DNA of 64,000 nt, from positions 2,903 through 66,902 of the forward strand of contig JBPCMN010000042.1 of the NCBI GenBank assembly GCA_051002235.1. The letters are read 5' to 3'. Origin of the DNA: Acidimicrobiia bacterium (GTDB lineage: Bacteria; Actinomycetota; Acidimicrobiia; IMCC26256; JACDBD01). Both the position numbers and the translations under genes were made by a program. Within the stretch, counting starts at the first letter, position 1; each line of letters opens with the position of its first letter. The notes beneath the pieces were generated by a model that made no database searches, was not told the origin of the DNA, and worked only from the letters and a program-made list of their open reading frames with translations. This document shows, piece by piece, positions 1 through 64,000 of the stretch.

Positions 1-273
1 GCGCAGGCGCTGGAGCGTCCAGTCGCCGGCGCGCTCGACCGTGGTCGGCTCCCCCGGCAACGGGATGATCGAGCCGAACGACTCCTGGGTGCCGGCGAAC
101 TCGAAGTTGGTGATGTAGTGCTCGACGCCGTCGTGATGGGCAGCGAGTGTGGTGGTGCGCACGAGCTGCACGGCGCCGTTGGCCGCCACCAGGCTTCCGC
201 ACGCCCACGCCGTCGACGCGGTGGCGAGCACGGACACCACCACCAGGACGGCGAACGCGGAGATCCGACGCAT
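1..273 (-). CDS. secreted protein, N-terminal fragment (gene continues past left edge); DUF2330-like
   Basis: Not in ORF track (no in-window stop). ATG at 273 with AAGGGGGA SD upstream. Translates MRRISAFAVLVVVSVLATASTAWACGSLVAANGAVQLVRTT..., a signal peptide plus mature domain. G/C-ending codons. Confidence 0.5.
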   Translation of the reverse strand, partial: MRRISAFAVLVVVSVLATASTAWACGSLVAANGAVQLVRTTTLAAHHDGVEHYITNFEFAGTQESFGSIIPLPGEPTTVERAGDWTLQRLR

Positions 274-345
274 GAGGTCCCCCTTCTCACGGGATGCGAT
301 TCGGGGGTTGGACGCTGCGGGGGGCGGGCCCGGTTCCCGGGAATC

Positions 346-1197
346 TCAGCGGGCGCGCGGCCCGGACCCGTAGTCACCGAAGGGGTCGTCGCGCTCGCGT
401 ACGGCGTCGCGGAACCCGACCTCCTGGGCCCGGGCCACGAAGTCGAGGCCCTCCTGGGTGTGGCGGGCGATGCCGTCGAAGAGGACGCCGAGGGTTCGGC
501 TCGACGCCAGGCCCTGGTTCTCGACTGTTTGATTGCAGAGCAGCTTGAGCATGACGAGCTGGGTGGTCGGGACCTGCGCCATCCGCCGGGCGAGGTCGAA
601 CGCGTGGTCCTGGAGCTGATCGTCGGGGACGGTCTCGAGGACGAGCCCGATGCGGGCGGCCTCGGGCGCGGGGATCTCGTCGCCGGTCAGGAGGTAACGC
701 TTCGCCCGCTCGAGACCCATCCGGTGCACCCACATCGCGGTGGTGGGCGTGCCCCAGACGCGCGACGGCGGGTATCCGAAGGTCGCGCCCTCGGCCGCGA
801 CGATGATGTCGGCGCACAGGACCATGTCGGTGCCGCCGGCGATGCACCACCCCTGCACCGCGGCGATGGTCGGCTTCGACGCGTACCAGAGCTTCATGTA
901 GGTGGCGACGAACCGGTTCATCATCCGGTAGTCGGCCACCGAGTCCCACACCCGATCGGTGCCCTCCCACGCCTGGGCCGCGGTCGACCAGTCGAGCCCG
1001 TAACCCGAGCAGAACGCCGGCCCCTCGGCCCGCAGCAGGATCACCCGCACCGCGGGGTCAGCGTCGTGGACCTCGATGGCGTCGGCGAGCTCATCGCGGA
1101 GCGCGGGCGTGATGGTGTTGTACTCGTCGGCGCGGGTGAGCCAGATCGAGCCGACGCCGTCCTCGACCTCGGTGCGCAGCGTCGTGTACTCGGACAT
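346..1197 (-). CDS. enoyl-CoA hydratase/isomerase (crotonase) family protein
   Basis: ORF 346..1293 trimmed to ATG 1197 (MSEYTTLRTEVEDGVGSIWLTR...). Crotonase-like motifs VILLRAEGPAFCSGYGLD and GWCIAGGTDMVLCADI. Confidence 0.85.
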   Translation of the reverse strand: MSEYTTLRTEVEDGVGSIWLTRADEYNTITPALRDELADAIEVHDADPAVRVILLRAEGPAFCSGYGLDWSTAAQAWEGTDRVWDSVADYRMMNRFVATYMKLWYASKPTIAAVQGWCIAGGTDMVLCADIIVAAEGATFGYPPSRVWGTPTTAMWVHRMGLERAKRYLLTGDEIPAPEAARIGLVLETVPDDQLQDHAFDLARRMAQVPTTQLVMLKLLCNQTVENQGLASSRTLGVLFDGIARHTQEGLDFVARAQEVGFRDAVRERDDPFGDYGSGPRAR

Positions 1198-1213
1198 GCC
1201 GGCGGCGGCGCGC

Positions 1214-1786
1214 TTACTCGTCGACGCCGAAGTTGAGGTAGTAGCGCGACGGGGTGGGCCCCCGCTGCCCCTGGTATTTCGACCCGGTGGCATCGCTGCC
1301 GTACGGCACCTCAGCCGGGGTCGTCATCTTCAGGAACGAGATCTGGCCGATCTTCATGCGGGGATAGAGCGCGATCGGCAGGGTGGCGACGTTGGAGAGC
1401 TCGAGCGTCAGGTGGCCGTTGAAGCCGGCGTCGACGAAACCCGCGGTCACGTGGGTGAGGAGCCCGAGGCGCGCCAGTGACGACTTGCCGTCGAGGCGGG
1501 CGACCAGGTCGTCGGCGATCTCCACCCGCTCGTAGGTCGACGCGAGGACGAACTCGTTGGGATGGAGGATGAACGCCCGCTCGTCGGCGACTTCGACCAG
1601 CTCGGTGAGGTCTTCCTGCGGCTCCTTCGGGTCGATGAACGGCGTCGTGTCGTTGCGGAACACCCGGAAGTACTTGTCGATGCGCAGGTCGACCGACGAC
1701 GGCTGGATCGACGTCTCGTCGAGTGGGTCGATGACGATCCGCCCGGCGGCCAGTTCCTTGCGGATCGTCACGTCCGACAGGATCAC
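1214..1786 (-). CDS. dcd: dCTP deaminase
   Basis: ORF 1214..1822. GTG 1786 ([36 protein letters not shown]...) aligns with the Dcd family N-terminus. Confidence 0.9.
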
Positions 1787-1829
1787 GGCGGCGAGGTTAT
1801 CGGCCCCCTTTGGTACCCTCACCGGCTCC

Positions 1830-1900
1830 GCGGGTGTAGTTCAGAGGTAGAACATCAGCTTCCCAAGCTGAGAACGCGGGTTCGATTCCCGTCACCCGCT
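1830..1900 (+). tRNA. tRNA-Gly (anticodon CCC), no encoded CCA
   Basis: Cloverleaf by eye: acceptor GCGGGTG/CACCCGC, D arm GTTC..GAAC, anticodon stem TCAGC/GCTGA with loop TTCCCAA, T arm GCGGG-TTCGATT-CCCGT, discriminator T. Confidence 0.9.
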
Positions 1901-1906
1901 CTCGCC

Positions 1907-2446
1907 ATGAGCCTCAAGGCGCGACTCGACGAGCGGTGCGGGAGCGAGCTCGACCTCGTCAAGACGGTGCTCGCGGTGAGCCGGATTCCGTACGGACGGC
2001 CGAGCGTCCTCACTCCCGACGCAGTGCTCGACGAGTGGCACGGGACGTGCTCCACCAAGCACCTGCTCCTGGCCGAGATGGCCCGCGAGGAGTGGCCGCG
2101 CACCGGACCGGAGCTCTGGCACCGCCCGTATCTCGTCACCCGCGAACTGGCCCGGGAGCGCTGGGGGTCAACGGTCGCCGAGACCGTTCCCGAGGACGGC
2201 CTGGTCGACGTGCACACGTTCGCCACGCTCGAGGTCGACGGACGGCGGGTGAACGTGGACGTGACGTTCCCGCTCGCGGGCTGGGACGGACGCGCTGACG
2301 TCCCACTCGCCTGCGGGGACGGTGACCACCACCCTGCCGGCGACGACCCGCTCGCCACCAAGGCCGACCTCGTGCGGCGGCATTGCGATCCGGAGATCCG
2401 CGAGCCGTTCCTCGCCGCCCTCGCAGCTGCGGAGGTCCGCGGCTAG
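1907..2446 (+). CDS. hypothetical protein (possible Cys/His/Asp papain- or transglutaminase-like fold)
   Basis: ORF 1562..2446 trimmed to ATG 1907, because the upstream part reads through the tRNA. Strong GC3 bias. Motifs GTCSTKH and DVHTF...VDVT suggest a Cys-His-Asp triad; that is inference only. Confidence 0.6.
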   Translation: MSLKARLDERCGSELDLVKTVLAVSRIPYGRPSVLTPDAVLDEWHGTCSTKHLLLAEMAREEWPRTGPELWHRPYLVTRELARERWGSTVAETVPEDGLVDVHTFATLEVDGRRVNVDVTFPLAGWDGRADVPLACGDGDHHPAGDDPLATKADLVRRHCDPEIREPFLAALAAAEVRG

Positions 2447-2458
2447 ATTTCCCGGCAG

Positions 2459-2860
2459 ATGCCGACATTTCGGCCGGGACAGGCCGCAGAACTGCTCGGC
2501 GTGAGCGTCGACACGGTGCGGCGCTGGGCCGACAGCGGCAAGCTGCCCACCCACCGCAGCGAGGGTGGCCAGCGGGTGATCGACGGTCCCGACCTCGCCC
2601 GCTTCCTCGCCGCCGCGCCGCACGCGCCCGAGCCCGAGGTGATCGTCGGCCGGTCGGCCCGGAACCGGCTCCCCGGGATCGTCACCCGGGTGGAGAAGGA
2701 CAAGATCACCGCCCTGGTCGAGATCCAAGCCGGACCGCACCGGGTGGTGTCGCTCATGACGCGCGAGGCCGCCGACGAGCTCGAGCTCGCGCCCGGTGAC
2801 CTCGCGGTCGCGGCCGTGAAGGCCACCAACGTGGTCGTCGAGGTGCCGCGCCGATCGTGA
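2459..2860 (+). CDS. molybdate-responsive regulator, MerR/excisionase-type HTH fused to TOBE/Mop domain (ModE-like)
   Basis: N-terminal HTH LLGVSVDTVRRWADSGKL. C-terminal TOBE-like NRLPGIVTRVEKDKITALVEIQAG...AAVKATNVVV. GTGA overlap with modA. Confidence 0.75.
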   Translation: MPTFRPGQAAELLGVSVDTVRRWADSGKLPTHRSEGGQRVIDGPDLARFLAAAPHAPEPEVIVGRSARNRLPGIVTRVEKDKITALVEIQAGPHRVVSLMTREAADELELAPGDLAVAAVKATNVVVEVPRRS

Positions 2861-3621
2861 CGAGAAGGATTGCGGCCGCCTGCGCCGCGGTGGTCGCGGC
2901 CGCGGCCTGTGGCGGTGACGACGGTCGAGGCAACGACGGGGGCCGACTGTCCGGCACCGTCACGGTGCTGGCGGCGGCGTCGCTGACGGAACCATTCGAG
3001 CAGCTCGGCGACGACTTCGAGGCCGAGCACCCCGACGTCGACGTCGAGTTCAGCTTCGCGGCGTCGTCGGAGCTCGTGGTCCAGATCGAGCAGGGTGCTC
3101 CGGCCGATGTGTTCGCGTCCGCCGACGAGTCGAGCATGCAGAAAGTCGTGGACTCGGGCGATGTCGCCGCGGAGCCCGCGATCTTCACCCGCAACCGGCT
3201 CGCGATCGCGGTCGAGGAGGGCAACCCCCGTGACATCGACGGGCTCGCGGATCTGGACGAGCCCGGCCTCGTCGTCGTGTTGTGCGCGCAGCAGGTACCG
3301 TGCGGGAAGTTCGCCGACAAAGCACTGGCGAACGCGGGCGTGTCGGTCACGCCGGCGTCGCGCGCCGAGAACGTCAAGGCGGCGCTCACGCTGGTCGAGC
3401 TGGGCGAGGCCGACGCCGCCATCGTCTACGCGACCGACGTGCTGGCCGGTGGCACGGTCGAAGGCGTCACGATCCCCGACGACGAGAACGTGATCGCGGC
3501 GTACCCGATCGCCCCGTTGGCGGAGGCCGGCAACCAGGCGGCCGCCCGGCCGTTCGTGCGCTTCGTGCGCTCGGCCGAGGGCCAGCGGGTGCTGCGGGAG
3601 TTCGGGTTCCTCCCACCGTGA
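2857..3621 (+). CDS. modA: molybdate ABC transporter substrate-binding protein
   Basis: 254 aa with a lipoprotein-like N-terminus (AAACGGDDG). ModA-like body (VTVLAAASL...ADVFASAD...AIVYATDV). Position before modB/modC. Confidence 0.9.
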   Translation: MTRRIAAACAAVVAAAACGGDDGRGNDGGRLSGTVTVLAAASLTEPFEQLGDDFEAEHPDVDVEFSFAASSELVVQIEQGAPADVFASADESSMQKVVDSGDVAAEPAIFTRNRLAIAVEEGNPRDIDGLADLDEPGLVVVLCAQQVPCGKFADKALANAGVSVTPASRAENVKAALTLVELGEADAAIVYATDVLAGGTVEGVTIPDDENVIAAYPIAPLAEAGNQAAARPFVRFVRSAEGQRVLREFGFLPP

Positions 3622-4451
3622 CCGCCGCCCGCCGCCGACCCGGTCAGGTCCCCTTCCTCCTCGTGGTGCCGGCGGGGCTGGCGCTGGTCGCGTTCTTCAT
3701 TCTGCCCACGATCGGGCTGGTCGAGCGCACGCCCTGGACCGACCTCTTCGGGCTGCTCGGCGAACCGTCGGTGCGCGAAGCATTGCGCCTGTCGCTGGTG
3801 TGCTCGCTGTCGGCGACCGCTCTGTCGGTGGTGCTGGGCGTCCCCCTCGCCTGGCTGCTCGCCCGGGCGCCGCTCCCCGGGCGCGGCGTCGTACGCGCCC
3901 TCGTCCTGCTGCCGATGGTGCTCCCGCCGGTCGTGGGCGGCGTCGCCCTGCTCCTCGCGTTCGGTCGGCGCGGTCTCGCGGGGCAATGGCTCGAGCAGTG
4001 GTTCGACCTCCGGCTGCCCTTCACCACCCCGGGCGTGGTCCTGGCCGAGACCTTCGTGGCGATGCCGTTCCTCGTCATCACGGTCGAGGGTGCGCTGCGC
4101 TCGCTCGATCCCCGCTACGAGGACGCTGCGGCCACGCTCGGCGCCAGCCGGCTCACCGTGCTGCGCCGGGTGACCCTGCCGATGATCAGGCCCTCGCTCG
4201 TGGCCGGCGCGCTGCTCACGTGGGCCCGCGCCCTGGGAGAGTTCGGCGCGACCATCACCTTCGCCGGCAACTTCGAGGGTCGCACCCAGACGATGCCGTT
4301 GGCGGTGTTCATCGCCCTCGAGACGAACCCGGCCGCCGCCATCGCCCTGAGCCTGGTGCTCCTGGCCATCTCGGTCACCGTCCTCGCGGTCGTCGGCGGT
4401 CGGGTCTTCGGGGGTCGGCGCGCGCCGGCGGCGCAGCCGGTGCCGTTGTGA
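3618..4451 (+). CDS. modB: molybdate ABC transporter permease
   Basis: GTG 3618 overlaps the modA stop (GTGA). Multi-TM protein with permease EAA-type loop (EDAAATLGASRLTVLRRVTLP). The long upstream part of ORF 3282.. was rejected. Confidence 0.9.
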   Translation: MTAARRRPGQVPFLLVVPAGLALVAFFILPTIGLVERTPWTDLFGLLGEPSVREALRLSLVCSLSATALSVVLGVPLAWLLARAPLPGRGVVRALVLLPMVLPPVVGGVALLLAFGRRGLAGQWLEQWFDLRLPFTTPGVVLAETFVAMPFLVITVEGALRSLDPRYEDAAATLGASRLTVLRRVTLPMIRPSLVAGALLTWARALGEFGATITFAGNFEGRTQTMPLAVFIALETNPAAAIALSLVLLAISVTVLAVVGGRVFGGRRAPAAQPVPL

Positions 4452-5506
4452 CGCTCGACACCCACGTCCGGCTCCGACTCGGCGCGCTCGAACTCGACCT
4501 CGAGCTCACGGCGCCGCCCGGTGAGCTGGTCGTGGTGGTGGGCCCCAACGGCGCGGGCAAGACCACGCTGTTGCGCGCCCTCGCCGGCCTCCAGCCGCTC
4601 GACGCCGGGCACGTGACCCTCGACGGCGTCGCGCTCGACGACGCCGATGCGGGGGTGCTGGTACCGCCCGAGCGCCGCCCGGTAGGGATCGTGTTTCAAG
4701 ACGGGCTGCTCTTCCCCCACCTCAGTGCACTCGAGAACGTCGCCTTCGGTCTGCGCAGCCGGGGTGTCGGGCGCGGTGAAGCCCGTCGGCAGGCCGCCGG
4801 CTGGCTGCGACGGGTCGGCCTCGCCGGTCGGGAGCACGTCCGTCCCGGCGAGCTCTCCGGCGGGCAGGCGCAACGGGTGGCGCTCGCCCGGGCGCTGGCT
4901 CCGCAGCCCCGGCTGCTGCTCCTGGACGAACCGTTGGCGGCGCTCGACGCGACCACCCGGGCCGAGGTCCGGCGCGACCTCCGTCGTCACCTCGACTCGT
5001 ACGACGGCGTCCGGATCCTCGTGACCCACGATCCGCTCGAAGCGCTCGTGCTCGCGACCACGATCGTCGTCATCGAGGACGGTCGAGTGGTCCAGTCGGG
5101 CCCACCGGACGAGGTGCGAGGGCGGCCACGGTCCCGCTACGTCGCGGATCTCGTGGGCGTGAACCTGCTGGAGGGGACGGTCCGCGGCCACGACGTCGTG
5201 CTCCGTAGCGGGGCGCGGCTGACGGTCGCGGACGTGCCGTCGCCGGGCGACGTGCTCGCGGTCCTGCACCCCCGGGCGGTCGCGCTCCATCGCGGGGAAC
5301 GACCCGCCGGCAGTCCGCGCAACGTGTGGGAGGGGACCGTCGGCGCGCTCGACTTCGAGGGCGACCGGGTGCGGGTGCGGCTCGAGGGCCCCGTTCCGCT
5401 GGTCGCGGAGGTGACCCCGGCGGCCGTCCACGACCTTGGCGTCGAGGAGGGGAGCACCCTCTGGGCGTCGGTGAAGGCGACCGAGATCGCGGTGTACCCG
5501 GCGTAG
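4448..5506 (+). CDS. modC: molybdate ABC transporter ATP-binding protein
   Basis: GTG 4448 overlaps the modB stop. Walker A GPNGAGKT, signature LSGGQAQR, Walker B LLLLDEP, C-terminal TOBE-like domain. Confidence 0.9.
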   Translation: MTLDTHVRLRLGALELDLELTAPPGELVVVVGPNGAGKTTLLRALAGLQPLDAGHVTLDGVALDDADAGVLVPPERRPVGIVFQDGLLFPHLSALENVAFGLRSRGVGRGEARRQAAGWLRRVGLAGREHVRPGELSGGQAQRVALARALAPQPRLLLLDEPLAALDATTRAEVRRDLRRHLDSYDGVRILVTHDPLEALVLATTIVVIEDGRVVQSGPPDEVRGRPRSRYVADLVGVNLLEGTVRGHDVVLRSGARLTVADVPSPGDVLAVLHPRAVALHRGERPAGSPRNVWEGTVGALDFEGDRVRVRLEGPVPLVAEVTPAAVHDLGVEEGSTLWASVKATEIAVYPA

Positions 5507-5537
5507 AGCTCAGCCTTCCCGCTCTCGGCGCTTCGCC

Positions 5538-5771
5538 TCAGCCGGCCAGCAGCGAGCCGACCCCCCAGACCATGACGACAAATCCGAGCGCCATGTACAC
5601 GACGGTGCGCGCCACCGGTGCCTCCGGCAAGTCGGCACTTCGCGGCTTTCGCCCCACCGGTGTTGCCTGGCGGTCACGCCGGCGACGCACCAGCGCCACC
5701 AGGTTGCCGATGAACAGGGCCGCGCCGACCGCCGCGATCACCTCGAGCAGCAGCTCGTCGTAGAAGCTCAT
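5538..5771 (-). CDS. small membrane protein (2 TM)
   Basis: ORF 5538..6071 trimmed to ATG 5771. MSFYDELLLEVIAAVGAALFIGNLVALV...VVYMALGFVVMVWGVGSLLAG has two hydrophobic helices. Confidence 0.45.
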   Translation of the reverse strand: MSFYDELLLEVIAAVGAALFIGNLVALVRRRRDRQATPVGRKPRSADLPEAPVARTVVYMALGFVVMVWGVGSLLAG

Positions 5772-5776
5772 TGCAG

Positions 5777-6325
5777 TTATCCCGGCTTCCACACCATCAA
5801 GGCGAGGATGAGCACGAGGTCGACGTTGAGGATCGCGCCGGCGAGCCCGACCCGTTTGGCGCGCTCCTGCATCTCCTGCACCTGCGGCGGCAGCGAGCTC
5901 GCCGGCGAAGGCGTAGCCGAGGGCTCGCCCGGCGGCGCGCCCATGTGGACGAGCTGCTCCATGAGCGAGTTCATGCGCCGGACGTTGGGGCGGAGAATGC
6001 CGTGGGCGACGCCCAGACCGACGACGTAGAGCACGATCGCGCCCCAGATCCAGGTGTCGCCGAACTCCCACACTCGGCTCCCACGATTTTCGCTGAACAA
6101 CACGAGGAGGATCCCGGTCACGAACACCCCGTAGATGAAGTACTCGGCGATGCTCGAGACCAGGTAGTTCGCCTGGGCGATGGCGAGGCCTTCGGCACCG
6201 CGGCGCCCCTTTGCCTGCCCTCCGTAGATGGCGTTGAGGAACGACGCACCGAACCCAACGATGGCCGCCAGGATGTGCACCAGCAGGATGAGCTTGTACG
6301 GACCGTCGAGATATGCCGCGAGCAC
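5777..6325 (-). CDS. integral membrane protein (DUF2269-like)
   Basis: 182-aa ORF with about 4 hydrophobic helices and GC3-rich codons. No enzymatic motif recognised. Confidence 0.6.
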   Translation of the reverse strand: MLAAYLDGPYKLILLVHILAAIVGFGASFLNAIYGGQAKGRRGAEGLAIAQANYLVSSIAEYFIYGVFVTGILLVLFSENRGSRVWEFGDTWIWGAIVLYVVGLGVAHGILRPNVRRMNSLMEQLVHMGAPPGEPSATPSPASSLPPQVQEMQERAKRVGLAGAILNVDLVLILALMVWKPG

Positions 6326-6381
6326 CGTGAACCTCCCCTGTCGCCCGGCCGCATGGTAGAGGCCTGTGCTACAACGCGCCC

Positions 6382-7041
6382 GTGCGGCTGCTGATCGCGT
6401 GGTGCTCGGTCGAGTACGAGGGCCGCCTCGGCGCCCGACTCCCCCCGGCGCTGCGTCTCGTCATGCTCAAGTCCGACGGTTCCATCGCGGTGCACTGCGA
6501 CGCCAAGGCGTACAAGCCGTTGAACTGGATGAGCCCGCCCTGCACGATCCGGGAAGAGGAGGGCGCGATCACGGCGGTGACGGCCGGGGGCGAGCGGCTC
6601 ACGATCGAGCTACACGAAGTTGTCCACGACCACACCGTCGATCTCGGCGACGACCCCGGCCTGGCCAAGGACGGTGTGGAGACCGAGCTCCAGCAGTTGA
6701 TCGCGGCGCGGGTGCAGGCGCTGCGCGCCGACCTGCGCCTCGTGCGCCGCGAGTACCCGACCGACATCGGCCCCGTCGACCTGCTGTGTCGCGACGGCGA
6801 CGGCCGGGCGGTGGTGGTCGAGGTGAAGCGGGTCGGCGAGATCGCCGGGGTCGAGCAGCTGCTGCGCTACCAGCAGCGCCTCGACGGGGACTCCTCGCTG
6901 GCGCCGACGCTCGGGATGCTGGTGGCGACCCGCATCAAGCCCCAGGCGCGCGTGTTCGCCGAGAGCCGCGGCGTCGAGTGCGTCGAGGTCGACCTCCAGG
7001 AGCTGCGGACGGGCGCACCCGTCGACCCTCGCCTCTTCTGA
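6382..7041 (+). CDS. nucS: endonuclease NucS (EndoMS), non-canonical mismatch repair
   Basis: 219 aa. MRLLIAWCSVEYEGRLGARL...PVDLLCRDGDGRAVVVEVKR matches the NucS/EndoMS family (N-terminal DNA-binding domain plus RecB-like nuclease). Confidence 0.9.
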   Translation: MRLLIAWCSVEYEGRLGARLPPALRLVMLKSDGSIAVHCDAKAYKPLNWMSPPCTIREEEGAITAVTAGGERLTIELHEVVHDHTVDLGDDPGLAKDGVETELQQLIAARVQALRADLRLVRREYPTDIGPVDLLCRDGDGRAVVVEVKRVGEIAGVEQLLRYQQRLDGDSSLAPTLGMLVATRIKPQARVFAESRGVECVEVDLQELRTGAPVDPRLF

Positions 7042-7061
7042 CCTTTCTGGGCTCAGTCGTC

Positions 7062-7841
7062 TCAGTCGCGGTCGAACCGGGGCTTGCGCTTCTCGAGGAA
7101 GGCGGCGAAGCCCTCCTGGGCATCGGGTGACGTTCCCGCCCGCGCCATCACGTCCATGGCGTAGCGGTAGGCATCGGTCTGGGGCAGCTCGATCTGCGCG
7201 TAGAAGGCCTGTTTCCCCAGCCCCTTCGACGTCGCGCTCCCGCGGGTGGCCCGGCGCAGCAGCTCGATCGTCGCCTCGTCCAAGTCGGGCTCGGGCACGA
7301 CTTGGTTGACCAGACCCCAATCGGACGCGGTGGCGGCGTCCACGGTGTCGCCGGTCATCGCGAGCTCCAGCGCCCGCTTGCGCCCCACGTTGCGGGCAAC
7401 CGCAACCAGGGGCGTGTGGCAGAACCACCCGCCCTTCCCCCCCGGGATCGCGAACGCGGCGCTGTCGGCGGCGACCGCGAGATCGGCGGTGGCAACGAGC
7501 TGGCACCCGGCGGCGGTGGCGAGGCCGTGCACCCGGGCGACGACGGGTTGGGGGATGGACTGCATGGTCGTCATCAGCTCGGTGCACGCGGCGAGCAGCG
7601 CCTGCAGCGCGTCGAGATCGGCACCGGCAAGGTCGGCGAAGTCGTGGCCGGCGGAGAAGACCGGCCCGTTACCGGCGAGGATGACGCCGCGGGCGTCGCT
7701 GTCGCCCGTGGCCTGGAACCCGGCGGTCAGCTCGCGCATCAACTCGAGCGACAGCGCGTTGCGCCGCTCGGGGCGGTTCATCGTGATGGTGGTGAAGCCC
7801 GCTTCGGACTTCACGATCACGTCGTCGCTCACCGCGTCCAC
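7062..7841 (-). CDS. enoyl-CoA hydratase/isomerase family protein
   Basis: 259 aa. Crotonase motifs ITMNRPERRNAL, VILAGNGPVFSAGHD and GLATAAGCQLVATADLAVA. Confidence 0.85.
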   Translation of the reverse strand: MDAVSDDVIVKSEAGFTTITMNRPERRNALSLELMRELTAGFQATGDSDARGVILAGNGPVFSAGHDFADLAGADLDALQALLAACTELMTTMQSIPQPVVARVHGLATAAGCQLVATADLAVAADSAAFAIPGGKGGWFCHTPLVAVARNVGRKRALELAMTGDTVDAATASDWGLVNQVVPEPDLDEATIELLRRATRGSATSKGLGKQAFYAQIELPQTDAYRYAMDVMARAGTSPDAQEGFAAFLEKRKPRFDRD

Positions 7842-7866
7842 GGTAGCGCCGTGCTCCTACTGCTGA

Positions 7867-9258
7867 TCAGTCGCGGGCCATGTTGGCGAACTTGGTGAGG
7901 TGGTCTAGGAAGGCCAGGCGCGTGGAGCCGGTCGGACCGTTCCGGTGCTTGGCCACGATGATCTCGGCGGTCCCCCGCTGGTCGGACTCGGGGTTGTACA
8001 GCTCGTCGCGGTAGATGAAGCACACGACGTCGGCGTCCTGCTCCAGGCCTCCACTTTCGCGAAGGTCGGCGAGCATCGGACGCTTGTCCTGGCGGTACTC
8101 CAGTTGCCGGTTCAACTGCGACAGCGCCATCACCGGGCAGTCGAGCTCACGGGCGAGGATCTTGAGGCCCCGCGAGAGCTCCGACACCTCGACCTGGCGG
8201 TTCTCGGCGGTGCGGCGCACGCCGGTGCTCATGAGTTGGATGTAGTCGACCACGATCATGCCGAGGTCGCCGTGACGGGCCTTGATGCGCCGGGCCTTGG
8301 CCCGCATCTCCATCACCGTGCAGTGGGGGTTGTCGTCGATGAAGAGCGGGGCCTCGGCGAGACGCCCAACCGCGTGGCTCAATCGGGTCCAGTCGCCCTC
8401 GGGGATGTTGCCGGTCCAGAGCTTGCGGGCCTCGACCCGGGCCTCACCGGCGAGGAGTCGCTTGGTGAGCTCGAGGTTGCCCATCTCCATCGAGAAGAAG
8501 ATCGTCGGGCGATGGCTCACGAGCGCGGCGTTGGCCGCCGCGCCCAGCGCGAACGACGTCTTGCCCGCCCCCGGTCTCGCCGCCACGATCACGAGGTTCG
8601 ATGGCTGCAACCCGAGCAGCAGGTCGTCGAGCTCGTGGTACCCGGTCGGGACACCGGTCACGTCGGTGTCGCGCCCGTACATCGACTCGAGCTGGTCGAG
8701 CGTCGTCTGGAGCGATTCGGAGATGGGAGTCAGCGACTCGGCGACACGCCGCTCGGCCACCTCGAACACGAGCGACTCGGCCCGGTCGAGCGTCTCGGTC
8801 ACGTCGTCGGGCGCCTCGTACCCCATCTCGGCGATGTCGCCCGCGACCGCGATCAGCCGGCGCAGCAGCGCCAGCTCGCTGACGATGGTGGCGTAGTGCC
8901 CGGCGTTGGCCGACGCCGGCGTGCCCGCCTGGATCCGCAACAGCGTCGCCTTGCCGCCGAGCGCATCGAGCAGCTCGGACTTCCGGAGCTCCTCGGCCAC
9001 GGTGACGGGATCGACGGGCTCGCCCTGGCCGTACAGGGCCATGACCGCTTCGAAGATGTGGGTGTGGGCGGGCTTGTAGAAGTCGGTCGAGTCGACGCGC
9101 GCTTCGACCGCGGCCGTGATCGCGTCGCGCGACAACAGCATCGCGCCCAGGAGCGACTCCTCGGCCTCGAGGTTGTGGGGCGGGACGCGACCACTCGAAC
9201 GTCGGCGACCCTCCTCGAGCAACTGGACCACGCCGCTCCCTTCGACCGTGCCGTTCAC
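7867..9258 (-). CDS. dnaB: replicative DNA helicase
   Basis: 463 aa. PPHNLEAEESLLGAML N-terminal domain, Walker A AARPGAGKTSF, DLGMIVVDYIQLM. No intein insertion. Confidence 0.95.
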   Translation of the reverse strand: MNGTVEGSGVVQLLEEGRRRSSGRVPPHNLEAEESLLGAMLLSRDAITAAVEARVDSTDFYKPAHTHIFEAVMALYGQGEPVDPVTVAEELRKSELLDALGGKATLLRIQAGTPASANAGHYATIVSELALLRRLIAVAGDIAEMGYEAPDDVTETLDRAESLVFEVAERRVAESLTPISESLQTTLDQLESMYGRDTDVTGVPTGYHELDDLLLGLQPSNLVIVAARPGAGKTSFALGAAANAALVSHRPTIFFSMEMGNLELTKRLLAGEARVEARKLWTGNIPEGDWTRLSHAVGRLAEAPLFIDDNPHCTVMEMRAKARRIKARHGDLGMIVVDYIQLMSTGVRRTAENRQVEVSELSRGLKILARELDCPVMALSQLNRQLEYRQDKRPMLADLRESGGLEQDADVVCFIYRDELYNPESDQRGTAEIIVAKHRNGPTGSTRLAFLDHLTKFANMARD

Positions 9259-9506
9259 CCCGCCGTCACCCTCCGGCTACCGGCGTAACGGCTTGGCATC
9301 GTCGCACCGGCGGGATGGGGATCGTAAGTGGGACAACCCGGTTTCTCACTGTGCACTCACTGTGGAATTCACCGCCGGTGCTCCCCAGGCCCTGTGCACT
9401 ACTCCCGGTATTGAACCCGGGGGGTGTGACAGTTATCCGGGTGGGCGTCAGCTATCGCGCGAAGGCGCCGGTCAGCCGAGTGCTTCGCCGAGTGATCTGG
9501 GTCGAG

Positions 9507-9953
9507 CTAGTCGGCGACGACCTCGACCGGAATCTGAACCACGACGTCGGGGTGGAGTCGCAGCGGGACCTCGGCCGGGCCCAGTGCCTTGAGCGGCTCG
9601 GGCATGGAGAGATGACGACGGTCGATCTCGACGCCGACCTGGGCCTGGACCGCGTTGGCGACATCGGTGCTGGTCACAGAGCCGAACAGTCGACCGCCCT
9701 CGCCGGCGCGCGCGGGGATCTTGATCCGGCGACCGGTGAGCTGGTCGGCGAAGGCCTGGGCCGCCTCGCGGTCGCGCGCGTCGCGCGCCGCCCGGTTGCG
9801 CCGCATGGCTTCCGCCTGCTTGACCGCACCCTTGGTGGCACGGATGGCGAGTCCGCGGGGAACGAGATAGTTGCGGGCGTATCCGTCGGACACTTCGAGC
9901 AGGTCACCCTTGTTCCCGAGGGTTTCGACGTCGGCACGCAGCACGATCTTCAT
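9507..9953 (-). CDS. rplI: 50S ribosomal protein L9
   Basis: [36 protein letters not shown] is a canonical L9 N-terminus. ATGA overlap with the rpsR stop. Confidence 0.95.
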
Positions 9954-10537
9954 TCGCTCGCCTCGCCGGCTTCCACCGCGTCGGCTTCCACTGTCGCGTC
10001 GGGCACAGGCGCGTCGGGGGCTGTCGAGTCAGGCGGCGCGCCGTTCTCAGGCGGCGATTCGATGTCGGTCGCGACCGCGTCGACGCCGATCGCCTCGACC
10101 TCGGCAACCTCGACGTCGTCGGGTACCGGCGGCGGGCCCGCGGGCTCGGCCGGCGGTCCCATGCCGGCCATCGGGTCGCGCAGGATGTCGCGGTCGTCGC
10201 GGTCGCCGCGGTCGCCGCGGTCGCGTCCGCGACCGCCCTTGCTGCGCTGGGTCACCTGCCGCACGGCGTACGGCAAGAGCGCCATCTCGCGGGCCACGCG
10301 GATCGCCCGGGCCACCGCCCGCTGCTGCTGGGCCGAGTTGCCGGTCACGCGCCGGGCGCGGATCTTGGCCCGCTCCGACATGAAGCGGCGCAGCAGGTTG
10401 ACGTCCTTGTAGTCGATCCACTTGATGCTGTCGGTGTTGAGGATCGACACCTTCTTCTTGGGGATCCGGCGCCGGTCGCGCTCCGACTCGCGCTTCCCCC
10501 CCTTGCCGCCCTTGCGCCGCTCGCGATCCTTTGCCAT
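9950..10537 (-). CDS. rpsR: 30S ribosomal protein S18 with ~100-aa C-terminal low-complexity extension
   Basis: S18 core is about aa 25-93 ([26 protein letters not shown]...MALLPYA). It continues in frame for ~100 aa ([15 protein letters not shown], then an acidic Pro/Ala/Asp/Glu tail) up to a stop overlapping the rplI ATG. Confidence 0.9.
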
Positions 10538-10650
10538 CCCTATCTCTTCCGCCTCGCTCGCTGCGGCGCAGGGTACCTACGCCGCGGACGCCCGCTCGGA
10601 CGCCAAGTTCCACGCGACTGCGTCTGTTCTGCCGCTTGCACGAGGAGCAC

Positions 10651-11163
10651 CTAGAAGGGCTCTTCGCCGAAGTCGTCGTAGCTCTGGCCGGAGCCGGAGC
10701 CGGAACCCTGGGAGGCGGGCTGGGGGCGGGACTCGCCCCCACCCCCTCCCTGGCCGCCCGATCCGCCGTCGCCGCCGCCCCCGAAGTCGCCGCCGCCTCG
10801 GCGGTCGTTCTTCTTGATCTCGGCCGTGGCCCAGCGCAGGCTCGGTCCGACCTCGTCGGCGACGATCTCGATGACGCTGCGCTTGTCGCCGTTCTCGGTT
10901 TCCCAGGAACGCTGCTCGAGCCGGCCGGTGACGACGACGCGGGCGCCCTTGGCGAGCGACTCGCTGGCGTTGTCGGCCATCTCGCGCCAGCAGACCACGT
11001 TGAAGAAGGAGACCCGCTCCTCCCATTCGTTCGTCTGCCGGTTCATCCAGCGTCGGTTGACGGCCACGCCGAAGCTGGCGTTGGCCTGCCCGCTGGGCGT
11101 GTAGCGCAACTCCGGGTCGCGGGTCAGGTTGCCCACGATCGTGACGTTGTTTCCGTTGGCCAT
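10651..11163 (-). CDS. ssb: single-stranded DNA-binding protein
   Basis: OB fold NVTIVGNLTRDPELRYTPSG..., Gly-rich linker, acidic tip DDFGEEPF. Confidence 0.95.
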   Translation of the reverse strand: MANGNNVTIVGNLTRDPELRYTPSGQANASFGVAVNRRWMNRQTNEWEERVSFFNVVCWREMADNASESLAKGARVVVTGRLEQRSWETENGDKRSVIEIVADEVGPSLRWATAEIKKNDRRGGGDFGGGGDGGSGGQGGGGGESRPQPASQGSGSGSGQSYDDFGEEPF

Positions 11164-11189
11164 GGTGGTTCCTCCCTATGCGTTCTGGC

Positions 11190-11525
11190 CTATGCGTCCG
11201 CCACGCCGGTGCTCGCGGTCTTCGGGGGTCCGTAGACCTCCTTGGGAATCCGCAACACCTTGTGGCGGATGACCTCGTCTGCCAGGGAGAGCACCCGGTG
11301 CAACTCGTCCATCGCCGGAGGCTCGGCCATCGCCTGGAGCACCACGTAGTAGCCCTCCTGGCGGTGGTTCACCTCGTAGGCGAAGCGCCGCTTCCCCCAG
11401 TAGTCGACGTAGCCGGGCTCGGCGCCCTTCGACTCGATCAACTGGGTGTAGCGGCCGACCGCGGCCCGGATCGTCTCCTCTTCCAGGTCCGCGTCGAAGA
11501 TGATCATGACCTCGTACGGCCTCAT
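11190..11525 (-). CDS. rpsF: 30S ribosomal protein S6
   Basis: ORF 11190..11576 trimmed to ATG 11525. MRPYEVMIIFDADLEEE...YWGKRRFAYE is the canonical S6 start. Confidence 0.9.
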   Translation of the reverse strand: MRPYEVMIIFDADLEEETIRAAVGRYTQLIESKGAEPGYVDYWGKRRFAYEVNHRQEGYYVVLQAMAEPPAMDELHRVLSLADEVIRHKVLRIPKEVYGPPKTASTGVADA

Positions 11526-11701
11526 GCCGTACCTCCTTCGGACCGCAGACTGGCTGCGGGCTCCCCGCCCGACCACCTCCCCGGACTGGCCGGCGGGACG
11601 GCGACGAAGAGCAGGATCGGTTGTCGATCGAACGCTTCAGGCTAGCCGAAAGCGCCTCCGACACGACCTATCGAGTCGAGCATACCGACGGGTTGTGACA
11701 A

Positions 11702-12241
11702 CTACGAGGGGCAACCGCCGAGCGATCCGGTGGGCAGTTCACCCCGGAGCGTCTCGAGACCGAAGCGGTAGCGGTCGTCGGCGGAGTACAACGGGCAGTC
11801 GGGGCCGCCCCGCGGACAGGGCTCCATCTCCGTGCGGTCGACGAGCTCACCGTCGCGGGCGTACCAGCCGATGTCGAGAGGGACGGTCACGTACGACATC
11901 GTGTAGCCCGACGTCGAGTCCGACTCGTTGACGAAGAGCATGCCGTCGTACCCACCGAGCTCGGGATGGCCCCGCAGGCCCTGGCCGCGCTCGGCCTCGC
12001 TGTCGGCGACAACGACGCGCAGGCAGTCGTCACCCACCGCGAGCGCGACCTCGGTGAGCGCCGTGAAGGGCGCATCCGCCGGTCGGGGGGCATCGAGGAC
12101 AGCCGCGATGTCGGCGGCGGGCGGTGGAGCCGATTCCGACGAGTCGAGGAGCGCGAAGACCATCACCCCCGCGCCCGCGACCACCAGGCAGAGACCAACC
12201 AGCAGCCCGAGCCGCGGCGCCCGGTCAGGCGTTGGCACCAT
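11702..12241 (-). CDS. DUF192-like exported protein
   Basis: ORF 11702..12352, probable start ATG 12241 before the TM helix LGLLVGLCLVVAGAGVMVFAL. C-terminal DGMLFV...YTMSYVTVPLDIGWY resembles DUF192. Start uncertain. Confidence 0.55.
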   Translation of the reverse strand: MVPTPDRAPRLGLLVGLCLVVAGAGVMVFALLDSSESAPPPAADIAAVLDAPRPADAPFTALTEVALAVGDDCLRVVVADSEAERGQGLRGHPELGGYDGMLFVNESDSTSGYTMSYVTVPLDIGWYARDGELVDRTEMEPCPRGGPDCPLYSADDRYRFGLETLRGELPTGSLGGCPS

Positions 12242-13085
12242 GGAGGCCGAGGGCGTCGGCGACGTCGTCGGCCAGGTGGTACGTCTCCTCGCTGGCCGGG
12301 AACCGCCCCGACCGCACGTCCTCGGCGAACCGGGCGACCGCCGACGTCGCATCGGCCTTGAGCGACGCGTAACGGCGCACGAACTTGGGCGTCAGCCGGT
12401 CTTCGAGCCCGAGCACGTCGTGGTACACGAGCACCTGGCCGTCGCAGTGGCGGCCGGCGCCGATCCCGATCGTGGGCACCGGTACCGCGTCGGTCACCAG
12501 GCGGGCAACGGCGTCGGGCACGCACTCGAGCACGATCGCGAAACAGCCCGCCTCGGCGAGGGCGACCGCGTCGTCGACGATGGCCTGGGCCGCCTCGAGC
12601 TGCTTGCCCTGGACCTTGAACCCGCCGAGGGCGTGGATCGACTGGGGCGTGAGGCCGAGATGGCCCATGACCGGGATCTCGGCGTCGAGGATTGCGTGGA
12701 CCGCGTCGAGGCGCTTGCGGCCGCCCTCGAGCTTCACCGCGGCGGCGCCGGCACGGATCAGCGCGGCGGCGTTGCGGACCGTGTCCTCGCGCGAGAGGTG
12801 GTAGCTGAGCCAGGGCAGGTCACCGATCAGGAGGGCGCGGGGCTTCGCCCGGGCGACCGCGGCCACGTGGTGGGCCATCTCGTCGGTCGTCACCTGGAGG
12901 GTGTCCTCGTGGCCGAGGACAACCATGGCGAGGGTGTCGCCCACCAGGATCATGTCGACCCCGGCGCCGTCGGCCACCCGGGCCGACGGGTAGTCGTAGG
13001 CGGTCACCATGACCAGGGGCGGGCCGTCGCCCTTGCGGGCACGGATGTCGGGCGCGCTGACCGGGCCCGTCGGAGCAACAGTCAT
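12225..13085 (-). CDS. panB: 3-methyl-2-oxobutanoate hydroxymethyltransferase
   Basis: ORF trimmed to ATG 13085. LVMVTAYDYPSARVADGAGVDMILVGDTLAMVVLG and GIGAGRHCDGQVLV are typical PanB motifs. Confidence 0.9.
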   Translation of the reverse strand: MTVAPTGPVSAPDIRARKGDGPPLVMVTAYDYPSARVADGAGVDMILVGDTLAMVVLGHEDTLQVTTDEMAHHVAAVARAKPRALLIGDLPWLSYHLSREDTVRNAAALIRAGAAAVKLEGGRKRLDAVHAILDAEIPVMGHLGLTPQSIHALGGFKVQGKQLEAAQAIVDDAVALAEAGCFAIVLECVPDAVARLVTDAVPVPTIGIGAGRHCDGQVLVYHDVLGLEDRLTPKFVRRYASLKADATSAVARFAEDVRSGRFPASEETYHLADDVADALGLHGANA

Positions 13086-13237
13086 CTCCGGACCTCCGCC
13101 GTCCGGGGCACACACGGCTCCCGGCAGCGAGGCCAGATTACCCCCCTTATAGCCTCGCTCGCTGCGGGCCGGGATACCCGGTCCGCGGGCCCTCGCTCGG
13201 GGCGCCAAGTTCTCTCGAGTCGATTAGGAAGGCGCCT

Positions 13238-13426
13238 GTGAGCGATCGGGTGTGCGAGAACTGCGCGTTCCCGGACGAGGAGCTCGTGCTGGTGCGCCGG
13301 GTCTACCTGACCCCGGAGGCATGGGACCGGCCCGCCTCGGCGCGAGTGGTGGAGGAGGCCGAGCTGTGGTGCGTGTCATGCCGGTCGCACTACCCGAACG
13401 AGCCCGTCGGGGATGGGGACGACTGA
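13238..13426 (+). CDS. small zinc-ribbon-like protein (CxxC...CxxC)
   Basis: GTG 13238 preceded by AGGAAGG. 62 aa with CENC...CVSC pairs. GC3-rich. Confidence 0.5.
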   Translation: MSDRVCENCAFPDEELVLVRRVYLTPEAWDRPASARVVEEAELWCVSCRSHYPNEPVGDGDD

Positions 13427-13456
13427 CGAAGCTGCCATCAGGCCCAGAAAGGCGAC

Positions 13457-13822
13457 TCAGACGGCGTGGCGTCGACCCAGGAGATAGCGGCGATCGAGGT
13501 GGTTCCAGGAACAGTCGAGGCACACCTCGACCACGTAGCACGCGAACTCGTCGTGGGTCGCGCCGAGCTTGGCCAGCTCCCGCTCGTGGGAGATGCAGCG
13601 TCCGTTGGCCCCCTTGAGCTTGTCGCCGTAGACGTAGGAGACCAGGCGGACGTTCTCGAGACCGCACACGGGACAGGCGCGACCGGCGTCCTCGCCCACG
13701 TGGCGCCCCGCCCGGAGGAGCTCGGGGTGGGCATCGCACACGTCGAGTCGGGTCAGCGTCCCGCGGCGGAAGTCGCGGATCACGGCCCGACGGGCCAGGG
13801 CGTAGTCGACGTGCCCGGGCAC
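13457..13822 (-). CDS. conserved actinobacterial protein (DUF5318-like), Cys-rich
   Basis: 121 aa with CPVCG and CLDC motifs. Divergent from PadR-ino1, as in other actinobacteria. The family name is from memory. Confidence 0.6.
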   Translation of the reverse strand: MPGHVDYALARRAVIRDFRRGTLTRLDVCDAHPELLRAGRHVGEDAGRACPVCGLENVRLVSYVYGDKLKGANGRCISHERELAKLGATHDEFACYVVEVCLDCSWNHLDRRYLLGRRHAV

Positions 13823-13957
13823 GGCACGGAGTGTAGGAGCCGAGCCGCGCGTCTTCGCTCGCCTCGTGCCACCGCCGTTGCTTGCGTGAACAACCGCTGA
13901 ACGAAGTGGGCCTTGACGGGGGCGCCCGGTGGGAGCATAATGCCGCTCCGTTGTTGT

Positions 13958-13981
13958 TCCGATATATCGGACCGATATAAT
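13958..13981 (+). promoter_or_regulatory. putative PadR operator overlapping a TATAAT -10 box; near-leaderless padR promoter
   Basis: Perfect 14-bp palindrome TCCGATATATCGGA (13958-13971). CCGATATA repeated at 13972-13979. TATAAT at 13976-13981, 8 nt before the padR GTG (13990). Only AT-rich patch in this region. Confidence 0.45.
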
Positions 13982-13989
13982 AGGCGGTT

Positions 13990-14616
13990 GTGGTGCTCGA
14001 CCTCGCCATTCTGGGTCTGCTCAAGGAGCAGCCCCTGCACGGCTACGAGCTGAAGAAGCGACTGGGCGACACCCTCGGGTTCCTCGGGGGGGTCTCGTTC
14101 GGCTCGCTGTACCCCGCGCTGCGCCGGCTCGAGGACGAGGGGTCGATCGAGAGCGCCGACGGCGCCGGCCCGTCCCTCGGCCCGGTGCCGATGCCGGCCA
14201 CCGGGTCGGTCAGCGGCGAGGTCACCGTGGGCCGGATTCGGCGTGGCGCCCGCGCCGGGCGGCGCACCCGCAAGGCCTACCGGATCACCGACCGGGGCGA
14301 CGCCCGCCTACGGGAGCTCCTGGTGGAGGACGCGCCCGCCGGCAACGACGAGCGCGTCTTCGCCCTCAAGTTCGCCTTCTGCCGTCACCTCCCCCGCGAG
14401 GCCCGCCTCGAACTGCTCCAGCGCCGCCGGGCCGATCTCGGCGAGCGACTCGCCCGGGCCCGGGAGGCCGAGCCGCCCCGCGCCGACCGCTACACCCGCT
14501 CCCTCGTGGAGCACCGCACCGAGTCCATCGAACGCGACCTCGAGTGGGTCGACGAGCTGATCACCGCCGAGAGGCGTCAACTTCCCCGCGAGACACCGGA
14601 AGGAGCCACAGCATGA
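13990..14616 (+). CDS. PadR family transcriptional regulator
   Basis: [47 protein letters not shown] is a PadR winged helix. ATGA overlap with ino1. Confidence 0.85.
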
Positions 14617-15689
14617 GTGGCAAGGAGATTCGACTGGCCATCGCCGGCGTGGGCAACTGCGCCAGCAGCCTCGTGCAGGGCGTGGAGTACTACCGCGCCG
14701 CCGATCCCGACGAGCGAGTGCCCGGCCTTATGCACGTCGTCCTGGGCGGGTACCACGTGAGTGACGTGAACTTCGTGGCTGCCTTCGACGTCGACGCCAC
14801 GAAGGTCGGGCTCGACATCGGCAAGGCGATCTTCGCCGGCCAGAACAACACCATCCGCTTCGCCGACGTCGACGACGTCGGGGTGGAGGTGCAGCGCGGA
14901 CCGACGTTCGACGGGCTCGGCCTCTACTACCGCGAGACGATCGAAGAGTCGTTCGCCGAGCCGGTCGACGTGGCCCAGGTCCTGCGGGACACCCGGGCCG
15001 ACGTGCTGGTGAGCTACCTGCCCGTCGGGTCCGAGGAGGCGCAGCGGCACTACGCCCAGGCGTGCCTCGACTCCGGTGTCGCCTTCGTCAACGCGATCCC
15101 GGTGTTCATCGCCAGCGATCCGGAGTGGGCGCAGCGCTTCACCGACGCCAAGGTTCCGATCGTGGGCGACGACATCAAGAGCCAGGTGGGCTCGACCATC
15201 GTCCACCGCATTCTCACCCGTCTGTTCGAGGACCGGGGCACCGAGCTCGACCGGACCTACCAGCTCAACTTCGGCGGCAACATGGACTTCAAGAACATGC
15301 TCGAGCGCTCACGGCTCGAGTCGAAGAAGATCTCGAAGACCCAGGCCGTCACCAGCCAGATGGAGCACCCACCCGAGAACGGGACCGTGCACATCGGCCC
15401 GTCCGACCACGTGCCCTGGCTCGAGGACCGCAAGTGGGCCTACGTGCGACTCGAGGGCCGCAACTTCGGCGACGTCCCCCTCAATCTCGAGCTGAAGCTC
15501 GAGGTGTGGGACTCGCCCAACTCGGCCGGCGTGATCATCGACGCCGTCCGCTGCGCCAAGCTCGCCCTCGACCGCGGCGTCGGCGGGCCGCTGCTCGGGC
15601 CGTCGGCCTACTTCATGAAGTCGCCACCGGTGCAGTACCGCGACGAGGAAGCCCACAGGATGGTGGAGGCGTTCGCGGCCGGCGAGTAG
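14613..15689 (+). CDS. ino1: myo-inositol-1-phosphate synthase
   Basis: ORF trimmed to ATG 14613. [22 protein letters not shown] and [15 protein letters not shown] are typical of actinobacterial Ino1. Confidence 0.9.
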
Positions 15690-15725
15690 GGCCGGGCCCC
15701 GCGTTGGCAACCCTACGATGACGCT

Positions 15726-16433
15726 ATGAGCAACACGGAGAGTTGGGATCGCATCGCGGCCCGCACGCGCAGCGACCCCCCGAACGACGTGATCCGCTAC
15801 GGGCCCGACGGGCCCACCGAGAACCAGCTGCGCCTGATCGGGGACGTGGCCGGCAAGCGGGTGCTCGATCTCGGGTCGGGGCCGGGCCCGGCTGCCATCG
15901 TCATGGCCAAGCAGGGCGCGTTCGCGATCGCGGTCGACGCCTCCGCCGCCCAGCTCGAGCGGGGACAACAGATCGCCGCCCGCGAAAAGGTCCGCATCGA
16001 ATGGCACCAGGGGGATCTCGCCGACCTCGCGTTCCTGCGCGCCGACTCGATCGACCTGGCGTTCAGCGGGTTCACGATCTCCGAGGTGGGCGACCTCGGC
16101 CGGCTGTTCCGCCAGGTGCACCGGGTCCTTCGGCCCCACGCGGTGTTCGTGTTCTCGTACGAGCACCCGATGGCGCTGTGTATCGGACGCGAGGCGCCGT
16201 CGAGCCCCACGTCGTCGCCGCGACCGGCGGTCCTCGAGTCGTACTTCGGCGAGGAACCGCTCGTCGTCGAGCGAAACGGCGAGCCCATCGTCGTGTACCA
16301 GCGCACGATCGCCGACGTGTTCGCGGCCCTCCGGTGGGCCGGGTTCCGGGTCGAGGTGATCGTGGAGCCGAAGCCGCGGCGGGGCGAGGTGCCCGAGATG
16401 ATCGTGTGGCGCGCCCGCAAGGAGGGGATCTAA
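15726..16433 (+). CDS. class I SAM-dependent methyltransferase
   Basis: SAM motif I VLDLGSGPGPAAIVMA, plus a later DLAFSGFT motif. Confidence 0.8.
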   Translation: MSNTESWDRIAARTRSDPPNDVIRYGPDGPTENQLRLIGDVAGKRVLDLGSGPGPAAIVMAKQGAFAIAVDASAAQLERGQQIAAREKVRIEWHQGDLADLAFLRADSIDLAFSGFTISEVGDLGRLFRQVHRVLRPHAVFVFSYEHPMALCIGREAPSSPTSSPRPAVLESYFGEEPLVVERNGEPIVVYQRTIADVFAALRWAGFRVEVIVEPKPRRGEVPEMIVWRARKEGI

Positions 16434-16485
16434 CTCTTCTGGTCGCGCTCGCTTCGCTCGCCGCTCCCGCACGCCTCTAGTCGCC

Positions 16486-16512
16486 GAGGGGGCCGGGGGA
16501 CCCGGCCCCCTC
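16486..16512. terminator. bidirectional stem-loop between convergent genes
   Basis: Perfect 12-bp stem GAGGGGGCCGGG / CCCGGCCCCCTC with a 3-nt loop, lying between the methyltransferase (+) and cca (-) stops. No U-tract. Confidence 0.5.
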
Positions 16513-16537
16513 GTGGGCCGATGGCAGCTCCTCGCTC

Positions 16538-17938
16538 CTAACCGACCGGTTCGATCCCCCGCTCGGCGGCCCAGGCCCGCAGCCGCTCGTAGGCGTCGGC
16601 CTCCTCGATCGGGCCCTCGTCGAGGCGGGCCTCGAGCAGGAAGTCGAGGGCCTCGCCGACGAGCGGCCCGGGTGGGATCCCGAGGAACGCCATCACCTGG
16701 CGGCCGTCGAGGGGCGGGCGGATGCGGTCGAGCTCCTCCCGTTGGCGGAGCTCGGCGATGCGGGCCTCGAGCTCGTCCATGCGCCGGCTGAGAGCGCGCG
16801 CCCTCGCCTGGTTGCGGGTGGTGCAGTCGCAGCGAACGAGCTGGTTGAGGTCGTCCAGCAGCGGGCCGGCGTCGCGTGCGTACCGGCGGACCGCCCGGTC
16901 GGTCCAGCCCATGGCGTAGGTGTGGATCCGCAGGTGGAGGTAGACGAGGCGACTCACGTCGTCGACGATCTGGCTCGGGTACCGCAGCGCCCGCAGTCGC
17001 TCCTCCGCCATGCGGGCGCCGACGACCTCGTGGTGATGGAAGCTCACGCCTCCGGGCCCGATCGAGCGCGTCTTGGGCTTGCCGATGTCGTGGAGCAGCG
17101 CGGCCAGCCGTACCCGCAGGTTCCTGTGGTCGGTGTTGCGGACGACCGCAATCGTGTGGGCGAGGACGTCCTTGTGCTGGTGGATGGGGTCCTGCTCGAG
17201 CCGCATGGCGTTGAGCTCGGGCACGAACTCGTCCGCCAGCCCGGTGCCGGCGAGCAGCCAGAGGCCCGCCGACGGGTCCTCGACGTGGACCAGCTTGGTC
17301 AGCTCGTCGCGGATCCGCTCGGCGCTCACGATCTCGAGCCGCCCGTGCATCTCCTCGATGGCGTCGACGACGGCGCGCTCGGGCTCGAGGCCGAACGCGG
17401 CGACGAAGCGCGCCGCCCGAAGCATCCGCAGCGGGTCGTCGAGGAATGCCACCTCCGGCGTGAGCGGCGTGCGCAGCCGCCGCGCCGCCAGGTCAGCCGC
17501 GCCGTCGAACGGGTCCAGCAGCCGGGGCTCGGGGAGCTCGAGCGCCATCGCGTTGATGGTGAAGTCGCGTCGGGACAGGTCGGTTTCGATGTCGTCGGCG
17601 AACTCGACTTCGGGCTTGCGGCTCTCGGGCCGGTAGACCTCGGCCCGGAACGTGGTGATCTCGAAGCGGATCCCGTCACGCTCGGCGCCGACCGTCCCGA
17701 ACCGCTTGCCCTGCAACCACACGTGGCCGGCCCAGTCCGACACGATGCGCTCCACCTCGTCGGGCCGGGCGTCGGTGGCGATGTCGACGTCGTCAGAAGG
17801 CTGGTCGAGGAGCGCGTCGCGGACCGTGCCCCCGATGAGATAGGAGCGGTGCCCGGCGGCCGCGAATCGCTCGGCCAGCTGCTGGACGGGCGAGCCGCGA
17901 TCGAGCAGGGGGCGCAGACGCGCCGGGACGGGTGCCAC
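16538..17938 (-). CDS. cca: CCA tRNA nucleotidyltransferase (PcnA-like) with HD domain
   Basis: Pol-beta head GGTVRDALLDQPSDDVDIAT, RDFTINA, HD motif LLHDIGKP. Confidence 0.85.
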   Translation of the reverse strand: MAPVPARLRPLLDRGSPVQQLAERFAAAGHRSYLIGGTVRDALLDQPSDDVDIATDARPDEVERIVSDWAGHVWLQGKRFGTVGAERDGIRFEITTFRAEVYRPESRKPEVEFADDIETDLSRRDFTINAMALELPEPRLLDPFDGAADLAARRLRTPLTPEVAFLDDPLRMLRAARFVAAFGLEPERAVVDAIEEMHGRLEIVSAERIRDELTKLVHVEDPSAGLWLLAGTGLADEFVPELNAMRLEQDPIHQHKDVLAHTIAVVRNTDHRNLRVRLAALLHDIGKPKTRSIGPGGVSFHHHEVVGARMAEERLRALRYPSQIVDDVSRLVYLHLRIHTYAMGWTDRAVRRYARDAGPLLDDLNQLVRCDCTTRNQARARALSRRMDELEARIAELRQREELDRIRPPLDGRQVMAFLGIPPGPLVGEALDFLLEARLDEGPIEEADAYERLRAWAAERGIEPVG

Positions 17939-18060
17939 GTCGCCATTCTCCCCCGCAGGGGGTGGATGGGGGTCGTGAATGAAGCGCGAGCATCCGCGCG
18001 ATCCGCCCAGTCCTTGGATACCTTCGACGCTGCGACGCGTTCGATCAGGCGGAGGATCGG

Positions 18061-18351
18061 ATGAGACGGTGCGGACGGCCGGGCTGCAACGAGCCCGCGA
18101 CGGCGACGTTCACCTTCAGCAGCCGGCACCAGTCGGTCTGGCTCGACCATCTCGGCCAGACCAATGCCTCCGCCGGCCACCTCTGCCAGCGGCACGCCGA
18201 CGCCCTGGCGCCGCCGAGAGGCTGGGAGCTCCACGACCGCCGCGACCTCGCCCGGGTCATCGAGCACGCGGCCGAGCCCGAGCCCGAGATCGACGAGTCC
18301 CGCACCCCGTTGCTCGCCCGCGCGTTCCGCGGTGCCCGCCGCGCCAGCTGA
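18061..18351 (+). CDS. DUF3499-like protein
   Basis: CGRPGCNEPATATFTF...HLCQRHADALAPPRGWEL resembles the actinobacterial DUF3499 pattern. Family name from memory. Confidence 0.6.
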   Translation: MRRCGRPGCNEPATATFTFSSRHQSVWLDHLGQTNASAGHLCQRHADALAPPRGWELHDRRDLARVIEHAAEPEPEIDESRTPLLARAFRGARRAS

Positions 18352-18408
18352 CCGAAACCCGACGGCCGGGCCGAGAAGCCCGGTGCTACGTTCGGATCGG
18401 AAGGCGGC

Positions 18409-18915
18409 GTGATGGACCTGAGCTCAGGCGAGACCTGGCGCTGGATCTGGCTTCTTGCAGCGGCGGGGTTCGCCGCCGGCGAGATCGCGGTGGCCGGCAC
18501 CTTCTTCCTCTTGTCGTTCGCCATCGGTGCCACCGCCGCCGCTGTTGTCGCGTTCGTCGGTGGCGGCGTGATCGCCGGGTGGGTCGCGTTCGTCGCCGTC
18601 TCCGGCGCCAGCCTGGCCGTCCTCTTTCCGCTCGGCCGCCGCCTCGACGCCCGCAATCCGACGCCACAGGTCGGCGCGCATCGATGGGAAGGGCAGATCG
18701 CGACCGTGCTGCAAGACATTCCCGCCGGGCTGCACGAGAGCGGGGCCGTGCGCATCGATCGGGAGGAATGGCGGGCCGAGAGCACCAACGGCTCGCCGGT
18801 TCCCGCGGGGACCCGGGTCGTGGTCGCTCGCGTTGCCGGGACGAGGCTCGTGGTGATACCGCATCCGATCGAGGTGGCGCCCCCACGGACCTCGGGACCT
18901 TCCCGGTCCGCCTGA
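18409..18915 (+). CDS. NfeD family membrane protein
   Basis: N-terminal TM helices plus a C-terminal OB-like [14 protein letters not shown]...[16 protein letters not shown]. Lies immediately upstream of an SPFH gene. Confidence 0.75.
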
Positions 18916-18937
18916 TCGGCGTCGAGAGGAGGCTCAC

Positions 18938-19888
18938 GTGGCTGCCGTGCTCGTCCTGGCCGCTCTCGCATTCGTACTGTTCCTGCTGGCGGCGAGCGGT
19001 GTCCGGATCATCCGGCCCTACCAGCGAGGCCTCGTCGAGCGCCTTGGTCGCTACAAGGCGACGCTGGACCCGGGACTGCGGCTGATCCTCCCGTTCATCG
19101 ACCGGCTCGTGAAGGTGGACATGCGCGAGCAGGTCACTGACGTACCACCGCAGGAGGTGATCACCTCTGACAACGTGGTCGTGTCGGTCGACGCGGTCAT
19201 CTACTACGAGGCGACCGACCCGCAACGGCTCGTCTACAACGTGGCGAACTTCCAGCTGGCGGTGACCAAGCTCGCGCAGACGAACCTGCGCAACGTCGTC
19301 GGCGACATGCAGCTCGATGACGCCCTGACCTCGCGCGACGTCATCAACACGAAACTCCGCGAGATCCTCGACGACGCCACCGACAAGTGGGGCACCCGGG
19401 TGGTCCGGGTCGAGATCCAGCGCATCGACCCGCCACCCGACGTCGTGGACTCGATGCACCACCAGATGAAGGCCGAGCGCACCCGCCGTGCGGTCGTGAC
19501 CGAGGCGCAGGGCATGCGCGAGGCGGCGATCACGAAGGCCGAGGGTGACAAGCAGGCGGCCGTGCTGGAGGCGACGGGCCAGGCCGAGGCCGTCCAGCGC
19601 CTCGCCGACGCCGAGAAGTACCGCCAGATCGCGGTGGCGGAGGGCGAGGCCGACGCGACCCGCAACGTGTACCGCGCCATCCACGAGGGCGACCCCAGTC
19701 CCGACCTGGTCGCGATCAAGTACCTCGAGGCGCTGCGGGTGATCGCCAACGGGCAGGCGACGAAGATCTTCCTGCCCACCGAGCTCAGCGGCCTGTTCGG
19801 CGCCGCCGGCGGGCTCGCAGAGATGCTGCGCAGCGACGGGCAGTCAGCCGAGCCGCGGGCGCCCGAGGGTCAGCCCGCGTCGACCTGA
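18938..19888 (+). CDS. SPFH/band-7 (stomatin-like) protein
   Basis: N-terminal TM helix, then [16 protein letters not shown]...[17 protein letters not shown], a PHB domain with a coiled-coil tail. Confidence 0.85.
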
Positions 19889-20889
19889 CCGCTCGACCAC
19901 AGGCGGCGCGCCGCGTCGACCACGTCGACGCCGGGCCCGCCCGCGGTCGGCGACTCGGATGCAGGCGGTGACGCGCCGACCAGCGCCGGCAACGTGGCCG
20001 CGACCGACGCTCGGACCGCTTCGAGGTCGTAGCCGCCCTCGAGGAACGCGATCAGTCGTCCCGCGGGGGCGAGCTCGGTCATACGCGTCGCCAGCGCGCC
20101 GTAGTCGCCGGCCGAGAGGCCGAGCCCGGTGAGGGGGTCGGCGCGGTGGGCGTCGAACCCGATCGAGACCAGCAGCCAGCCGGGCGCGAAACCTTCGATC
20201 ACGGGCGAGATGACGTCGTCGAGCGCGCGCAGGTAGACGTCGCCGGTAGCACCGGCGGGCAAGGGAAGGTTGCAGGTGGTGGCCGCGCCCGATCCCGCGC
20301 CGGTCTCGTCGAGGCGCCCGGTGCCGGGATAGAGGGGCCACTCGTGCAACGACACGTAGAGCACGCGCGGGTCGGCGTAGAACGTCTCCTGGGTCCCGTT
20401 GCCATGGTGGGCGTCATAGTCGACGACGCAGACGCGCTCGCCCGCGGTCGCCAGCGCCGCCGCGGTCACCGCCACGTTGTTGACGAGGCAGAAGCCCATG
20501 GGGGCGGTCGGGCGGGCGTGATGGCCGGGCGGGCGGACCGCGAGGAACGCGGCGTCGCCCTCGCCCCGCGAGAGTGCGTCCGCCGCTCCCAGCCCCGCGC
20601 CCGCCGCCCGGAGCGCCGCCGCCCACGAGCGGACCGAGACGGCAGTGTCGAGGTCGAGCGAGCCGCCGCCCGATTCGCACAGCGTTCGGATGCGCTCCAG
20701 GTGCTCGGGGGTGTGCACCCGCTCGAGCTCGGCGGCGGTGGCGTCGCGGGGCGGGAGCGCCCGCACATCGCCATCGAGCCCTGCGTCGGCGATACCGGCC
20801 TTCACTGCGTCCAGCCGGGCGGGGCGCTCGGGGTGGCCGCGACCGGGATCGTGCTCACCGAAGACCGCGTCCTGGGCGACGAGCAGCAC
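19870..20889 (-). CDS. histone deacetylase-family (class II-like) deacetylase
   Basis: [25 protein letters not shown] and GGYD motifs of the arginase/deacetylase fold. Confidence 0.85.
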
Positions 20890-20933
20890 GCGTCGGAGCG
20901 TACCGGCCGTCTGCCGGTACGCTCGGCCGCGGA

Positions 20934-21644
20934 ATGGTGACCGAGACCCTGCGCTGGCGGGGCGGCTGGGCCCGGATCGCCCCCTGGCCGGGCGACGAGC
21001 GCGACGTCGCCCACCTCACGGTCGGAAGCGACGCCCCTCCTCCCGACGAGGTCGTCGACCGGTGCCTCGCGCGTCTGCGCCATGCCGGCTACGGGGGAGT
21101 CGTGACCAACGCCCTGACTGCGGCCGACTCGATGCCCTTCGTCGACGCCGGCTTCCGGGTGCGGGAGCGCCTCCACCTCCTCGACCACGACCTCGGCTGC
21201 GTTCCCGTGCCGGCCGGGGTCAGCGCGACCCGCCGGGCCCGGCGCTCCGACCGCCCCACGGTCTTGGCCGTCGACCGCCGGGCCTTCGACGCCTCGTGGC
21301 GTCTCGCCGGGCCCGACGCGCTCCAGGACGCGGTGCGCGCGACCCCCATCGCCCGGTTCCGCGTCGTCGACGACGGCGACGACGCCGGCGTGGTCGGGTA
21401 CGCGATCACCGGGCGGGCCGGTCCCCAGGGCTACCTCCAGCGGGTAGCGGTCGCGCCGGCGGGCCGCCGGCGGGGTTGGGGCCGGGCCCTGGTCGCGGAC
21501 GGGCTCCACTGGCTCCGGTTTCGGGGCGCGGCCCGCGTGCTCGTGAACACCCAGCTCGGCAACGAGCCCGCCCTCGCGCTGTACGAGTCGTGCGGCTTCC
21601 GGCGGCTCCCGATCGGGCTGAGCGTGCTCGCGCGGCCGTTGTGA
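20934..21644 (+). CDS. GNAT family N-acetyltransferase
   Basis: ORF 20574.. trimmed to ATG 20934. C-terminal GNAT core QRVAVAPAGRRRGWGRALV...ALALYESCGF. GTGA overlap with the next gene. Confidence 0.75.
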   Translation: MVTETLRWRGGWARIAPWPGDERDVAHLTVGSDAPPPDEVVDRCLARLRHAGYGGVVTNALTAADSMPFVDAGFRVRERLHLLDHDLGCVPVPAGVSATRRARRSDRPTVLAVDRRAFDASWRLAGPDALQDAVRATPIARFRVVDDGDDAGVVGYAITGRAGPQGYLQRVAVAPAGRRRGWGRALVADGLHWLRFRGAARVLVNTQLGNEPALALYESCGFRRLPIGLSVLARPL

Positions 21645-23689
21645 AGCGGACCGCGCCGCGCGCCGCCCGGGCGGCGCTGGCCGCGGCCGTGGTGGCCGGA
21701 CTCGCGGGATGGACCAGTCCCGTCGCCGCCGGGGGCGGGGACGACCCGCCCCCGACAACGGGAGCCGAGTCCGAGGCCGAGGCCGCGTTCGAGCTCGTCG
21801 GTCTCGACCGCTCGTGGCTGGCCCCCGGCGAGGTCGCCAACGCCGTCGTCCGGGTGGCCGGCAGCCAGGCCGTGGATGTCAACGTGGTGGCGCACCAGGT
21901 GATTGACTCGCGCACCGAGTTCGAGGAGACCCTGACCGGCGATGGTCTCGGTTCGGTGGCGGATCAGGTCTCGTTCCCACTTGCCGCGCTCCCCTCGTCG
22001 GAGGCGGGGACGGTCGTCCTCCCCCTCGGGATCCAGGATCCCGCCGCGCTGCGGGACCCGGCCCGGCTCCAGCTCAGCCGCACCGGCATCTACCCGATCG
22101 AGCTCGAGCTGCGCGACGCCGAAGGCAACGCGCTGGCGGAGTTCGTCCTGCCGCTCGTGGTCGTGGCGCCGGGGCCGGCCGGGACCCCGACGGTGGGCGA
22201 GAAGCTGCGGGTGGCGTGGGTCTGGCCGCTGGTGGCGGACCCCGCGATCCTGCCCGACGGCAAGCCCGACGCCGAGGTCGTCGCCGAGCTGGCGGCCGCG
22301 GGCCGCCTCGGCGTCCAAGCCGACGCCCTCGCCGGCGCCCCCGACATCCCGGTGACGCTCGCGCCCGGTCCGGAGACGCTCGAGGCGTGGACGGGCCTGG
22401 CGCGCCAGGACGAGTCGCTGGCTCCGAGCCTGGCCTCGGTGCAGGCCGCGCTCGGAACGAACCAGGTGCTCTCCGGGCCCTACGTCCCGATCAACATCCC
22501 CTCGCTCATCGCCGGCGGCTTCGGCGCCGAGGTCGGGGCCGAGCTGGCGCGCGGGAACGAGACGCTCGGCTCGCTCCTCGGCACCCGCCTCGACCCCCGC
22601 ACCGCCCTGCCCGGCCCGACCGACGCGGCTTCGTTCGTGGCGTTGCGCGACGGCAACGTCGACCGGCTGATCGTCGACGGCGACGCGCTGGTCCCGATGG
22701 ACTCGCGGCTCACGCCGGCCCAGCCGGTCGCGCTCGAGCTCCAGGGACGGGTCGCGACCGCGGTCGTCTCCGACCCCGGGCTGGGCGCCCCCCTCACCGC
22801 CGACCTCTCGCCCGCGCTCCGCTCCCAGCAGTTCCTGGCCGGGCTGGCGATGGTCGCGCTCGAGCAGCCCAACGTGGTCCGGGGCGTCGCGGTCGTGAAC
22901 CCCCGCGGCTGGGAAGCCCCCGCCCCGTTGCTCGACGCCGCGCTCGCGGGCCTGCGGGGGCACCCCCTCCTCGACCCCGTCGTCGTCGACCAGTTGCTCG
23001 ACCAGGTGCCGCCCGCCACCGGCGATGACGGCGCGCCGGTGGTGCGCGAGCTCGAGCCCTACGCTCCCCCCGCACCGCCGGTGACGCCGGCGACCTTCCT
23101 CGACGCCGCCGGCCGGCTCGGCGGGCTCCGGTCGCTGATCGGCCCGGGCGATCTGCGCATCGCCCGCGGGGACAAAGCGCTTCGGATCGCGCTGTCGTCG
23201 GCGTGGGTCGGCGGTGCCGGTCGGCTCCGGGCGCAGGCCGAGCTCGGGGTGATCGACCAGTCGATCGACGAGGTGCTCTCCCGGATCCGCGTCCCCGTCG
23301 GGAGCACGGTCACCCTCACGGCGCGGAAGGGCAAGATCCCGGTCACGTTCCTCAACGAGACGGACCGGACCATTCGGGTCAAGGTCACGCTCGAGAGCGA
23401 CAAGCTCTTCTTCCCCGACGGCGCCGAACGCGAGGTCGAGCTCCCGCCCCGCAACACGACGGTCGGGTTCACGGTCGAGTCGCGCGCATCGGGCACGTTC
23501 CCCCTCGTGCTCACGGTGACGTCGGTCGACGAGAAGTTGGTCATCCAGTCGACCCGGGTGCGGGTTCGGTCGACGTTCGTCAGCGGCGTGGGCGTGTTCC
23601 TCACGGTCGGCGCCGCGCTCTTCCTCGCAATGTGGTGGCTGCTCCATTTCCGCCGCCGGCGGCGTCACGCCCCCGAGGCGGCCACATGA
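21641..23689 (+). CDS. large exported protein with C-terminal TM anchor (Rv3909-like, precedes murJ)
   Basis: ORF 20645.. trimmed to GTG 21641. Signal peptide AARAALAAAVVAGLAGWTSPVAA, C-terminal TM GVFLTVGAALFLAMWWLL followed by RRRRRH. Synteny with mycobacterial Rv3909-mviN. Confidence 0.7.
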   Translation: MKRTAPRAARAALAAAVVAGLAGWTSPVAAGGGDDPPPTTGAESEAEAAFELVGLDRSWLAPGEVANAVVRVAGSQAVDVNVVAHQVIDSRTEFEETLTGDGLGSVADQVSFPLAALPSSEAGTVVLPLGIQDPAALRDPARLQLSRTGIYPIELELRDAEGNALAEFVLPLVVVAPGPAGTPTVGEKLRVAWVWPLVADPAILPDGKPDAEVVAELAAAGRLGVQADALAGAPDIPVTLAPGPETLEAWTGLARQDESLAPSLASVQAALGTNQVLSGPYVPINIPSLIAGGFGAEVGAELARGNETLGSLLGTRLDPRTALPGPTDAASFVALRDGNVDRLIVDGDALVPMDSRLTPAQPVALELQGRVATAVVSDPGLGAPLTADLSPALRSQQFLAGLAMVALEQPNVVRGVAVVNPRGWEAPAPLLDAALAGLRGHPLLDPVVVDQLLDQVPPATGDDGAPVVRELEPYAPPAPPVTPATFLDAAGRLGGLRSLIGPGDLRIARGDKALRIALSSAWVGGAGRLRAQAELGVIDQSIDEVLSRIRVPVGSTVTLTARKGKIPVTFLNETDRTIRVKVTLESDKLFFPDGAEREVELPPRNTTVGFTVESRASGTFPLVLTVTSVDEKLVIQSTRVRVRSTFVSGVGVFLTVGAALFLAMWWLLHFRRRRRHAPEAAT

Positions 23690-23702
23690 CCCCACCCGGC
23701 GC

Positions 23703-25394
23703 ATGACGGCGGCCGGCGCCGCCGGCCGAACCGCAGGCGGCCGGACCGAAGCCCGCGCATCCCGCCGACTCCTGCGATCGAGCGCGATCGTCGGCGTGGG
23801 CACCGCGCTGTCGCGCGTAACCGGCTTTCTCCGCGTCGCCGCGATCGCCTACTCCCTCGGCGGCGCCACCGTCGCCGGCGTGTACAGCTACGCCAGCCAG
23901 ACCCCGGCGATGCTCTACGAGCTGCTCCTCGGCGGCGTGCTCACCGCCACGCTCGTGCCGCTCTTCGTGCGCCAGGTCGAGCAGCGCGACGACCGGGCGA
24001 CCAGCGCGGTGTTCACGGTCTCGGCGGTAGCGCTCCTCGGGCTGACGGTCGTGGGCGTGCTGATCGCCCCGTGGATCGTCGACCTGTACACCCTGCGCGT
24101 CAGCGGCGCCGACCGCGAGGCGCAACAGCAGCTGGCCACCGACCTCCTCCGGCTGTTCATGCCGCTGATCTTCTTCTACGGGATGGTCGCGCTGGCGACC
24201 GCGCTCCTGAACGCCCGCCGCCGGTTCACGGCCGCGGCCCTCGCACCGATCCTCAACAACATCGTGGTGATCGCGATCTTCCTCGCGCTCCCCCGTATCG
24301 CCGACGAGCCGTTCACCCTCGACCGGGTGCGGCACGACACCGGGCTCGTCCTGCTGCTCGGGCTCGGAACGACCGCCGGGCTCGCCGCGGTCGCGCTCGT
24401 CCTGGTGCCGGCGCTCACCCGGGCCGGTGCCCGCATCCGGTTCGTCCTCGACCTCCGCCACGCGGCGGTGGCCACGATGATGCGGCTGTCCGGGTGGACG
24501 GTGGGCTACGTCATCGCCAACCAGATCGCCCTGTGGGTCGTCCTCGTGCTCGCCAACGACGTGAACGGCGGCCCGTTCCTCTACCTGAGTGCGTACGCCT
24601 TCTTTCAGCTGCCGCACGGGCTGCTGGCGGTGTCGCTGATGACGACGATCGCGCCCGAGATGGCGAGCGCGGCCGGGCGCGGCGACATCGCCGGGCTCCG
24701 GGAGCGCCTGTCGTTCGGGCTCCGCATGACGATCCTGGCGGTGCTGCCGGCGGCGGCGGCGTTCGTCGGGCTGGCCCGTCCGATCGTGGTCGCGCTGCTG
24801 GAGCGGGGTGCGTTCACCGCCGCCGACTCCGCCGTCACCGCCGACACGATCGCGTGCTTCTCGGTCGGGTTGGTGCCGTTCTCCGTCTACCTCTTCTCCC
24901 TGCGCGCCTTCTACTCCCTGCAGGACACGCGCACGCCGTTCCTGCTCAACTGCTTCGAGAACGCCGCCAACATCGCGCTGGCGATCCCGCTGTACCTGTG
25001 GCTCGGCATCCCCGGCCTCGCCTTGTCCTTCGCGGGGGCGTACGCCGTCGCCGCGGTCGTGACGCTGGCAGTGCTGCGCCGGCGGCTGGGCCGGTTCGAC
25101 GGGCGCCGGATCCTCGACACGACCGCTCGGGTGCTGGCCACGGGCCTGGTGGTCGCGGCCGCCACCGGGGCGGTCTCGCGGGCCCTGGGTTGGGAGACGA
25201 CCGGCCGGGCCGTGCTCACGACCGCCGTGGGCCTCCTCGCGGCGATCGCGGCATGTGCGGCGGGCTTCGTCGCGCTCCGGGTTCCCGAACTGGCCGACCT
25301 GCGGGCCCTGCTCCCGGGCCGGTTCTCCGGCCGGCGCGGCAGCGAAGGCCTGCCCTCGGAGGTTCGAAGCCAGGGGTTCGCGCGGGAGCAGTGA
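23703..25394 (+). CDS. murJ: lipid II flippase MurJ (MviN)
   Basis: 563 aa, about 14 TM. N-terminal SAIVGVGTALSRVTGFLRVAAIAYSLG is typical MurJ. No fused kinase-like domain. Confidence 0.9.
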   Translation: MTAAGAAGRTAGGRTEARASRRLLRSSAIVGVGTALSRVTGFLRVAAIAYSLGGATVAGVYSYASQTPAMLYELLLGGVLTATLVPLFVRQVEQRDDRATSAVFTVSAVALLGLTVVGVLIAPWIVDLYTLRVSGADREAQQQLATDLLRLFMPLIFFYGMVALATALLNARRRFTAAALAPILNNIVVIAIFLALPRIADEPFTLDRVRHDTGLVLLLGLGTTAGLAAVALVLVPALTRAGARIRFVLDLRHAAVATMMRLSGWTVGYVIANQIALWVVLVLANDVNGGPFLYLSAYAFFQLPHGLLAVSLMTTIAPEMASAAGRGDIAGLRERLSFGLRMTILAVLPAAAAFVGLARPIVVALLERGAFTAADSAVTADTIACFSVGLVPFSVYLFSLRAFYSLQDTRTPFLLNCFENAANIALAIPLYLWLGIPGLALSFAGAYAVAAVVTLAVLRRRLGRFDGRRILDTTARVLATGLVVAAATGAVSRALGWETTGRAVLTTAVGLLAAIAACAAGFVALRVPELADLRALLPGRFSGRRGSEGLPSEVRSQGFAREQ

Positions 25395-25464
25395 GCGTCC
25401 CGCAGGGCGGCCGCCGGCCAGCCCGGTCGAGGATGGCCCGGCGGGCGAGGCGAGGCGCCCAGGA
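25393..25464 (+). repeat. 72-nt conserved intergenic element, copy A (upstream of degV)
   Basis: 69/72 identical to 55620-55691, with the first 52 nt perfect. Starts inside the murJ stop codon and ends 58 nt before the degV GTG. Confidence 0.75.
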
Positions 25465-25522
25465 AAGGTGTAACGATTCCGGTCTGGTCCCGGTCCGATC
25501 CGGAGCCAGAGAGGGGGGCTTC

Positions 25523-26359
25523 GTGGGTGTTCGAGTCGTCACCGACAGCGCATGTGACCTGCCCGAGGACCTCGTCGCCAAGCTCGACATCGAGATCGTC
25601 CCGCTGACGATCCGGTTCGGCAGCGACGAGCTCGTCGACCGGCGCGAGCTCTCGACCGACGACTTCTGGCGCCGCCTGGGCGAATCGCCGGTGCTGCCGG
25701 AGACGTCGGCCCCGTCGGCGGGCGCGTTCGAGGAGACCTTCCGGGCACTCGCCGACGGTGGCGCCGACGGGATCGTGTGCATCAACCTCTCGTCAAAGCT
25801 CTCCGCGACGATGCAGGCGGCCCAGGTCGCGGCCAAGGCGGTGCACGACGACTGCCCGGTCGAGGTGATCGACTCGCTCCACGTCTCGATGGGTCTCGGC
25901 AACCTCTGCATCACCGCCGCCAGGAGCGCGGCCGAGGGCGCCTCGCTCGAGTCGATCGTGGCGACGGTGCTCGACCAGCGCGAGCGCACCAAGCTCTACG
26001 GCACGCTCGATACGCTCGAGTTCCTCAAGAAGGGTGGCCGGATCGGCAACGCCCGCGCCCTGCTCGGGTCGATGCTCGCGATCAAGCCGGTCGTCGAGTT
26101 CAAGGACGGCGTCGTCGAGGAGGCGGGTAAGGTCCGCACCCGTTCCAAGGCGCTGCGCCTGCTCGTCGACAAGGTGAAGGAGGGCCCGGTCGAGAACCTG
26201 GCCGTCCTCCACGGCAACGCCCCCGACCTCGGCGAGCTCCTCGGCATGCTGAATCCGCTGGTCTCCCGGGACGAGATCGTCGTCGGCCAGATCGGTCCGG
26301 TCATCGGCACGCACGCCGGGCCCCGCGTCATCGGCGTGACCTTCCAAACCGGCACCTGA
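25523..26359 (+). CDS. DegV family fatty-acid-binding protein
   Basis: ORF 24071.. trimmed to GTG 25523 (SD GAGAGGGGGG). VRVVTDSACDLP...ETSAPSAGAF...GPVIGTHAGP are DegV hallmarks. Confidence 0.85.
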   Translation: MGVRVVTDSACDLPEDLVAKLDIEIVPLTIRFGSDELVDRRELSTDDFWRRLGESPVLPETSAPSAGAFEETFRALADGGADGIVCINLSSKLSATMQAAQVAAKAVHDDCPVEVIDSLHVSMGLGNLCITAARSAAEGASLESIVATVLDQRERTKLYGTLDTLEFLKKGGRIGNARALLGSMLAIKPVVEFKDGVVEEAGKVRTRSKALRLLVDKVKEGPVENLAVLHGNAPDLGELLGMLNPLVSRDEIVVGQIGPVIGTHAGPRVIGVTFQTGT

Positions 26360-26396
26360 CGGAATTACGCCGAGCCCGGACGGGTAGCGTCGGGCG

Positions 26397-27911
26397 GTGC
26401 CCGAGACCGTCGCCCCCGGCCGAGTCCTCGGCGGTCGCTACCGCCTGGACCACGAGCTTGCGCGCGGCGGCATGGCGGCCGTGTGGGTGGCCGAAGACCC
26501 GCTCCTCTCACGCCGCGTCGCGGTGAAGATCCTGCACCCCGAGCTCGGGGTCAACGAGGCGCTGCGGGCGCGCTTCCGCCACGAGGCGGTCGCGGCGGCG
26601 AAGCTCAGCCACCCCGCGATCGTCGCCACCTACGACACCGGCGACGACGACGGCACCGCCTACATCGTCATGCAACTCGTCGAGGGTCCGACGCTGCGTC
26701 GCATGCTCGACGCCCGCGGCGCGCTCCCGGTCGGCGAGGCCGCCGACATCGCCAGCCAGGTCGCCGAGGCGCTGGACCACGCCCACCGCAACGGCCTGGT
26801 GCACCGCGACATCAAGCCCGCGAACGTGCTCATCCCGCCCGACGGCCAGGTGAAGGTGACCGACTTCGGGATCGCCAAGGCCAGCGGGGGGGAGGACCTG
26901 ACCAGCACGGGCGCGGTCATCGGTACCGCCCGCTACCTCGCCCCCGAGCAGGTCAACGGGGACGCGGTCGACGGCCGCGCCGACGTGTACGCGCTCGGCC
27001 TCATCCTGTACGAGATGCTCACGGGAACGCTGCCCTTCCGCGGCGACAGCGAGATCGCGACCGCGATGGCCCGCCTCACGACGGTGCCCGACCCGGTACG
27101 CGACCTCCGGCCCGAGGTGCCGCCCATGCTCGACGCGGTGGTGAGCCGGAGCCTCGCCCGTGACCCGGAGCAGCGCTTCCCCTCGGCGCGGGCCCTGCAC
27201 GACGCCCTCGACCCGGCGCGCGACTCGACGCCGCCCCCGCGCTCGGCTCCGGCGCTCGCCGGGCCCGCCGACCACACCGTCGGGATCGACCGGACCGACG
27301 CGGAGGCGCTGGGCCCCCCGCCGACCGACGCCCGGGTCGTGACCCGACGCCGGAGACCGCGTGCCGCGCTCGCATTGCTCGTGGTCGCGGCGGTCGTGGT
27401 CGCCGGCTACGTCGGGGTGCGTGCCCTCTCCGGCGGCGACGACAACGGCTCGGGCGGCGGTACCACCACCGAGGATGCCGCGAAGCTCACGGTCGTCAAC
27501 GTCGCCGACTTCGATCCCGACGGTGACGAGCAGGAGAACGGGGACACCGCCGTCCAGGCGACGGACGGCAACCCGGGAACGGTCTGGTCGACCGAGCGCT
27601 ACAACAACCGCGACTTCGACGAGCCGAAGCAGGGCGTGGGGCTCATCCTCGAGCTCGACGGCGACCGCGCCGTCGGCAAGGTCGAGGTGGCGGCGGACGA
27701 CGAGGACTGGAACGGCGAGATCTACGTGGCCGCCGCCTCCGGGGCCGCGCTCGCCGACTGGGGTACACCGGTCGCCCAGGGAGCGAACCTCGGCCGGCTC
27801 GCCTCGTTCGACGTCAGCGAGGGAGCGCGGGGCCGGTTCGTGCTGGCGTGGATCACCCGGCTCCCCGCCGACGGCAAGCTCGGTATAGCCGAGGTGACGA
27901 TTGGCGGCTGA
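26397..27911 (+). CDS. Ser/Thr protein kinase with TM helix and extracellular beta-sandwich (discoidin/CBM-like) domain
   Basis: VAVKIL, HRDIKPANVL, DFGIAK and LAPEQ give an intact Hanks kinase. TM ALALLVVAAVVVAGYVGV. C-terminal domain includes NPGTVWSTERY... Confidence 0.85.
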   Translation: MPETVAPGRVLGGRYRLDHELARGGMAAVWVAEDPLLSRRVAVKILHPELGVNEALRARFRHEAVAAAKLSHPAIVATYDTGDDDGTAYIVMQLVEGPTLRRMLDARGALPVGEAADIASQVAEALDHAHRNGLVHRDIKPANVLIPPDGQVKVTDFGIAKASGGEDLTSTGAVIGTARYLAPEQVNGDAVDGRADVYALGLILYEMLTGTLPFRGDSEIATAMARLTTVPDPVRDLRPEVPPMLDAVVSRSLARDPEQRFPSARALHDALDPARDSTPPPRSAPALAGPADHTVGIDRTDAEALGPPPTDARVVTRRRRPRAALALLVVAAVVVAGYVGVRALSGGDDNGSGGGTTTEDAAKLTVVNVADFDPDGDEQENGDTAVQATDGNPGTVWSTERYNNRDFDEPKQGVGLILELDGDRAVGKVEVAADDEDWNGEIYVAAASGAALADWGTPVAQGANLGRLASFDVSEGARGRFVLAWITRLPADGKLGIAEVTIGG

Positions 27912-28518
27912 GCGCCGCGCCGTTCCCCGCGTCGCGCCCACCGCCCCCGGCGACGCCCCCGACGACCTGCTCGCCACCGCCGCTGCCGCCGGTGATCGGC
28001 GCGCCCTCGAGCATCTCCTCGACCGGCACGCCGACCGCATCCACGCCGTCTGCCGGCGGGTTCTGGGCCCGTCGGAGGACGCCCTCGACGCGACCCAGGA
28101 GGCGATGATGGCGATTGCCCGAGGGATCGGTCGCTTCGACGGCCGCTCCGCGTTCACGACCTGGCTGTACCGGGTCGCGACCAACGCCGCCCTCGACGAG
28201 GGTCGCCGCCGCAGCCGTCGGCCCCAACCAGTCGAGACCCTGCCGGAGCCTCGCGACATGTCCGAGTCGCCGATCGACACGCAAGTCGGGGCCCGCATCG
28301 ACGTCGACGCCGCCCTGGCGCTCCTCCCCGAGGACTTCCGGGTCGCGGTCGTGCTGCGGGACCTGTGTGACCTCGACTACGCCGAGATCGCGCGGGTGCT
28401 CGACGTGCCCCCGGGCACGGTCCGGTCGCGCATCGCCCGCGGTCGGGCGGCGCTGGCCGAGCTCCTGGGGAACCACGGGCCCGCCGCCGACCGTCCAACT
28501 GGGGAAGCACTCACATGA
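27901..28518 (+). CDS. ECF (sigma-70 family) RNA polymerase sigma factor, SigM-like by synteny
   Basis: Region 2 FTTWLYRVATNAALD, region 4 DLDYAEIARVLDVPPGTVRSRIARGR. The only canonical start is TTG 27901, overlapping the kinase 3' end by 11 nt. Confidence 0.85.
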   Translation: MAAERRAVPRVAPTAPGDAPDDLLATAAAAGDRRALEHLLDRHADRIHAVCRRVLGPSEDALDATQEAMMAIARGIGRFDGRSAFTTWLYRVATNAALDEGRRRSRRPQPVETLPEPRDMSESPIDTQVGARIDVDAALALLPEDFRVAVVLRDLCDLDYAEIARVLDVPPGTVRSRIARGRAALAELLGNHGPAADRPTGEALT

Positions 28519-29186
28519 GCGAAGGGCCCATGCCCCCCGACCGTCCGACGGACGACCCTCCCAACGACGACGACGCGCGCGACGAGCGCCTGGCGGCGCT
28601 GCTCGAGGTCCCGCCGCTCGACGACCTCACTCGCCGGCGGTTGGTGCGCCGCGCCCTCGACGAGCCCGGCGCGGTTGTTGGGGACATGGCCGCGCGCCGC
28701 CGGCAGCTGGTGGGCGCGCTCGGCGTCGCGGCTGCGGCCGTCGTCGTCGTAGTCGCGGGCGCGGTGGTGCTGCGCGCCGGCGACGACAGCGGCGACACGA
28801 CCGCGGCCCGATCCGCGGACGAGGAGCCTGCCGAGAACGGTGGCGCGAACGAGGCGGCAGCCGCGCCAGGCGCATTCGCCGACCTCGGCGAGGTGTCGGA
28901 TCCCGCGGTCCTCCGCGAGCAGTTGGGCGCGCTGGCCGCGGCGCCCGAACCGCGGGGCGAATCCGAGGGCGACACCCAGGAGCGGGCTGCCGGCGGCGCC
29001 GCGGTGCCGGCCGGGTGCCTGACCGTGCTCGAGCAGGCGGGGGCAGGGTCGCCCACCCTCGTCGCCGGTGGGACCTACCAGGGCGCGCCCGCGCTCGTGC
29101 TCGTGGCGCCGAAGGGCGGGATCGACCTGGCGTTCGTGCTGGACGCGTCCACTTGTGAGCTGCGGTCCAAAGTCCCGCTCGTGTGA
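28515..29186 (+). CDS. putative anti-sigma factor (single TM)
   Basis: ATGA overlap with the sigma gene. Cytoplasmic N-terminus, TM LVGALGVAAAAVVVVVAGAVVL, extracytoplasmic C-terminus. Call rests on position and topology only. Confidence 0.5.
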   Translation: MSEGPMPPDRPTDDPPNDDDARDERLAALLEVPPLDDLTRRRLVRRALDEPGAVVGDMAARRRQLVGALGVAAAAVVVVVAGAVVLRAGDDSGDTTAARSADEEPAENGGANEAAAAPGAFADLGEVSDPAVLREQLGALAAAPEPRGESEGDTQERAAGGAAVPAGCLTVLEQAGAGSPTLVAGGTYQGAPALVLVAPKGGIDLAFVLDASTCELRSKVPLV

Positions 29187-29219
29187 CGGTTCGGCCGCCG
29201 CGGGTACGCTCCCTCGGTC

Positions 29220-29519
29220 ATGAATGGCGAGCGGGACTGGACGGTCGACGCGGTCGACCGCATCGAAGAGGTCGTGGCCACGGTCCGGGACAAGACCGTG
29301 GTCCCGGCCCAGAACGTCACCAAGGCGGTCGTCTACGGGTTGCTCACCGCCTTCTTCATCGCCACCGCGGGGACGTTGTTCAGCATCGCCGTGTTCCGGG
29401 CCCTCGAGTCGTACCTCCCGGGCGAGGTGTACTGGGCCTACCTGGTGCTGGGCGGAATCTTCGTGCTCGCCGGTGCGTTCTGCTGGGCACGGCGCTTCGC
29501 GAAGCCCAAGGCGGGCTGA
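29220..29519 (+). CDS. small membrane protein (2 TM)
   Basis: 99 aa with helices AVVYGLLTAFFIATAGTLFSIAVF and WAYLVLGGIFVLAGAFCW. Confidence 0.5.
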   Translation: MNGERDWTVDAVDRIEEVVATVRDKTVVPAQNVTKAVVYGLLTAFFIATAGTLFSIAVFRALESYLPGEVYWAYLVLGGIFVLAGAFCWARRFAKPKAG

Positions 29520-29537
29520 GCGAGCCCGAGGAGCACC

Positions 29538-30494
29538 ATGCCCGAGGAACGCGAGCTCGTCATCGTCGGGTCCGGTCCCGCCGGCCTCACCGCCGCCCTC
29601 TACGCGGCCCGGGCCAACCTCGAGCCGGTGGTCATCGAGGGCCTCGAGGCCGGCGGCCAGCTGATGCTCACGTCCGACGTCGAGAACTACCCCGGGTTCC
29701 CCGACGGGATCCTCGGCCCCGAGCTCATGACCAAGTTCCGGGAGCAGGCGGGCCGCTTCGGCGCCGAGTTCGTGACCGCCGACGCCGACCGGGTCGACCT
29801 CTCCTCGTCGCTCTTCGGCGCCTGGGTGGGGGAGACCGAGTACCGGTCGCATGCCCTCATCGTGGCCACCGGCGCGTCGGCGCGAATGCTCGGCCTGGAG
29901 TCGGAGAGCGCGCTGCTGGGTCACGGTGTCTCGACCTGCGCGACGTGTGACGGGTTCTTCTTCCGGGAGAAGCCGATCGCGGTGGTCGGCGGCGGCGACT
30001 CCGCGGTCGAGGAGGCCATCTTCCTGACCAAGTTCGCGACCAAGGTGACGATCGTCCACCGGCGGGACGAGCTGCGGGCATCGAAGATCATGCAGGAGCG
30101 CGCGTTCGCGAACTCGAAGATCGAATTCCGCTGGAACTCCGTGGTCGAGGAGGTTGTCGGCAACGGGCGCGTCGACTCGCTGAAGCTGCGCGACACGGTC
30201 ACCGACGCGCCGTCGGAAATGGCGGTGCAAGGGCTGTTCGTGGCCATCGGCCACGACCCCAATACCAAGTTGTTCGAGGGTCAGCTCGAGATGGACGAGA
30301 ACGGCTACCTCTCGCTCCCGCATGCCGGCTCGACCCGGACGTCGATCGAGGGCGTCTTCGCCGGCGGCGACGTCGCCGACGCCGTGTTCCGTCAGGCGAT
30401 CACCGCCGCCGGCACCGGCTGCATGGCCGCGATGGAAGCGGAACGCTGGTTGGAGGCCAAGAAGCACGCCGAAGCAACCGCCGCCGCCACCTGA
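29538..30494 (+). CDS. trxB: thioredoxin-disulfide reductase
   Basis: [15 protein letters not shown], redox [21 protein letters not shown] site. Confidence 0.95.
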
Positions 30495-30517
30495 ATCGGA
30501 CATGGGCTGACCGGAAT

Positions 30518-30543
30518 GGTCCAACCCGGGTCGGGGTTGGACC
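30518..30543 (+). other. stem-loop in trxB-trxA spacer
   Basis: Perfect 10-bp stem GGTCCAACCC / GGGTTGGACC with a 6-nt loop. Sits 24 nt after the trxB stop and 50 nt before the trxA GTG. Confidence 0.4.
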
Positions 30544-30592
30544 CATCGGTACACTCATCCCGCCCAACCGGGCCGCCCCGAAAGGAACCCCT

Positions 30593-30922
30593 GTGGGAGA
30601 CGACCTCATCACCGTGACCGACGCCACCTTCGACGAGTCCGTCGGCGGCGCCGACACGCCGGTCCTGGTCGACTTCTGGGCGGAGTGGTGCGGCCCGTGC
30701 AAGATGATCGCCCCCGTCCTCGAGGAGATCGCGTCCGACCACAAGGGCCAGATCGCGATCGCCAAGCTCAACGTCGACGAGAACCCCGAGACCGCGCGCC
30801 GCTTCGACGTGATGAGCATCCCGACGCTGATGGTCTTCAAAGGCGGGGAGCCGGTGAAGCGCCTCGTCGGGGCCAAGGGCAAGGGACAGCTCCTGCAGGA
30901 CCTGGCCGAGTTCATCGGTTGA
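30593..30922 (+). CDS. trxA: thioredoxin
   Basis: WAEWCGPCK active site. 109 aa. SD GAAAGGAA. Confidence 0.95.
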
Positions 30923-30941
30923 CCGGGCCGCCGGGCTCCCG

Positions 30942-31937
30942 GTGATCGTCCCGGTCGAGCTCCGGCGCGGCCATCGCGGCGAGGCCGTCCGGGACCTCCA
31001 GCTCCGCCTCCAGGCGTTGGGCTTCGACGTCTCCGCCGACGAGCTCGGGCGATTCGACGACTCGACCGACACCGCCGTTCGGGCGTTCCAGGCGAGCAAG
31101 GGGCTCGTCGTCGACGGCGTCGGCGACAGCGAGACCTGGGGCGCGCTGGTCGAGAGTGGGTTCGCGCTCGGCGACCGCATGCTCTACGCCCGCCGGCCCA
31201 TGCTGCGGGGCGACGACGTCGCCGACCTCCAGCGCCGCCTGAACGCGCTCGGCTTCGACGCCGGGCGCGAGGACGGGATCCTCGGCGACCAGACCGCGAC
31301 CGCCCTGTCGGAGTTCCAGCGCAACGCCGGCCTCGCGACCGACGGGATCTGCGGGCCGGCCACGGTCGCCGGGCTCACCCGGCTGGGCGCCCTCGCCGCC
31401 GGCTCGGTGGCCAGCGTGCGCGAGCGGGAGGCGCTCCGGCGGGGCCCCCACCGGCTCGGCGAGCGCCGCGTCTACGTGCTGGCCGCTCCCGGCCTCGAGG
31501 CGCTCGGCGATGCCGTGACCCGCGGCCTGCTCGGCGCCGGGGCCGACGCAGTGCTCGACACCACCGGTGGCGACGACTCGGCCGTGGCCGCGGCGGCCAA
31601 CCGGTTCGAGGCCGACCTCTTCCTCGGCCTCCGCCCCGGCGCCGACGCCGAGTGCCGGTGCACGTTCTTCGCCGCCGGCAGCTTCCGCTCCGAGGCCGGC
31701 TTCCGGGTGGCCACCGCCGTGCAGGAAGAGCTGGCCGGCCTGCTCCCGGGCGCCGACGCCGCCGGCCGGGCCTACGGGCTCCTGCGCGAGACCCGCATGG
31801 CCGCGGTCGTGTGCGAGCTCGTGGAACGGGGCGACGTCGCCGCGATGCGGCGCTTCGTCACCCGGGCCGGCGACGTCGGACGGGCGATCGTGGACGGAGT
31901 GCGTCGGGGCGTCGAGCGCCCGCCCGACGACGAGTAG
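30942..31937 (+). CDS. cwlM: CwlM-like protein: two PG-binding-1 repeats plus degenerate amidase_3 domain, no signal peptide
   Basis: Two repeats (GEAVRDLQLRLQALGF...DGVGDSETWGAL and GDDVADLQRRLNALGF...DGICGPATVAGL). C-terminal amidase_3-like fold ends ...LLRETRMAAVVCELV. Synteny after trxB-trxC. Confidence 0.7.
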   Translation: MIVPVELRRGHRGEAVRDLQLRLQALGFDVSADELGRFDDSTDTAVRAFQASKGLVVDGVGDSETWGALVESGFALGDRMLYARRPMLRGDDVADLQRRLNALGFDAGREDGILGDQTATALSEFQRNAGLATDGICGPATVAGLTRLGALAAGSVASVREREALRRGPHRLGERRVYVLAAPGLEALGDAVTRGLLGAGADAVLDTTGGDDSAVAAAANRFEADLFLGLRPGADAECRCTFFAAGSFRSEAGFRVATAVQEELAGLLPGADAAGRAYGLLRETRMAAVVCELVERGDVAAMRRFVTRAGDVGRAIVDGVRRGVERPPDDE

Positions 31938-31967
31938 CCGGCCGGCGGCCAGCAGACTCGAAAAGAC

Positions 31968-32870
31968 TCAGCCCGTCATGCGGCGGTAGATCCGCTCGAG
32001 GTCCCCGAGGTCGGAGAACTCGATGGTGACCTTCCCCCGCTTGGCGCCCATGGTGACGCGCACCCGGGTCTCGAGGTGCTCGCCGAGGAGCTCCTCCAAC
32101 TCGAGCAGGCCCGGCGGCCGCAGCCGGCCGCCCTTGCTCCTCTTCGAGGGCCCGTTGCCGTTGGTGCCGGTCTCGCTGTGCCCGCGGACGACGTCTTCCA
32201 CCTCGCGCACCGAGAGGCGATCGTCGACCGCGCGCCGGGCGAGCTCCTCCTGGAAGGCGCGGTCGGGCGTGCCCAACAGCGCCCGGGCGTGGCCGGCCTC
32301 GATCTTGCCCTCGCGCAGGAGGCGCTGGATCCCCGGCGGCAGCTGGAGCAGTCGCAGCATGTTGGTGACGGTCGCCCGGCTGCGGCCCACTCGTGACGCG
32401 ACGCGCTCGTGGGTGAAGCCGAAGTCCTCGATGAGCTGCTGGTAGGCGGCCGCCTCCTCGAGCGCGTTGAGATCGTCGCGGTGGAGGTTCTCGACCAGCG
32501 CCTGCTCCAACGCCGACGAGTCGTCGCTGGTGCGCACGAGCGCGGGGATCATCTGGAGCCCGGCGCGCCGGGCAGCGCGCCAGCGGCGCTCGCCCGCGAT
32601 CAGCTCGTAGCTGCCCTCGCCGTCGGCGCGCACCAGCACCGGCTGGAGCAAACCGACCTCGCGGATCGAGTCGGCGAGCTCGCCGAGCGCGGACTCGTCG
32701 AAGTGGCGGCGGGGCTGGAACTTGTTCGGCCGGATCGACGCGATCGGCAGTTCCTGGAGACCGCCGGCGGCCGCGGCGGCGGTACCCGCCTCGGCCCCAC
32801 CGGGCGGGATGAGCGCGCCGAGGCCCTTACCGAGACCGCCGCGTCGCGCCACGACTGACCTCCTCGGCAA
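31968..32870 (-). CDS. parB: chromosome partitioning protein ParB
   Basis: GGLGKGLGALI N-terminal box, ParB box LLQPVLVR, HTH region. Start is TTG 32870 or GTG 32852. Overlaps the parA 3' end. Confidence 0.9.
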   Translation of the reverse strand: MPRRSVVARRGGLGKGLGALIPPGGAEAGTAAAAAGGLQELPIASIRPNKFQPRRHFDESALGELADSIREVGLLQPVLVRADGEGSYELIAGERRWRAARRAGLQMIPALVRTSDDSSALEQALVENLHRDDLNALEEAAAYQQLIEDFGFTHERVASRVGRSRATVTNMLRLLQLPPGIQRLLREGKIEAGHARALLGTPDRAFQEELARRAVDDRLSVREVEDVVRGHSETGTNGNGPSKRSKGGRLRPPGLLELEELLGEHLETRVRVTMGAKRGKVTIEFSDLGDLERIYRRMTG

Positions 32871-33873
32871 GCGCGCGGTAGGCCTTGGCCCCTCGCGACG
32901 TCGGATCGAACACGATGATCGGCTGCCCGAACGACGGCGCCTCCGACAGCCGCACCGTGCGGGGCACGACCGTCTCGTAGACCTTGGGCCCGAAGTGCGA
33001 CCGCACCTCGGCCGCGACCTGGTCGGCGAGCTTGGTGCGGGCGTCGTACATGGTCAGCACGATGCCCCGGACGTCGAGCGTCGGGTTCAGATTGCCTCGC
33101 ACCATCCCGACGTTCCGCAGCAGCTGACCCAGGCCCTCGAGCGCGTAGTACTCGCACTGGATCGGGACGATCACGTCGTCGGCGGCCGCGAGCCCGTTCA
33201 CCGTCAGCAAACCGAGCGACGGAGGACAGTCGATGAGCACGATGTCGTAGTCGTCGCGGACGTCATTGATGGCCTTGCGCAGCTTCAGCTCGCGACTCAT
33301 CACGGGAACGAGCTCGATCTCGGCGCCGGCGAGTTCGATGGTCGCGGGCGCGACGAAGAGGTTCTTGAGGCTCGTCGGCTCGATGCAGTCGTCGAGGCCG
33401 ACGTCGTTCATGACCACGTCGTAGACCGAGGTGTCGAGGTCGCGCGGGTTGACGCCCAACCCGGTGCTGGCGTTGCCCTGAGGGTCGAGGTCGACCACGA
33501 GGACGCGGAAGCCGGCCTCGGCCAGCGCCGAACCGAGGTTCACCGCCGTCGTCGTCTTGCCCACGCCGCCCTTCTGATTGGCGATGGCCAGGACCCGCGG
33601 GAGCTCGAGCGGGCCGGGGTCCTCATGGGCGCGCTCGAGGATCTGTCGGGTGGGAGCGTCGGCCGCCTCGAGCGGCGGGGACTCGAACTGGGGGACCCCC
33701 CGGCGCTGGTCCGCTGAGTCCGAGGCCTCGACCTCGACTCCCGGTTGAGGGTTGGCCTGGCCCGAGCCCGCGTCCGCGCCGTTGCCCTCGGAAGCCTCGT
33801 TCGAGTCGCGCCGACGGAGGGACGCGAGCGCTCGCCGTCCCCGCCGTCTCAGGTCGTTGTCGGCGCGTGCCAT
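32827..33873 (-). CDS. parA: chromosome partitioning ATPase ParA/Soj (N-terminally extended)
   Basis: Deviant Walker A IANQKGGVGKTTTAVNLG. About 95-aa N-terminal extension. Exact start uncertain. Confidence 0.9.
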   Translation of the reverse strand: MARADNDLRRRGRRALASLRRRDSNEASEGNGADAGSGQANPQPGVEVEASDSADQRRGVPQFESPPLEAADAPTRQILERAHEDPGPLELPRVLAIANQKGGVGKTTTAVNLGSALAEAGFRVLVVDLDPQGNASTGLGVNPRDLDTSVYDVVMNDVGLDDCIEPTSLKNLFVAPATIELAGAEIELVPVMSRELKLRKAINDVRDDYDIVLIDCPPSLGLLTVNGLAAADDVIVPIQCEYYALEGLGQLLRNVGMVRGNLNPTLDVRGIVLTMYDARTKLADQVAAEVRSHFGPKVYETVVPRTVRLSEAPSFGQPIIVFDPTSRGAKAYRALAEEVSRGATRRSR

Positions 33874-33989
33874 CCGGCTGATCCGGTCCCCTCGCTCGCG
33901 ACGGTCCTATGTTCGTCTACTGGCGCTCCGGCGTCAAGTAGGGGTTCTGACGGTAGGCTGTGACTGAGGGTGACTGATAGAGGACTGGA

Positions 33990-34003
33990 GTTCAACGTGG
34001 AAC
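33990..34003. other. parS-like near-palindrome
   Basis: GTTCAACGTGGAAC against the parS core GTTTCACGTGAAAC gives 11/14. Located in the rsmG-parA spacer. Confidence 0.3.
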
Positions 34004-34034
34004 GGTGCTGCCGCCGGGCGGGGACCGGCGGCGA

Positions 34035-34050
34035 TGTTTCACGGTGAACA
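34035..34050. other. parS-like site (perfect left half)
   Basis: TGTTTCACGGTGAACA against TGTTTCACGTGAAACA gives 13/16. Left half is perfect and the right half is shifted. Directly after the rsmG stop. Confidence 0.35.
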
Positions 34051-34052
34051 CC

Positions 34053-34661
34053 TCACCAGAGGGGGCGTTTGGCCGGGATACCGGTCCGGCGGGGCCAGGT
34101 GTCGGCGGGCGGCTCCGCCAGCTCCAGGACGGCGATCGTGGCTCCGGCCGTGCGGCGGATGGTCGGACTGGACATCCCGAGGTCAGCCAGCCCAGCGGGG
34201 TCCCATCGTTCTCCCTGCGACGCGGGCGGCTCGCTCGCGACCAGCCTGCCGCCCGGGTGCAAGAAGCCCACCGCGCATTCGGCCGTGACCGCCGCGGAGC
34301 CGAACGAGCGGGCGACGACCAGCCCGAAGGCTCCCCGCATCTCCGGCTGCCGGGCGAGTTCCTCCGCTCGGCCAGCGACCACGTCGACGCGGTCCCCCAG
34401 GGCCAGCTGCGCGACCGCCTGCTCCAGGAAGGCCTGCGCCCGCCGGTGGGAGTCCAGGAGGGTGGCTCGAGCGTCGGCCCAGTCGAGCGCCAGCACCAGG
34501 CCGGGGATTCCACCGCCCGAGCCCAGGTCCAAGAACGATTCCGGCGCGGGCCCGATCATCTCGCCGAGGGCGCGCGAGTGTCGGACCTGCTCCTCGACGG
34601 GGCCGGGGCCGAGGAGACCGCGCGTCCGTGCCTCCTCGAGGACGTCGCGGAGGCTCGTCAC
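34053..34661 (-). CDS. rsmG: 16S rRNA (guanine527-N7)-methyltransferase
   Basis: FLDLGSGGGIPGLVLAL SAM motif. GidB family size and position. Confidence 0.9.
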   Translation of the reverse strand: MTSLRDVLEEARTRGLLGPGPVEEQVRHSRALGEMIGPAPESFLDLGSGGGIPGLVLALDWADARATLLDSHRRAQAFLEQAVAQLALGDRVDVVAGRAEELARQPEMRGAFGLVVARSFGSAAVTAECAVGFLHPGGRLVASEPPASQGERWDPAGLADLGMSSPTIRRTAGATIAVLELAEPPADTWPRRTGIPAKRPLW

Positions 34662-35552
34662 CTACGCCGGCCGGATGACGACCCGGCGGCGGGGCTCCTC
34701 GCCCTCGGAGCCAGTGGTGACCCCGTCCATCTCGGCGACGGCGTCGTGGGCGACCTTGCGATCGGAGGCCGACATCGGCTCGAGCGCCTGCTCCTGCCCG
34801 CTCTCGAGGACCTTCTGGGCGAGCTCCCGGGTGAACTCCGAGAGGGCCTGGCGGCGCTTGGCGCGGTAGCCACCCACGTCGACGTTGATCCGGGCGCCAT
34901 GCCCGCCGGTGTGGCGTTGGACGACCGTGCGGACGAGCTCCTCTATGGCACTCAGCGTGGCGCCCCGGGGCCCTACCAGCAGCCCGAGATTGTCGCCGGC
35001 CACGTCCACGAGGATGAACTCGTCGTCCTCGATCCGCGCCTCCACCTGGGCACTGGCCCCGAATGCCTCGAGCAGTCCCCTCGTGAAGCCCGCAGCCGTC
35101 TCGGCCTGCTCTTCGATCGGGATGTCCGACTCCTCCACCGTCGCTCCCTCGTCCGTGGCGACACCGGTCGCCCGCTCCTCCGCCGGTCGCCGTGGCCGGC
35201 GCCGACGCTGTCTCGACCCACTCGAACGGCGGCCGCCGCCACCTCCCGACGTAGCGGGGGCATCGCCCCCGTCCCCGTCACCGCGGCCCCGACCCCGGTC
35301 GCGTCCTCCGCCTCGCCCCGGGGCCTGCCGGGGACGACGCTCCCGCCGGCGCCGATCCCCGGGCTTCTCCCGCGAGATCGGCTTGACCCGGGCCCGGATC
35401 CGGGCCTCCCGGCCCCCGAGCCGGCCGAGCAGCCCGCTCTTGGGCTCGTCCACGACCTGGTACTCGAGGTCCTCCTCGGCTACCCCCAGCTCATCCAGCG
35501 CGGCTTCAACCGCTTCCTCGAGCGTCCGGCCCGTCGTCTCGACCCATTCCAT
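34662..35552 (-). CDS. jag: Jag/KhpB-type RNA-binding protein (Jag_N, KH, R3H)
   Basis: MEWVETTGRTLEEAVEAALDELG is Jag_N. Arg-rich linker, then C-terminal KH/R3H (LEPMSASDRKVAHDAV). Confidence 0.85.
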   Translation of the reverse strand: MEWVETTGRTLEEAVEAALDELGVAEEDLEYQVVDEPKSGLLGRLGGREARIRARVKPISREKPGDRRRRERRPRQAPGRGGGRDRGRGRGDGDGGDAPATSGGGGGRRSSGSRQRRRRPRRPAEERATGVATDEGATVEESDIPIEEQAETAAGFTRGLLEAFGASAQVEARIEDDEFILVDVAGDNLGLLVGPRGATLSAIEELVRTVVQRHTGGHGARINVDVGGYRAKRRQALSEFTRELAQKVLESGQEQALEPMSASDRKVAHDAVAEMDGVTTGSEGEEPRRRVVIRPA

Positions 35553-36653
35553 CTACCGCTTCCGCTTCTTGTTGCGCTTCCGCCGAGCCTGGTTGGAGCG
35601 GGTGCCCCCGCCCCCGCCCGACGGCCTCCCGGCCGAGGACGCCGGCGCCGGCTTCGCCTGCTTGGCGGCCGGGGCCGGGCGGGCGGGACCCGGCTCGCCG
35701 TTCGGTGCCGCGGGCAGACCGAAGAGCCCCCGCAATCGCCCGCCCCCTGAAGACGCGGGCGTTCGCGCCGGGGCAGGTGGTTCCGCCGCCGCCGGCTCTT
35801 CGGGTGTCACCACGGCGGGAGCCTCGGCCGCGGGCCTCGACTCCACGTCGATGGCCTGCGCCGGCGGCTTGGCCCCACCGCTCTTCTTCGCCGCCTGCTG
35901 CTCGCGGTGGGGCAGGTGGATCTTGCGGAAGATGACCTCCTGCTGGCCCAGGCGCCAGACGTTGCTGACCAGGAAGTACACGCACAAGCCGGCTGGGAAA
36001 TTCAGGGAGATGACGCCGAAGACGATGGGCAGCACCCTCCCGATCATCTGCATCTGGGCGTTGGCTCCGCCCTTGGGCGTCGTCCGTTGGGTCTGACGCG
36101 ACTGGAACAGGCCGGTCAGGACGATCAGGGCAACCAGCACGAAGTAGGGCGCGACGGTGAAGAACCCGCCCTCGGCGTTCAGCGGCGTGACCGAGAGGTC
36201 CATGCCGAGGAACTCGAGGTGCCGGGGGAAGCCGTCGGCGGCCCCACACTCCTTGACCGTCTCGTGCCGGCCACAGAGGTCTCGGAACAGGTCGGAGCTT
36301 TCGGGAATGTTCTTGTAGGTGCTGCGCAGCACGGAGAAGAGCGAGATGAAGACCGGGAACTGCGCCAGCAGCGGCAGGCAGCCCCCGAGCGGGTTGACCT
36401 TGTTCTCCTGGAACAGCTTCTGCTGCTCCTCGACCATCTTCTGTCGGTCGCCCTTGTGCTTGGCCTGGATCTTCTTGAGCTCGGGCTGGACCTCCTGCAT
36501 CGCCAGCATCGAGCGGGCCTGCTTGGCGGTGAGCGGGAACAGCAGCAGCATCACCGTGGCCGTGAGCAGGATGATCGCCACGCCCAGGTTCGGCACCACC
36601 CCGTAGAAGAACGCCAGCAGCCAACCGATCAGGTCGTACAGCGGGTCGAGCAT
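35553..36653 (-). CDS. yidC: membrane protein insertase YidC
   Basis: YidC/Oxa1 core (AIILLTATVMLLLFPLTAKQ...NPLGGCLPLLAQFPVFISLF) with a basic C-terminal tail. Confidence 0.9.
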   Translation of the reverse strand: MLDPLYDLIGWLLAFFYGVVPNLGVAIILLTATVMLLLFPLTAKQARSMLAMQEVQPELKKIQAKHKGDRQKMVEEQQKLFQENKVNPLGGCLPLLAQFPVFISLFSVLRSTYKNIPESSDLFRDLCGRHETVKECGAADGFPRHLEFLGMDLSVTPLNAEGGFFTVAPYFVLVALIVLTGLFQSRQTQRTTPKGGANAQMQMIGRVLPIVFGVISLNFPAGLCVYFLVSNVWRLGQQEVIFRKIHLPHREQQAAKKSGGAKPPAQAIDVESRPAAEAPAVVTPEEPAAAEPPAPARTPASSGGGRLRGLFGLPAAPNGEPGPARPAPAAKQAKPAPASSAGRPSGGGGGTRSNQARRKRNKKRKR

Positions 36654-36654
36654 C

Positions 36655-36924
36655 TCAGCCTGCTCCCAATCTCGAGGGCGGCGTCAGCGAACGTATGTTC
36701 GCCTCGGGAACGGGGTCGGGCCCGTACCCGCCCCACGGATGGCAGCGCCCGATCCGCCGCGCCGCCAGCCACGAGCCTCGCCGAGCGCCGTGGCGCTCCA
36801 GCGCTTCGAGGGCGTACTGCGAGCACGAGGGCTCGTACCGACAGCGCGGCGCGAGGTTCGCGCTCACCAGGCGCCAGCCCCGGATCGGGACCATCAGCAG
36901 GCGGGCCGGCCGCGTCGCCCTCAC
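36655..36924 (-). CDS. yidD: membrane protein insertion efficiency factor YidD
   Basis: [15 protein letters not shown]...[16 protein letters not shown] overlap with the rnpA stop. Confidence 0.9.
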
Positions 36925-37385
36925 GTGCCCTCCTCCCGAACCGACCGGATCAGGCCACCGACGGCGTCGCGCAGTGATGCGAACGACACCGTTGCCGCCT
37001 CCCGCCCCCCGCCGAAGAGATAGGCGCCGCCCACCAGCTCGTCCCGGTGGGCGGCCACCGCGGCCCGCAGCCGGCGCCGGACCCGGTTGCGGATCACGGC
37101 GTTCCCGCTCGAGTGGGCGGTCGCGACGGCGAGGCGGGGAGGCGAGGCCGGGTCGCCGGGAACGAAGCGCAGCGTGACGACGCCCCCGGAGCGGCGGCGC
37201 GCTCGGGCGAGGGCGTCGAAGGTTGCACGGTCGCGGACGGACCGGATCAGGCCGACAGCCGGGCGCGGCCCCGTCGGCGCCGGGACTTGATGACGGCCCG
37301 ACCGCCGCGCGTCCGCATGCGGGTGCGGAAACCGTGGGTCTTCTTGCGCTTGCGGTTGTTGGGTTGGAACGGGCGCTTCACGCAT
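36921..37385 (-). CDS. rnpA: ribonuclease P protein component (maximal ORF; conserved core 36921..37250)
   Basis: Core [14 protein letters not shown]...[17 protein letters not shown] (RNR motif). No ATG/GTG/TTG in frame between the core and ATG 37385, so the canonical ORF overlaps all of rpmH out of frame. The alternative start is CTG 37250. Confidence 0.7.
37247..37381 (-). CDS. rpmH: 50S ribosomal protein L34
   Basis: Not in ORF track (44 aa). GTG 37381 to TGA 37247 encodes [53 protein letters not shown] lies 6 nt upstream. Confidence 0.9.
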
Positions 37386-37450
37386 GGCCTCCTCGCGGCG
37401 CCGGTCCGTGGTGACCCGAGGTGGGGGTCTCAGCGGTTGCGGACCGGAAC

Positions 37451-37755
37451 GGTGGATTCTACGGGCGGTTCGCGGGCGCTCGCAACGCGCCTCCCGGTCG
37501 CCCGCCGCGCCCGGTTTCCCCCGCGGCTACCGACCGTTGGTTGTGGACGCCTCCACTCGGACGCGGTTTTCGGCACGAACGCGCCCCTTGTCGCCGTGTC
37601 CGCCCGGTGCTACGTTCCGCGTTCTCGCCCGACGCCTCGGCCTCGTTCGGGCGCACTTCCCCGAGAGCCCAGCTCGACCAGGCCGCGCCAGCCGGGCGGA
37701 GGGGGCAACCGGCCCGCTCCATGTTCTTCCACACCTGTGGATGTTCCTGTGGACA
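37451..37755. promoter_or_regulatory. dnaA upstream region with DnaA-box-like sites
   Basis: GGTGGATT (37451-58), TTGTGGAC (37541-48), CTGTGGATG (37735-43) and CTGTGGACA (37747-55). The last two overlap the candidate dnaA start codons. Confidence 0.5.
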
Positions 37756-39152
37756 GTCGAGACCTGGGCGCGACAGCGGCCGATGACATCTGGGAGCAGG
37801 CCGCCGCGGTCCTCCGCGACCGCCTCGAGGACGGCGCGTGGAACACCTACTTCCACGGGGTCCGCTCCTTCGGGTTCGACGGCGATCGGCTCACGCTGGG
37901 CGTCCCCAGCACCCTGGTGGCGGAACGCATGCGTACCGCCTACGTCCCGCTGGTCAGCGAGGTCCTCGCCGAGGTGGTCGGCCACAAGGTCGACGTCGAC
38001 CTCGTCGTCGACACGGCCGAGCGGGACGACGAGCTGATCCGGCCGCCGGAACCGGTGCGCGTGCCCGCCACCGACCCGGGAGCCACCGACGCCGACCGGG
38101 GCATCTGGGCCTCGGGCAAGCTGATCCCCCGCTACACGTTCGACCAGTTCGTGATCGGAGCCAACAACCGCTTCGCCCACGCCGCCGCCCTCACCGTCGC
38201 CGAGGCCCCCGGTCGCTCCTACAATCCGCTGTTCATCTACGGCGTTGCCGGCCTGGGCAAGACCCACCTCCTCCACGCCGTCGGCCATCACGTCAAAACC
38301 GTGTACCCGACCAAACGCCTCCGCTACGTCTCGACCGAGACGTTCATGAACGAGTTCATCGACGCCATTCGCTCGAAGACCATGCCCGTGTTCAAGCGTC
38401 GGTACCGCGACCTCGACATGCTCCTCATGGACGACATCCAGTTCCTCGAGCGCACCCAGGAGCTCCAAGAAGAGTTCTTCCACACCTTCAACCAGCTCCA
38501 CGGCGACGGCGGCCAGATCGTCATCTCCTCCGACCGGGCACCGAAGTCGATGGACACCCTCGAGGACCGGCTCCGCAGCCGGTTCGAATGGGGCCTCAGC
38601 ACCGACATTCAGCCCCCCGAATTCGAGACCCGCTTGGCGATCCTGCGCAAGAAGGCGGAAGCCGAGCACTTCGACGCGATTCGCGACGATGTACTCGCTT
38701 TCATCGCGACCAACATCACCGACAACGTCCGCGAGCTCGAAGGCGCCCTCATCCGGGTGGCGGCGTTCGCCAAGCTCAACCGCGCGAGCGCCCTCTCGGC
38801 CGAGGTCGCCCACCAGGTCCTCGCCGACCTGCTCCCCCCGAAGAAGCCCCGGGTGATCACCCCCGAGCTCATCCTCGACGAGACCGCTCGCATGTTCGGC
38901 TGGACGATCGAGGACCTCTGCGGCAAGAGCCGACGACGCCCCCTCGTGACCGCCCGCCAGATCGGGATGTACGTGTTCCGGGAGTTGACCGATTACAGCT
39001 ACCCCCGGATCGCCGAGCAGTTCGGCGGCCGCGACCACACGACCGTCATGTACGCCGTCGACAAGATCAAGAAACAGATGCCCGAACGCACCGCGATCTT
39101 CACCCAGGTCAACGATCTCATCACCCGGATCAAGCTCGGCACCAGTGGATAA
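37737..39152 (+). CDS. dnaA: chromosomal replication initiator protein DnaA
   Basis: ORF 37047.. trimmed to GTG 37737 (or GTG 37749). Domain I DIWEQAAAVLRDRL, Walker A GVAGLGKTHLLHA, sensor motifs, C-terminal DHTTVMYA HTH. Confidence 0.95.
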   Translation: MDVPVDSRDLGATAADDIWEQAAAVLRDRLEDGAWNTYFHGVRSFGFDGDRLTLGVPSTLVAERMRTAYVPLVSEVLAEVVGHKVDVDLVVDTAERDDELIRPPEPVRVPATDPGATDADRGIWASGKLIPRYTFDQFVIGANNRFAHAAALTVAEAPGRSYNPLFIYGVAGLGKTHLLHAVGHHVKTVYPTKRLRYVSTETFMNEFIDAIRSKTMPVFKRRYRDLDMLLMDDIQFLERTQELQEEFFHTFNQLHGDGGQIVISSDRAPKSMDTLEDRLRSRFEWGLSTDIQPPEFETRLAILRKKAEAEHFDAIRDDVLAFIATNITDNVRELEGALIRVAAFAKLNRASALSAEVAHQVLADLLPPKKPRVITPELILDETARMFGWTIEDLCGKSRRRPLVTARQIGMYVFRELTDYSYPRIAEQFGGRDHTTVMYAVDKIKKQMPERTAIFTQVNDLITRIKLGTSG

Positions 39153-39395
39153 GGCTGTGGAAGCCTGGGGAGTCCACCGGGGATCGGGGGAGAACGACCC
39201 CCTTCCCCACGTCCTTCCACCGCTCCCTGTGGACAACGGTGGAGAACCGGTGGACTGGGATCGTCGGTCCCACCAGCCCCGGGACCGGGTTCTCCCCAAT
39301 CCACAGGCCCTATTACTACGGCTATCTACTATCAGTAGTTCTCCGTAGGGCAAGATCAGCACGACCGACCACACTCCTCGAGGGAGGACCACCGG
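39144..39395. other. oriC (dnaA-dnaN intergenic origin): DnaA-box cluster plus AT-rich unwinding element
   Basis: Perfect TTGTCCACA (reverse strand) at 39228-39236. Degenerate boxes at 39144-52, 39156-63, 39170-78, 39238-46, 39249-57 and 39297-305. AT-rich 39311-39340 (10/30 GC) contains palindrome CTACTATCAGTAG. Confidence 0.7.
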
Positions 39396-40493
39396 GTGAA
39401 GTTCCGTTGCGAGCGCGACACCCTCGCCGATGCCGTCGCCACCGCCCAGCGCGCGGTCGCGGCCCGGCCCGGGGCGCTTCCGGTGTTGTCGGGTCTGCGG
39501 CTAGGGCTCGGGGCCGACGGGGTGGAGCTGGTGGGCTCCGACCTCGAGCTCACGATTCGGGTCCAGGCGCCGGCCAACGTCGAGGGCGAGGGGAGCGCGG
39601 TCGTCCCTGCCCGGTTGTTGTCCGACATCGTGCGCAAGCTGGAGGCCGGTCAAGTCACGGTCGAGTTCGGTGACGAGGACGCGCGCATCGCAGGGGGCCG
39701 AGCCAACTTCGCGTTGCGGACGCTGCCGGCGTCCGACTTTCCGCGGCTTCCGGAGGTCGCGGGCGCCGGTGTCCGGGTCGAGGCAGGCGCGCTGGCGGAG
39801 GCCCTCCGACAGGTGGTGCCGGCGGCTTCCCGCGACGACGCCCGGCCGATCCTGACCGGAGTGCTGCTCACCGCGTCGGGCGAGGGCCTGCGGTTGGTGG
39901 CGACCGACTCCTACCGGCTCGCGGTCCGCGACCTCAAGGGAGTCACCCAGTTCCTCGAAGAAGGCCAGAAGGTGCTCGTGGCGGGGCGGGGACTCGCCGA
40001 GGTGCAGCGCCTCCTCGGCGGCGGTGAGATCGAAGTGGTCCTCGGCGACCGCGAGGTGGTGTTCCGGGTCGGCAAGACCGAGGTCACCGCCCGGCTCATC
40101 GAGGGCGACTTCCCCAACTACGAGCAGCTCATCCCGAGCGGGTACCCCAACCGGCTTACGGTCAGCCGGGATGTGCTCCACGCCGCGGTCGAGCGCGTCC
40201 GGCTCGTCGGTCAAGGTCGCGACACCGCGCCGATCCGGCTGGCGATGACGGCCGAGGGCCTGGAGCTCTCGGCGGTCGCCCAGGACGTCGGCGAGGCCCA
40301 CGAGGCGGTCGAGGCCAAGTACGAAGGCACCGACCTGACGGTGGCGTTCAACTCGCAGTTCCTGCTGGAGGGGATCGACGCCGCCGGCGCACCCGAGATC
40401 GTGATCGAGTCGATCGACCCGTTGAAGCCGGCCGTGCTGCGCGGCGACAACGCCGACTTCCTATACTTGTTGATGCCGGTCCGCATCTCCTGA
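39396..40493 (+). CDS. dnaN: DNA polymerase III beta sliding clamp
   Basis: MKFRCERDTLADAVATAQRAV... has the three-domain beta-clamp length (365 aa). SD GAGGGAGGA. Confidence 0.95.
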   Translation: MKFRCERDTLADAVATAQRAVAARPGALPVLSGLRLGLGADGVELVGSDLELTIRVQAPANVEGEGSAVVPARLLSDIVRKLEAGQVTVEFGDEDARIAGGRANFALRTLPASDFPRLPEVAGAGVRVEAGALAEALRQVVPAASRDDARPILTGVLLTASGEGLRLVATDSYRLAVRDLKGVTQFLEEGQKVLVAGRGLAEVQRLLGGGEIEVVLGDREVVFRVGKTEVTARLIEGDFPNYEQLIPSGYPNRLTVSRDVLHAAVERVRLVGQGRDTAPIRLAMTAEGLELSAVAQDVGEAHEAVEAKYEGTDLTVAFNSQFLLEGIDAAGAPEIVIESIDPLKPAVLRGDNADFLYLLMPVRIS

Positions 40494-40512
40494 ATCTCCG
40501 GGGCGGCGCCGC

Positions 40513-41637
40513 GTGAGAGTCACCGAGCTGGCCCTCACCGACTTCCGTTGCTACCGCTCGGCCCACCTCGTCCCCGCCCCCGGCGTGACCGTGATCGTCG
40601 GGGCCAACGGCCAGGGCAAGACCAGCCTGCTCGAAGCGGTGGGATGGGCCGCGACCGCGCGGTCGTTCCGGCGCGTGCCGGACGCGGTGCTCGTGCGCGC
40701 CGGCTGCGATCAGGCGATCCTGCGCGCCGAAGTGGAGGATGACGGCCGGGCTCAACTGCTCGAGGCCGAGGTGCGCGCCCAGGGCCGCAACCGGGTCCGG
40801 CTCAACCGCCACCCGGTGGCGCGGACCCGCGACCTCCTGGGCCTGCTGCGGGTCACCGTGTTCGGGCCCGACGACCTCGAGCTGGTCAAGGGCGGCCCGG
40901 CGGCGCGGCGGGGCTATCTCGACGACCTGCTGGTGGCCATCACCCCCCGCTACGAAGCCGCCCGGTCCGACTTCGAGCGGGTGCTTCGGCAACGCAACGC
41001 GCTCCTCCGCCAGGGCGTCACCGGCGACGACGCGGAGCGGACCCTGGCGGTGTTCGACGACCAGCTCGTCGGCGCGGGCGGCGAGCTCGTCCGCGGCCGC
41101 CTCGGGCTGGTCGACCGGCTGACCGGGCCGATCGGCGCCGCCTACCAGTCCCTGGCGGGAGGCGCCGCCGAGGTCGGCGCCGCCTACGAGGCCGAGTGGG
41201 CGGAGGGGCCGGTCCCTCCCGGCGCGGATGCGCCCGCTCCCGACGAGGTGGAGGAGCTCCTCCGGGCTGCGCTCGTCGCGCGGCACCGCCAGGAGCGCGA
41301 CCGGGGCGTCACCCTGGTCGGGCCGCACCGGGACGAGTGGCGGCTGCACGTCGACGGGCTCGACGCCCGGGCTCACGCTTCCCAGGGCGAGCAGCGCACC
41401 CTGGCCCTCGCGCTGCGCCTGGCCGGTCACCGCGTGTGCACCGACCTCGTCGGCCGCGCCCCCGTCCTGCTCCTCGACGACGTGTTCAGCGAGCTCGATC
41501 CCCAGCGAGCGGAGGCGCTGGTCGCGCACCTGCCCGACGGTCAGTCCCTCCTCACGACCGCTTCGTCGGTCCCGAACGGGATCCGTCCCGAGCGTCGTCT
41601 CCGGGTCGGCGACGGTCGCGTCGAGGAGGACGAGTGA
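40513..41637 (+). CDS. recF: DNA replication and repair protein RecF
   Basis: Walker A GANGQGKTSLLEA, signature SQGEQRTLALALRLA, Walker B LLLDDVFSELD. Confidence 0.95.
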   Translation: MRVTELALTDFRCYRSAHLVPAPGVTVIVGANGQGKTSLLEAVGWAATARSFRRVPDAVLVRAGCDQAILRAEVEDDGRAQLLEAEVRAQGRNRVRLNRHPVARTRDLLGLLRVTVFGPDDLELVKGGPAARRGYLDDLLVAITPRYEAARSDFERVLRQRNALLRQGVTGDDAERTLAVFDDQLVGAGGELVRGRLGLVDRLTGPIGAAYQSLAGGAAEVGAAYEAEWAEGPVPPGADAPAPDEVEELLRAALVARHRQERDRGVTLVGPHRDEWRLHVDGLDARAHASQGEQRTLALALRLAGHRVCTDLVGRAPVLLLDDVFSELDPQRAEALVAHLPDGQSLLTTASSVPNGIRPERRLRVGDGRVEEDE

Positions 41638-41951
41638 ACGACCGCCCCTCCAACGACGAGCCGGCCCGTCTCCGCGACACGCTGGCCGCGGTCGGCGCCG
41701 ACCTGGGACTTCCCGCCCCCGACGCCCTCGCAGCGCTGGCGCTGGGCTGGCCCGAGCTCGCGGGAGCAGAGCTGGCCGCGCACTCGCGGGTGGGGTCCCT
41801 GCGCGAGGGGGTTCTGACCGTCGTCGTCGACGCTCCCGGGTGGGCGACACCCCTCCGGTACCTCCAGCCGAAGGTGCTCGAGCGCGCCGCCGCGGCACTC
41901 GGCGAGGGGGTGGTCCGCGGCCTCCGGATCCGGGTCGAATCCTCCGCCTGA
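41634..41951 (+). CDS. DUF721 protein (DciA-like, Rv0004 position)
   Basis: GTG 41634 overlaps the recF stop. 105 aa. LAAHSRVGSLREGVLTVVVDAPGWATPLRYL is typical DUF721. Lies between recF and gyrB. Confidence 0.75.
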   Translation: MNDRPSNDEPARLRDTLAAVGADLGLPAPDALAALALGWPELAGAELAAHSRVGSLREGVLTVVVDAPGWATPLRYLQPKVLERAAAALGEGVVRGLRIRVESSA

Positions 41952-42096
41952 CGACCCGCCCGAGGGGCCCGTCCTACGCGTCGTCGACACACCTGTCTGG
42001 TAAACTGAGAGCAACGGTTTTAGGGGCTCTGACCAGGGGTTTCACCCTGAATCCGACCCTCGTCGGGTCCGCCCCCCCGACCCCGTCGAGACGCCG

Positions 42097-45000
42097 GTGA
42101 ACGTCCCCCCGGGCGAGTCCTCCGGCCAGAGAAAAAGGCGTTCTCGCTTGGCTTACGCGGCAAAAGACATCACCGTTCTGAAGGGCCTGGAGCCGGTCCG
42201 CGAGCGCCCCGGGATGTACATCGGGTCCACCGGCCCGTCGGGTCTGCACCACCTCGTCTACGAGGTTGTGGACAACTCGATCGACGAGGCGATGGCGGGG
42301 TACTGCGACCGCATCGACGTGACACTGCTGGCCGACGGCGGCTGCCGGGTGACCGACAACGGCCGCGGGATCCCGGTCGACAACCACCGCGACTTCAAGA
42401 ACAAGTCCGCCGCCGAGGTGATCATGACCACCCTTCACGCCGGCGGGAAGTTCGGCGGTGAGGGCTACAAGATCTCCGGCGGCCTGCACGGCGTCGGCGT
42501 GTCGGTGGTCAACGCGCTCTCCGACAAGCTCGACCTCGAGATCCACCGCGACGGCGGTAAATGGGAGCAGCACTTCGCCAAGGGCGGGAAGCCCCAGGGC
42601 AAGCTGCAGAAGGTCGCGACCTCGAGGAAGAAGGGCACGACCGTCACCTTCTGGCCCGACCCCCGCGTCTTCGAGGAGACCGAGTTCCGGGCCCAGACCA
42701 TCCTCGAGCGCCTGCGCGAGATGGCGTTCCTCAACAAGGGCCTCGAGATCCGCTTCGTCGACGAGCGCCCGCGTCCGAGGCTCGAGCAGACCTACAAGTA
42801 CTCCGGCGGCGTCGTCGACTTCGTCAAGCACCTCAACGCGTCGAAGGACCCACTGTTCAAGCGGGTCATCGCGCTCGAGGAGTCCTCGGCGAGCGGCGAG
42901 GTCGAGATCGCGATGCAGTGGAACACCGGTTTCCACGAGGGCCTCCACTCGTTCGCCAACAACATCGCTACGACCGAGGGAGGCATGCACGAGGAGGGCT
43001 TCAAGAAGGCCCTCACCAACGCGGTGAACAAGTACGCCAAGGTCAAGGGGCTGGTGAAGGACAAAGACGTCCAGCTGCTCGGCGAGGACATCCGCGAGGG
43101 AATGACCGCGATCCTCTCGGTCAAGTTGCAGAACCCGCAGTTCGAGGGGCAGACGAAGTCGAAGCTCGGCAACACCGAGATGCGGTCGTTCGTCGAGAAG
43201 GCCACCAACGAGAAACTGGGGGATTGGCTCGAGGAGCACCCGCCCGAGGCGCGCCAGATCATGGTCAAGGCGACCCAGGCCGCCCGGGCGCGCATCGCCG
43301 CCCGCCAGGCCCGCGACCTCACCCGGCGCAAGTCCCTCCTCGACTCCTCGGCGATGCCAGGCAAGCTCGCCGACTGCTCGTCGAACGACCCGAGCGAGAC
43401 CGAGTTGTTCATCGTCGAGGGCGACAGCGCCGGCGGCAGCGCCAAGCGGGCGCGCGACCCGCGTATCCAGGCGATCCTCCCGATCCGGGGGAAGATCCTC
43501 AACGTCGAGCGTGCACGCATCGACAAGATGCTCAAGAACGAGGAGATCCAGGCGCTCATCACCGCCATCGGCACCGGCGTAGCCGAGGACTTCGACGGCG
43601 AGAAGGTCCGGTACCACAAGGTGATCGTGATGTCGGTCGAGGGTGACGAGCCCGTCCTCCTTACCGACGAAGAAGGCCACCTGGAGCTCGAGCCGATCGG
43701 TCGGGTAGTTGACGGCTGGCTCGCCGACGGGATCGACACCCCCGGCATCTCCGCGGTGAGCGTCGACAAGATCAGCAAGCGGTCGCGCGTGTCTCCGATG
43801 AAGAAGGTCATCCGCCACCACTACCGGGGCTGGATGCACACACTCAAGACCGCGTACGGCCGATCGATCTCCGTCACCGCCGGCCACTCGGTCTACGTCT
43901 ACGAAGCCGGACGCATCACCACCCGCCCGGTCGCCCAGCTCGGGATCGGGGATCTCGTCGTCGCCCCTCGAAGGCTTCCGCGCGCCGAGCATGAGATCAC
44001 CAGCCTCGATCTCTTGGAGCTCTTCGTCGTCAACGGGCTCGGGCGCGGCCTGCGGGTCGACGGCGAGTCCGTCCGCCGGCGAAACGCCGACAGAGTTGCG
44101 GCGCAATACCCCGCCGAGTTCCGCGTCGACGATCGGCGTATGCAGCTTCCCGTAGCGGAGTGGAGGCGGCTCGCGGCGCGGCGGCGGGCGCTGGGTATCA
44201 CCCAGCAGCAGATGGCCGAAGCGATCGGCCACCGCCAGGCCTGCACGGTCAGCGAGTTCGAGACCGGCCGAACGAGGCCGAGCCGGGCCGCCTTCCGCGC
44301 CTACCTCGCCGTCGTGGGTGAGGACATCCCGGAGGCGGCCTTGGAGGCTCCGTCACGACTCGAGCGCTGGACCGATGAATCCGACGGTTCACACAACGCG
44401 CGGTGGCGCCGCGCCGGGCACTCGTGCCGCATGGATGAGTTGACCGTGGACGACCTCGTCCTGCTCGATGGTGAGGTGGAGGTTGTCCCCCAAGCTCATC
44501 GCGACAGAGCGTTCGGGCGGCACCTCCCGATCACCGAGGAACTCTGCTACTTCCTCGGCTGGTACGCCGCCGAAGGAACTACTGCCCGTCGTTCGCAGGT
44601 GGCGCTGGCGCTGGGCGAGGAGGACGCTCGATACATCCCCTCGATCATCAGCGCTATTCAATCCGTGTTTGGCGAGAACCCCCGGCTGCACATCGATCGT
44701 CGGCACGCGCGCTCATGGAAGCTGTACTTCCATTCTCCGCTGGCGGCGCGCCTCGTCGTTGCTTTGGGGCTCGGCGGCCACGCCCACGAGAAGCGTGTGC
44801 CGAACCTCATGTTCAACGTCAGCACCAAGTGTCAGACCGCCTTCCTCGAGGGGCTCTATCTCGGGGACGGCTCGAAGGGGTGTCAAGAAGGACGAGTGGT
44901 GTTCTCGACGGTGGCAAGCGCCCTGGCTACCGGCATTCTGTACCTCCTTGGGCAACTGGGCATCACCGCTTCAAGGTTTGCGGCAGCGGTTCCGCCCACA

Positions 45001-45708
45001 AACAATTTGGCGTCGGCGCAGACGGTGTACACGGTCCAAGCGAGCGGGAAGGATCAGCTGCTCGAGCTCGAGAACGTCTGGCGACGGGCGCCGAATGCCG
45101 ACCGGATGCGGAAGTACGCGACGTCTGGCCGACGCGGGTGGTCGAGATGGGTGCCCATCAGCGACGATCTCATGGCGCTGCCGGTGCGCTCGAATGTCGC
45201 CCGTCCCTTCAATGGGGACGTCTACGACCTATCCGTGGCGGACGACGAGAACTTCGTGTGCGGTCATGGTGGCGGGGTGCTGGTAAAAAATACTGACGCT
45301 GATGTAGATGGCAGCCACATCCGGACGCTCCTACTGACGTTCTTCTTCCGTCAGCTCCAGAACTTGATCACGCAGCGCTGTATCTACATCGCGCAGCCCC
45401 CGCTCTACCGCGCCGACATCGGCAAGGAGCGCCACTACCTCAAGGACGACGCCGCGCTCCGAGCCTTCGAGGCCGACCACGAAGGGCGCAAGCTCGAAGT
45501 GATGCGGTTCAAGGGCCTGGGCGAGATGGACTGGGAAGAGCTCAAGGTCACGACCATGGACCCGGCGACGAGGACGCTCCTCCAGATCTCGGCGGAGGAC
45601 GCCGCCATCGCCGACGAGGTGTTCTCGAAGCTCATGGGCGAGGACGTCGAGACCCGCCGTCACTTCATTCAAGAGAACGCCAAGGACGTCCGCTTCATCG
45701 ACGCCTGA
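42097..45708 (+). CDS. gyrB: DNA gyrase subunit B, interrupted by a 553-aa intein (650 aa after splicing)
   Basis: GHKL ATPase (LHHLVYEVVDNSIDEA), Toprim (ELFIVEGDSAGGSA). The motif YHKVIVM | TDADVDGSHIRTLLLTFF is split by the insertion. Confidence 0.95.
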   Translation: MNVPPGESSGQRKRRSRLAYAAKDITVLKGLEPVRERPGMYIGSTGPSGLHHLVYEVVDNSIDEAMAGYCDRIDVTLLADGGCRVTDNGRGIPVDNHRDFKNKSAAEVIMTTLHAGGKFGGEGYKISGGLHGVGVSVVNALSDKLDLEIHRDGGKWEQHFAKGGKPQGKLQKVATSRKKGTTVTFWPDPRVFEETEFRAQTILERLREMAFLNKGLEIRFVDERPRPRLEQTYKYSGGVVDFVKHLNASKDPLFKRVIALEESSASGEVEIAMQWNTGFHEGLHSFANNIATTEGGMHEEGFKKALTNAVNKYAKVKGLVKDKDVQLLGEDIREGMTAILSVKLQNPQFEGQTKSKLGNTEMRSFVEKATNEKLGDWLEEHPPEARQIMVKATQAARARIAARQARDLTRRKSLLDSSAMPGKLADCSSNDPSETELFIVEGDSAGGSAKRARDPRIQAILPIRGKILNVERARIDKMLKNEEIQALITAIGTGVAEDFDGEKVRYHKVIVMSVEGDEPVLLTDEEGHLELEPIGRVVDGWLADGIDTPGISAVSVDKISKRSRVSPMKKVIRHHYRGWMHTLKTAYGRSISVTAGHSVYVYEAGRITTRPVAQLGIGDLVVAPRRLPRAEHEITSLDLLELFVVNGLGRGLRVDGESVRRRNADRVAAQYPAEFRVDDRRMQLPVAEWRRLAARRRALGITQQQMAEAIGHRQACTVSEFETGRTRPSRAAFRAYLAVVGEDIPEAALEAPSRLERWTDESDGSHNARWRRAGHSCRMDELTVDDLVLLDGEVEVVPQAHRDRAFGRHLPITEELCYFLGWYAAEGTTARRSQVALALGEEDARYIPSIISAIQSVFGENPRLHIDRRHARSWKLYFHSPLAARLVVALGLGGHAHEKRVPNLMFNVSTKCQTAFLEGLYLGDGSKGCQEGRVVFSTVASALATGILYLLGQLGITASRFAAAVPPTNNLASAQTVYTVQASGKDQLLELENVWRRAPNADRMRKYATSGRRGWSRWVPISDDLMALPVRSNVARPFNGDVYDLSVADDENFVCGHGGGVLVKNTDADVDGSHIRTLLLTFFFRQLQNLITQRCIYIAQPPLYRADIGKERHYLKDDAALRAFEADHEGRKLEVMRFKGLGEMDWEELKVTTMDPATRTLLQISAEDAAIADEVFSKLMGEDVETRRHFIQENAKDVRFIDA
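43633..45291 (+). mobile_element. GyrB intein with LAGLIDADG homing endonuclease and XRE-type HTH insert
   Basis: Block A SVEGDEPVLL, block B TAGH, LAGLIDADG motifs YFLGWYAAEGT and FLEGLYLGDGS, blocks F/G VYDLSVADDENFVCG...GVLVKN followed by T(+1). Confidence 0.85.
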
Positions 45709-45739
45709 GCGGGCGCGGAACACGAGGAGAATCACCGGC

Positions 45740-48208
45740 ATGCCGGACGACGGCGCACAGCAGACGCTGGGGAACGTCGAGCCCATCGAGCTTCAAGAGG
45801 AGATGGAGCGCTCGTTCCTCGACTACGCCGTCTCGGTCATCACCGCACGCGCCCTGCCCGACGCGCGTGACGGTCTCAAGCCGGTGCAACGCCGGATCCT
45901 GTACGGAATGTACGACCAAGGCCTGCGACCCGACCGGAAGCACAAGAAGTCGGCCTCGGCCGTCGGCGACGTCATGAGCAAGTACCACCCGCACGACAGC
46001 ACGGCCATCTACGACGCGCTGGCGCGCATGGCGCAGGACTTCTCGCTGCGAGAGCCCCTGGTCGACGGGCACGGGAACTTTGGCTCTCCCGACCCGAACG
46101 ACCGACCCGCGGCCGCGCGGTACACCGAAGCGCGGCTCGCGCCGCTGGCGATGGCGGTAGTAGGCGAGATCGACGAGGACACCGTCGACTTCGAGGACAC
46201 CTACGACGGCGAGAACACCGAGCCCTCGGTGCTGCCGGCCCGCTATCCCAACATGCTCGTCAACGGCGCCGGCGGCATCGCGGTCGGCATGGCCACCAAC
46301 ATCCCGCCCCACAACCTGGGCGAGGTGATCGACGCCGCCATCCACATGATCGACAACCCCGACGCCAAGCCCAAGGACCTGATGAACTTCGTGAAGGGCC
46401 CCGACTTCCCGACCGGCGCGCTGATCCTCGGCCGCAAGGGGATAGACGAGGCGTACAAGACCGGCCGCGGCTCCATCAAGATGCGCGCCGTCGCCGAGAT
46501 CGACGAGGGCGGCAAGCGCAACGAGATGCGCATCGTCGTCACAGAGGTCCCGTACCAGACGTCGGTCGAGGTGATCGGCCAGAAGATCGCCGAGCTCGTG
46601 AACGACCGCAAGATCGACGGTATCCGCGACGTGCGCAACGAGTCGTCGGGCGACACCACCAAGCTCGTCATCGAGCTCAAGCGCGACGCCAATCCGCAGA
46701 TCGTGCTGAACCAGCTCTACAAGCACACGCCGATGCAGGCGACCTTCTCGGCGCACATGCTCGCCCTGGTCGACGGCGTGCCCCGCCTGCTCTCACTCGA
46801 CCGGGCGATCGTCGTCTATGTCGCCCACCAGATCGAGGTCGTCACCCGCCGGACGCAGTACCGGCTCCGCAAGGCGCAGGAGCGCGAGCACATCCTCCAG
46901 GGCCTCGTCCGCGCCCTCGACATGATCGACGCGGTGATCGAGCTCATCCGGGGGGCGGCCGACGTCGACACCGCCCGCGCCGGGCTGATGGCCAAGCCGT
47001 TCGAGTTCACCGAGGTGCAGGCCAACTTCATCCTCGACATGCAGCTGCGCCGCCTCACCCAGCTCGAGGGTAGGAAGCTGCGCGACGACCTCGCCGAGAT
47101 CCAGGAGACAATCAAGGATCTCGAGTCGATTCTCAAGAGCAAGAAGAAGCTCCACACGGTCGTCAAGACGGAGCTCGGTGACATCCGCGACCAGTTCGCC
47201 ACCGAGCGGCGCACGAAGATCACGCGCGACACCGGCGACCTCGACGTCCTCGATCTCATCGACGACGAAGAGGTCGTGGTCGTGCTCTCGAAGAAGGGTT
47301 ACGTGAAGACGGTCGCGGCCGACTCGTTTCGGCGCCAGGGGCGCGGTGGGCGCGGGGTGGCGGCGGCGAAGCTGCGCGACGAGGATTATGTCGAGCACCT
47401 GCTCATCACGAGTGCCCACTCCTATCTGCTGTTCTTCTCCAACCGGGGCCGCGTCTACCGGCTGCGAGCCCATGAGATCCCGATGAAGGAGCGGACCGCG
47501 CGCGGCACCGCGATCGTGAACCTGCTCTCCCTCGGGGCCGAGGAGAAGATCCAGGCGATCATCGACACCCGGACATACGAGGACGGCGCCTATCTCTTCT
47601 TCGCGACGAAGAAGGGAATGGTCAAGAAGACCCGGATCACCGAATACGACTCGAGCATCCGCAGCGGCCTGAGGGCGATCAACCTCAACGCCGGCGACGA
47701 GCTCGTACGCGTGATCCAGACCACTGGGCGCAGCGACATCATGCTCGTGTCGCGCGAGGGCATGACGATCCGCTTCTCCGAAGGCGGTGTGCGCGCGATG
47801 GGGCGCGCGACCGCGGGCGTGCGGGGAATGAAGCTCAAGGACAAAGCCGATGCGGTCGTGGCGTGCTCCGTCGCCCGCAACGACGCCGTCATGCTGTTCG
47901 TGAGCTCGAGCGGTCACGGCAAGCGGACGAAGTTGAGCCTCTTCAAGTGCCAGAACCGGGGCGGAACGGGCGTCAGGGGCATGAAGATCACTGCCGCCCG
48001 GGGGGGCGTAGTCTCCGCCTTCACCGTGGGCCCGGACGACGAAATCTTGGTGATCTCGTCGGGCGGCAATATCATCCGCATGGAAGCCAAAGAGATCTCG
48101 GCCCAAGGGCGGGACGCGACCGGCGTTCGGGTGGCCCGCCTCGGCGATGGCCAATCCGTGGTGGCGGTGGCGCCCGTGCTCGAAGCCGATGACGGAGAGG
48201 ACACCTAG
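45740..48208 (+). CDS. gyrA: DNA gyrase subunit A
   Basis: [19 protein letters not shown], active-site [11 protein letters not shown]-terminal beta-pinwheel repeats. No intein. Confidence 0.95.
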
Positions 48209-48213
48209 CCCGC

Positions 48214-48849
48214 ATGGCGAGATCCCCCGGCGAGATGGACCCTCGCCCGACGCGACCGGTCGGGGCCGTGCCGCCCCCGGCCGAACGCGCCCCTGCGCCC
48301 GCGCCCGCACCCGAACCCGCGCCCGCGCCCGCGCCCGCACCCGAACCCGCGCCCGACCCGGACGGGGACTCGCGCCGCCCGCCGGCGCGCTCGCGCCAAC
48401 CGGTCAAGGCGGCGCCGCCGAAGCCGACCCGGGCGGACCGCAAGGCCGATCGCAACGCTCGTCGGGCGGCCAAGCCGGTCAAGCGCGAACGGCGGCTGCG
48501 TCACACGATCCAGAAGGTCGACCTCTGGTCGGTGATGAAGCTGTCGCTGTGCTTCTACCTCTGCGGGCTGGCGGTCACGCTCGTGGCGCTCGTCTCCCTC
48601 TGGCTCATCGCCGACGCCTTCGGCATCGTCTCCAACGTCGAGGAGTTCGTCGGTGACCTGCTGTCGTCGGAGGACTTCACCTTCCTATCGGGCGAGATGC
48701 TGCGAGGGGTGACGCTCGTCGGGCTGGTCGTCGTGATGCTCCAGGTCGTGGTCACGGTGATGTCGGCGGCGTTCTACAACCTGTTCGCGGAGCTGTTCGG
48801 CGGCATCGAGGTGACGGTCGTCGAGGAAGAGCCCGTCGCCCGTTCGTAG
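48214..48849 (+). CDS. DUF3566-like transmembrane protein (Rv0007 position)
   Basis: Pro/Ala-rich N-terminus, then IQKVDLWSVMKLSLCFYLCGLAVTLVALV...AAFYNLFAELFGGIEV. Directly after gyrA, as in mycobacteria. Confidence 0.75.
   Translation: MARSPGEMDPRPTRPVGAVPPPAERAPAPAPAPEPAPAPAPAPEPAPDPDGDSRRPPARSRQPVKAAPPKPTRADRKADRNARRAAKPVKRERRLRHTIQKVDLWSVMKLSLCFYLCGLAVTLVALVSLWLIADAFGIVSNVEEFVGDLLSSEDFTFLSGEMLRGVTLVGLVVVMLQVVVTVMSAAFYNLFAELFGGIEVTVVEEEPVARS
48295..48348 (+). repeat. in-frame tandem low-complexity repeat (PAPAPEP units)
   Basis: GCGCCCGCGCCCGCACCCGAACCC followed by GCGCCCGCGCCCGCGCCCGCACCCGAACCC. Coding, not CRISPR-like. Confidence 0.6.
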
Positions 48850-48900
48850 GTTGCGAGTACGCTCGCTCGCCGTGCCCGGCGCAGACCACAAACGTGGCGC

Positions 48901-48974
48901 GGGGCTATAGCTCAGTCGGTTAGAGCGCATCCCTGATAAGGATGAGGTCGGTGGTTCGATTCCACCTAGCCCCA
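48901..48974 (+). tRNA. tRNA-Ile (anticodon GAT), no encoded CCA
   Basis: Acceptor GGGGCTA/TAGCCCC, anticodon stem CATCC/GGATG with loop CTGATAA, T arm GGTGG-TTCGATT-CCACC. Confidence 0.9.
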
Positions 48975-48976
48975 CT

Positions 48977-49114
48977 GTGAAGACCTTCCGCCGTGGGTTG
49001 CTCGTCGCGCTAGTCGCGGTGCTGGTCGGCGGGTTCGTTCGTCTGCGAGGCAAGGGCGGGGTCCCGCCCACGAGCGGCGGCTGGCGGGAGCTCGAGGGTC
49101 CCGAGTTCCGTTGA
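48977..49114 (+). CDS. small membrane protein (45 aa), tentative
   Basis: Not in ORF track. GTG lies 2 nt after the tRNA-Ile end. VKTFRRGLLVALVAVLVGGFVRLRGKGG... GC3-rich. Stop overlaps the TTG start of the next gene (TTGA). Confidence 0.35.
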   Translation: MKTFRRGLLVALVAVLVGGFVRLRGKGGVPPTSGGWRELEGPEFR

Positions 49115-50118
49115 CGGCCGTCCTGCTGGTCGGCACGGGCGCCGTCGGTGTCTGCGCCGCTCGTCAGCTCGTCGACACGCCCGGGCTCGAACGGCTCCTG
49201 ATCGCCGGCCGCGACCACGCCCGGGTCCAGACCATCACGAACGCGCTGGGTGAGCGGGCCGAGCCGGCCCCGTTCGCGCCCGGCGACGCGCTTCCCGCCG
49301 GGGTCACCGCCGTCGCCACCGCCCTGCCGCCCGCGCTCGACGCCGCGGTCGCGGGCAGTGCGGTGGCCGCGGGTGTACCGGTCGCGTCGGTCGGCGACGA
49401 CGAGCACGCGGTGACCGCCCTGCTCGGCCTGGACGCCGGCGCCCGGGATGCGGGTATCGCGGTGGCGATCGGATGCGGGCTCGCACCTGGTCTCGCCGAC
49501 GTCCTCGCCCGCCATGCCGCCGGCGTGCTCGACCGGATCGACGAGGTGCACGTCGCCCGCTCGGGAGTAGCGGGGCCCACGTCGCGGGCCTCGCTTCGGA
49601 GGGCGCGGCGGGGCCGGCCGGCCGAGTGGCAGGACGGCGTCTGGCACCGGGAGCGGCGGGGTGCCGCTGAGCTCGTCTGGTTCCCCGACCCGGTGGGAGC
49701 GCGTGAGTGCGAGCCGGTCGCGGCGGGCACGGCGCTGCTGGTGGCTGAGTTCTCCGGTCTCCGCCGAGCGACGATGCGCTTCGACGAGCTCCCGCCGGCG
49801 AGCATCGCCGAGACTCTGACCCGGCGGCGCGCCGACGACAGCTGGGGCGCGGTGCGCGTCGAGGTCTGGGGGTGGCAGGGTCAGGTGCGCGCGCCGGTGG
49901 TATACGGCGTGATCGAGCGGACCGCGGTGGCAGCGGGAACGGTGCTGGCGGTGACCGCGGCGCGCCTCGCCGGCGCGCTCCCGACCCTCCCGCTGCGCGC
50001 CAGCCACGAGCACGGCGCGCAGGGTCTCGGCGCGCTGCTCGAGCCGCCACCGTTCCTGGCCGAGCTCGCCCGCCGGGGGGTCAAGGCCGCCGTGTTCGAG
50101 GGCGTGGCGGTTGCCTGA
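49111..50118 (+). CDS. saccharopine dehydrogenase-like NAD(P)-binding protein
   Basis: Rossmann start VLLVGTGAVGVCAARQL. 335 aa. Family assignment is by overall resemblance. Confidence 0.65.
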   Translation: MTAVLLVGTGAVGVCAARQLVDTPGLERLLIAGRDHARVQTITNALGERAEPAPFAPGDALPAGVTAVATALPPALDAAVAGSAVAAGVPVASVGDDEHAVTALLGLDAGARDAGIAVAIGCGLAPGLADVLARHAAGVLDRIDEVHVARSGVAGPTSRASLRRARRGRPAEWQDGVWHRERRGAAELVWFPDPVGARECEPVAAGTALLVAEFSGLRRATMRFDELPPASIAETLTRRRADDSWGAVRVEVWGWQGQVRAPVVYGVIERTAVAAGTVLAVTAARLAGALPTLPLRASHEHGAQGLGALLEPPPFLAELARRGVKAAVFEGVAVA

Positions 50119-50764
50119 GCTCCGTCTCGAGCGAGCCGTGCGGACCCTGCCGGTCGACGGCGACATCGAAGTGACGGTCGCATCGCTGCGAGCCCGAGTC
50201 CAGTGGGACAACGCGCGCTCGGGTGGCAGCCTCGGCCTCGGCCTCGCCACGCCACTGGCGGTACGGCCCCGGAGCGGGCCGGCATTGTCGGTGCGTTTGA
50301 CCGGACGAAGCGCCGCCGGGCTGGCGGCGGCAATGATCTGCCGAGGCGCCGCCGCGCCACCGAGAGGGGAGAACGACATGGACCAGCCCGAGCGGATCAG
50401 CTCGGTCGTGCCCAAGGTGGCCCAGTCCGACGAGATGGTGCGGACCTTCACCGCCGCCGCCACGGGGCAGGGAGTGGTCGGCGCCGCCACGACCGCCGGC
50501 GATCGAACGGCGGTGCCCCTGATCGAGACGATGTTCGCCGGCGGCTACGGCGGCGGGGGCGGCAGCGAGGGCGAGAAAGGGGACATCGGAGCGGGCGGCG
50601 GCGGCGGAGGATTCGCCCGCAGCCGGACCGTTGCGATTCTCGAGGTCGCGCCTGACGGCGTGCGGGTCAGGCCGGTCATCGACCAGACCGCGGTGATCCT
50701 CGCCGGGCTCGGTGCCGCGGTCGGCGTGCTCGGGGTGCTCCGGCGGGGTCGCCGCCGGCATTGA
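50111..50764 (+). CDS. GerW/YtfJ-like protein with C-terminal TM (possible internal start at 50378)
   Basis: C-terminal half TAVPLIETMFAGGYGGGGGSEG...GGGGGGFARSRTVAILEV resembles the YtfJ/GerW family. TTG 50111 overlaps the upstream stop. ATG 50378 has its own SD GAGAGGGGA. Confidence 0.5.
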   Translation: MPELRLERAVRTLPVDGDIEVTVASLRARVQWDNARSGGSLGLGLATPLAVRPRSGPALSVRLTGRSAAGLAAAMICRGAAAPPRGENDMDQPERISSVVPKVAQSDEMVRTFTAAATGQGVVGAATTAGDRTAVPLIETMFAGGYGGGGGSEGEKGDIGAGGGGGGFARSRTVAILEVAPDGVRVRPVIDQTAVILAGLGAAVGVLGVLRRGRRRH

Positions 50765-50807
50765 GTCGAAGGGGCGCGCCGCGCGTTCCCGTACCATCGC
50801 GAGTCAC

Positions 50808-50881
50808 GGGGACGTAGCTCAGTTGGCTAGAGCACCTGCTTTGCAAGCAGGGGGTCGTGGGTTCGAGTCCCATCGTCTCCA
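50808..50881 (+). tRNA. tRNA-Ala (anticodon TGC), no encoded CCA
   Basis: Acceptor GGGGACG/CGTCTCC, anticodon stem CCTGC/GCAGG with loop TTTGCAA, T arm GTGGG-TTCGAGT-CCCAT. Confidence 0.9.
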
Positions 50882-50980
50882 CCGACCGACGCCAGGCCGC
50901 GCCTACGGGAGGCGGATCTCGTGATCCCGTCGTCAGGCTCGGAGCTAGTGAACCGTGCTTGGAGCGGGCAGAGTCGTCGA

Positions 50981-51196
50981 CTACTGGGAGAGAGCCTCGG
51001 AGCCCTGGCTGTGGCGGCTGTCCTGGCGTCGAAGTGCCTGGTGGCGCTGGAGTCGGAGGTAGGCGGCGAGGACGACCGCCCGGTCGGCGGTCGGGGTCGA
51101 GCCTTCGTGCTCGATGAGTTGTTCGAGCGCGAGCGCGACCAGCGCCACATCCGGAGGTTCGAGATCGAGCCGGACCATCGGCCGGTTGGCGGTCAT
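50981..51196 (-). CDS. hypothetical small protein (71 aa)
   Basis: ORF 50981..51505 trimmed to ATG 51196, with a G-rich SD upstream. MTANRPMVRLDLEPPDVALVALALEQLIEHEG... GC3-rich. Confidence 0.4.
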   Translation of the reverse strand: MTANRPMVRLDLEPPDVALVALALEQLIEHEGSTPTADRAVVLAAYLRLQRHQALRRQDSRHSQGSEALSQ

Positions 51197-51264
51197 CGGG
51201 CCCCCCCCAAATCCGACAGATCGCCGCGAAGGGGGAGATTCTATACCTGGCCGCGGCCCGACCA

Positions 51265-52053
51265 TCAAGAGCGATCGGCCACTGAAAGCGGTCGGCCACG
51301 CGCGGCACGTCGGAGGCGTCGCCAAACGCGGCGCGCCGAGGCCAGGGCATAGGCGAGGCCCAGCACCACCCAGCCGCCGACCGCGTCGAGGAAGAAGTGG
51401 TTGCCGGTGACGACGGTGCAGAACAACTGGGCCGCCGGGTAAGCGACGAGCAGTGCCTTCGCCCACGGCCGGCGGACGAGCGGCCACAGCGCCAGCGCGA
51501 TCCAAGTCGACCAGCCGATGTGGAGGCTGGGCATGGCCGCGTAGAGGTTGTCGGCGCTGGGATCACGGCTCGCCTCGCCCAGCCCGAAGTACTCGACGCG
51601 GGTGTCGACGAAGCCGTAGCTCGCCGGCAGCAGGCGGGGTGGCATCAGGGGGTAGAGCCAGAACCCGGCCAGGGCCAGCCCCAGCATCACGATCAGGGTG
51701 TTGCGCCAGCGCACGTACCGTGCCGGCGCCTTGATGTAGAGCCACACCAGCGCGACCACCGGCATCACGAAGTGCACGCTGGCGTAGAAGATGTTCCAGA
51801 ACGAGATGAAGGCGCGATAGGGGAGGAACCACTCCTGGATGGTCTCCTCGTGATAGATGCCGAGGAGCCGCTCACCCCGGATCACCTGCCGGGCGTGGCG
51901 AAAGGCGTCGGCCTCGGAGCCGATGAGCTGGTCGCGGGCCCAGTCGTAGACAGTGGTGACGGCGCGGACCCCGATGATCTCGAGGACCCAGCCGAAGCGG
52001 ATCCGCCGGCTGCGCGGGGTGGGTGCGTCCGCCTCGAGCCGCCCGGGAGTCAC
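51265..52053 (-). CDS. PAP2-superfamily membrane protein (phosphatase / phosphoinositol-transferase-like)
   Basis: Multi-TM. C-terminal AAMPSLHIGWSTWIAL...VVTGNHFFLDAVGG resembles the PAP2_C motif. Start placed at GTG 52053 to avoid the divergent kinase gene. Confidence 0.65.
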   Translation of the reverse strand: MTPGRLEADAPTPRSRRIRFGWVLEIIGVRAVTTVYDWARDQLIGSEADAFRHARQVIRGERLLGIYHEETIQEWFLPYRAFISFWNIFYASVHFVMPVVALVWLYIKAPARYVRWRNTLIVMLGLALAGFWLYPLMPPRLLPASYGFVDTRVEYFGLGEASRDPSADNLYAAMPSLHIGWSTWIALALWPLVRRPWAKALLVAYPAAQLFCTVVTGNHFFLDAVGGWVVLGLAYALASARRVWRRLRRAARGRPLSVADRS

Positions 52054-52087
52054 CGCGGGCGAAAGTAGCCCCACGCAAGGTGGGAGA

Positions 52088-53797
52088 ATGGCTGGTCGGA
52101 AGGGTCCACGCCCGACATCTGGGGGAGCGATGGGGAGGGCAGCCCGGCGCGTCAGGTTGATGCTGGCGGTGGCGGTGGCGGTCGCGATCCCGTTCGCCCC
52201 CGGCCTCACCCGCGCCGAGCGGTTCGCGCTCGCCGGGCTCGTTCTCGGCTACGCGGCCCTGGCGGCGGTGTTCGACGAGATCGGGGCCCGCCGCACCCGC
52301 TTCCCGGCCACGCCCTTGAGTGCGCCGGCCGGCGTGGCCACGATCTTCGGGGCGACCCTCGTGCTCCCCGAGCTCCAGCCGGTGGCGCTCGTCTTCTACG
52401 TCGTCGCGGTGGCGTTCTACACCGCGATCGGCGGGATCCGGCTCGGGCTCGGTCTCGCCGCGGTCGCGGTGGGCGGTGCGGTCACCGCCCACCTCCTCGC
52501 CCCGAGCGACGAGCAGCTCGAGCCCCTCGCACTGGCGGCGTTCGCGGTGCTCCTGCCCGCGGTCGCGGCGGCCGCCGAGTTCCTGGCCCGGAGCCGGCGC
52601 CGCACCGCCGAGCGGCTGGCGCGGCTGCACGACGCGCTCCGAGCCGTGAGCGTCACCCCCGACCTTCAGGCCACCCTCGACTCGATCGCGGAGTCGAGCG
52701 CGGCAGCGGTGGGCGCGGCCGCCGCCGGCATCCTCCTGCGCGAGGAGGACCGGCTGGTTCCGGCCGCGTCCAGTTCCGGACGGCCCGAATGGATGAGCGA
52801 CGGCGCTCGCGACACCGGTCCGTTCGCGCGGGCGATGAAGCGCCGAGAGACCGTCGTCGCACCCGACGGACGTCGGTCTCTCGTGGCGGTGCCGCTGCGG
52901 GTGAGCGGTGAACCCATCGGCGTCCTGGCCGCCGCCTTCTCCGGGACGGGCGGCCCGGCCCGTGACGATCTCACGTTGCTCGAGACCTACGCGGAGCAGG
53001 CGGCACTGGTCATCGTGCAGGCCCAGGCGTTCGAGCGTGAGCGGCAGGCGGCCGAGCAGCTCGCCGAAGCGGACCGGCTCAAAGGCGAGTTCCTGGGCAT
53101 GGTGTCGCACGAGCTGCGCACGCCGCTTACCGTGGTGAAGGGTGTCGTCGACACCGTGCTCCTCCACTGGGAGCGCCTGCCCGACGAGCGTCGGCGCGAG
53201 CTGCTGGTCCGGGCATCCGGCAACGCCGACGAGCTGAACCGTCTGGTCGGCCAGCTGCTCGACTTCGCCCGCATTGAAGCCGAGCGGGTCCGTCTCGAAC
53301 CCGAGGTGCTGACGGTGCGGGTGTTGGTGGAGACGGCGCTGGAGCAGCTGGGGGCGGTGCTCGAGCGGCACCGAATCGAGGTCGACGTACCCGAATCGCT
53401 GGCGGTCATGGCCGATGCCGATGCCCTGGCCCACGTGCTGACCAACCTGCTCGTCAACGCGGCCAGGTTCGCGCCCCCCGGAAGTCTGATCATGGTGTCG
53501 GCCCGCGATGCCGATGACGAGGTGGTGATCTCGGTCGTCGACGAGGGGCCCGGCGTCGCGCCCGACGACCGTGAGCGCATCTTCGAGCGCTTCTACCAGG
53601 CGCCGGTTCACGCGTCGGCGCGCAAGGGGACCGGGATCGGGCTGGGCATCGCCCGGACCCTGGTCGAGCTGCACGGCGGCCGCATCTGGGTGGAGGGTCT
53701 GCCTGCCCCCGGCTCCACGTTCTCGTTCACGATGCCCGACGCCTCCGCATCCGACCGCGCTCCCGGCGCGACGCCAGCCGCGGCGGCCGGGGCATGA
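52088..53797 (+). CDS. sensor histidine kinase (multi-TM, GAF, HisKA, HATPase_c)
   Basis: ATG 52088 (SD GGGAGA). About 5 TM helices and a GAF-like middle. H-box MVSHELRTPL, N-box LTNLLVNAARF, G-boxes DEGPGV and GTGIGLGIA. Confidence 0.85.
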   Translation: MAGRKGPRPTSGGAMGRAARRVRLMLAVAVAVAIPFAPGLTRAERFALAGLVLGYAALAAVFDEIGARRTRFPATPLSAPAGVATIFGATLVLPELQPVALVFYVVAVAFYTAIGGIRLGLGLAAVAVGGAVTAHLLAPSDEQLEPLALAAFAVLLPAVAAAAEFLARSRRRTAERLARLHDALRAVSVTPDLQATLDSIAESSAAAVGAAAAGILLREEDRLVPAASSSGRPEWMSDGARDTGPFARAMKRRETVVAPDGRRSLVAVPLRVSGEPIGVLAAAFSGTGGPARDDLTLLETYAEQAALVIVQAQAFERERQAAEQLAEADRLKGEFLGMVSHELRTPLTVVKGVVDTVLLHWERLPDERRRELLVRASGNADELNRLVGQLLDFARIEAERVRLEPEVLTVRVLVETALEQLGAVLERHRIEVDVPESLAVMADADALAHVLTNLLVNAARFAPPGSLIMVSARDADDEVVISVVDEGPGVAPDDRERIFERFYQAPVHASARKGTGIGLGIARTLVELHGGRIWVEGLPAPGSTFSFTMPDASASDRAPGATPAAAAGA

Positions 53798-55143
53798 CGG
53801 CGATCATGCGACGCCTGGTGCCGGCGGCCGCGTTCACGCTCGTGGGCTTCGCCGCGCTGGCGAGCCCGGCCGCGACCGCGGCGCCGGCGGGCCCGCTGCC
53901 GCCGATCACGACCCCGCCACTCCCCATCCCCCTCCCGGTCAACCCCAACGAGCTGCTGGGCTCGGTCGGCGATGCCGTCGAGCAGCTCGTCGGCGGGATC
54001 CCCCTCCCCGGCGCCGCGCCCGCACCCGCCCCGGCTCCGGCACCCGCTCCGGGTCCGGCACCCGCTCCGGGTCCGGCCCCGGCCACCATTCCGCCGGCCG
54101 CGCCGCCGCCGGTACCGGCGGACACCGAGGCGGTCCCCGCGGACGGGCCAGCCGGACCCGACGCCGGACCGGCGGCGGGCGACGACGACTCCGGAGCCGA
54201 CGGCGGCCCCAGCTCGCTGCCGGCGCGGCTCGGTGCCGCCGCCGGGACGGGCGCCAACCTGCTGTTGCTGGCGCTGGGCCTCGGCCTCGCCTTGGTCGCC
54301 GCCAGCCCCCGCGGCCCGACCTACCGCCGGGCGCGACGCGAGGTGCTCGACCGGCTGGCGGACGCGTACGATCAACAGCACCGGGCGGCCGAGGAGCTCG
54401 CCGAGGCCAACCGGCTCAAAGGCGAGTTCCTGAGCATGGTCTCGCACGAGCTGCGCACGCCGCTGACCTCGGTCAAGGGTTTCGTCGACACCGTGCTCCT
54501 CCACTGGGACCGGTTCCCCGAGGAGCAGCGGCGCGAGCTCCTCGACCGGGCATCCGGGCGCGCCGACGAGCTGACCCGACTCATTTCCCAGCTGCTCGAC
54601 TTCGCCTCGATCGAAGCCGACCGGGTCGACGTCGACCTGCGGGTGCTGGACGTGCGCGAGCTCGTCGACGTGGTCATCGGTGACGTCGCCCCGGTTGTGG
54701 CCGACCACCGCATCGAGGTCGAGGTGACCGAGGAGCTCGTCATGACCGCCGATGCCGACGCGTTCTCACACGTCCTCGTCAACCTGTTGACCAACGCGGT
54801 GAAGTTCTCACCCGACGACAGCACCATCCGCGTCCAGGCCCGGGCCGAGCGCCACGAGGTCGTGGTGTCGGTCGCCGACCAGGGCACCGGCATCTCCGTC
54901 GAGGATCAGCGCCGAATCTTCGACCGCTTCTACCAGTCGGACGCATCCGAAGGCGACGGGAACGGGTCGCGACGCGGCACCGGCATCGGTCTCGCCATTG
55001 CCCAGCGCTTCACCGAGGTGCAGGGGGGGCGGATCTGGGTCGAGAGCGCGCCCGGGCAGGGCTCGACCTTCTTCTTCACTCTGCCGGTCGGTCGCGTCGC
55101 CGCCACTCGAGTGGTCGCGACCGCCACGCCGGCACCGGACTAG
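53794..55143 (+). CDS. sensor histidine kinase paralog (signal peptide, Pro/Ala-rich ectodomain, 1 TM, HisKA, HATPase_c)
   Basis: ATGA overlap with the upstream kinase. H-box MVSHELRTPL, N-box LVNLLTNAVKF, DQGTGI, GTGIGLAIA. The catalytic core is clearly paralogous to 52088..53797. Confidence 0.85.
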   Translation: MTAIMRRLVPAAAFTLVGFAALASPAATAAPAGPLPPITTPPLPIPLPVNPNELLGSVGDAVEQLVGGIPLPGAAPAPAPAPAPAPGPAPAPGPAPATIPPAAPPPVPADTEAVPADGPAGPDAGPAAGDDDSGADGGPSSLPARLGAAAGTGANLLLLALGLGLALVAASPRGPTYRRARREVLDRLADAYDQQHRAAEELAEANRLKGEFLSMVSHELRTPLTSVKGFVDTVLLHWDRFPEEQRRELLDRASGRADELTRLISQLLDFASIEADRVDVDLRVLDVRELVDVVIGDVAPVVADHRIEVEVTEELVMTADADAFSHVLVNLLTNAVKFSPDDSTIRVQARAERHEVVVSVADQGTGISVEDQRRIFDRFYQSDASEGDGNGSRRGTGIGLAIAQRFTEVQGGRIWVESAPGQGSTFFFTLPVGRVAATRVVATATPAPD

Positions 55144-55559
55144 TCGGCCCGCTCCTTGCGACGCACGAAAAACGTTCCCGTTCCCCGCGACACCAGCTCT
55201 CCCGCGGGGTCCCGTACCCACGACTCGAGGTAGGCGATCTGACGGGCGAGGCGGACGACCTCGCCCCGTACGGACAGCTCTGCACCGGCCTCGGCCGCCC
55301 GCATGGTCTCGTACTTGATGTCGAGCGTTGCCGCCCGATCCCCCGATTCGAGCGCGGCGTTGGTGGCGAAGTTCATCGCCGCGTCGTGGATCACGCCGTA
55401 CACCCCACCATGGACCGCGCCCAACGGGTTGCACGCGAGCTCGGTGGGCGTCCAGGTGGCGGTCGCCCACCCTTCGCCGTAGCCGTCGAAGGAGATCCCG
55501 AGCTGGGCCAGGAGGGGCATACCGCCGTCGCCGAGGGCGTTGTCCAGGTTGCGGGGCAC
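55140..55559 (-). CDS. PaaI-family hotdog thioesterase
   Basis: NPLGAVHGGVYGVIHDAAM... is a PaaI/4HBT-type motif. 139 aa. Confidence 0.8.
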   Translation of the reverse strand: MPRNLDNALGDGGMPLLAQLGISFDGYGEGWATATWTPTELACNPLGAVHGGVYGVIHDAAMNFATNAALESGDRAATLDIKYETMRAAEAGAELSVRGEVVRLARQIAYLESWVRDPAGELVSRGTGTFFVRRKERAD

Positions 55560-55619
55560 CGCTGGAGGCTAGTCAGAGGTGCCATCCACAGACGTGAGTC
55601 GTGCATTGCGCGGAGCGGC

Positions 55620-55691
55620 GAGCGTCCCGCAGGGCGGCCGCCGGCCAGCCCGGTCGAGGATGGCCCGGCGGACGAGGCGAGGCGACCATGA
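55620..55691 (+). repeat. 72-nt conserved intergenic element, copy B (upstream of thiolase)
   Basis: 69/72 identical to 25393-25464. Lies in the divergent paaI/thiolase spacer and ends 52 nt before the thiolase ATG. Confidence 0.75.
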
Positions 55692-55743
55692 GGACGGCAG
55701 GTATCCTGCCGCCGAGAGTGCGGCGAAAGAAGAGGAGCCCTCC

Positions 55744-56907
55744 ATGGCCACCGCGGTCATCGTTGATGCCGTCCGTACCCCCCTCGGGCGCCGCAACGGC
55801 AAGCTCAAGGACACCCATCCGGTCGACCTCGCCGCCCAGACGCTGCAGGCGATCGTCGAGCGCAACGGCGTCGACCCCGCGCTCGTCGACGACGTGATCA
55901 TGGGCTGCGTCATGCAGGTCGGCGACCAGGCCATCAACGTGGGCCGAAACGCCGCGCTGGCCGCCGGGTTCCCCGAGTCGGTGGTCGGCACCACCGTCGA
56001 CCGGCAGTGCGGGTCGTCGCAGCAGGCCGCCCACTTCGCCGCCCAGGGCGTCATCGCGGGCGCGTACGACGTGGTGATCGCGGCCGGTGTCGAGAACATG
56101 ACCCGCGTGCCGATGGGCGCGTCGGTGATCCCCGGGAGCCTCCCCTTCGGGCCCAAGATGATGTCCCGCTACCAGGACCCCGGCCTCGTTCCCCAGGGCA
56201 TCTCGGCCGAGCTGATCTCCGAGAAGTGGAACATCTCCCGGGAGGACAACGACCGGTTCTCGGTGGAGTCCCACCTGCGGGCGGCGCGCGCCACCGACGA
56301 GGGCCGCTTCGAGCACGAGATCGTCCCGGTCGGGGTGACGACCGAGGAGGGCAAGGAGGAGTTCAGCCGCGACGAGGGATTCCGGCCCGACACCTCGATG
56401 GAGAAGCTGGCGACCCTCAAGCCCGCGTTCAAGCCCGACGGCGTCATCACCGCGGCCAACTCGTCGCAGATCAGCGACGGCGCCGCCGCGGTGCTCGTCA
56501 TGAGCGAGGAGAAGGCCAGCGAGCTCGGCCTCACACCCAAGGCGCGCTTCCACGCGTTCGCCCTCGCCGGTGTCGACCCCGTCATGATGCTGACCGGCCC
56601 GATCCCGGCGACGACGAAGGTGCTCGAGCGGGCCAAGATGACCCTCGACCAGATGGATCTGGTCGAGATCAACGAGGCGTTCGCGCCGGTGGTGCTCGCG
56701 TGGGAGAAGGAGCACCACCCCGACATGAGCAAGGTCAACGTCAACGGCGGCGCGATCGCCATCGGCCACCCGCTGGGGTGCTCGGGCGCGCGCCTCATGG
56801 CGACGCTGGTGCACGAGCTCGACCGCACCGGCGGGCGCTGGGGCCTCCAGACCATGTGCGAGGGCGGCGGCATGGCCAACGCCACCGTCATCGAGCGCCT
56901 GGGGTAG
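55744..56907 (+). CDS. acetyl-CoA C-acetyltransferase (thiolase)
   Basis: ORF 55579.. trimmed to ATG 55744 (SD GAAGAGGAG). Active-site VDRQCGSSQQA and C-terminal NVNGGAIAIGHPLGCSGAR. Confidence 0.9.
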   Translation: MATAVIVDAVRTPLGRRNGKLKDTHPVDLAAQTLQAIVERNGVDPALVDDVIMGCVMQVGDQAINVGRNAALAAGFPESVVGTTVDRQCGSSQQAAHFAAQGVIAGAYDVVIAAGVENMTRVPMGASVIPGSLPFGPKMMSRYQDPGLVPQGISAELISEKWNISREDNDRFSVESHLRAARATDEGRFEHEIVPVGVTTEEGKEEFSRDEGFRPDTSMEKLATLKPAFKPDGVITAANSSQISDGAAAVLVMSEEKASELGLTPKARFHAFALAGVDPVMMLTGPIPATTKVLERAKMTLDQMDLVEINEAFAPVVLAWEKEHHPDMSKVNVNGGAIAIGHPLGCSGARLMATLVHELDRTGGRWGLQTMCEGGGMANATVIERLG

Positions 56908-56954
56908 CCCTGCTCTCGGACGCGCTTCGGATCGCCCTCGCGGTCTTCGCCGCG

Positions 56955-57158
56955 GTGACGATCTACGTGATCGGCGCCGGGATCCTGAAGAAGTTCAAGA
57001 TCGCGCCGCCCGAGGAGCCCGATCCGGCCGACCTACGGCCGGTCGACGCCCGGTTCCGGTGCGCAGTGTGCGGGGCCGAGGTGACGATGACCGTGTCGGC
57101 CACCGACGAGCCCGAAGCCCCCCGGCACTGCCGCGAGGACATGGTCCGCCTGCCTTGA
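56955..57158 (+). CDS. small TM plus zinc-ribbon-like protein, start uncertain
   Basis: Frame is open from the thiolase stop. The predicted TM (ALRIALAVFAAVTIYVIGAGIL) begins upstream of the first canonical start, GTG 56955. C-terminus has CAVCG...HC. Confidence 0.35.
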   Translation: MTIYVIGAGILKKFKIAPPEEPDPADLRPVDARFRCAVCGAEVTMTVSATDEPEAPRHCREDMVRLP

Positions 57159-57185
57159 TTTATTGGCTCTGACCTGCGCAAACGC

Positions 57186-57212
57186 GGGTTTTCCCCAGAT
57201 GGGGGATAACCC
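57186..57212. terminator. bidirectional terminator-like hairpin between convergent genes
   Basis: GGGTT-T-TCCCC-AGAT-GGGGA-T-AACCC: 10-bp stem with one T:T mismatch, in the low-GC 88-nt spacer before the crgA stop. Confidence 0.45.
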
Positions 57213-57246
57213 TGTGGGAAGTTACAGCAGTGGCATTTGCTGGCCT

Positions 57247-57477
57247 TTAGCGGAGGCGGGTCGAGAGGACGAAGCCGCCGGTGATGAGGCCGAGGCCGAC
57301 GAAGAGGAAGCTGTTGCTGGCCTCCCCGAAGAGCAGCTCGAGGTAGTTGAGGATCACCACCACGACGCCCGCCAGCATCATCGTGAACATCGTGGCCGGC
57401 ACCCACAGCTTGCTGGGCGGCGCCTTCTGCGGCGCCGGCGGCGTGTAGCGCGATCGCTTGCTCTTCGACGGGGGCAT
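57247..57477 (-). CDS. crgA: cell division protein CrgA
   Basis: ORF trimmed to ATG 57477. MPPSKSKRSRYTPPAP...WVPATMFTMMLAGVVVVILNY...FLFVGLGLITGGF is the two-TM CrgA pattern. Confidence 0.85.
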   Translation of the reverse strand: MPPSKSKRSRYTPPAPQKAPPSKLWVPATMFTMMLAGVVVVILNYLELLFGEASNSFLFVGLGLITGGFVLSTRLR

Positions 57478-57510
57478 CGGCGCGGAGGATAACCGTCGAG
57501 CGGATCGCCG

Positions 57511-58131
57511 ATGGCGCGTTACCGTGCGCTCGTGTCTGCGCGAGTGGTCGTGATCGACAACTACGACTCGTTCGTCTACAACCTTGTCCAGTACCTCGGC
57601 GAGCTCGGTGCCGAGCCGGTCGTGCACCGACACGACCAGGTGACGCTGGCCGAGCTGCGCGACCTCGCCCCCGACGCGGTGCTGGTGTCACCCGGCCCCG
57701 GCCGACCCGAGGATGCCGGCATCTCCAACGACGCCATCTGCGAGTTCGGTGAGCGGGGCGTGCCCGTGCTGGGGGTGTGCCTGGGCCATCAATGCATCGG
57801 CGCGCTCTACGGCGGCGACGTCGTGCGGGCGCCGCAGGTGATGCACGGCAAGACCTCGGAGATCAATCACGACGGGGCCGGCGTGTTCGCGGGTCTCCCC
57901 GACCCGATCACGGCCACCCGCTACCACTCGCTCGTCGTGGCCCGCGACACGGTCCCGCCCGACCTGGTGGTTAGCGCCGAGAGCGAGGATGGGTTGGTCA
58001 TGGGGCTGCGCCACCGCGACCTACCGGTCGAGGGCGTGCAGTTCCATCCCGAATCCATCCTCACCGAGTCGGGCCACGCGCTGTTGAAGAACTTCCTGAA
58101 CCAGGCCGGGGCTACGGCAGCGAAGCCATAG
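57511..58131 (+). CDS. trpG: glutamine amidotransferase, anthranilate/aminodeoxychorismate synthase component II
   Basis: VVVIDNYDSFVYNLVQYLGELG, catalytic GVCLGHQ, HPES. Start may be GTG 57532 or 57544 instead of ATG 57511. Confidence 0.9.
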   Translation: MARYRALVSARVVVIDNYDSFVYNLVQYLGELGAEPVVHRHDQVTLAELRDLAPDAVLVSPGPGRPEDAGISNDAICEFGERGVPVLGVCLGHQCIGALYGGDVVRAPQVMHGKTSEINHDGAGVFAGLPDPITATRYHSLVVARDTVPPDLVVSAESEDGLVMGLRHRDLPVEGVQFHPESILTESGHALLKNFLNQAGATAAKP

Positions 58132-58804
58132 TTCCGTGCACGGCGGCGAGGCCGTCGGCGACGAGCGACGCCAGCGCGTCGGCGTCGAGCGCACCGGCGG
58201 CGGCCGGCCCGGCGCGCAGCTGGGCCAGCACCCGGCCCCGCCGCTGGCGGAACGATCCCTCGAAGCGCGCCTGACGCGTCCGGCGCTCGCCATTGACCGG
58301 TCCGTGCGCGGTGCACTGCGGCGCCAGCGGACATTCGTCGCAGCGGGGGTCGCGCGGGCGGCAAACGAGCGACCCGAGGTCCATGAGCGCGAGGAGGCGG
58401 TCGCGCCCGCCCAACGGCCCACCGAGCTCGAGGGCGGAGGCCTCGGCTTCGCGCGGCGTGAGGCGACGGCCGGCGATCCGCTCGACCACCCGGCGGATGT
58501 TGACGTCGACCGCGACCACGTCGGCGTCGTCCGCCTGCGCCGCGACTGCCCCGGCGGTGTACCGGCCGACGCCGGGAAGGTCGGTGAGGTCGTCGGGCCA
58601 GCCCCGCGCGGTGATCACCACCGCCGCCTCCCACAGCCGCCGGGCCCGACGCGGGTACCCGAGGCGACCCCATGCCGCGATTACCGCGCCCGGCCCGGCG
58701 GCCGCCATCACCCCCGGATCGGGGAAGCGGGCGATGAACCCGGGCCAGGCCGCCGCGACCCGGGACACCTGCGTTTGGTGCAGCATCACCTCCGACACGA
58801 GCAC
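58112..58804 (-). CDS. HhH-GPD / 4Fe-4S adenine glycosylase (MutY-like, no NUDIX-like C-domain); homology extends upstream to ~58880
   Basis: SEVMLHQTQV, LPGVGRYTAGAV, Fe-S cluster CRPRDPRCDECPLAPQC. The conserved N-terminal LGHWYARHGRHALAWR is encoded upstream of the first start codon. Confidence 0.75.
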   Translation of the reverse strand: MLVSEVMLHQTQVSRVAAAWPGFIARFPDPGVMAAAGPGAVIAAWGRLGYPRRARRLWEAAVVITARGWPDDLTDLPGVGRYTAGAVAAQADDADVVAVDVNIRRVVERIAGRRLTPREAEASALELGGPLGGRDRLLALMDLGSLVCRPRDPRCDECPLAPQCTAHGPVNGERRTRQARFEGSFRQRRGRVLAQLRAGPAAAGALDADALASLVADGLAAVHGTMASLP

Positions 58805-58881
58805 GGGCCAGCGATCGCGGATCGCCCGCCAGGCGAGCGCGTGCCGGCCGTGGCGCGCGTACCAGTGTCCGAGTCGAGCGT

Positions 58882-60762
58882 CTACGGTGACTGCCCCACG
58901 ACGATCATCACCGTCGAGCCCTTCGGGGCCTGGCCACCCGACGGTGACTGCGCCGTGACCAGGCCGTTCTGCGCCGGCGCCGACGGGGCGAAGCTCGTGA
59001 TCACGTTGAACCCCGCGAAGATCAGCATGTCCTGGGCCGCCGCCTGGGTCTGGCCCACGGTATTGGGCACGTTGACCATCGACGGGCCGTTCGACACGTA
59101 GAGGATGAGCGCGGTGCCCTTGCGCTGCCGGGTGCCCTCGGCAGGATCGGTGCGGGTGGCGCGCCCGGCCGGGATCGTGTCGTGAGGCTCGGGCCGGACC
59201 GTCACCTCGAAGCCGGCGAAACGGAGGTTCGCCTCAGCCTGCGCCTGGGGCAGATTGGCCACGCCCGGGATGTCGACCGCCGGCTCCTTGGCCACGAACA
59301 GCGTCACCGGCGGCTGGCCGCTCTTGAGGACCTCGCCACCGGCGGGCGGGTCGGTCCGCAACACCTGGCCGGGAGGCTGCTCGCTCTCCTCCTCGGTGAC
59401 CACGATGCTCGCGGGCCCGGGCGCCAATCCCTTACTCCTGAGCTCGTTCTCGGCGTCGCCGCGCTGCTTTCCGACCAGGTTCGGCATCAGGAACTTCGAG
59501 GCGCTCACGGTCAGCTCGACCGTTCCGCCCTTCTTGAGCTTCTCGCCCGAGGCCGGATCCTGCCCCAGCACCTGGTTCTCGGCCTGGTTGCTCTCCTCGT
59601 CGTTGCGCTTGACCTCGAATCCCTTCGCTTCGAGGGCGAGCTTCGCCTCGTCGAAGGTCTGGCCGACGACGTCGGGAACGGCCACAGTCGGGGCGCTGCT
59701 GCCCCGTTCGGGTGTGAACACCCCCGTGATCAGGCCGATCATCGCCGCGATCAACAGGACCCCGAGGATGGAGGCCACGACCGCGCCGACCACCTTGCGG
59801 GAACTGCGGCGCGGGGCGTAGTCGCCGGGCGGATAGTCGCCCGTCGGCGGTACGGCCTGGGTCTGGGCCACCGCCTCACCCGTGGGGAGGGCGGTGACGA
59901 CGGCCGTGACCGGGGCGGCGCTCGGCGCCTTCCCCCGCCCGAACCGCACCAGGTCGTCGCGCAGGTCGTCGGCCGACTGGTAGCGGCTGTCGAGGTCCTT
60001 CGACATCGCCGACAGCACGATGCGCTCGAGGTCGTGCGGCACCGACGGCACCTGCTCGCTGAGCATCGGAGGCTCCTCGCGCACGTGCTTGTACGCGACC
60101 GCCACCGGGGTATCGCCGCTGAACGGCGGCTCCCCGCTCAACATCTCGTAGAGCACGACGCCGAGTGAGTAGACGTCGGATCGCCCGTCGACGGGCAGGC
60201 CCTGGGCCTGCTCGGGAGAGAAGTAGGTAGCGGTGCCCATGACCGCGCCGGTCTGGGTGAGGGCCTCCTTGGTGTCGGCCTGGGTGGCTCGGGCGATCCC
60301 GAAGTCGGTGACCTTGACCCGCCCGGTTTCGGTGAGCAGCACGTTGCCGGGCTTGATGTCGCGGTGGACGACGCCGCTGCGGTGGGCGAACGCCAACGCC
60401 TCCGCGATCTCGGCGCCGATCTCGGCGGACTGGGCGGGAGCAAGCGGCCCGTCGGCGTGGATGAGGTCGCGCAAGCTGCGGCCCTCGATGTACTCCATCA
60501 CGATGAAATAGGTGCCGCGCTCCTGGCCCCAGTCGTAGATGGCGACGATGTTGGGGTGGCTCAGGTTGGCGGCGGCCTGGGCCTCGCGCCGGAACCGCTC
60601 CACGAAGCTCGGGTCGCGGGCGAACTCGGGGAAGAGCACCTTGACCGCCACCAGCCGGTCGAGCAGCTGGTCGCGGGCGAGGTACACCTGCGCCATGCCG
60701 CCCCGGGCGATGCCGCGTTCGATCTCGTAACGGTCCGAGAAGCTGTTCGCGACCTCCGTCAT
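58882..60762 (-). CDS. pknB: Ser/Thr protein kinase PknB with four PASTA repeats
   Basis: VAVKVL, HRDIKPGNVL, DFGIAR, TM VVGAVVASILGVLLIAAMIGLI, then four PASTA-like repeats (VPDVVGQ..., MPNLVGK..., IPGVANL..., VPNTVGQ...). Confidence 0.9.
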   Translation of the reverse strand: MTEVANSFSDRYEIERGIARGGMAQVYLARDQLLDRLVAVKVLFPEFARDPSFVERFRREAQAAANLSHPNIVAIYDWGQERGTYFIVMEYIEGRSLRDLIHADGPLAPAQSAEIGAEIAEALAFAHRSGVVHRDIKPGNVLLTETGRVKVTDFGIARATQADTKEALTQTGAVMGTATYFSPEQAQGLPVDGRSDVYSLGVVLYEMLSGEPPFSGDTPVAVAYKHVREEPPMLSEQVPSVPHDLERIVLSAMSKDLDSRYQSADDLRDDLVRFGRGKAPSAAPVTAVVTALPTGEAVAQTQAVPPTGDYPPGDYAPRRSSRKVVGAVVASILGVLLIAAMIGLITGVFTPERGSSAPTVAVPDVVGQTFDEAKLALEAKGFEVKRNDEESNQAENQVLGQDPASGEKLKKGGTVELTVSASKFLMPNLVGKQRGDAENELRSKGLAPGPASIVVTEEESEQPPGQVLRTDPPAGGEVLKSGQPPVTLFVAKEPAVDIPGVANLPQAQAEANLRFAGFEVTVRPEPHDTIPAGRATRTDPAEGTRQRKGTALILYVSNGPSMVNVPNTVGQTQAAAQDMLIFAGFNVITSFAPSAPAQNGLVTAQSPSGGQAPKGSTVMIVVGQSP

Positions 60763-60827
60763 CGCGTCAAAACTCTACCTGTCGCCTCTCGCGATTCCCC
60801 GGAAGCGCGCTTCGCGACCGAGCGCGC

Positions 60828-62282
60828 TCATCGCAACAGCAGTTCCATCATCTGGCGGGCGAGCGGTGCCGCAACCCGGCCGCCGGTGGCGTCGCCACCC
60901 GCGCTGCCTCCCCCCTCGACGAGGACGGCCACGACGACCTGGGGATCCTCGGCCGGCGCGAACCCGACGAACCAGCTGTGGGGCGAGGTGATCTCGTTCT
61001 GGGCGGTGCCGGTCTTGCCCGCGACGGTGACCCCCGGGATCTGCGCCGCCTGGCCGGTGCCGGCCTGCACGACCGACACCATCATCCCCTTCACGGTCTC
61101 GGCGGTGCCGGCCGCCATTGCCGTCTTCCACGTTTCGTCGTCGAACGTGCGCACAGTCCCGCCCTCGGCGTCGGTTATCTCCGCCATCACATGCGGCTTC
61201 ATGATCTGTCCGTCATTCGCGACCGCCGCGCCGACCAGGGCGAGCTGGAGCGGGGTGGTGAACACGTCGCCCTGCCCGATGCCGGCGAACGCGAACAGGG
61301 GCTGGTTCTGCTGGAACGACCCCGCTGCCGGCCCTCCACTCGCGGCCGCGCCGGGCGAGAGGTCGAGCGGCGGCGACGAGCCGATCCCGAACGCCTCCAT
61401 CCCCGGCACGAAGCTGTCAGCGAGCTGGAGCCCGATGGCGCCGAAGGTGGTGTTGCACGACTGGCGGAAGCTCTCCGCCACCGTTCCGCCGCAGGTGAGG
61501 GTGGCGAAGTTCTTGAGCGTCGCGTCGGTCTGGGGCAGGTCGATCTCGCGCACCGCCGGGAACGGCGTGTCCGGGTTGACGACCCCGGCGTCGAGCGCGA
61601 CCGAGGTGGTCACGATCTTGAACGTCGAGCCCGGCGGGTAGCGCTCGCGGTACGCCCGGGCGAGGTCGGGCTTGTCGGGGTTCTGCTGGAGCTGCTCGCC
61701 GAAGAGCTGCACCGCGTCGGTGTCGTGCCCCGAGAACGGGCTGGGGTCGTACGACGGGTTGGAGTACATCGCGAGGATGGCGCCGCTGTCGGGGTCGAGC
61801 GCGACGACGGACCCCTTCTGGCCGCCGAGCAGGTCACGGGCGAGCGCCTGGGCCTCGGCGGTGACGGAGAGCACGACGGTGCCGGTGTTCTCCTTGCCGG
61901 CGAAGATGTCGCCGAGATTGCGCAGGTCGAGCTCGAGGTCGCGGCCGACGAGCTCGTCGTTGTAGGTGTTCTCGACCCCGGAGTTGCCGAAGACGAACGA
62001 CTGGTAGCCGACGATCTGGGCGAACAGGTCAGCCTGGGGGTACTCGCGCTGGAGGTCGAAGTCGTCGCCGTCCTCGTCCGGCACCGATTGGGCCACGACC
62101 TGCCCGTCGGCGGTCACGATGTCGCCCCGGGGACGCGAGAAGTCCCGGATCGCCTTGCGCACGTTGCGGGGGTCGTTGGCGAGCTCGTCGGCGTGGAAGA
62201 CCTGCAGATAGGTCAGCTGCCCGGCCAGGGCGAGGATCAGGGCGGTGCAGGCGAGCCCGACCCGGCGGATGGCGCGGTTCAC
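60828..62282 (-). CDS. pbpA: class B penicillin-binding protein (PbpA, transpeptidase)
   Basis: N-terminal TM, SxxK (PPGSTFK), KTGTAQ. Operon position between rodA and pknB. Confidence 0.9.
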   Translation of the reverse strand: MNRAIRRVGLACTALILALAGQLTYLQVFHADELANDPRNVRKAIRDFSRPRGDIVTADGQVVAQSVPDEDGDDFDLQREYPQADLFAQIVGYQSFVFGNSGVENTYNDELVGRDLELDLRNLGDIFAGKENTGTVVLSVTAEAQALARDLLGGQKGSVVALDPDSGAILAMYSNPSYDPSPFSGHDTDAVQLFGEQLQQNPDKPDLARAYRERYPPGSTFKIVTTSVALDAGVVNPDTPFPAVREIDLPQTDATLKNFATLTCGGTVAESFRQSCNTTFGAIGLQLADSFVPGMEAFGIGSSPPLDLSPGAAASGGPAAGSFQQNQPLFAFAGIGQGDVFTTPLQLALVGAAVANDGQIMKPHVMAEITDAEGGTVRTFDDETWKTAMAAGTAETVKGMMVSVVQAGTGQAAQIPGVTVAGKTGTAQNEITSPHSWFVGFAPAEDPQVVVAVLVEGGGSAGGDATGGRVAAPLARQMMELLLR

Positions 62283-62292
62283 GGTTGCATTC

Positions 62293-63630
62293 TCACTGGC
62301 GGACCGTGACCGCGGCCCGGCTCGCCTGCGTTTCGGCCCGCGCCGCGGTCTCGTCCGAGATGCGCAGTAGCAACGCCAGGATCACGAAGTTCGCGATCAA
62401 CGACGAACCGCCGTAGGAGATGAACGGGAGGGTGATGCCGGTCAGGGGGATCAACCGGGTCACGCCACCCAGGATGAGGAACGTCTGAACCCCGACGATC
62501 GCGGTCAACCCCGCAGCGAACAGCTGCGAGAAGGGGCGGTCGGCCTGGACCGCGATCCGGAAGCCGGTGCCGATGACCAACAGGAACGCGATCAGGATCG
62601 CGATGGTCCCGAGCAGGCCCACCTCCTCGCCGATGGCGGAGAACACGAAGTCGGTGGGCGCATTGGGGATCTTCTCGGGGCTGCCGAGCCCGAGCCCGGT
62701 GCCGGCGAAGCCGCCGGTCCCGAAGGCGAACAACGATTGGGTGATCTGGAACCCCTCGTCGCCGGCGACCGGCCACGGATTCTTCCAGGTCGAGATGCGC
62801 ACCTGCACGTGGTCGAACATCTGGTACGCGACCAGCGCGCCCGAGACGAACAGCCCGAGCCCGGCGAGCAGGTAGACCGCCCGCTCGGTCGCCATGTAGA
62901 GCATGGCCGCGAACACCGCGAAGAACAGGAGCGACGACCCCAGGTCCTTCTCCTGGACCATGACGATGATCGACACGCCCCAGGCGAGCAGGAGCGGCCC
63001 CAGGTGCTTGGGGTCGGGGAGCCGCATGCGGCCGAGACGGCGGCTGCCGGCGGCGAGCAGCTCGCGCTTGTCGACCAGATAGGCGGCGAAGAAGATCACC
63101 ACCAGGACCTTGGCGGCCTCGCCCGGTTGGAAGTTGATGGGGCCGAGCCCCACCCACAGACGGGCGCCGTTGATCTCCTGGCCGACCCCGGGGACGAGCG
63201 GCAACAGCAGCGCGCCCAGGCCGAGGACGAGGAACGTGTAGCGGTAGCGCTCCAGCGTGTTGACGCGCCGGACGAACATGAGCGTGAGCACGAACGCCCC
63301 GACGCCGAGCGCGATCCACAACGACTGGATCCGGGCGAGGTCGCGGTCGAGCCGGGAGATCGTGATGAAGCCGACGCCGTTGAGCAGCGCCACGATGGGC
63401 AGCAGCGTGCCGTCGGCTCGCGGCGCAAGGCGGCGCACCGCGAGGTGCGCGATCACGAGCAACCCGATGACCACGCCGAGGATCGCCCAGAGGTCGGGGG
63501 GCAGCTCGGGCCCGTCGGCCAGCAGCAGCAACACGTAGCCCCCGGCGGTGACGACGACCGCGAGGATGCTGAGCCACAACTCGGACGCGCGCCGGCGCAG
63601 GCCGGTCACGCTTGCGATCGCGGCGCTCAC
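62293..63630 (-). CDS. rodA: SEDS-family peptidoglycan polymerase RodA/FtsW
   Basis: ORF trimmed to GTG 63630, which overlaps the upstream stop (GTGA). 10-TM FtsW/RodA/SpoVE pattern (LPDPKHLGPLLL...TDFVFSAIGEE...GITLPFISYGGSS). Confidence 0.9.
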   Translation of the reverse strand: MSAAIASVTGLRRRASELWLSILAVVVTAGGYVLLLLADGPELPPDLWAILGVVIGLLVIAHLAVRRLAPRADGTLLPIVALLNGVGFITISRLDRDLARIQSLWIALGVGAFVLTLMFVRRVNTLERYRYTFLVLGLGALLLPLVPGVGQEINGARLWVGLGPINFQPGEAAKVLVVIFFAAYLVDKRELLAAGSRRLGRMRLPDPKHLGPLLLAWGVSIIVMVQEKDLGSSLLFFAVFAAMLYMATERAVYLLAGLGLFVSGALVAYQMFDHVQVRISTWKNPWPVAGDEGFQITQSLFAFGTGGFAGTGLGLGSPEKIPNAPTDFVFSAIGEEVGLLGTIAILIAFLLVIGTGFRIAVQADRPFSQLFAAGLTAIVGVQTFLILGGVTRLIPLTGITLPFISYGGSSLIANFVILALLLRISDETAARAETQASRAAVTVRQ

Positions 63631-64000
63631 GCCGGGGGCGGCGGGGGTGGGGGCACGGTGGTGGTGGTCGTCGTGGTGGTCGTCGAGCCGGCCGTCTCCC
63701 GGTCTTCGATCTTCTGGTCGAGCCGCTCGACGAAGGCGTCGGCCTTGTCGCGGGACGAGAAGCGCTTGCCGCCGTCGATGTCGTTGCGTTCGGCCTCGGT
63801 GAGATCGGCCACCTTGATCGGCGTCCGCTCTTCGAGCGTCGGGTCCCAGCCGAGCAGGCCGCCGGGCACGCCCTGGAACACGGTGACGCGGGCGCGGTCG
63901 ATGTCGACGAAGTACGTCCGGCGGGCGTACCAACCCACCGCGGTGAAGGCGAGGCCGAGGACGAGCACCACCGGGAGCACCCAGAGCAGCACCCGCGCGA
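63627..64000 (-). CDS. pstP: C-terminal part of PstP-like PP2C phosphatase (TM plus extracellular domain); continues past right edge
   Basis: TM VLPVVLVLGLAFTAVGWY, then an extracytoplasmic domain ending in poly-Thr/poly-Pro. Called mainly from synteny (pstP-rodA-pbpA-pknB). Confidence 0.55.
   Translation of the reverse strand, partial: ARVLLWVLPVVLVLGLAFTAVGWYARRTYFVDIDRARVTVFQGVPGGLLGWDPTLEERTPIKVADLTEAERNDIDGGKRFSSRDKADAFVERLDQKIEDRETAGSTTTTTTTTTVPPPPPPPA

Follow-up and report, generated by a model that had tools for sequence, protein, structure and literature searches.

A low-copy structured intergenic repeat in an Acidimicrobiia genome is probably a young mobile insertion and not an inherited control site of acyl-CoA genes

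A 72-nt sequence lying between divergent thioesterase and thiolase genes is the best-conserved core of a longer, non-coding interspersed element of about 124 nt (~125 nt), whose length varies from 104 to 160 nt among copies. We consider it likely that this element is a low-copy, mobile, structured repeat of the REP/MITE/ERIC-like sort, confined to a narrow lineage of Acidimicrobiia, and that its presence near these genes reflects young insertion. Close relatives are empty at each of the three places where it was found, and it is therefore probably not an inherited control site of acyl-CoA genes. The element is best filed as an undescribed family within a known kind, the small structured interspersed intergenic repeats.

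Genomic setting of the repeat pair

The window, that is, the whole stretch of 64,000 nt (64 kb) that was analysed, is a chromosomal origin region, with DnaB, SSB and S6 on one side and crgA, pknB, pbpA and rodA on the other. By synteny with relatives, its middle holds parAB and gidB-jag-yidC (compared with contig L030) and gyrBA (compared with L023). The thiolase and its neighbours had matches in MAGs named Actinomycetota or Acidimicrobiia.

The first-pass annotation had described the 72-mer at 55620-55691 as repeated within the window, and this was confirmed: one other match is present, at 25393-25464 on the + strand with 3 mismatches, while none is expected by chance and 0 of 100 dinucleotide-preserving shuffles gave one. 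In a repeat search of the window the pair extends to 80 nt at 94% identity (25385-25464 and 55612-55691) and contains a 52-nt identical run. The second of these, copy B, had also been placed between divergent thioesterase and thiolase genes with no co-oriented gene upstream, and the Pfam-confirmed neighbours agree with that placement. The genes flanking the two copies are the following.

23703-25394, + strand: murJ (MurJ), by Pfam
25523-26359, + strand: degV (DegV), 3' of copy A, by Pfam DegV
55140-55559, - strand: 4HBT/PaaI-type thioesterase, transcribed away from copy B, by Pfam PF03061; named PaaI family thioesterase (MBA2326829.1)
55744-56907, + strand: thiolase, 3' of copy B, by Pfam Thiolase_N and Thiolase_C

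The spacer between the divergent thioesterase and thiolase genes, within which copy B sits, is 184 nt long. The thiolase and thioesterase proteins of the window are MBA2326828.1 and MBA2326829.1, with the second-assembly accessions MGI8796426/27. Three assemblies made independently, from ENA, NCBI (GCA_013695115.1) and a JGI metagenome, contain locus B, so that an assembly artefact is excluded for this locus. An in-frame GTG at 55579 with a GGAGG Shine-Dalgarno, which would extend the thiolase N-terminus over the element, was considered and rejected, as the start codon of every orthologue corresponds to ATG 55744 and the stretch upstream of it is unconserved.

Anatomy of the element and evidence for structure

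To read the anatomy of the element, copies A, B and C were aligned with what two relatives (L023 and L034) carry at the orthologous B site. The 5' part, about 38 nt long and beginning with GGAAGG, is poorly conserved; it is followed by hairpin P1 (GGGAGC-GGCGA-GCGTCCC), a linker of 3-4 nt of the form G(C)(T)A, and the GC-rich hairpin P2, which has a conserved base (GGCGGC...GCCGCC) and a variable apex. The purine-rich tail, GAG(G)CGAG...CGACCRRGAAAG, ends in GGAAG, and the invariant motif of the element is GGGAGCGGCGAGCGTCCCG. In A, B and C the P2 apex has a 40-nt long form, and forms with a 3-nt loop are present in L034 (GGCCGCCGGG-TAT-CCCGGCGGCC) and in L023, where GGCGGCAGG-TAT-CCTGCCGCC is the sole P2 hairpin. 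The copies and their parts are located as follows.

25344-25467, + strand: copy A, full length, 124 nt; 5' boundary set by analogy with copy C
25383-25402, + strand: copy A hairpin P1, CGGGAGC-AGTGA-GC-G-TCCCG; the stem is the same in all copies and A differs in the loop only
25408-25447, + strand: copy A long hairpin P2, CGGCCGCCGGCCAGCC-CGGTCGA-GGATGGCCCGGCGGGCG, 15 pairs
55575-55732, + strand: copy B, composite, from alignment with the other copies
55575-55610, + strand: copy B variable 5' part, AGAGGTGCCATCC...TTGCGC, homologous to the 5' parts of A, C, L023 and L034
55611-55629, + strand: copy B hairpin P1, from the alignment
55635-55674, + strand: copy B long hairpin P2, the centre of the 72-mer 55620-55691, from the alignment
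55674-55694, + strand: copy B tail 1, GAGGCGAGGCGACCATGAGGA, common to L034 and copy A
55695-55711, + strand: copy B short hairpin, CGGCAGG-TAT-CCTGCCG, 7-bp stem, homologous to P2 of L023 and to the third module of L034
55712-55732, + strand: copy B tail 2, CCGAGAGTGCGGCGAAAGAAG, aligned with the tails of L023 and L034
L018 7529-7653, - strand: copy C, 125 nt, from alignment, on another contig of the same MAG

Copy B thus runs in the order 5' part, P1, long P2, tail, second short hairpin and second tail, and its second tail ends the element directly 5' of the thiolase Shine-Dalgarno and ATG (55733-55746). A 24-nt tandem duplication lies within the element in L034. The second hairpin, which had earlier been read as GGCAGG-TAT-CCTGCC, is real, but its true position is 55696-55710, 2 nt further to the right than first given. 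Taken alone it is mildly unusual, with 0.13 perfect hairpins of at least 6 bp and a 3-nt loop expected per 184 nt of window, or 0.70 when any loop of 3-8 nt is allowed. It is conserved in the orthologous loci L023 and L034, and hence belongs to the element. As a side observation, and a lead only, TATCCT at 55702-55707 in the loop of this hairpin has the TANNNT form of a -10 hexamer and stands 36 nt before the ATG.

Two further features of the element were considered and set aside. No ORF is common to the copies, and their indels are not multiples of three, which disposes of an encoded small protein; the other copies do not conserve the DnaA box (CCATCCACA) seen in copy B's 5' part.

In the five-sequence alignment 97% of the cells of the 15 P2 pairs are paired, and this value falls to 25-48% when the partners are slid by 1-3 columns. 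Two P2 pairs are compensated: columns 34-65 are C-G in A, B and L034 and G-C in C and L023, and columns 37-62 are C-G as against A-U in L023. With five sequences from three independent loci, this compensatory evidence is suggestive rather than statistically strong. It is silent on whether RNA or single-stranded or cruciform DNA is the acting form. The 7 pairs of P1 are invariant in the stem and thus give no covariation signal either way. Single-sequence folding gave no unusually stable RNA fold relative to shuffles in this background of 70%+ GC (z = -0.1 to -1.5).

Copy C and searches for further copies

A 24-mer scan of JGI metagenomes recovered locus B again (as L019) and a third copy, C, which lies on L017/L018 in another gene context, next to a FABP/THAP4-like gene, a truncated MMPL gene and a TetR gene. 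The L018 proteins are MBA2326783.1 and MBA2326781.1, and their second-assembly counterparts are MGI8795173/75. Copy C belongs to the same MAG as the window, as indicated by the accession series MBA23267xx/MBA23268xx, a pattern repeated by MGI8795173/75 together with MGI8796426/27. The genome therefore holds at least three copies, two in the 64 kb and one on another contig.

Neither the window nor ~220-430 kb of related DNA yielded a further copy in searches with nhmmer profiles and a covariance model (R1), which separated true copies (54 bits or more) from noise (21.5 bits or less). Loci B and C were the only ones recovered by the 24-mer scan of JGI metagenomes, whose probe lies in the variable P2 apex and misses short forms; this suggests a low copy number of the long form, the one to which the probe is not blind. 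In a genome-collection scan with a 22-mer from the apical part of P2, all 14 matches were chance hits of 22-24 nt in coding regions of unrelated taxa, where they correspond to the reverse strand of a codon run of the R-A-I-L-D-R-A type. Both of these large collection scans probed the apical, variable part of P2 and not the invariant P1. Scans of viral contigs with three patterns gave chance matches only, and BLAST against plasmids and phages gave no match.

Filled and empty sites in relatives

At the murJ-degV site, four relatives are empty, namely L045 (96% DegV identity), L028 (93%), L029 (91%) and L030 (85%), each with a spacer of 48-49 nt and a murJ 3' end that reads ...TCC GTG TAA. Where L045 has 12 nt, the window has a block of 133 nt (25335-25467), immediately 5' of the retained GTGTAACG. 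Copy A was inserted in the murJ 3' end just 5' of the ancestral ...TCC/GTGTAA stop (here and below, a slash marks the point of insertion), and it supplies the last MurJ codons and a new TGA stop at 25392-25394; the MurJ tail of the window is longer than that of relatives and unrelated to it. The spacer, which in relatives bears its own conserved hairpin, is lengthened from 48 nt to 128 nt with copy A.

The thioesterase-thiolase site presents both states among close relatives, as listed below with thiolase amino acid identity.

Window: spacer 184 nt, filled
L023: 95% identity, spacer 157 nt, filled, short form
L034: 95% identity, spacer 196 nt, filled
L031: 95% identity, spacer 66 nt, empty
L035/L036/L037: 92% identity, spacer 81-82 nt, empty
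L024/L025: 91% identity, spacers 66 and 78 nt, empty
L026/L027: 89% identity, spacer 160 nt, unrelated sequence

The element is accordingly absent at site B in all relatives with at most 92% thiolase identity and in one of the three at 95%. The empty sites were recorded from three lineages (five contigs, 91-95% thiolase identity, spacer 66-82 nt), and their spacers share a palindrome-containing motif, TTGACYGCYCGGTC, with the longer form TACAGTTGACYGCYCGGTC(T)AGT, that carries the inverted repeat GACCG-NN-CGGTC. This motif is mostly kept in L023, 3' of the element, and is lost in the window and in L034. Divergent start codons that stand ~70 nt apart in empty spacers are 184 nt apart in the window.

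The third site is empty in L046, which belongs to the same MAG as L023, a sister MAG. Here a 74-nt spacer reads GAGTCTCGTTC/GTGACCAACG, and the filled site in L018 reads GAGTCTTTCC, then the element (GGAAGG...GGAAG), then GTGACCGACG. Over all three sites, 10 contigs (8 lineages) have an empty orthologous spacer.

These comparisons bear directly on the proposal, made at first reading, that the element is an operator or 5'-UTR element for the acyl-CoA genes. The proposal was not supported: orthologous spacers are empty, another palindrome is conserved there, and the same element was recently inserted at two unrelated places. In its general form, a cis-regulatory operator or structured 5'-UTR RNA would co-regulate lipid and acyl-CoA genes (degV, thiolase/paaI and the FABP-like gene) on a common signal, which we regard as unlikely. 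All three copies do stand 14-85 nt upstream of a start codon and co-oriented with it, an arrangement that with n=3 is not significant, and the annotations of the neighbours have a lipid flavour (DegV, thiolase, PaaI thioesterase, 'FABP family protein', and truncated MMPL with TetR). However, the FABP-named protein is a haem-binding barrel of the THAP4/nitrobindin type (PF08768) and not a lipid enzyme. Compensatory changes in P2, together with an apex whose length varies as in a non-essential RNA stem, would suit a regulatory RNA, and so would the invariant P1 stem and a core slightly more conserved than third codon positions (87-91% between orthologous B copies versus 77-84% for thiolase third positions). 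This excess of conservation hints at host-level function or concerted evolution and leaves room for a co-opted role of the core. Against this, the fold energy is no better than that of shuffles, and in Rfam 15 only three tRNAs of the window reach gathering thresholds, while 55500-55800 gives chance-level hits only (E >= 0.57). Conservation of the riboswitch type upstream of orthologous genes was not found, and a consensus scan gave no promoter or terminator at copy B.

The distribution argues in the same direction. Relatives with thiolase identities of 92% or less all lack the element at site B, murJ-degV is empty even at 96% DegV identity, and site C is empty in the sister MAG. Moreover, identity of 85-94% over ~85 nt with the 52-nt identical run points to recent copying, not to a degenerate binding site or an aptamer. 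The element is not retained in the orthologous divergent promoter region, and the motif TTGACYGCYCGGTC of relatives is absent from the window spacer. That palindromic motif is, on present sequence comparison, the better candidate for the ancestral thiolase control site and more likely to be an operator.

The position of the copies was also weighed against a role at RNA 3' ends. According to the first-pass annotation, the setting of copy B speaks against a simple terminator, and this view was supported, B and C both lacking a co-oriented upstream gene and neither hairpin being followed by a T-run. A broader version, in which the element acts mainly in RNA 3'-end formation or stability, as a factor-independent terminator or an exonuclease-blocking hairpin of the REP/BIME-like sort that spread by insulating transcription units, seems improbable. 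REP-type hairpins stabilise upstream mRNA, copy A adjoins the end of murJ and contains its stop codon, and P2 is long and GC-rich, with 13-15 pairs. Nevertheless, copy A is the only one to follow a co-oriented gene, the stems of P2 and the short hairpin continue into GAGGCGAGG and GCCGAGAG with no T-run, a terminator scan was empty at the element, and relatives manage with the 48-nt murJ-degV spacer and its hairpin.

Junctions, conservation and spread

Core identity among copies is 82-94%, and that of the 5' part is 65-79%. Between A, B and C the 5' parts are 71-76% identical and the cores 91-94%. Both A and C are recent, and given these values neither is a copy of the other or of present-day B; there must be, or have been, other source copies. 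The 5' parts of L023 and L034 agree with each other at 97% but with that of copy B at 77-79%, which suggests that in the window lineage another member of the family overwrote part of copy B.

The ends GGAAGG...GGAAG are shared by the three insertions, and no terminal inverted repeats are present: the 5' end GGAAGGCCCGCCATCC has no similarity to CTTCCTCGGTCGGG, the 3' end in reverse complement. The filled/empty junctions at A (against L045) and C (against L046) revealed no target-site duplication. The targets are CGTCC/GTGTAA at A and CGTTC/GTGACC at C, that is, CGTYC/GTG; at B the left junction is ...ACA/ or uncertain, which makes three sites in all. At A and B, 12-14 nt of the target were replaced and not duplicated. 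Such unclean insertions would also fit an origin by illegitimate recombination or gene conversion.

On such an account the repeat would be non-mobile host sequence which, needing no enzyme of its own, passed between a small number of GC-rich palindromic intergenic sites through ectopic gene conversion or illegitimate recombination; the sharp high-identity patches in divergent flanks (core versus 5' part), the apparent overwriting of copy B, the replaced target nucleotides at A and B and the lack of a transposase among scanned window ORFs fit it, but it needs prior homology at the recipient, of which the empty A and C sites have none, and the shared ends with similar targets at A and C fit a defined element better, so that we hold it to be very improbable. 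A further candidate, that A and B are attL and attR of an island, was rejected, as the intervening 30 kb is the conserved origin region and is syntenic in relatives that have no copy A.

The comparison of filled and empty sites shows independent insertion at three or more sites of one genome. Copies A and C postdate the split from the nearest relatives sampled, and B, the oldest, predates it. Comparison of the B-site copies likewise shows that a resident element changes by expansion and deletion of its hairpin and by short tandem duplication.

Possible mechanism of mobilisation and effects on neighbouring genes

As a mobile repeat, the element may have been copied in trans by an enzyme that recognises its hairpins as single-stranded or cruciform DNA. 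The absence of terminal inverted repeats and target-site duplication, together with hairpins and an apparently sequence-specific junction, makes a transposase of the HUH/Y1 type our best guess, as for REP/RAYT or IS200/IS605-derived elements. The conserved P1 and the base of P2 would then be recognition or structural determinants. No transposase, integrase or RAYT was present in the 30 window ORFs scanned with Pfam (346-26359 and 48685-58131), and among these no parent IS or TnpA for the element was found; they are housekeeping or unassigned, and the rest of the window holds ordinary origin-region genes by synteny with relatives. Two bolder proposals can be made for the core, namely that it is a portable cis-regulatory RNA or DNA cassette co-opted at three lipid-associated units (degV, thiolase/paaI and FABP-like/TetR), or that it serves as the structure recognised by an undescribed, hairpin-dependent, HUH-type system of mobilisation in Acidimicrobiia that targets CGTYC/GTG. 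These are rather unlikely.

Effects on neighbouring genes would be side effects of insertion. At site B, the element triples the length of the divergent spacer, the putative ancestral thiolase control sequence is gone in the lineage of the window and L034, and expression of the thiolase and paaI was probably rewired by copy B. Any present effect of copy B on these two genes may be a side effect or a recent co-option and not a conserved regulatory design. At site A, MurJ has acquired another C-terminus and stop codon through the insertion, which also lengthened the spacer to degV.

Comparison with known repeat systems

REP/BIME sequences and REPINs, which are mobilised by RAYT (Y1 HUH) transposases, are known mostly from Proteobacteria. 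A literature search for RAYT or REP in Actinobacteria found no paper. Like these repeats, the element consists of short, GC-rich imperfect palindromes in intergenic DNA, lacks terminal inverted repeats and target duplication, has a compensated hairpin (P2) and occurs as single or tandem modules. By analogy, it could affect the stability and expression of neighbouring mRNA. On the other hand, three copies are known here, in the sequence sampled, as against tens to hundreds of REPs per genome. Nor do the four nucleotides before the palindrome form the conserved GTAG (GT[A/G]G): this sequence precedes P2 only in L023, while C has CTAG, A and B have GCAG, and L034 has GAAG in module 1 and GCAG in module 2. 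Furthermore, the element has an extra invariant hairpin, P1, and the variable 5' part of ~38 nt, and no RAYT was seen among the scanned window ORFs.

ERIC/IRU sequences (about 127 nt) resemble it as imperfect-palindrome elements of ~125 nt that are intergenic only and often lie within transcription units, with internal indels between copies and presence or absence at orthologous sites among close relatives. They differ in that there is no sequence relationship, the phylum is another one and the copy number here, as far as sampled, is far lower; in addition, ERIC targets TA whereas the junctions here are CGTYC/GTG. As in MIRUs, which are actinobacterial intergenic repeats of 50-100 nt in operons, copy A overlaps an upstream stop codon and length varies through tandem duplication. 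However, MIRUs form tandem arrays with short ORFs that overlap both flanking genes, whereas the element has no conserved ORF and is defined by its hairpins.

The element also shares with MITEs that it is small, non-coding and non-autonomous and that filled and empty sites are found among relatives, but the terminal inverted repeats and target duplications of classical MITEs are absent. PATEs, which are derived from IS200/IS605, come closer: they too have hairpins in place of inverted repeats and do not duplicate the target, and their insertion by a short specific sequence may have a parallel in the similar targets at A and C. The left and right subterminal hairpins of PATEs are similar, in contrast to P1 (GGGAGC...GCGTCCC) and P2 (GGCGGC...GCCGCC), which are unrelated here. 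From intrinsic terminators the element is set apart by the absence of a U-run after its hairpins. REP/BIME-REPIN, ERIC/IRU, MIRU and hairpin-type MITEs (PATEs) are the nearest in kind, and membership in each fails on at least one defining feature.

Significance

If the preferred reading of a young mobile insertion is true, the element is a cautionary case, in which a promoter-region repeat that resembles a shared operator turns out by comparison to be a young insertion. It would open no long-standing question. It would also mark an undescribed family of small repeats in an uncultured lineage of Acidimicrobiia from polar desert soil, and such elements are useful as strain markers and as a source of regulatory change.

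Spacers at the sites of copies A and B

The empty thioesterase-thiolase spacers of relatives have in common the motif TACAGTTGACYGCYCGGTC(T)AGT, within which lies the inverted repeat GACCG-NN-CGGTC. The loci carrying it, orthologous to window positions 55560-55743, are as follows:

L031, 593-658, empty spacer
L024, 9177-9242, empty spacer
L035, 4186-4267, empty spacer
L023, about 9960-10000, filled spacer

This motif probably served the divergent thioesterase/thiolase pair ancestrally as an operator or as part of the promoter. It is absent from the orthologous spacer in the window and in L034, another relative with a filled spacer, and shows no enrichment elsewhere in the window, where six matches with at most two mismatches were found against 3.8 expected.

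At the other site, MurJ (window 23703-25394) has 563 residues, compared with 546 in L028 and 536 in L030, relatives with an empty murJ-degV site; the inserted copy A supplies its final approximately 16 residues (EGLPSEVRSQGFAREQ) and its TGA stop. The ancestral 48-nt murJ-degV spacer, GTGTAACGATTCCGGTCTGGTCCCGGTCCGATCCGGAGCCAGAGAGGGGGG (window 25468-25522), is nearly identical in two further relatives with this site empty, L029 and L045 (91% and 96% DegV identity to the window), and diverges more in L028 (93%) and L030 (85%). This spacer has a hairpin of its own (CTGG..CCGG / CCGG..CCAG) and could itself function as a leader or terminator that has been conserved.

At copy B, a frame starting from an in-frame GTG (55579, with GGAGG just before it; 55579-55743) runs through the element into the thiolase and would give 442 rather than 387 residues. 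This start was rejected, since orthologues place the real one at ATG 55744; the extended frame is a trap for annotation made by the insertion of copy B.

Other repeats and hairpins in the window

Several repeated or self-complementary sequences occur apart from the element:

16485-16513, perfect GC-rich hairpin, intergenic
30518-30543, perfect GC-rich hairpin, intergenic
34010-34032, perfect GC-rich hairpin, intergenic
51073-51093, perfect GC-rich hairpin, intergenic
26397-27911, plus strand, Ser/Thr protein kinase paralogue
58882-60762, minus strand, Ser/Thr protein kinase paralogue

The hairpins (8-13 bp) are unrelated to the element in sequence and resemble common hairpins of the terminator-like kind. 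A 317-nt inverted repeat with 70% complementarity (26567-26883 and 60285-60601) falls by position within the oppositely oriented kinase paralogues, not in a mobile element. Tandem histidine-kinase paralogues (51953-53797, the first, with a GAF domain, and 53794-55143) share stretches of 300 and 86 nt, classed as repeat families D1 and D10, that are 74-80% identical, and the pair is kept in relatives.

Changes in and around resident copies

A 24-nt tandem duplication within the element of L034 (1593-1640; GAGCGTCCCGAAGGGCGCGTCGCC followed by GAGTGTCCCGCAGGGCGGCCGCC) shows that resident copies enlarge by slippage. Beside copy C, on another contig of the same MAG, an MMPL-type transporter gene (L018 7303-7443, minus strand) is reduced to a 46-residue N-terminal remnant, which overlaps the beginning of a TetR gene; the MMPL frame of the sister MAG (L046 1-446, minus strand) runs on to the contig end. 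A deletion or rearrangement has taken place next to copy C.

Copies A (25344-25467) and B (55575-55732), separated by some 30 kb, form direct repeats and, judging from ORF positions and synteny with relatives, flank the origin region (parAB, gidB, jag, yidC, dnaA, dnaN, recF and gyrBA). Recombination between them would cut out this region, and strong counter-selection should therefore be expected.
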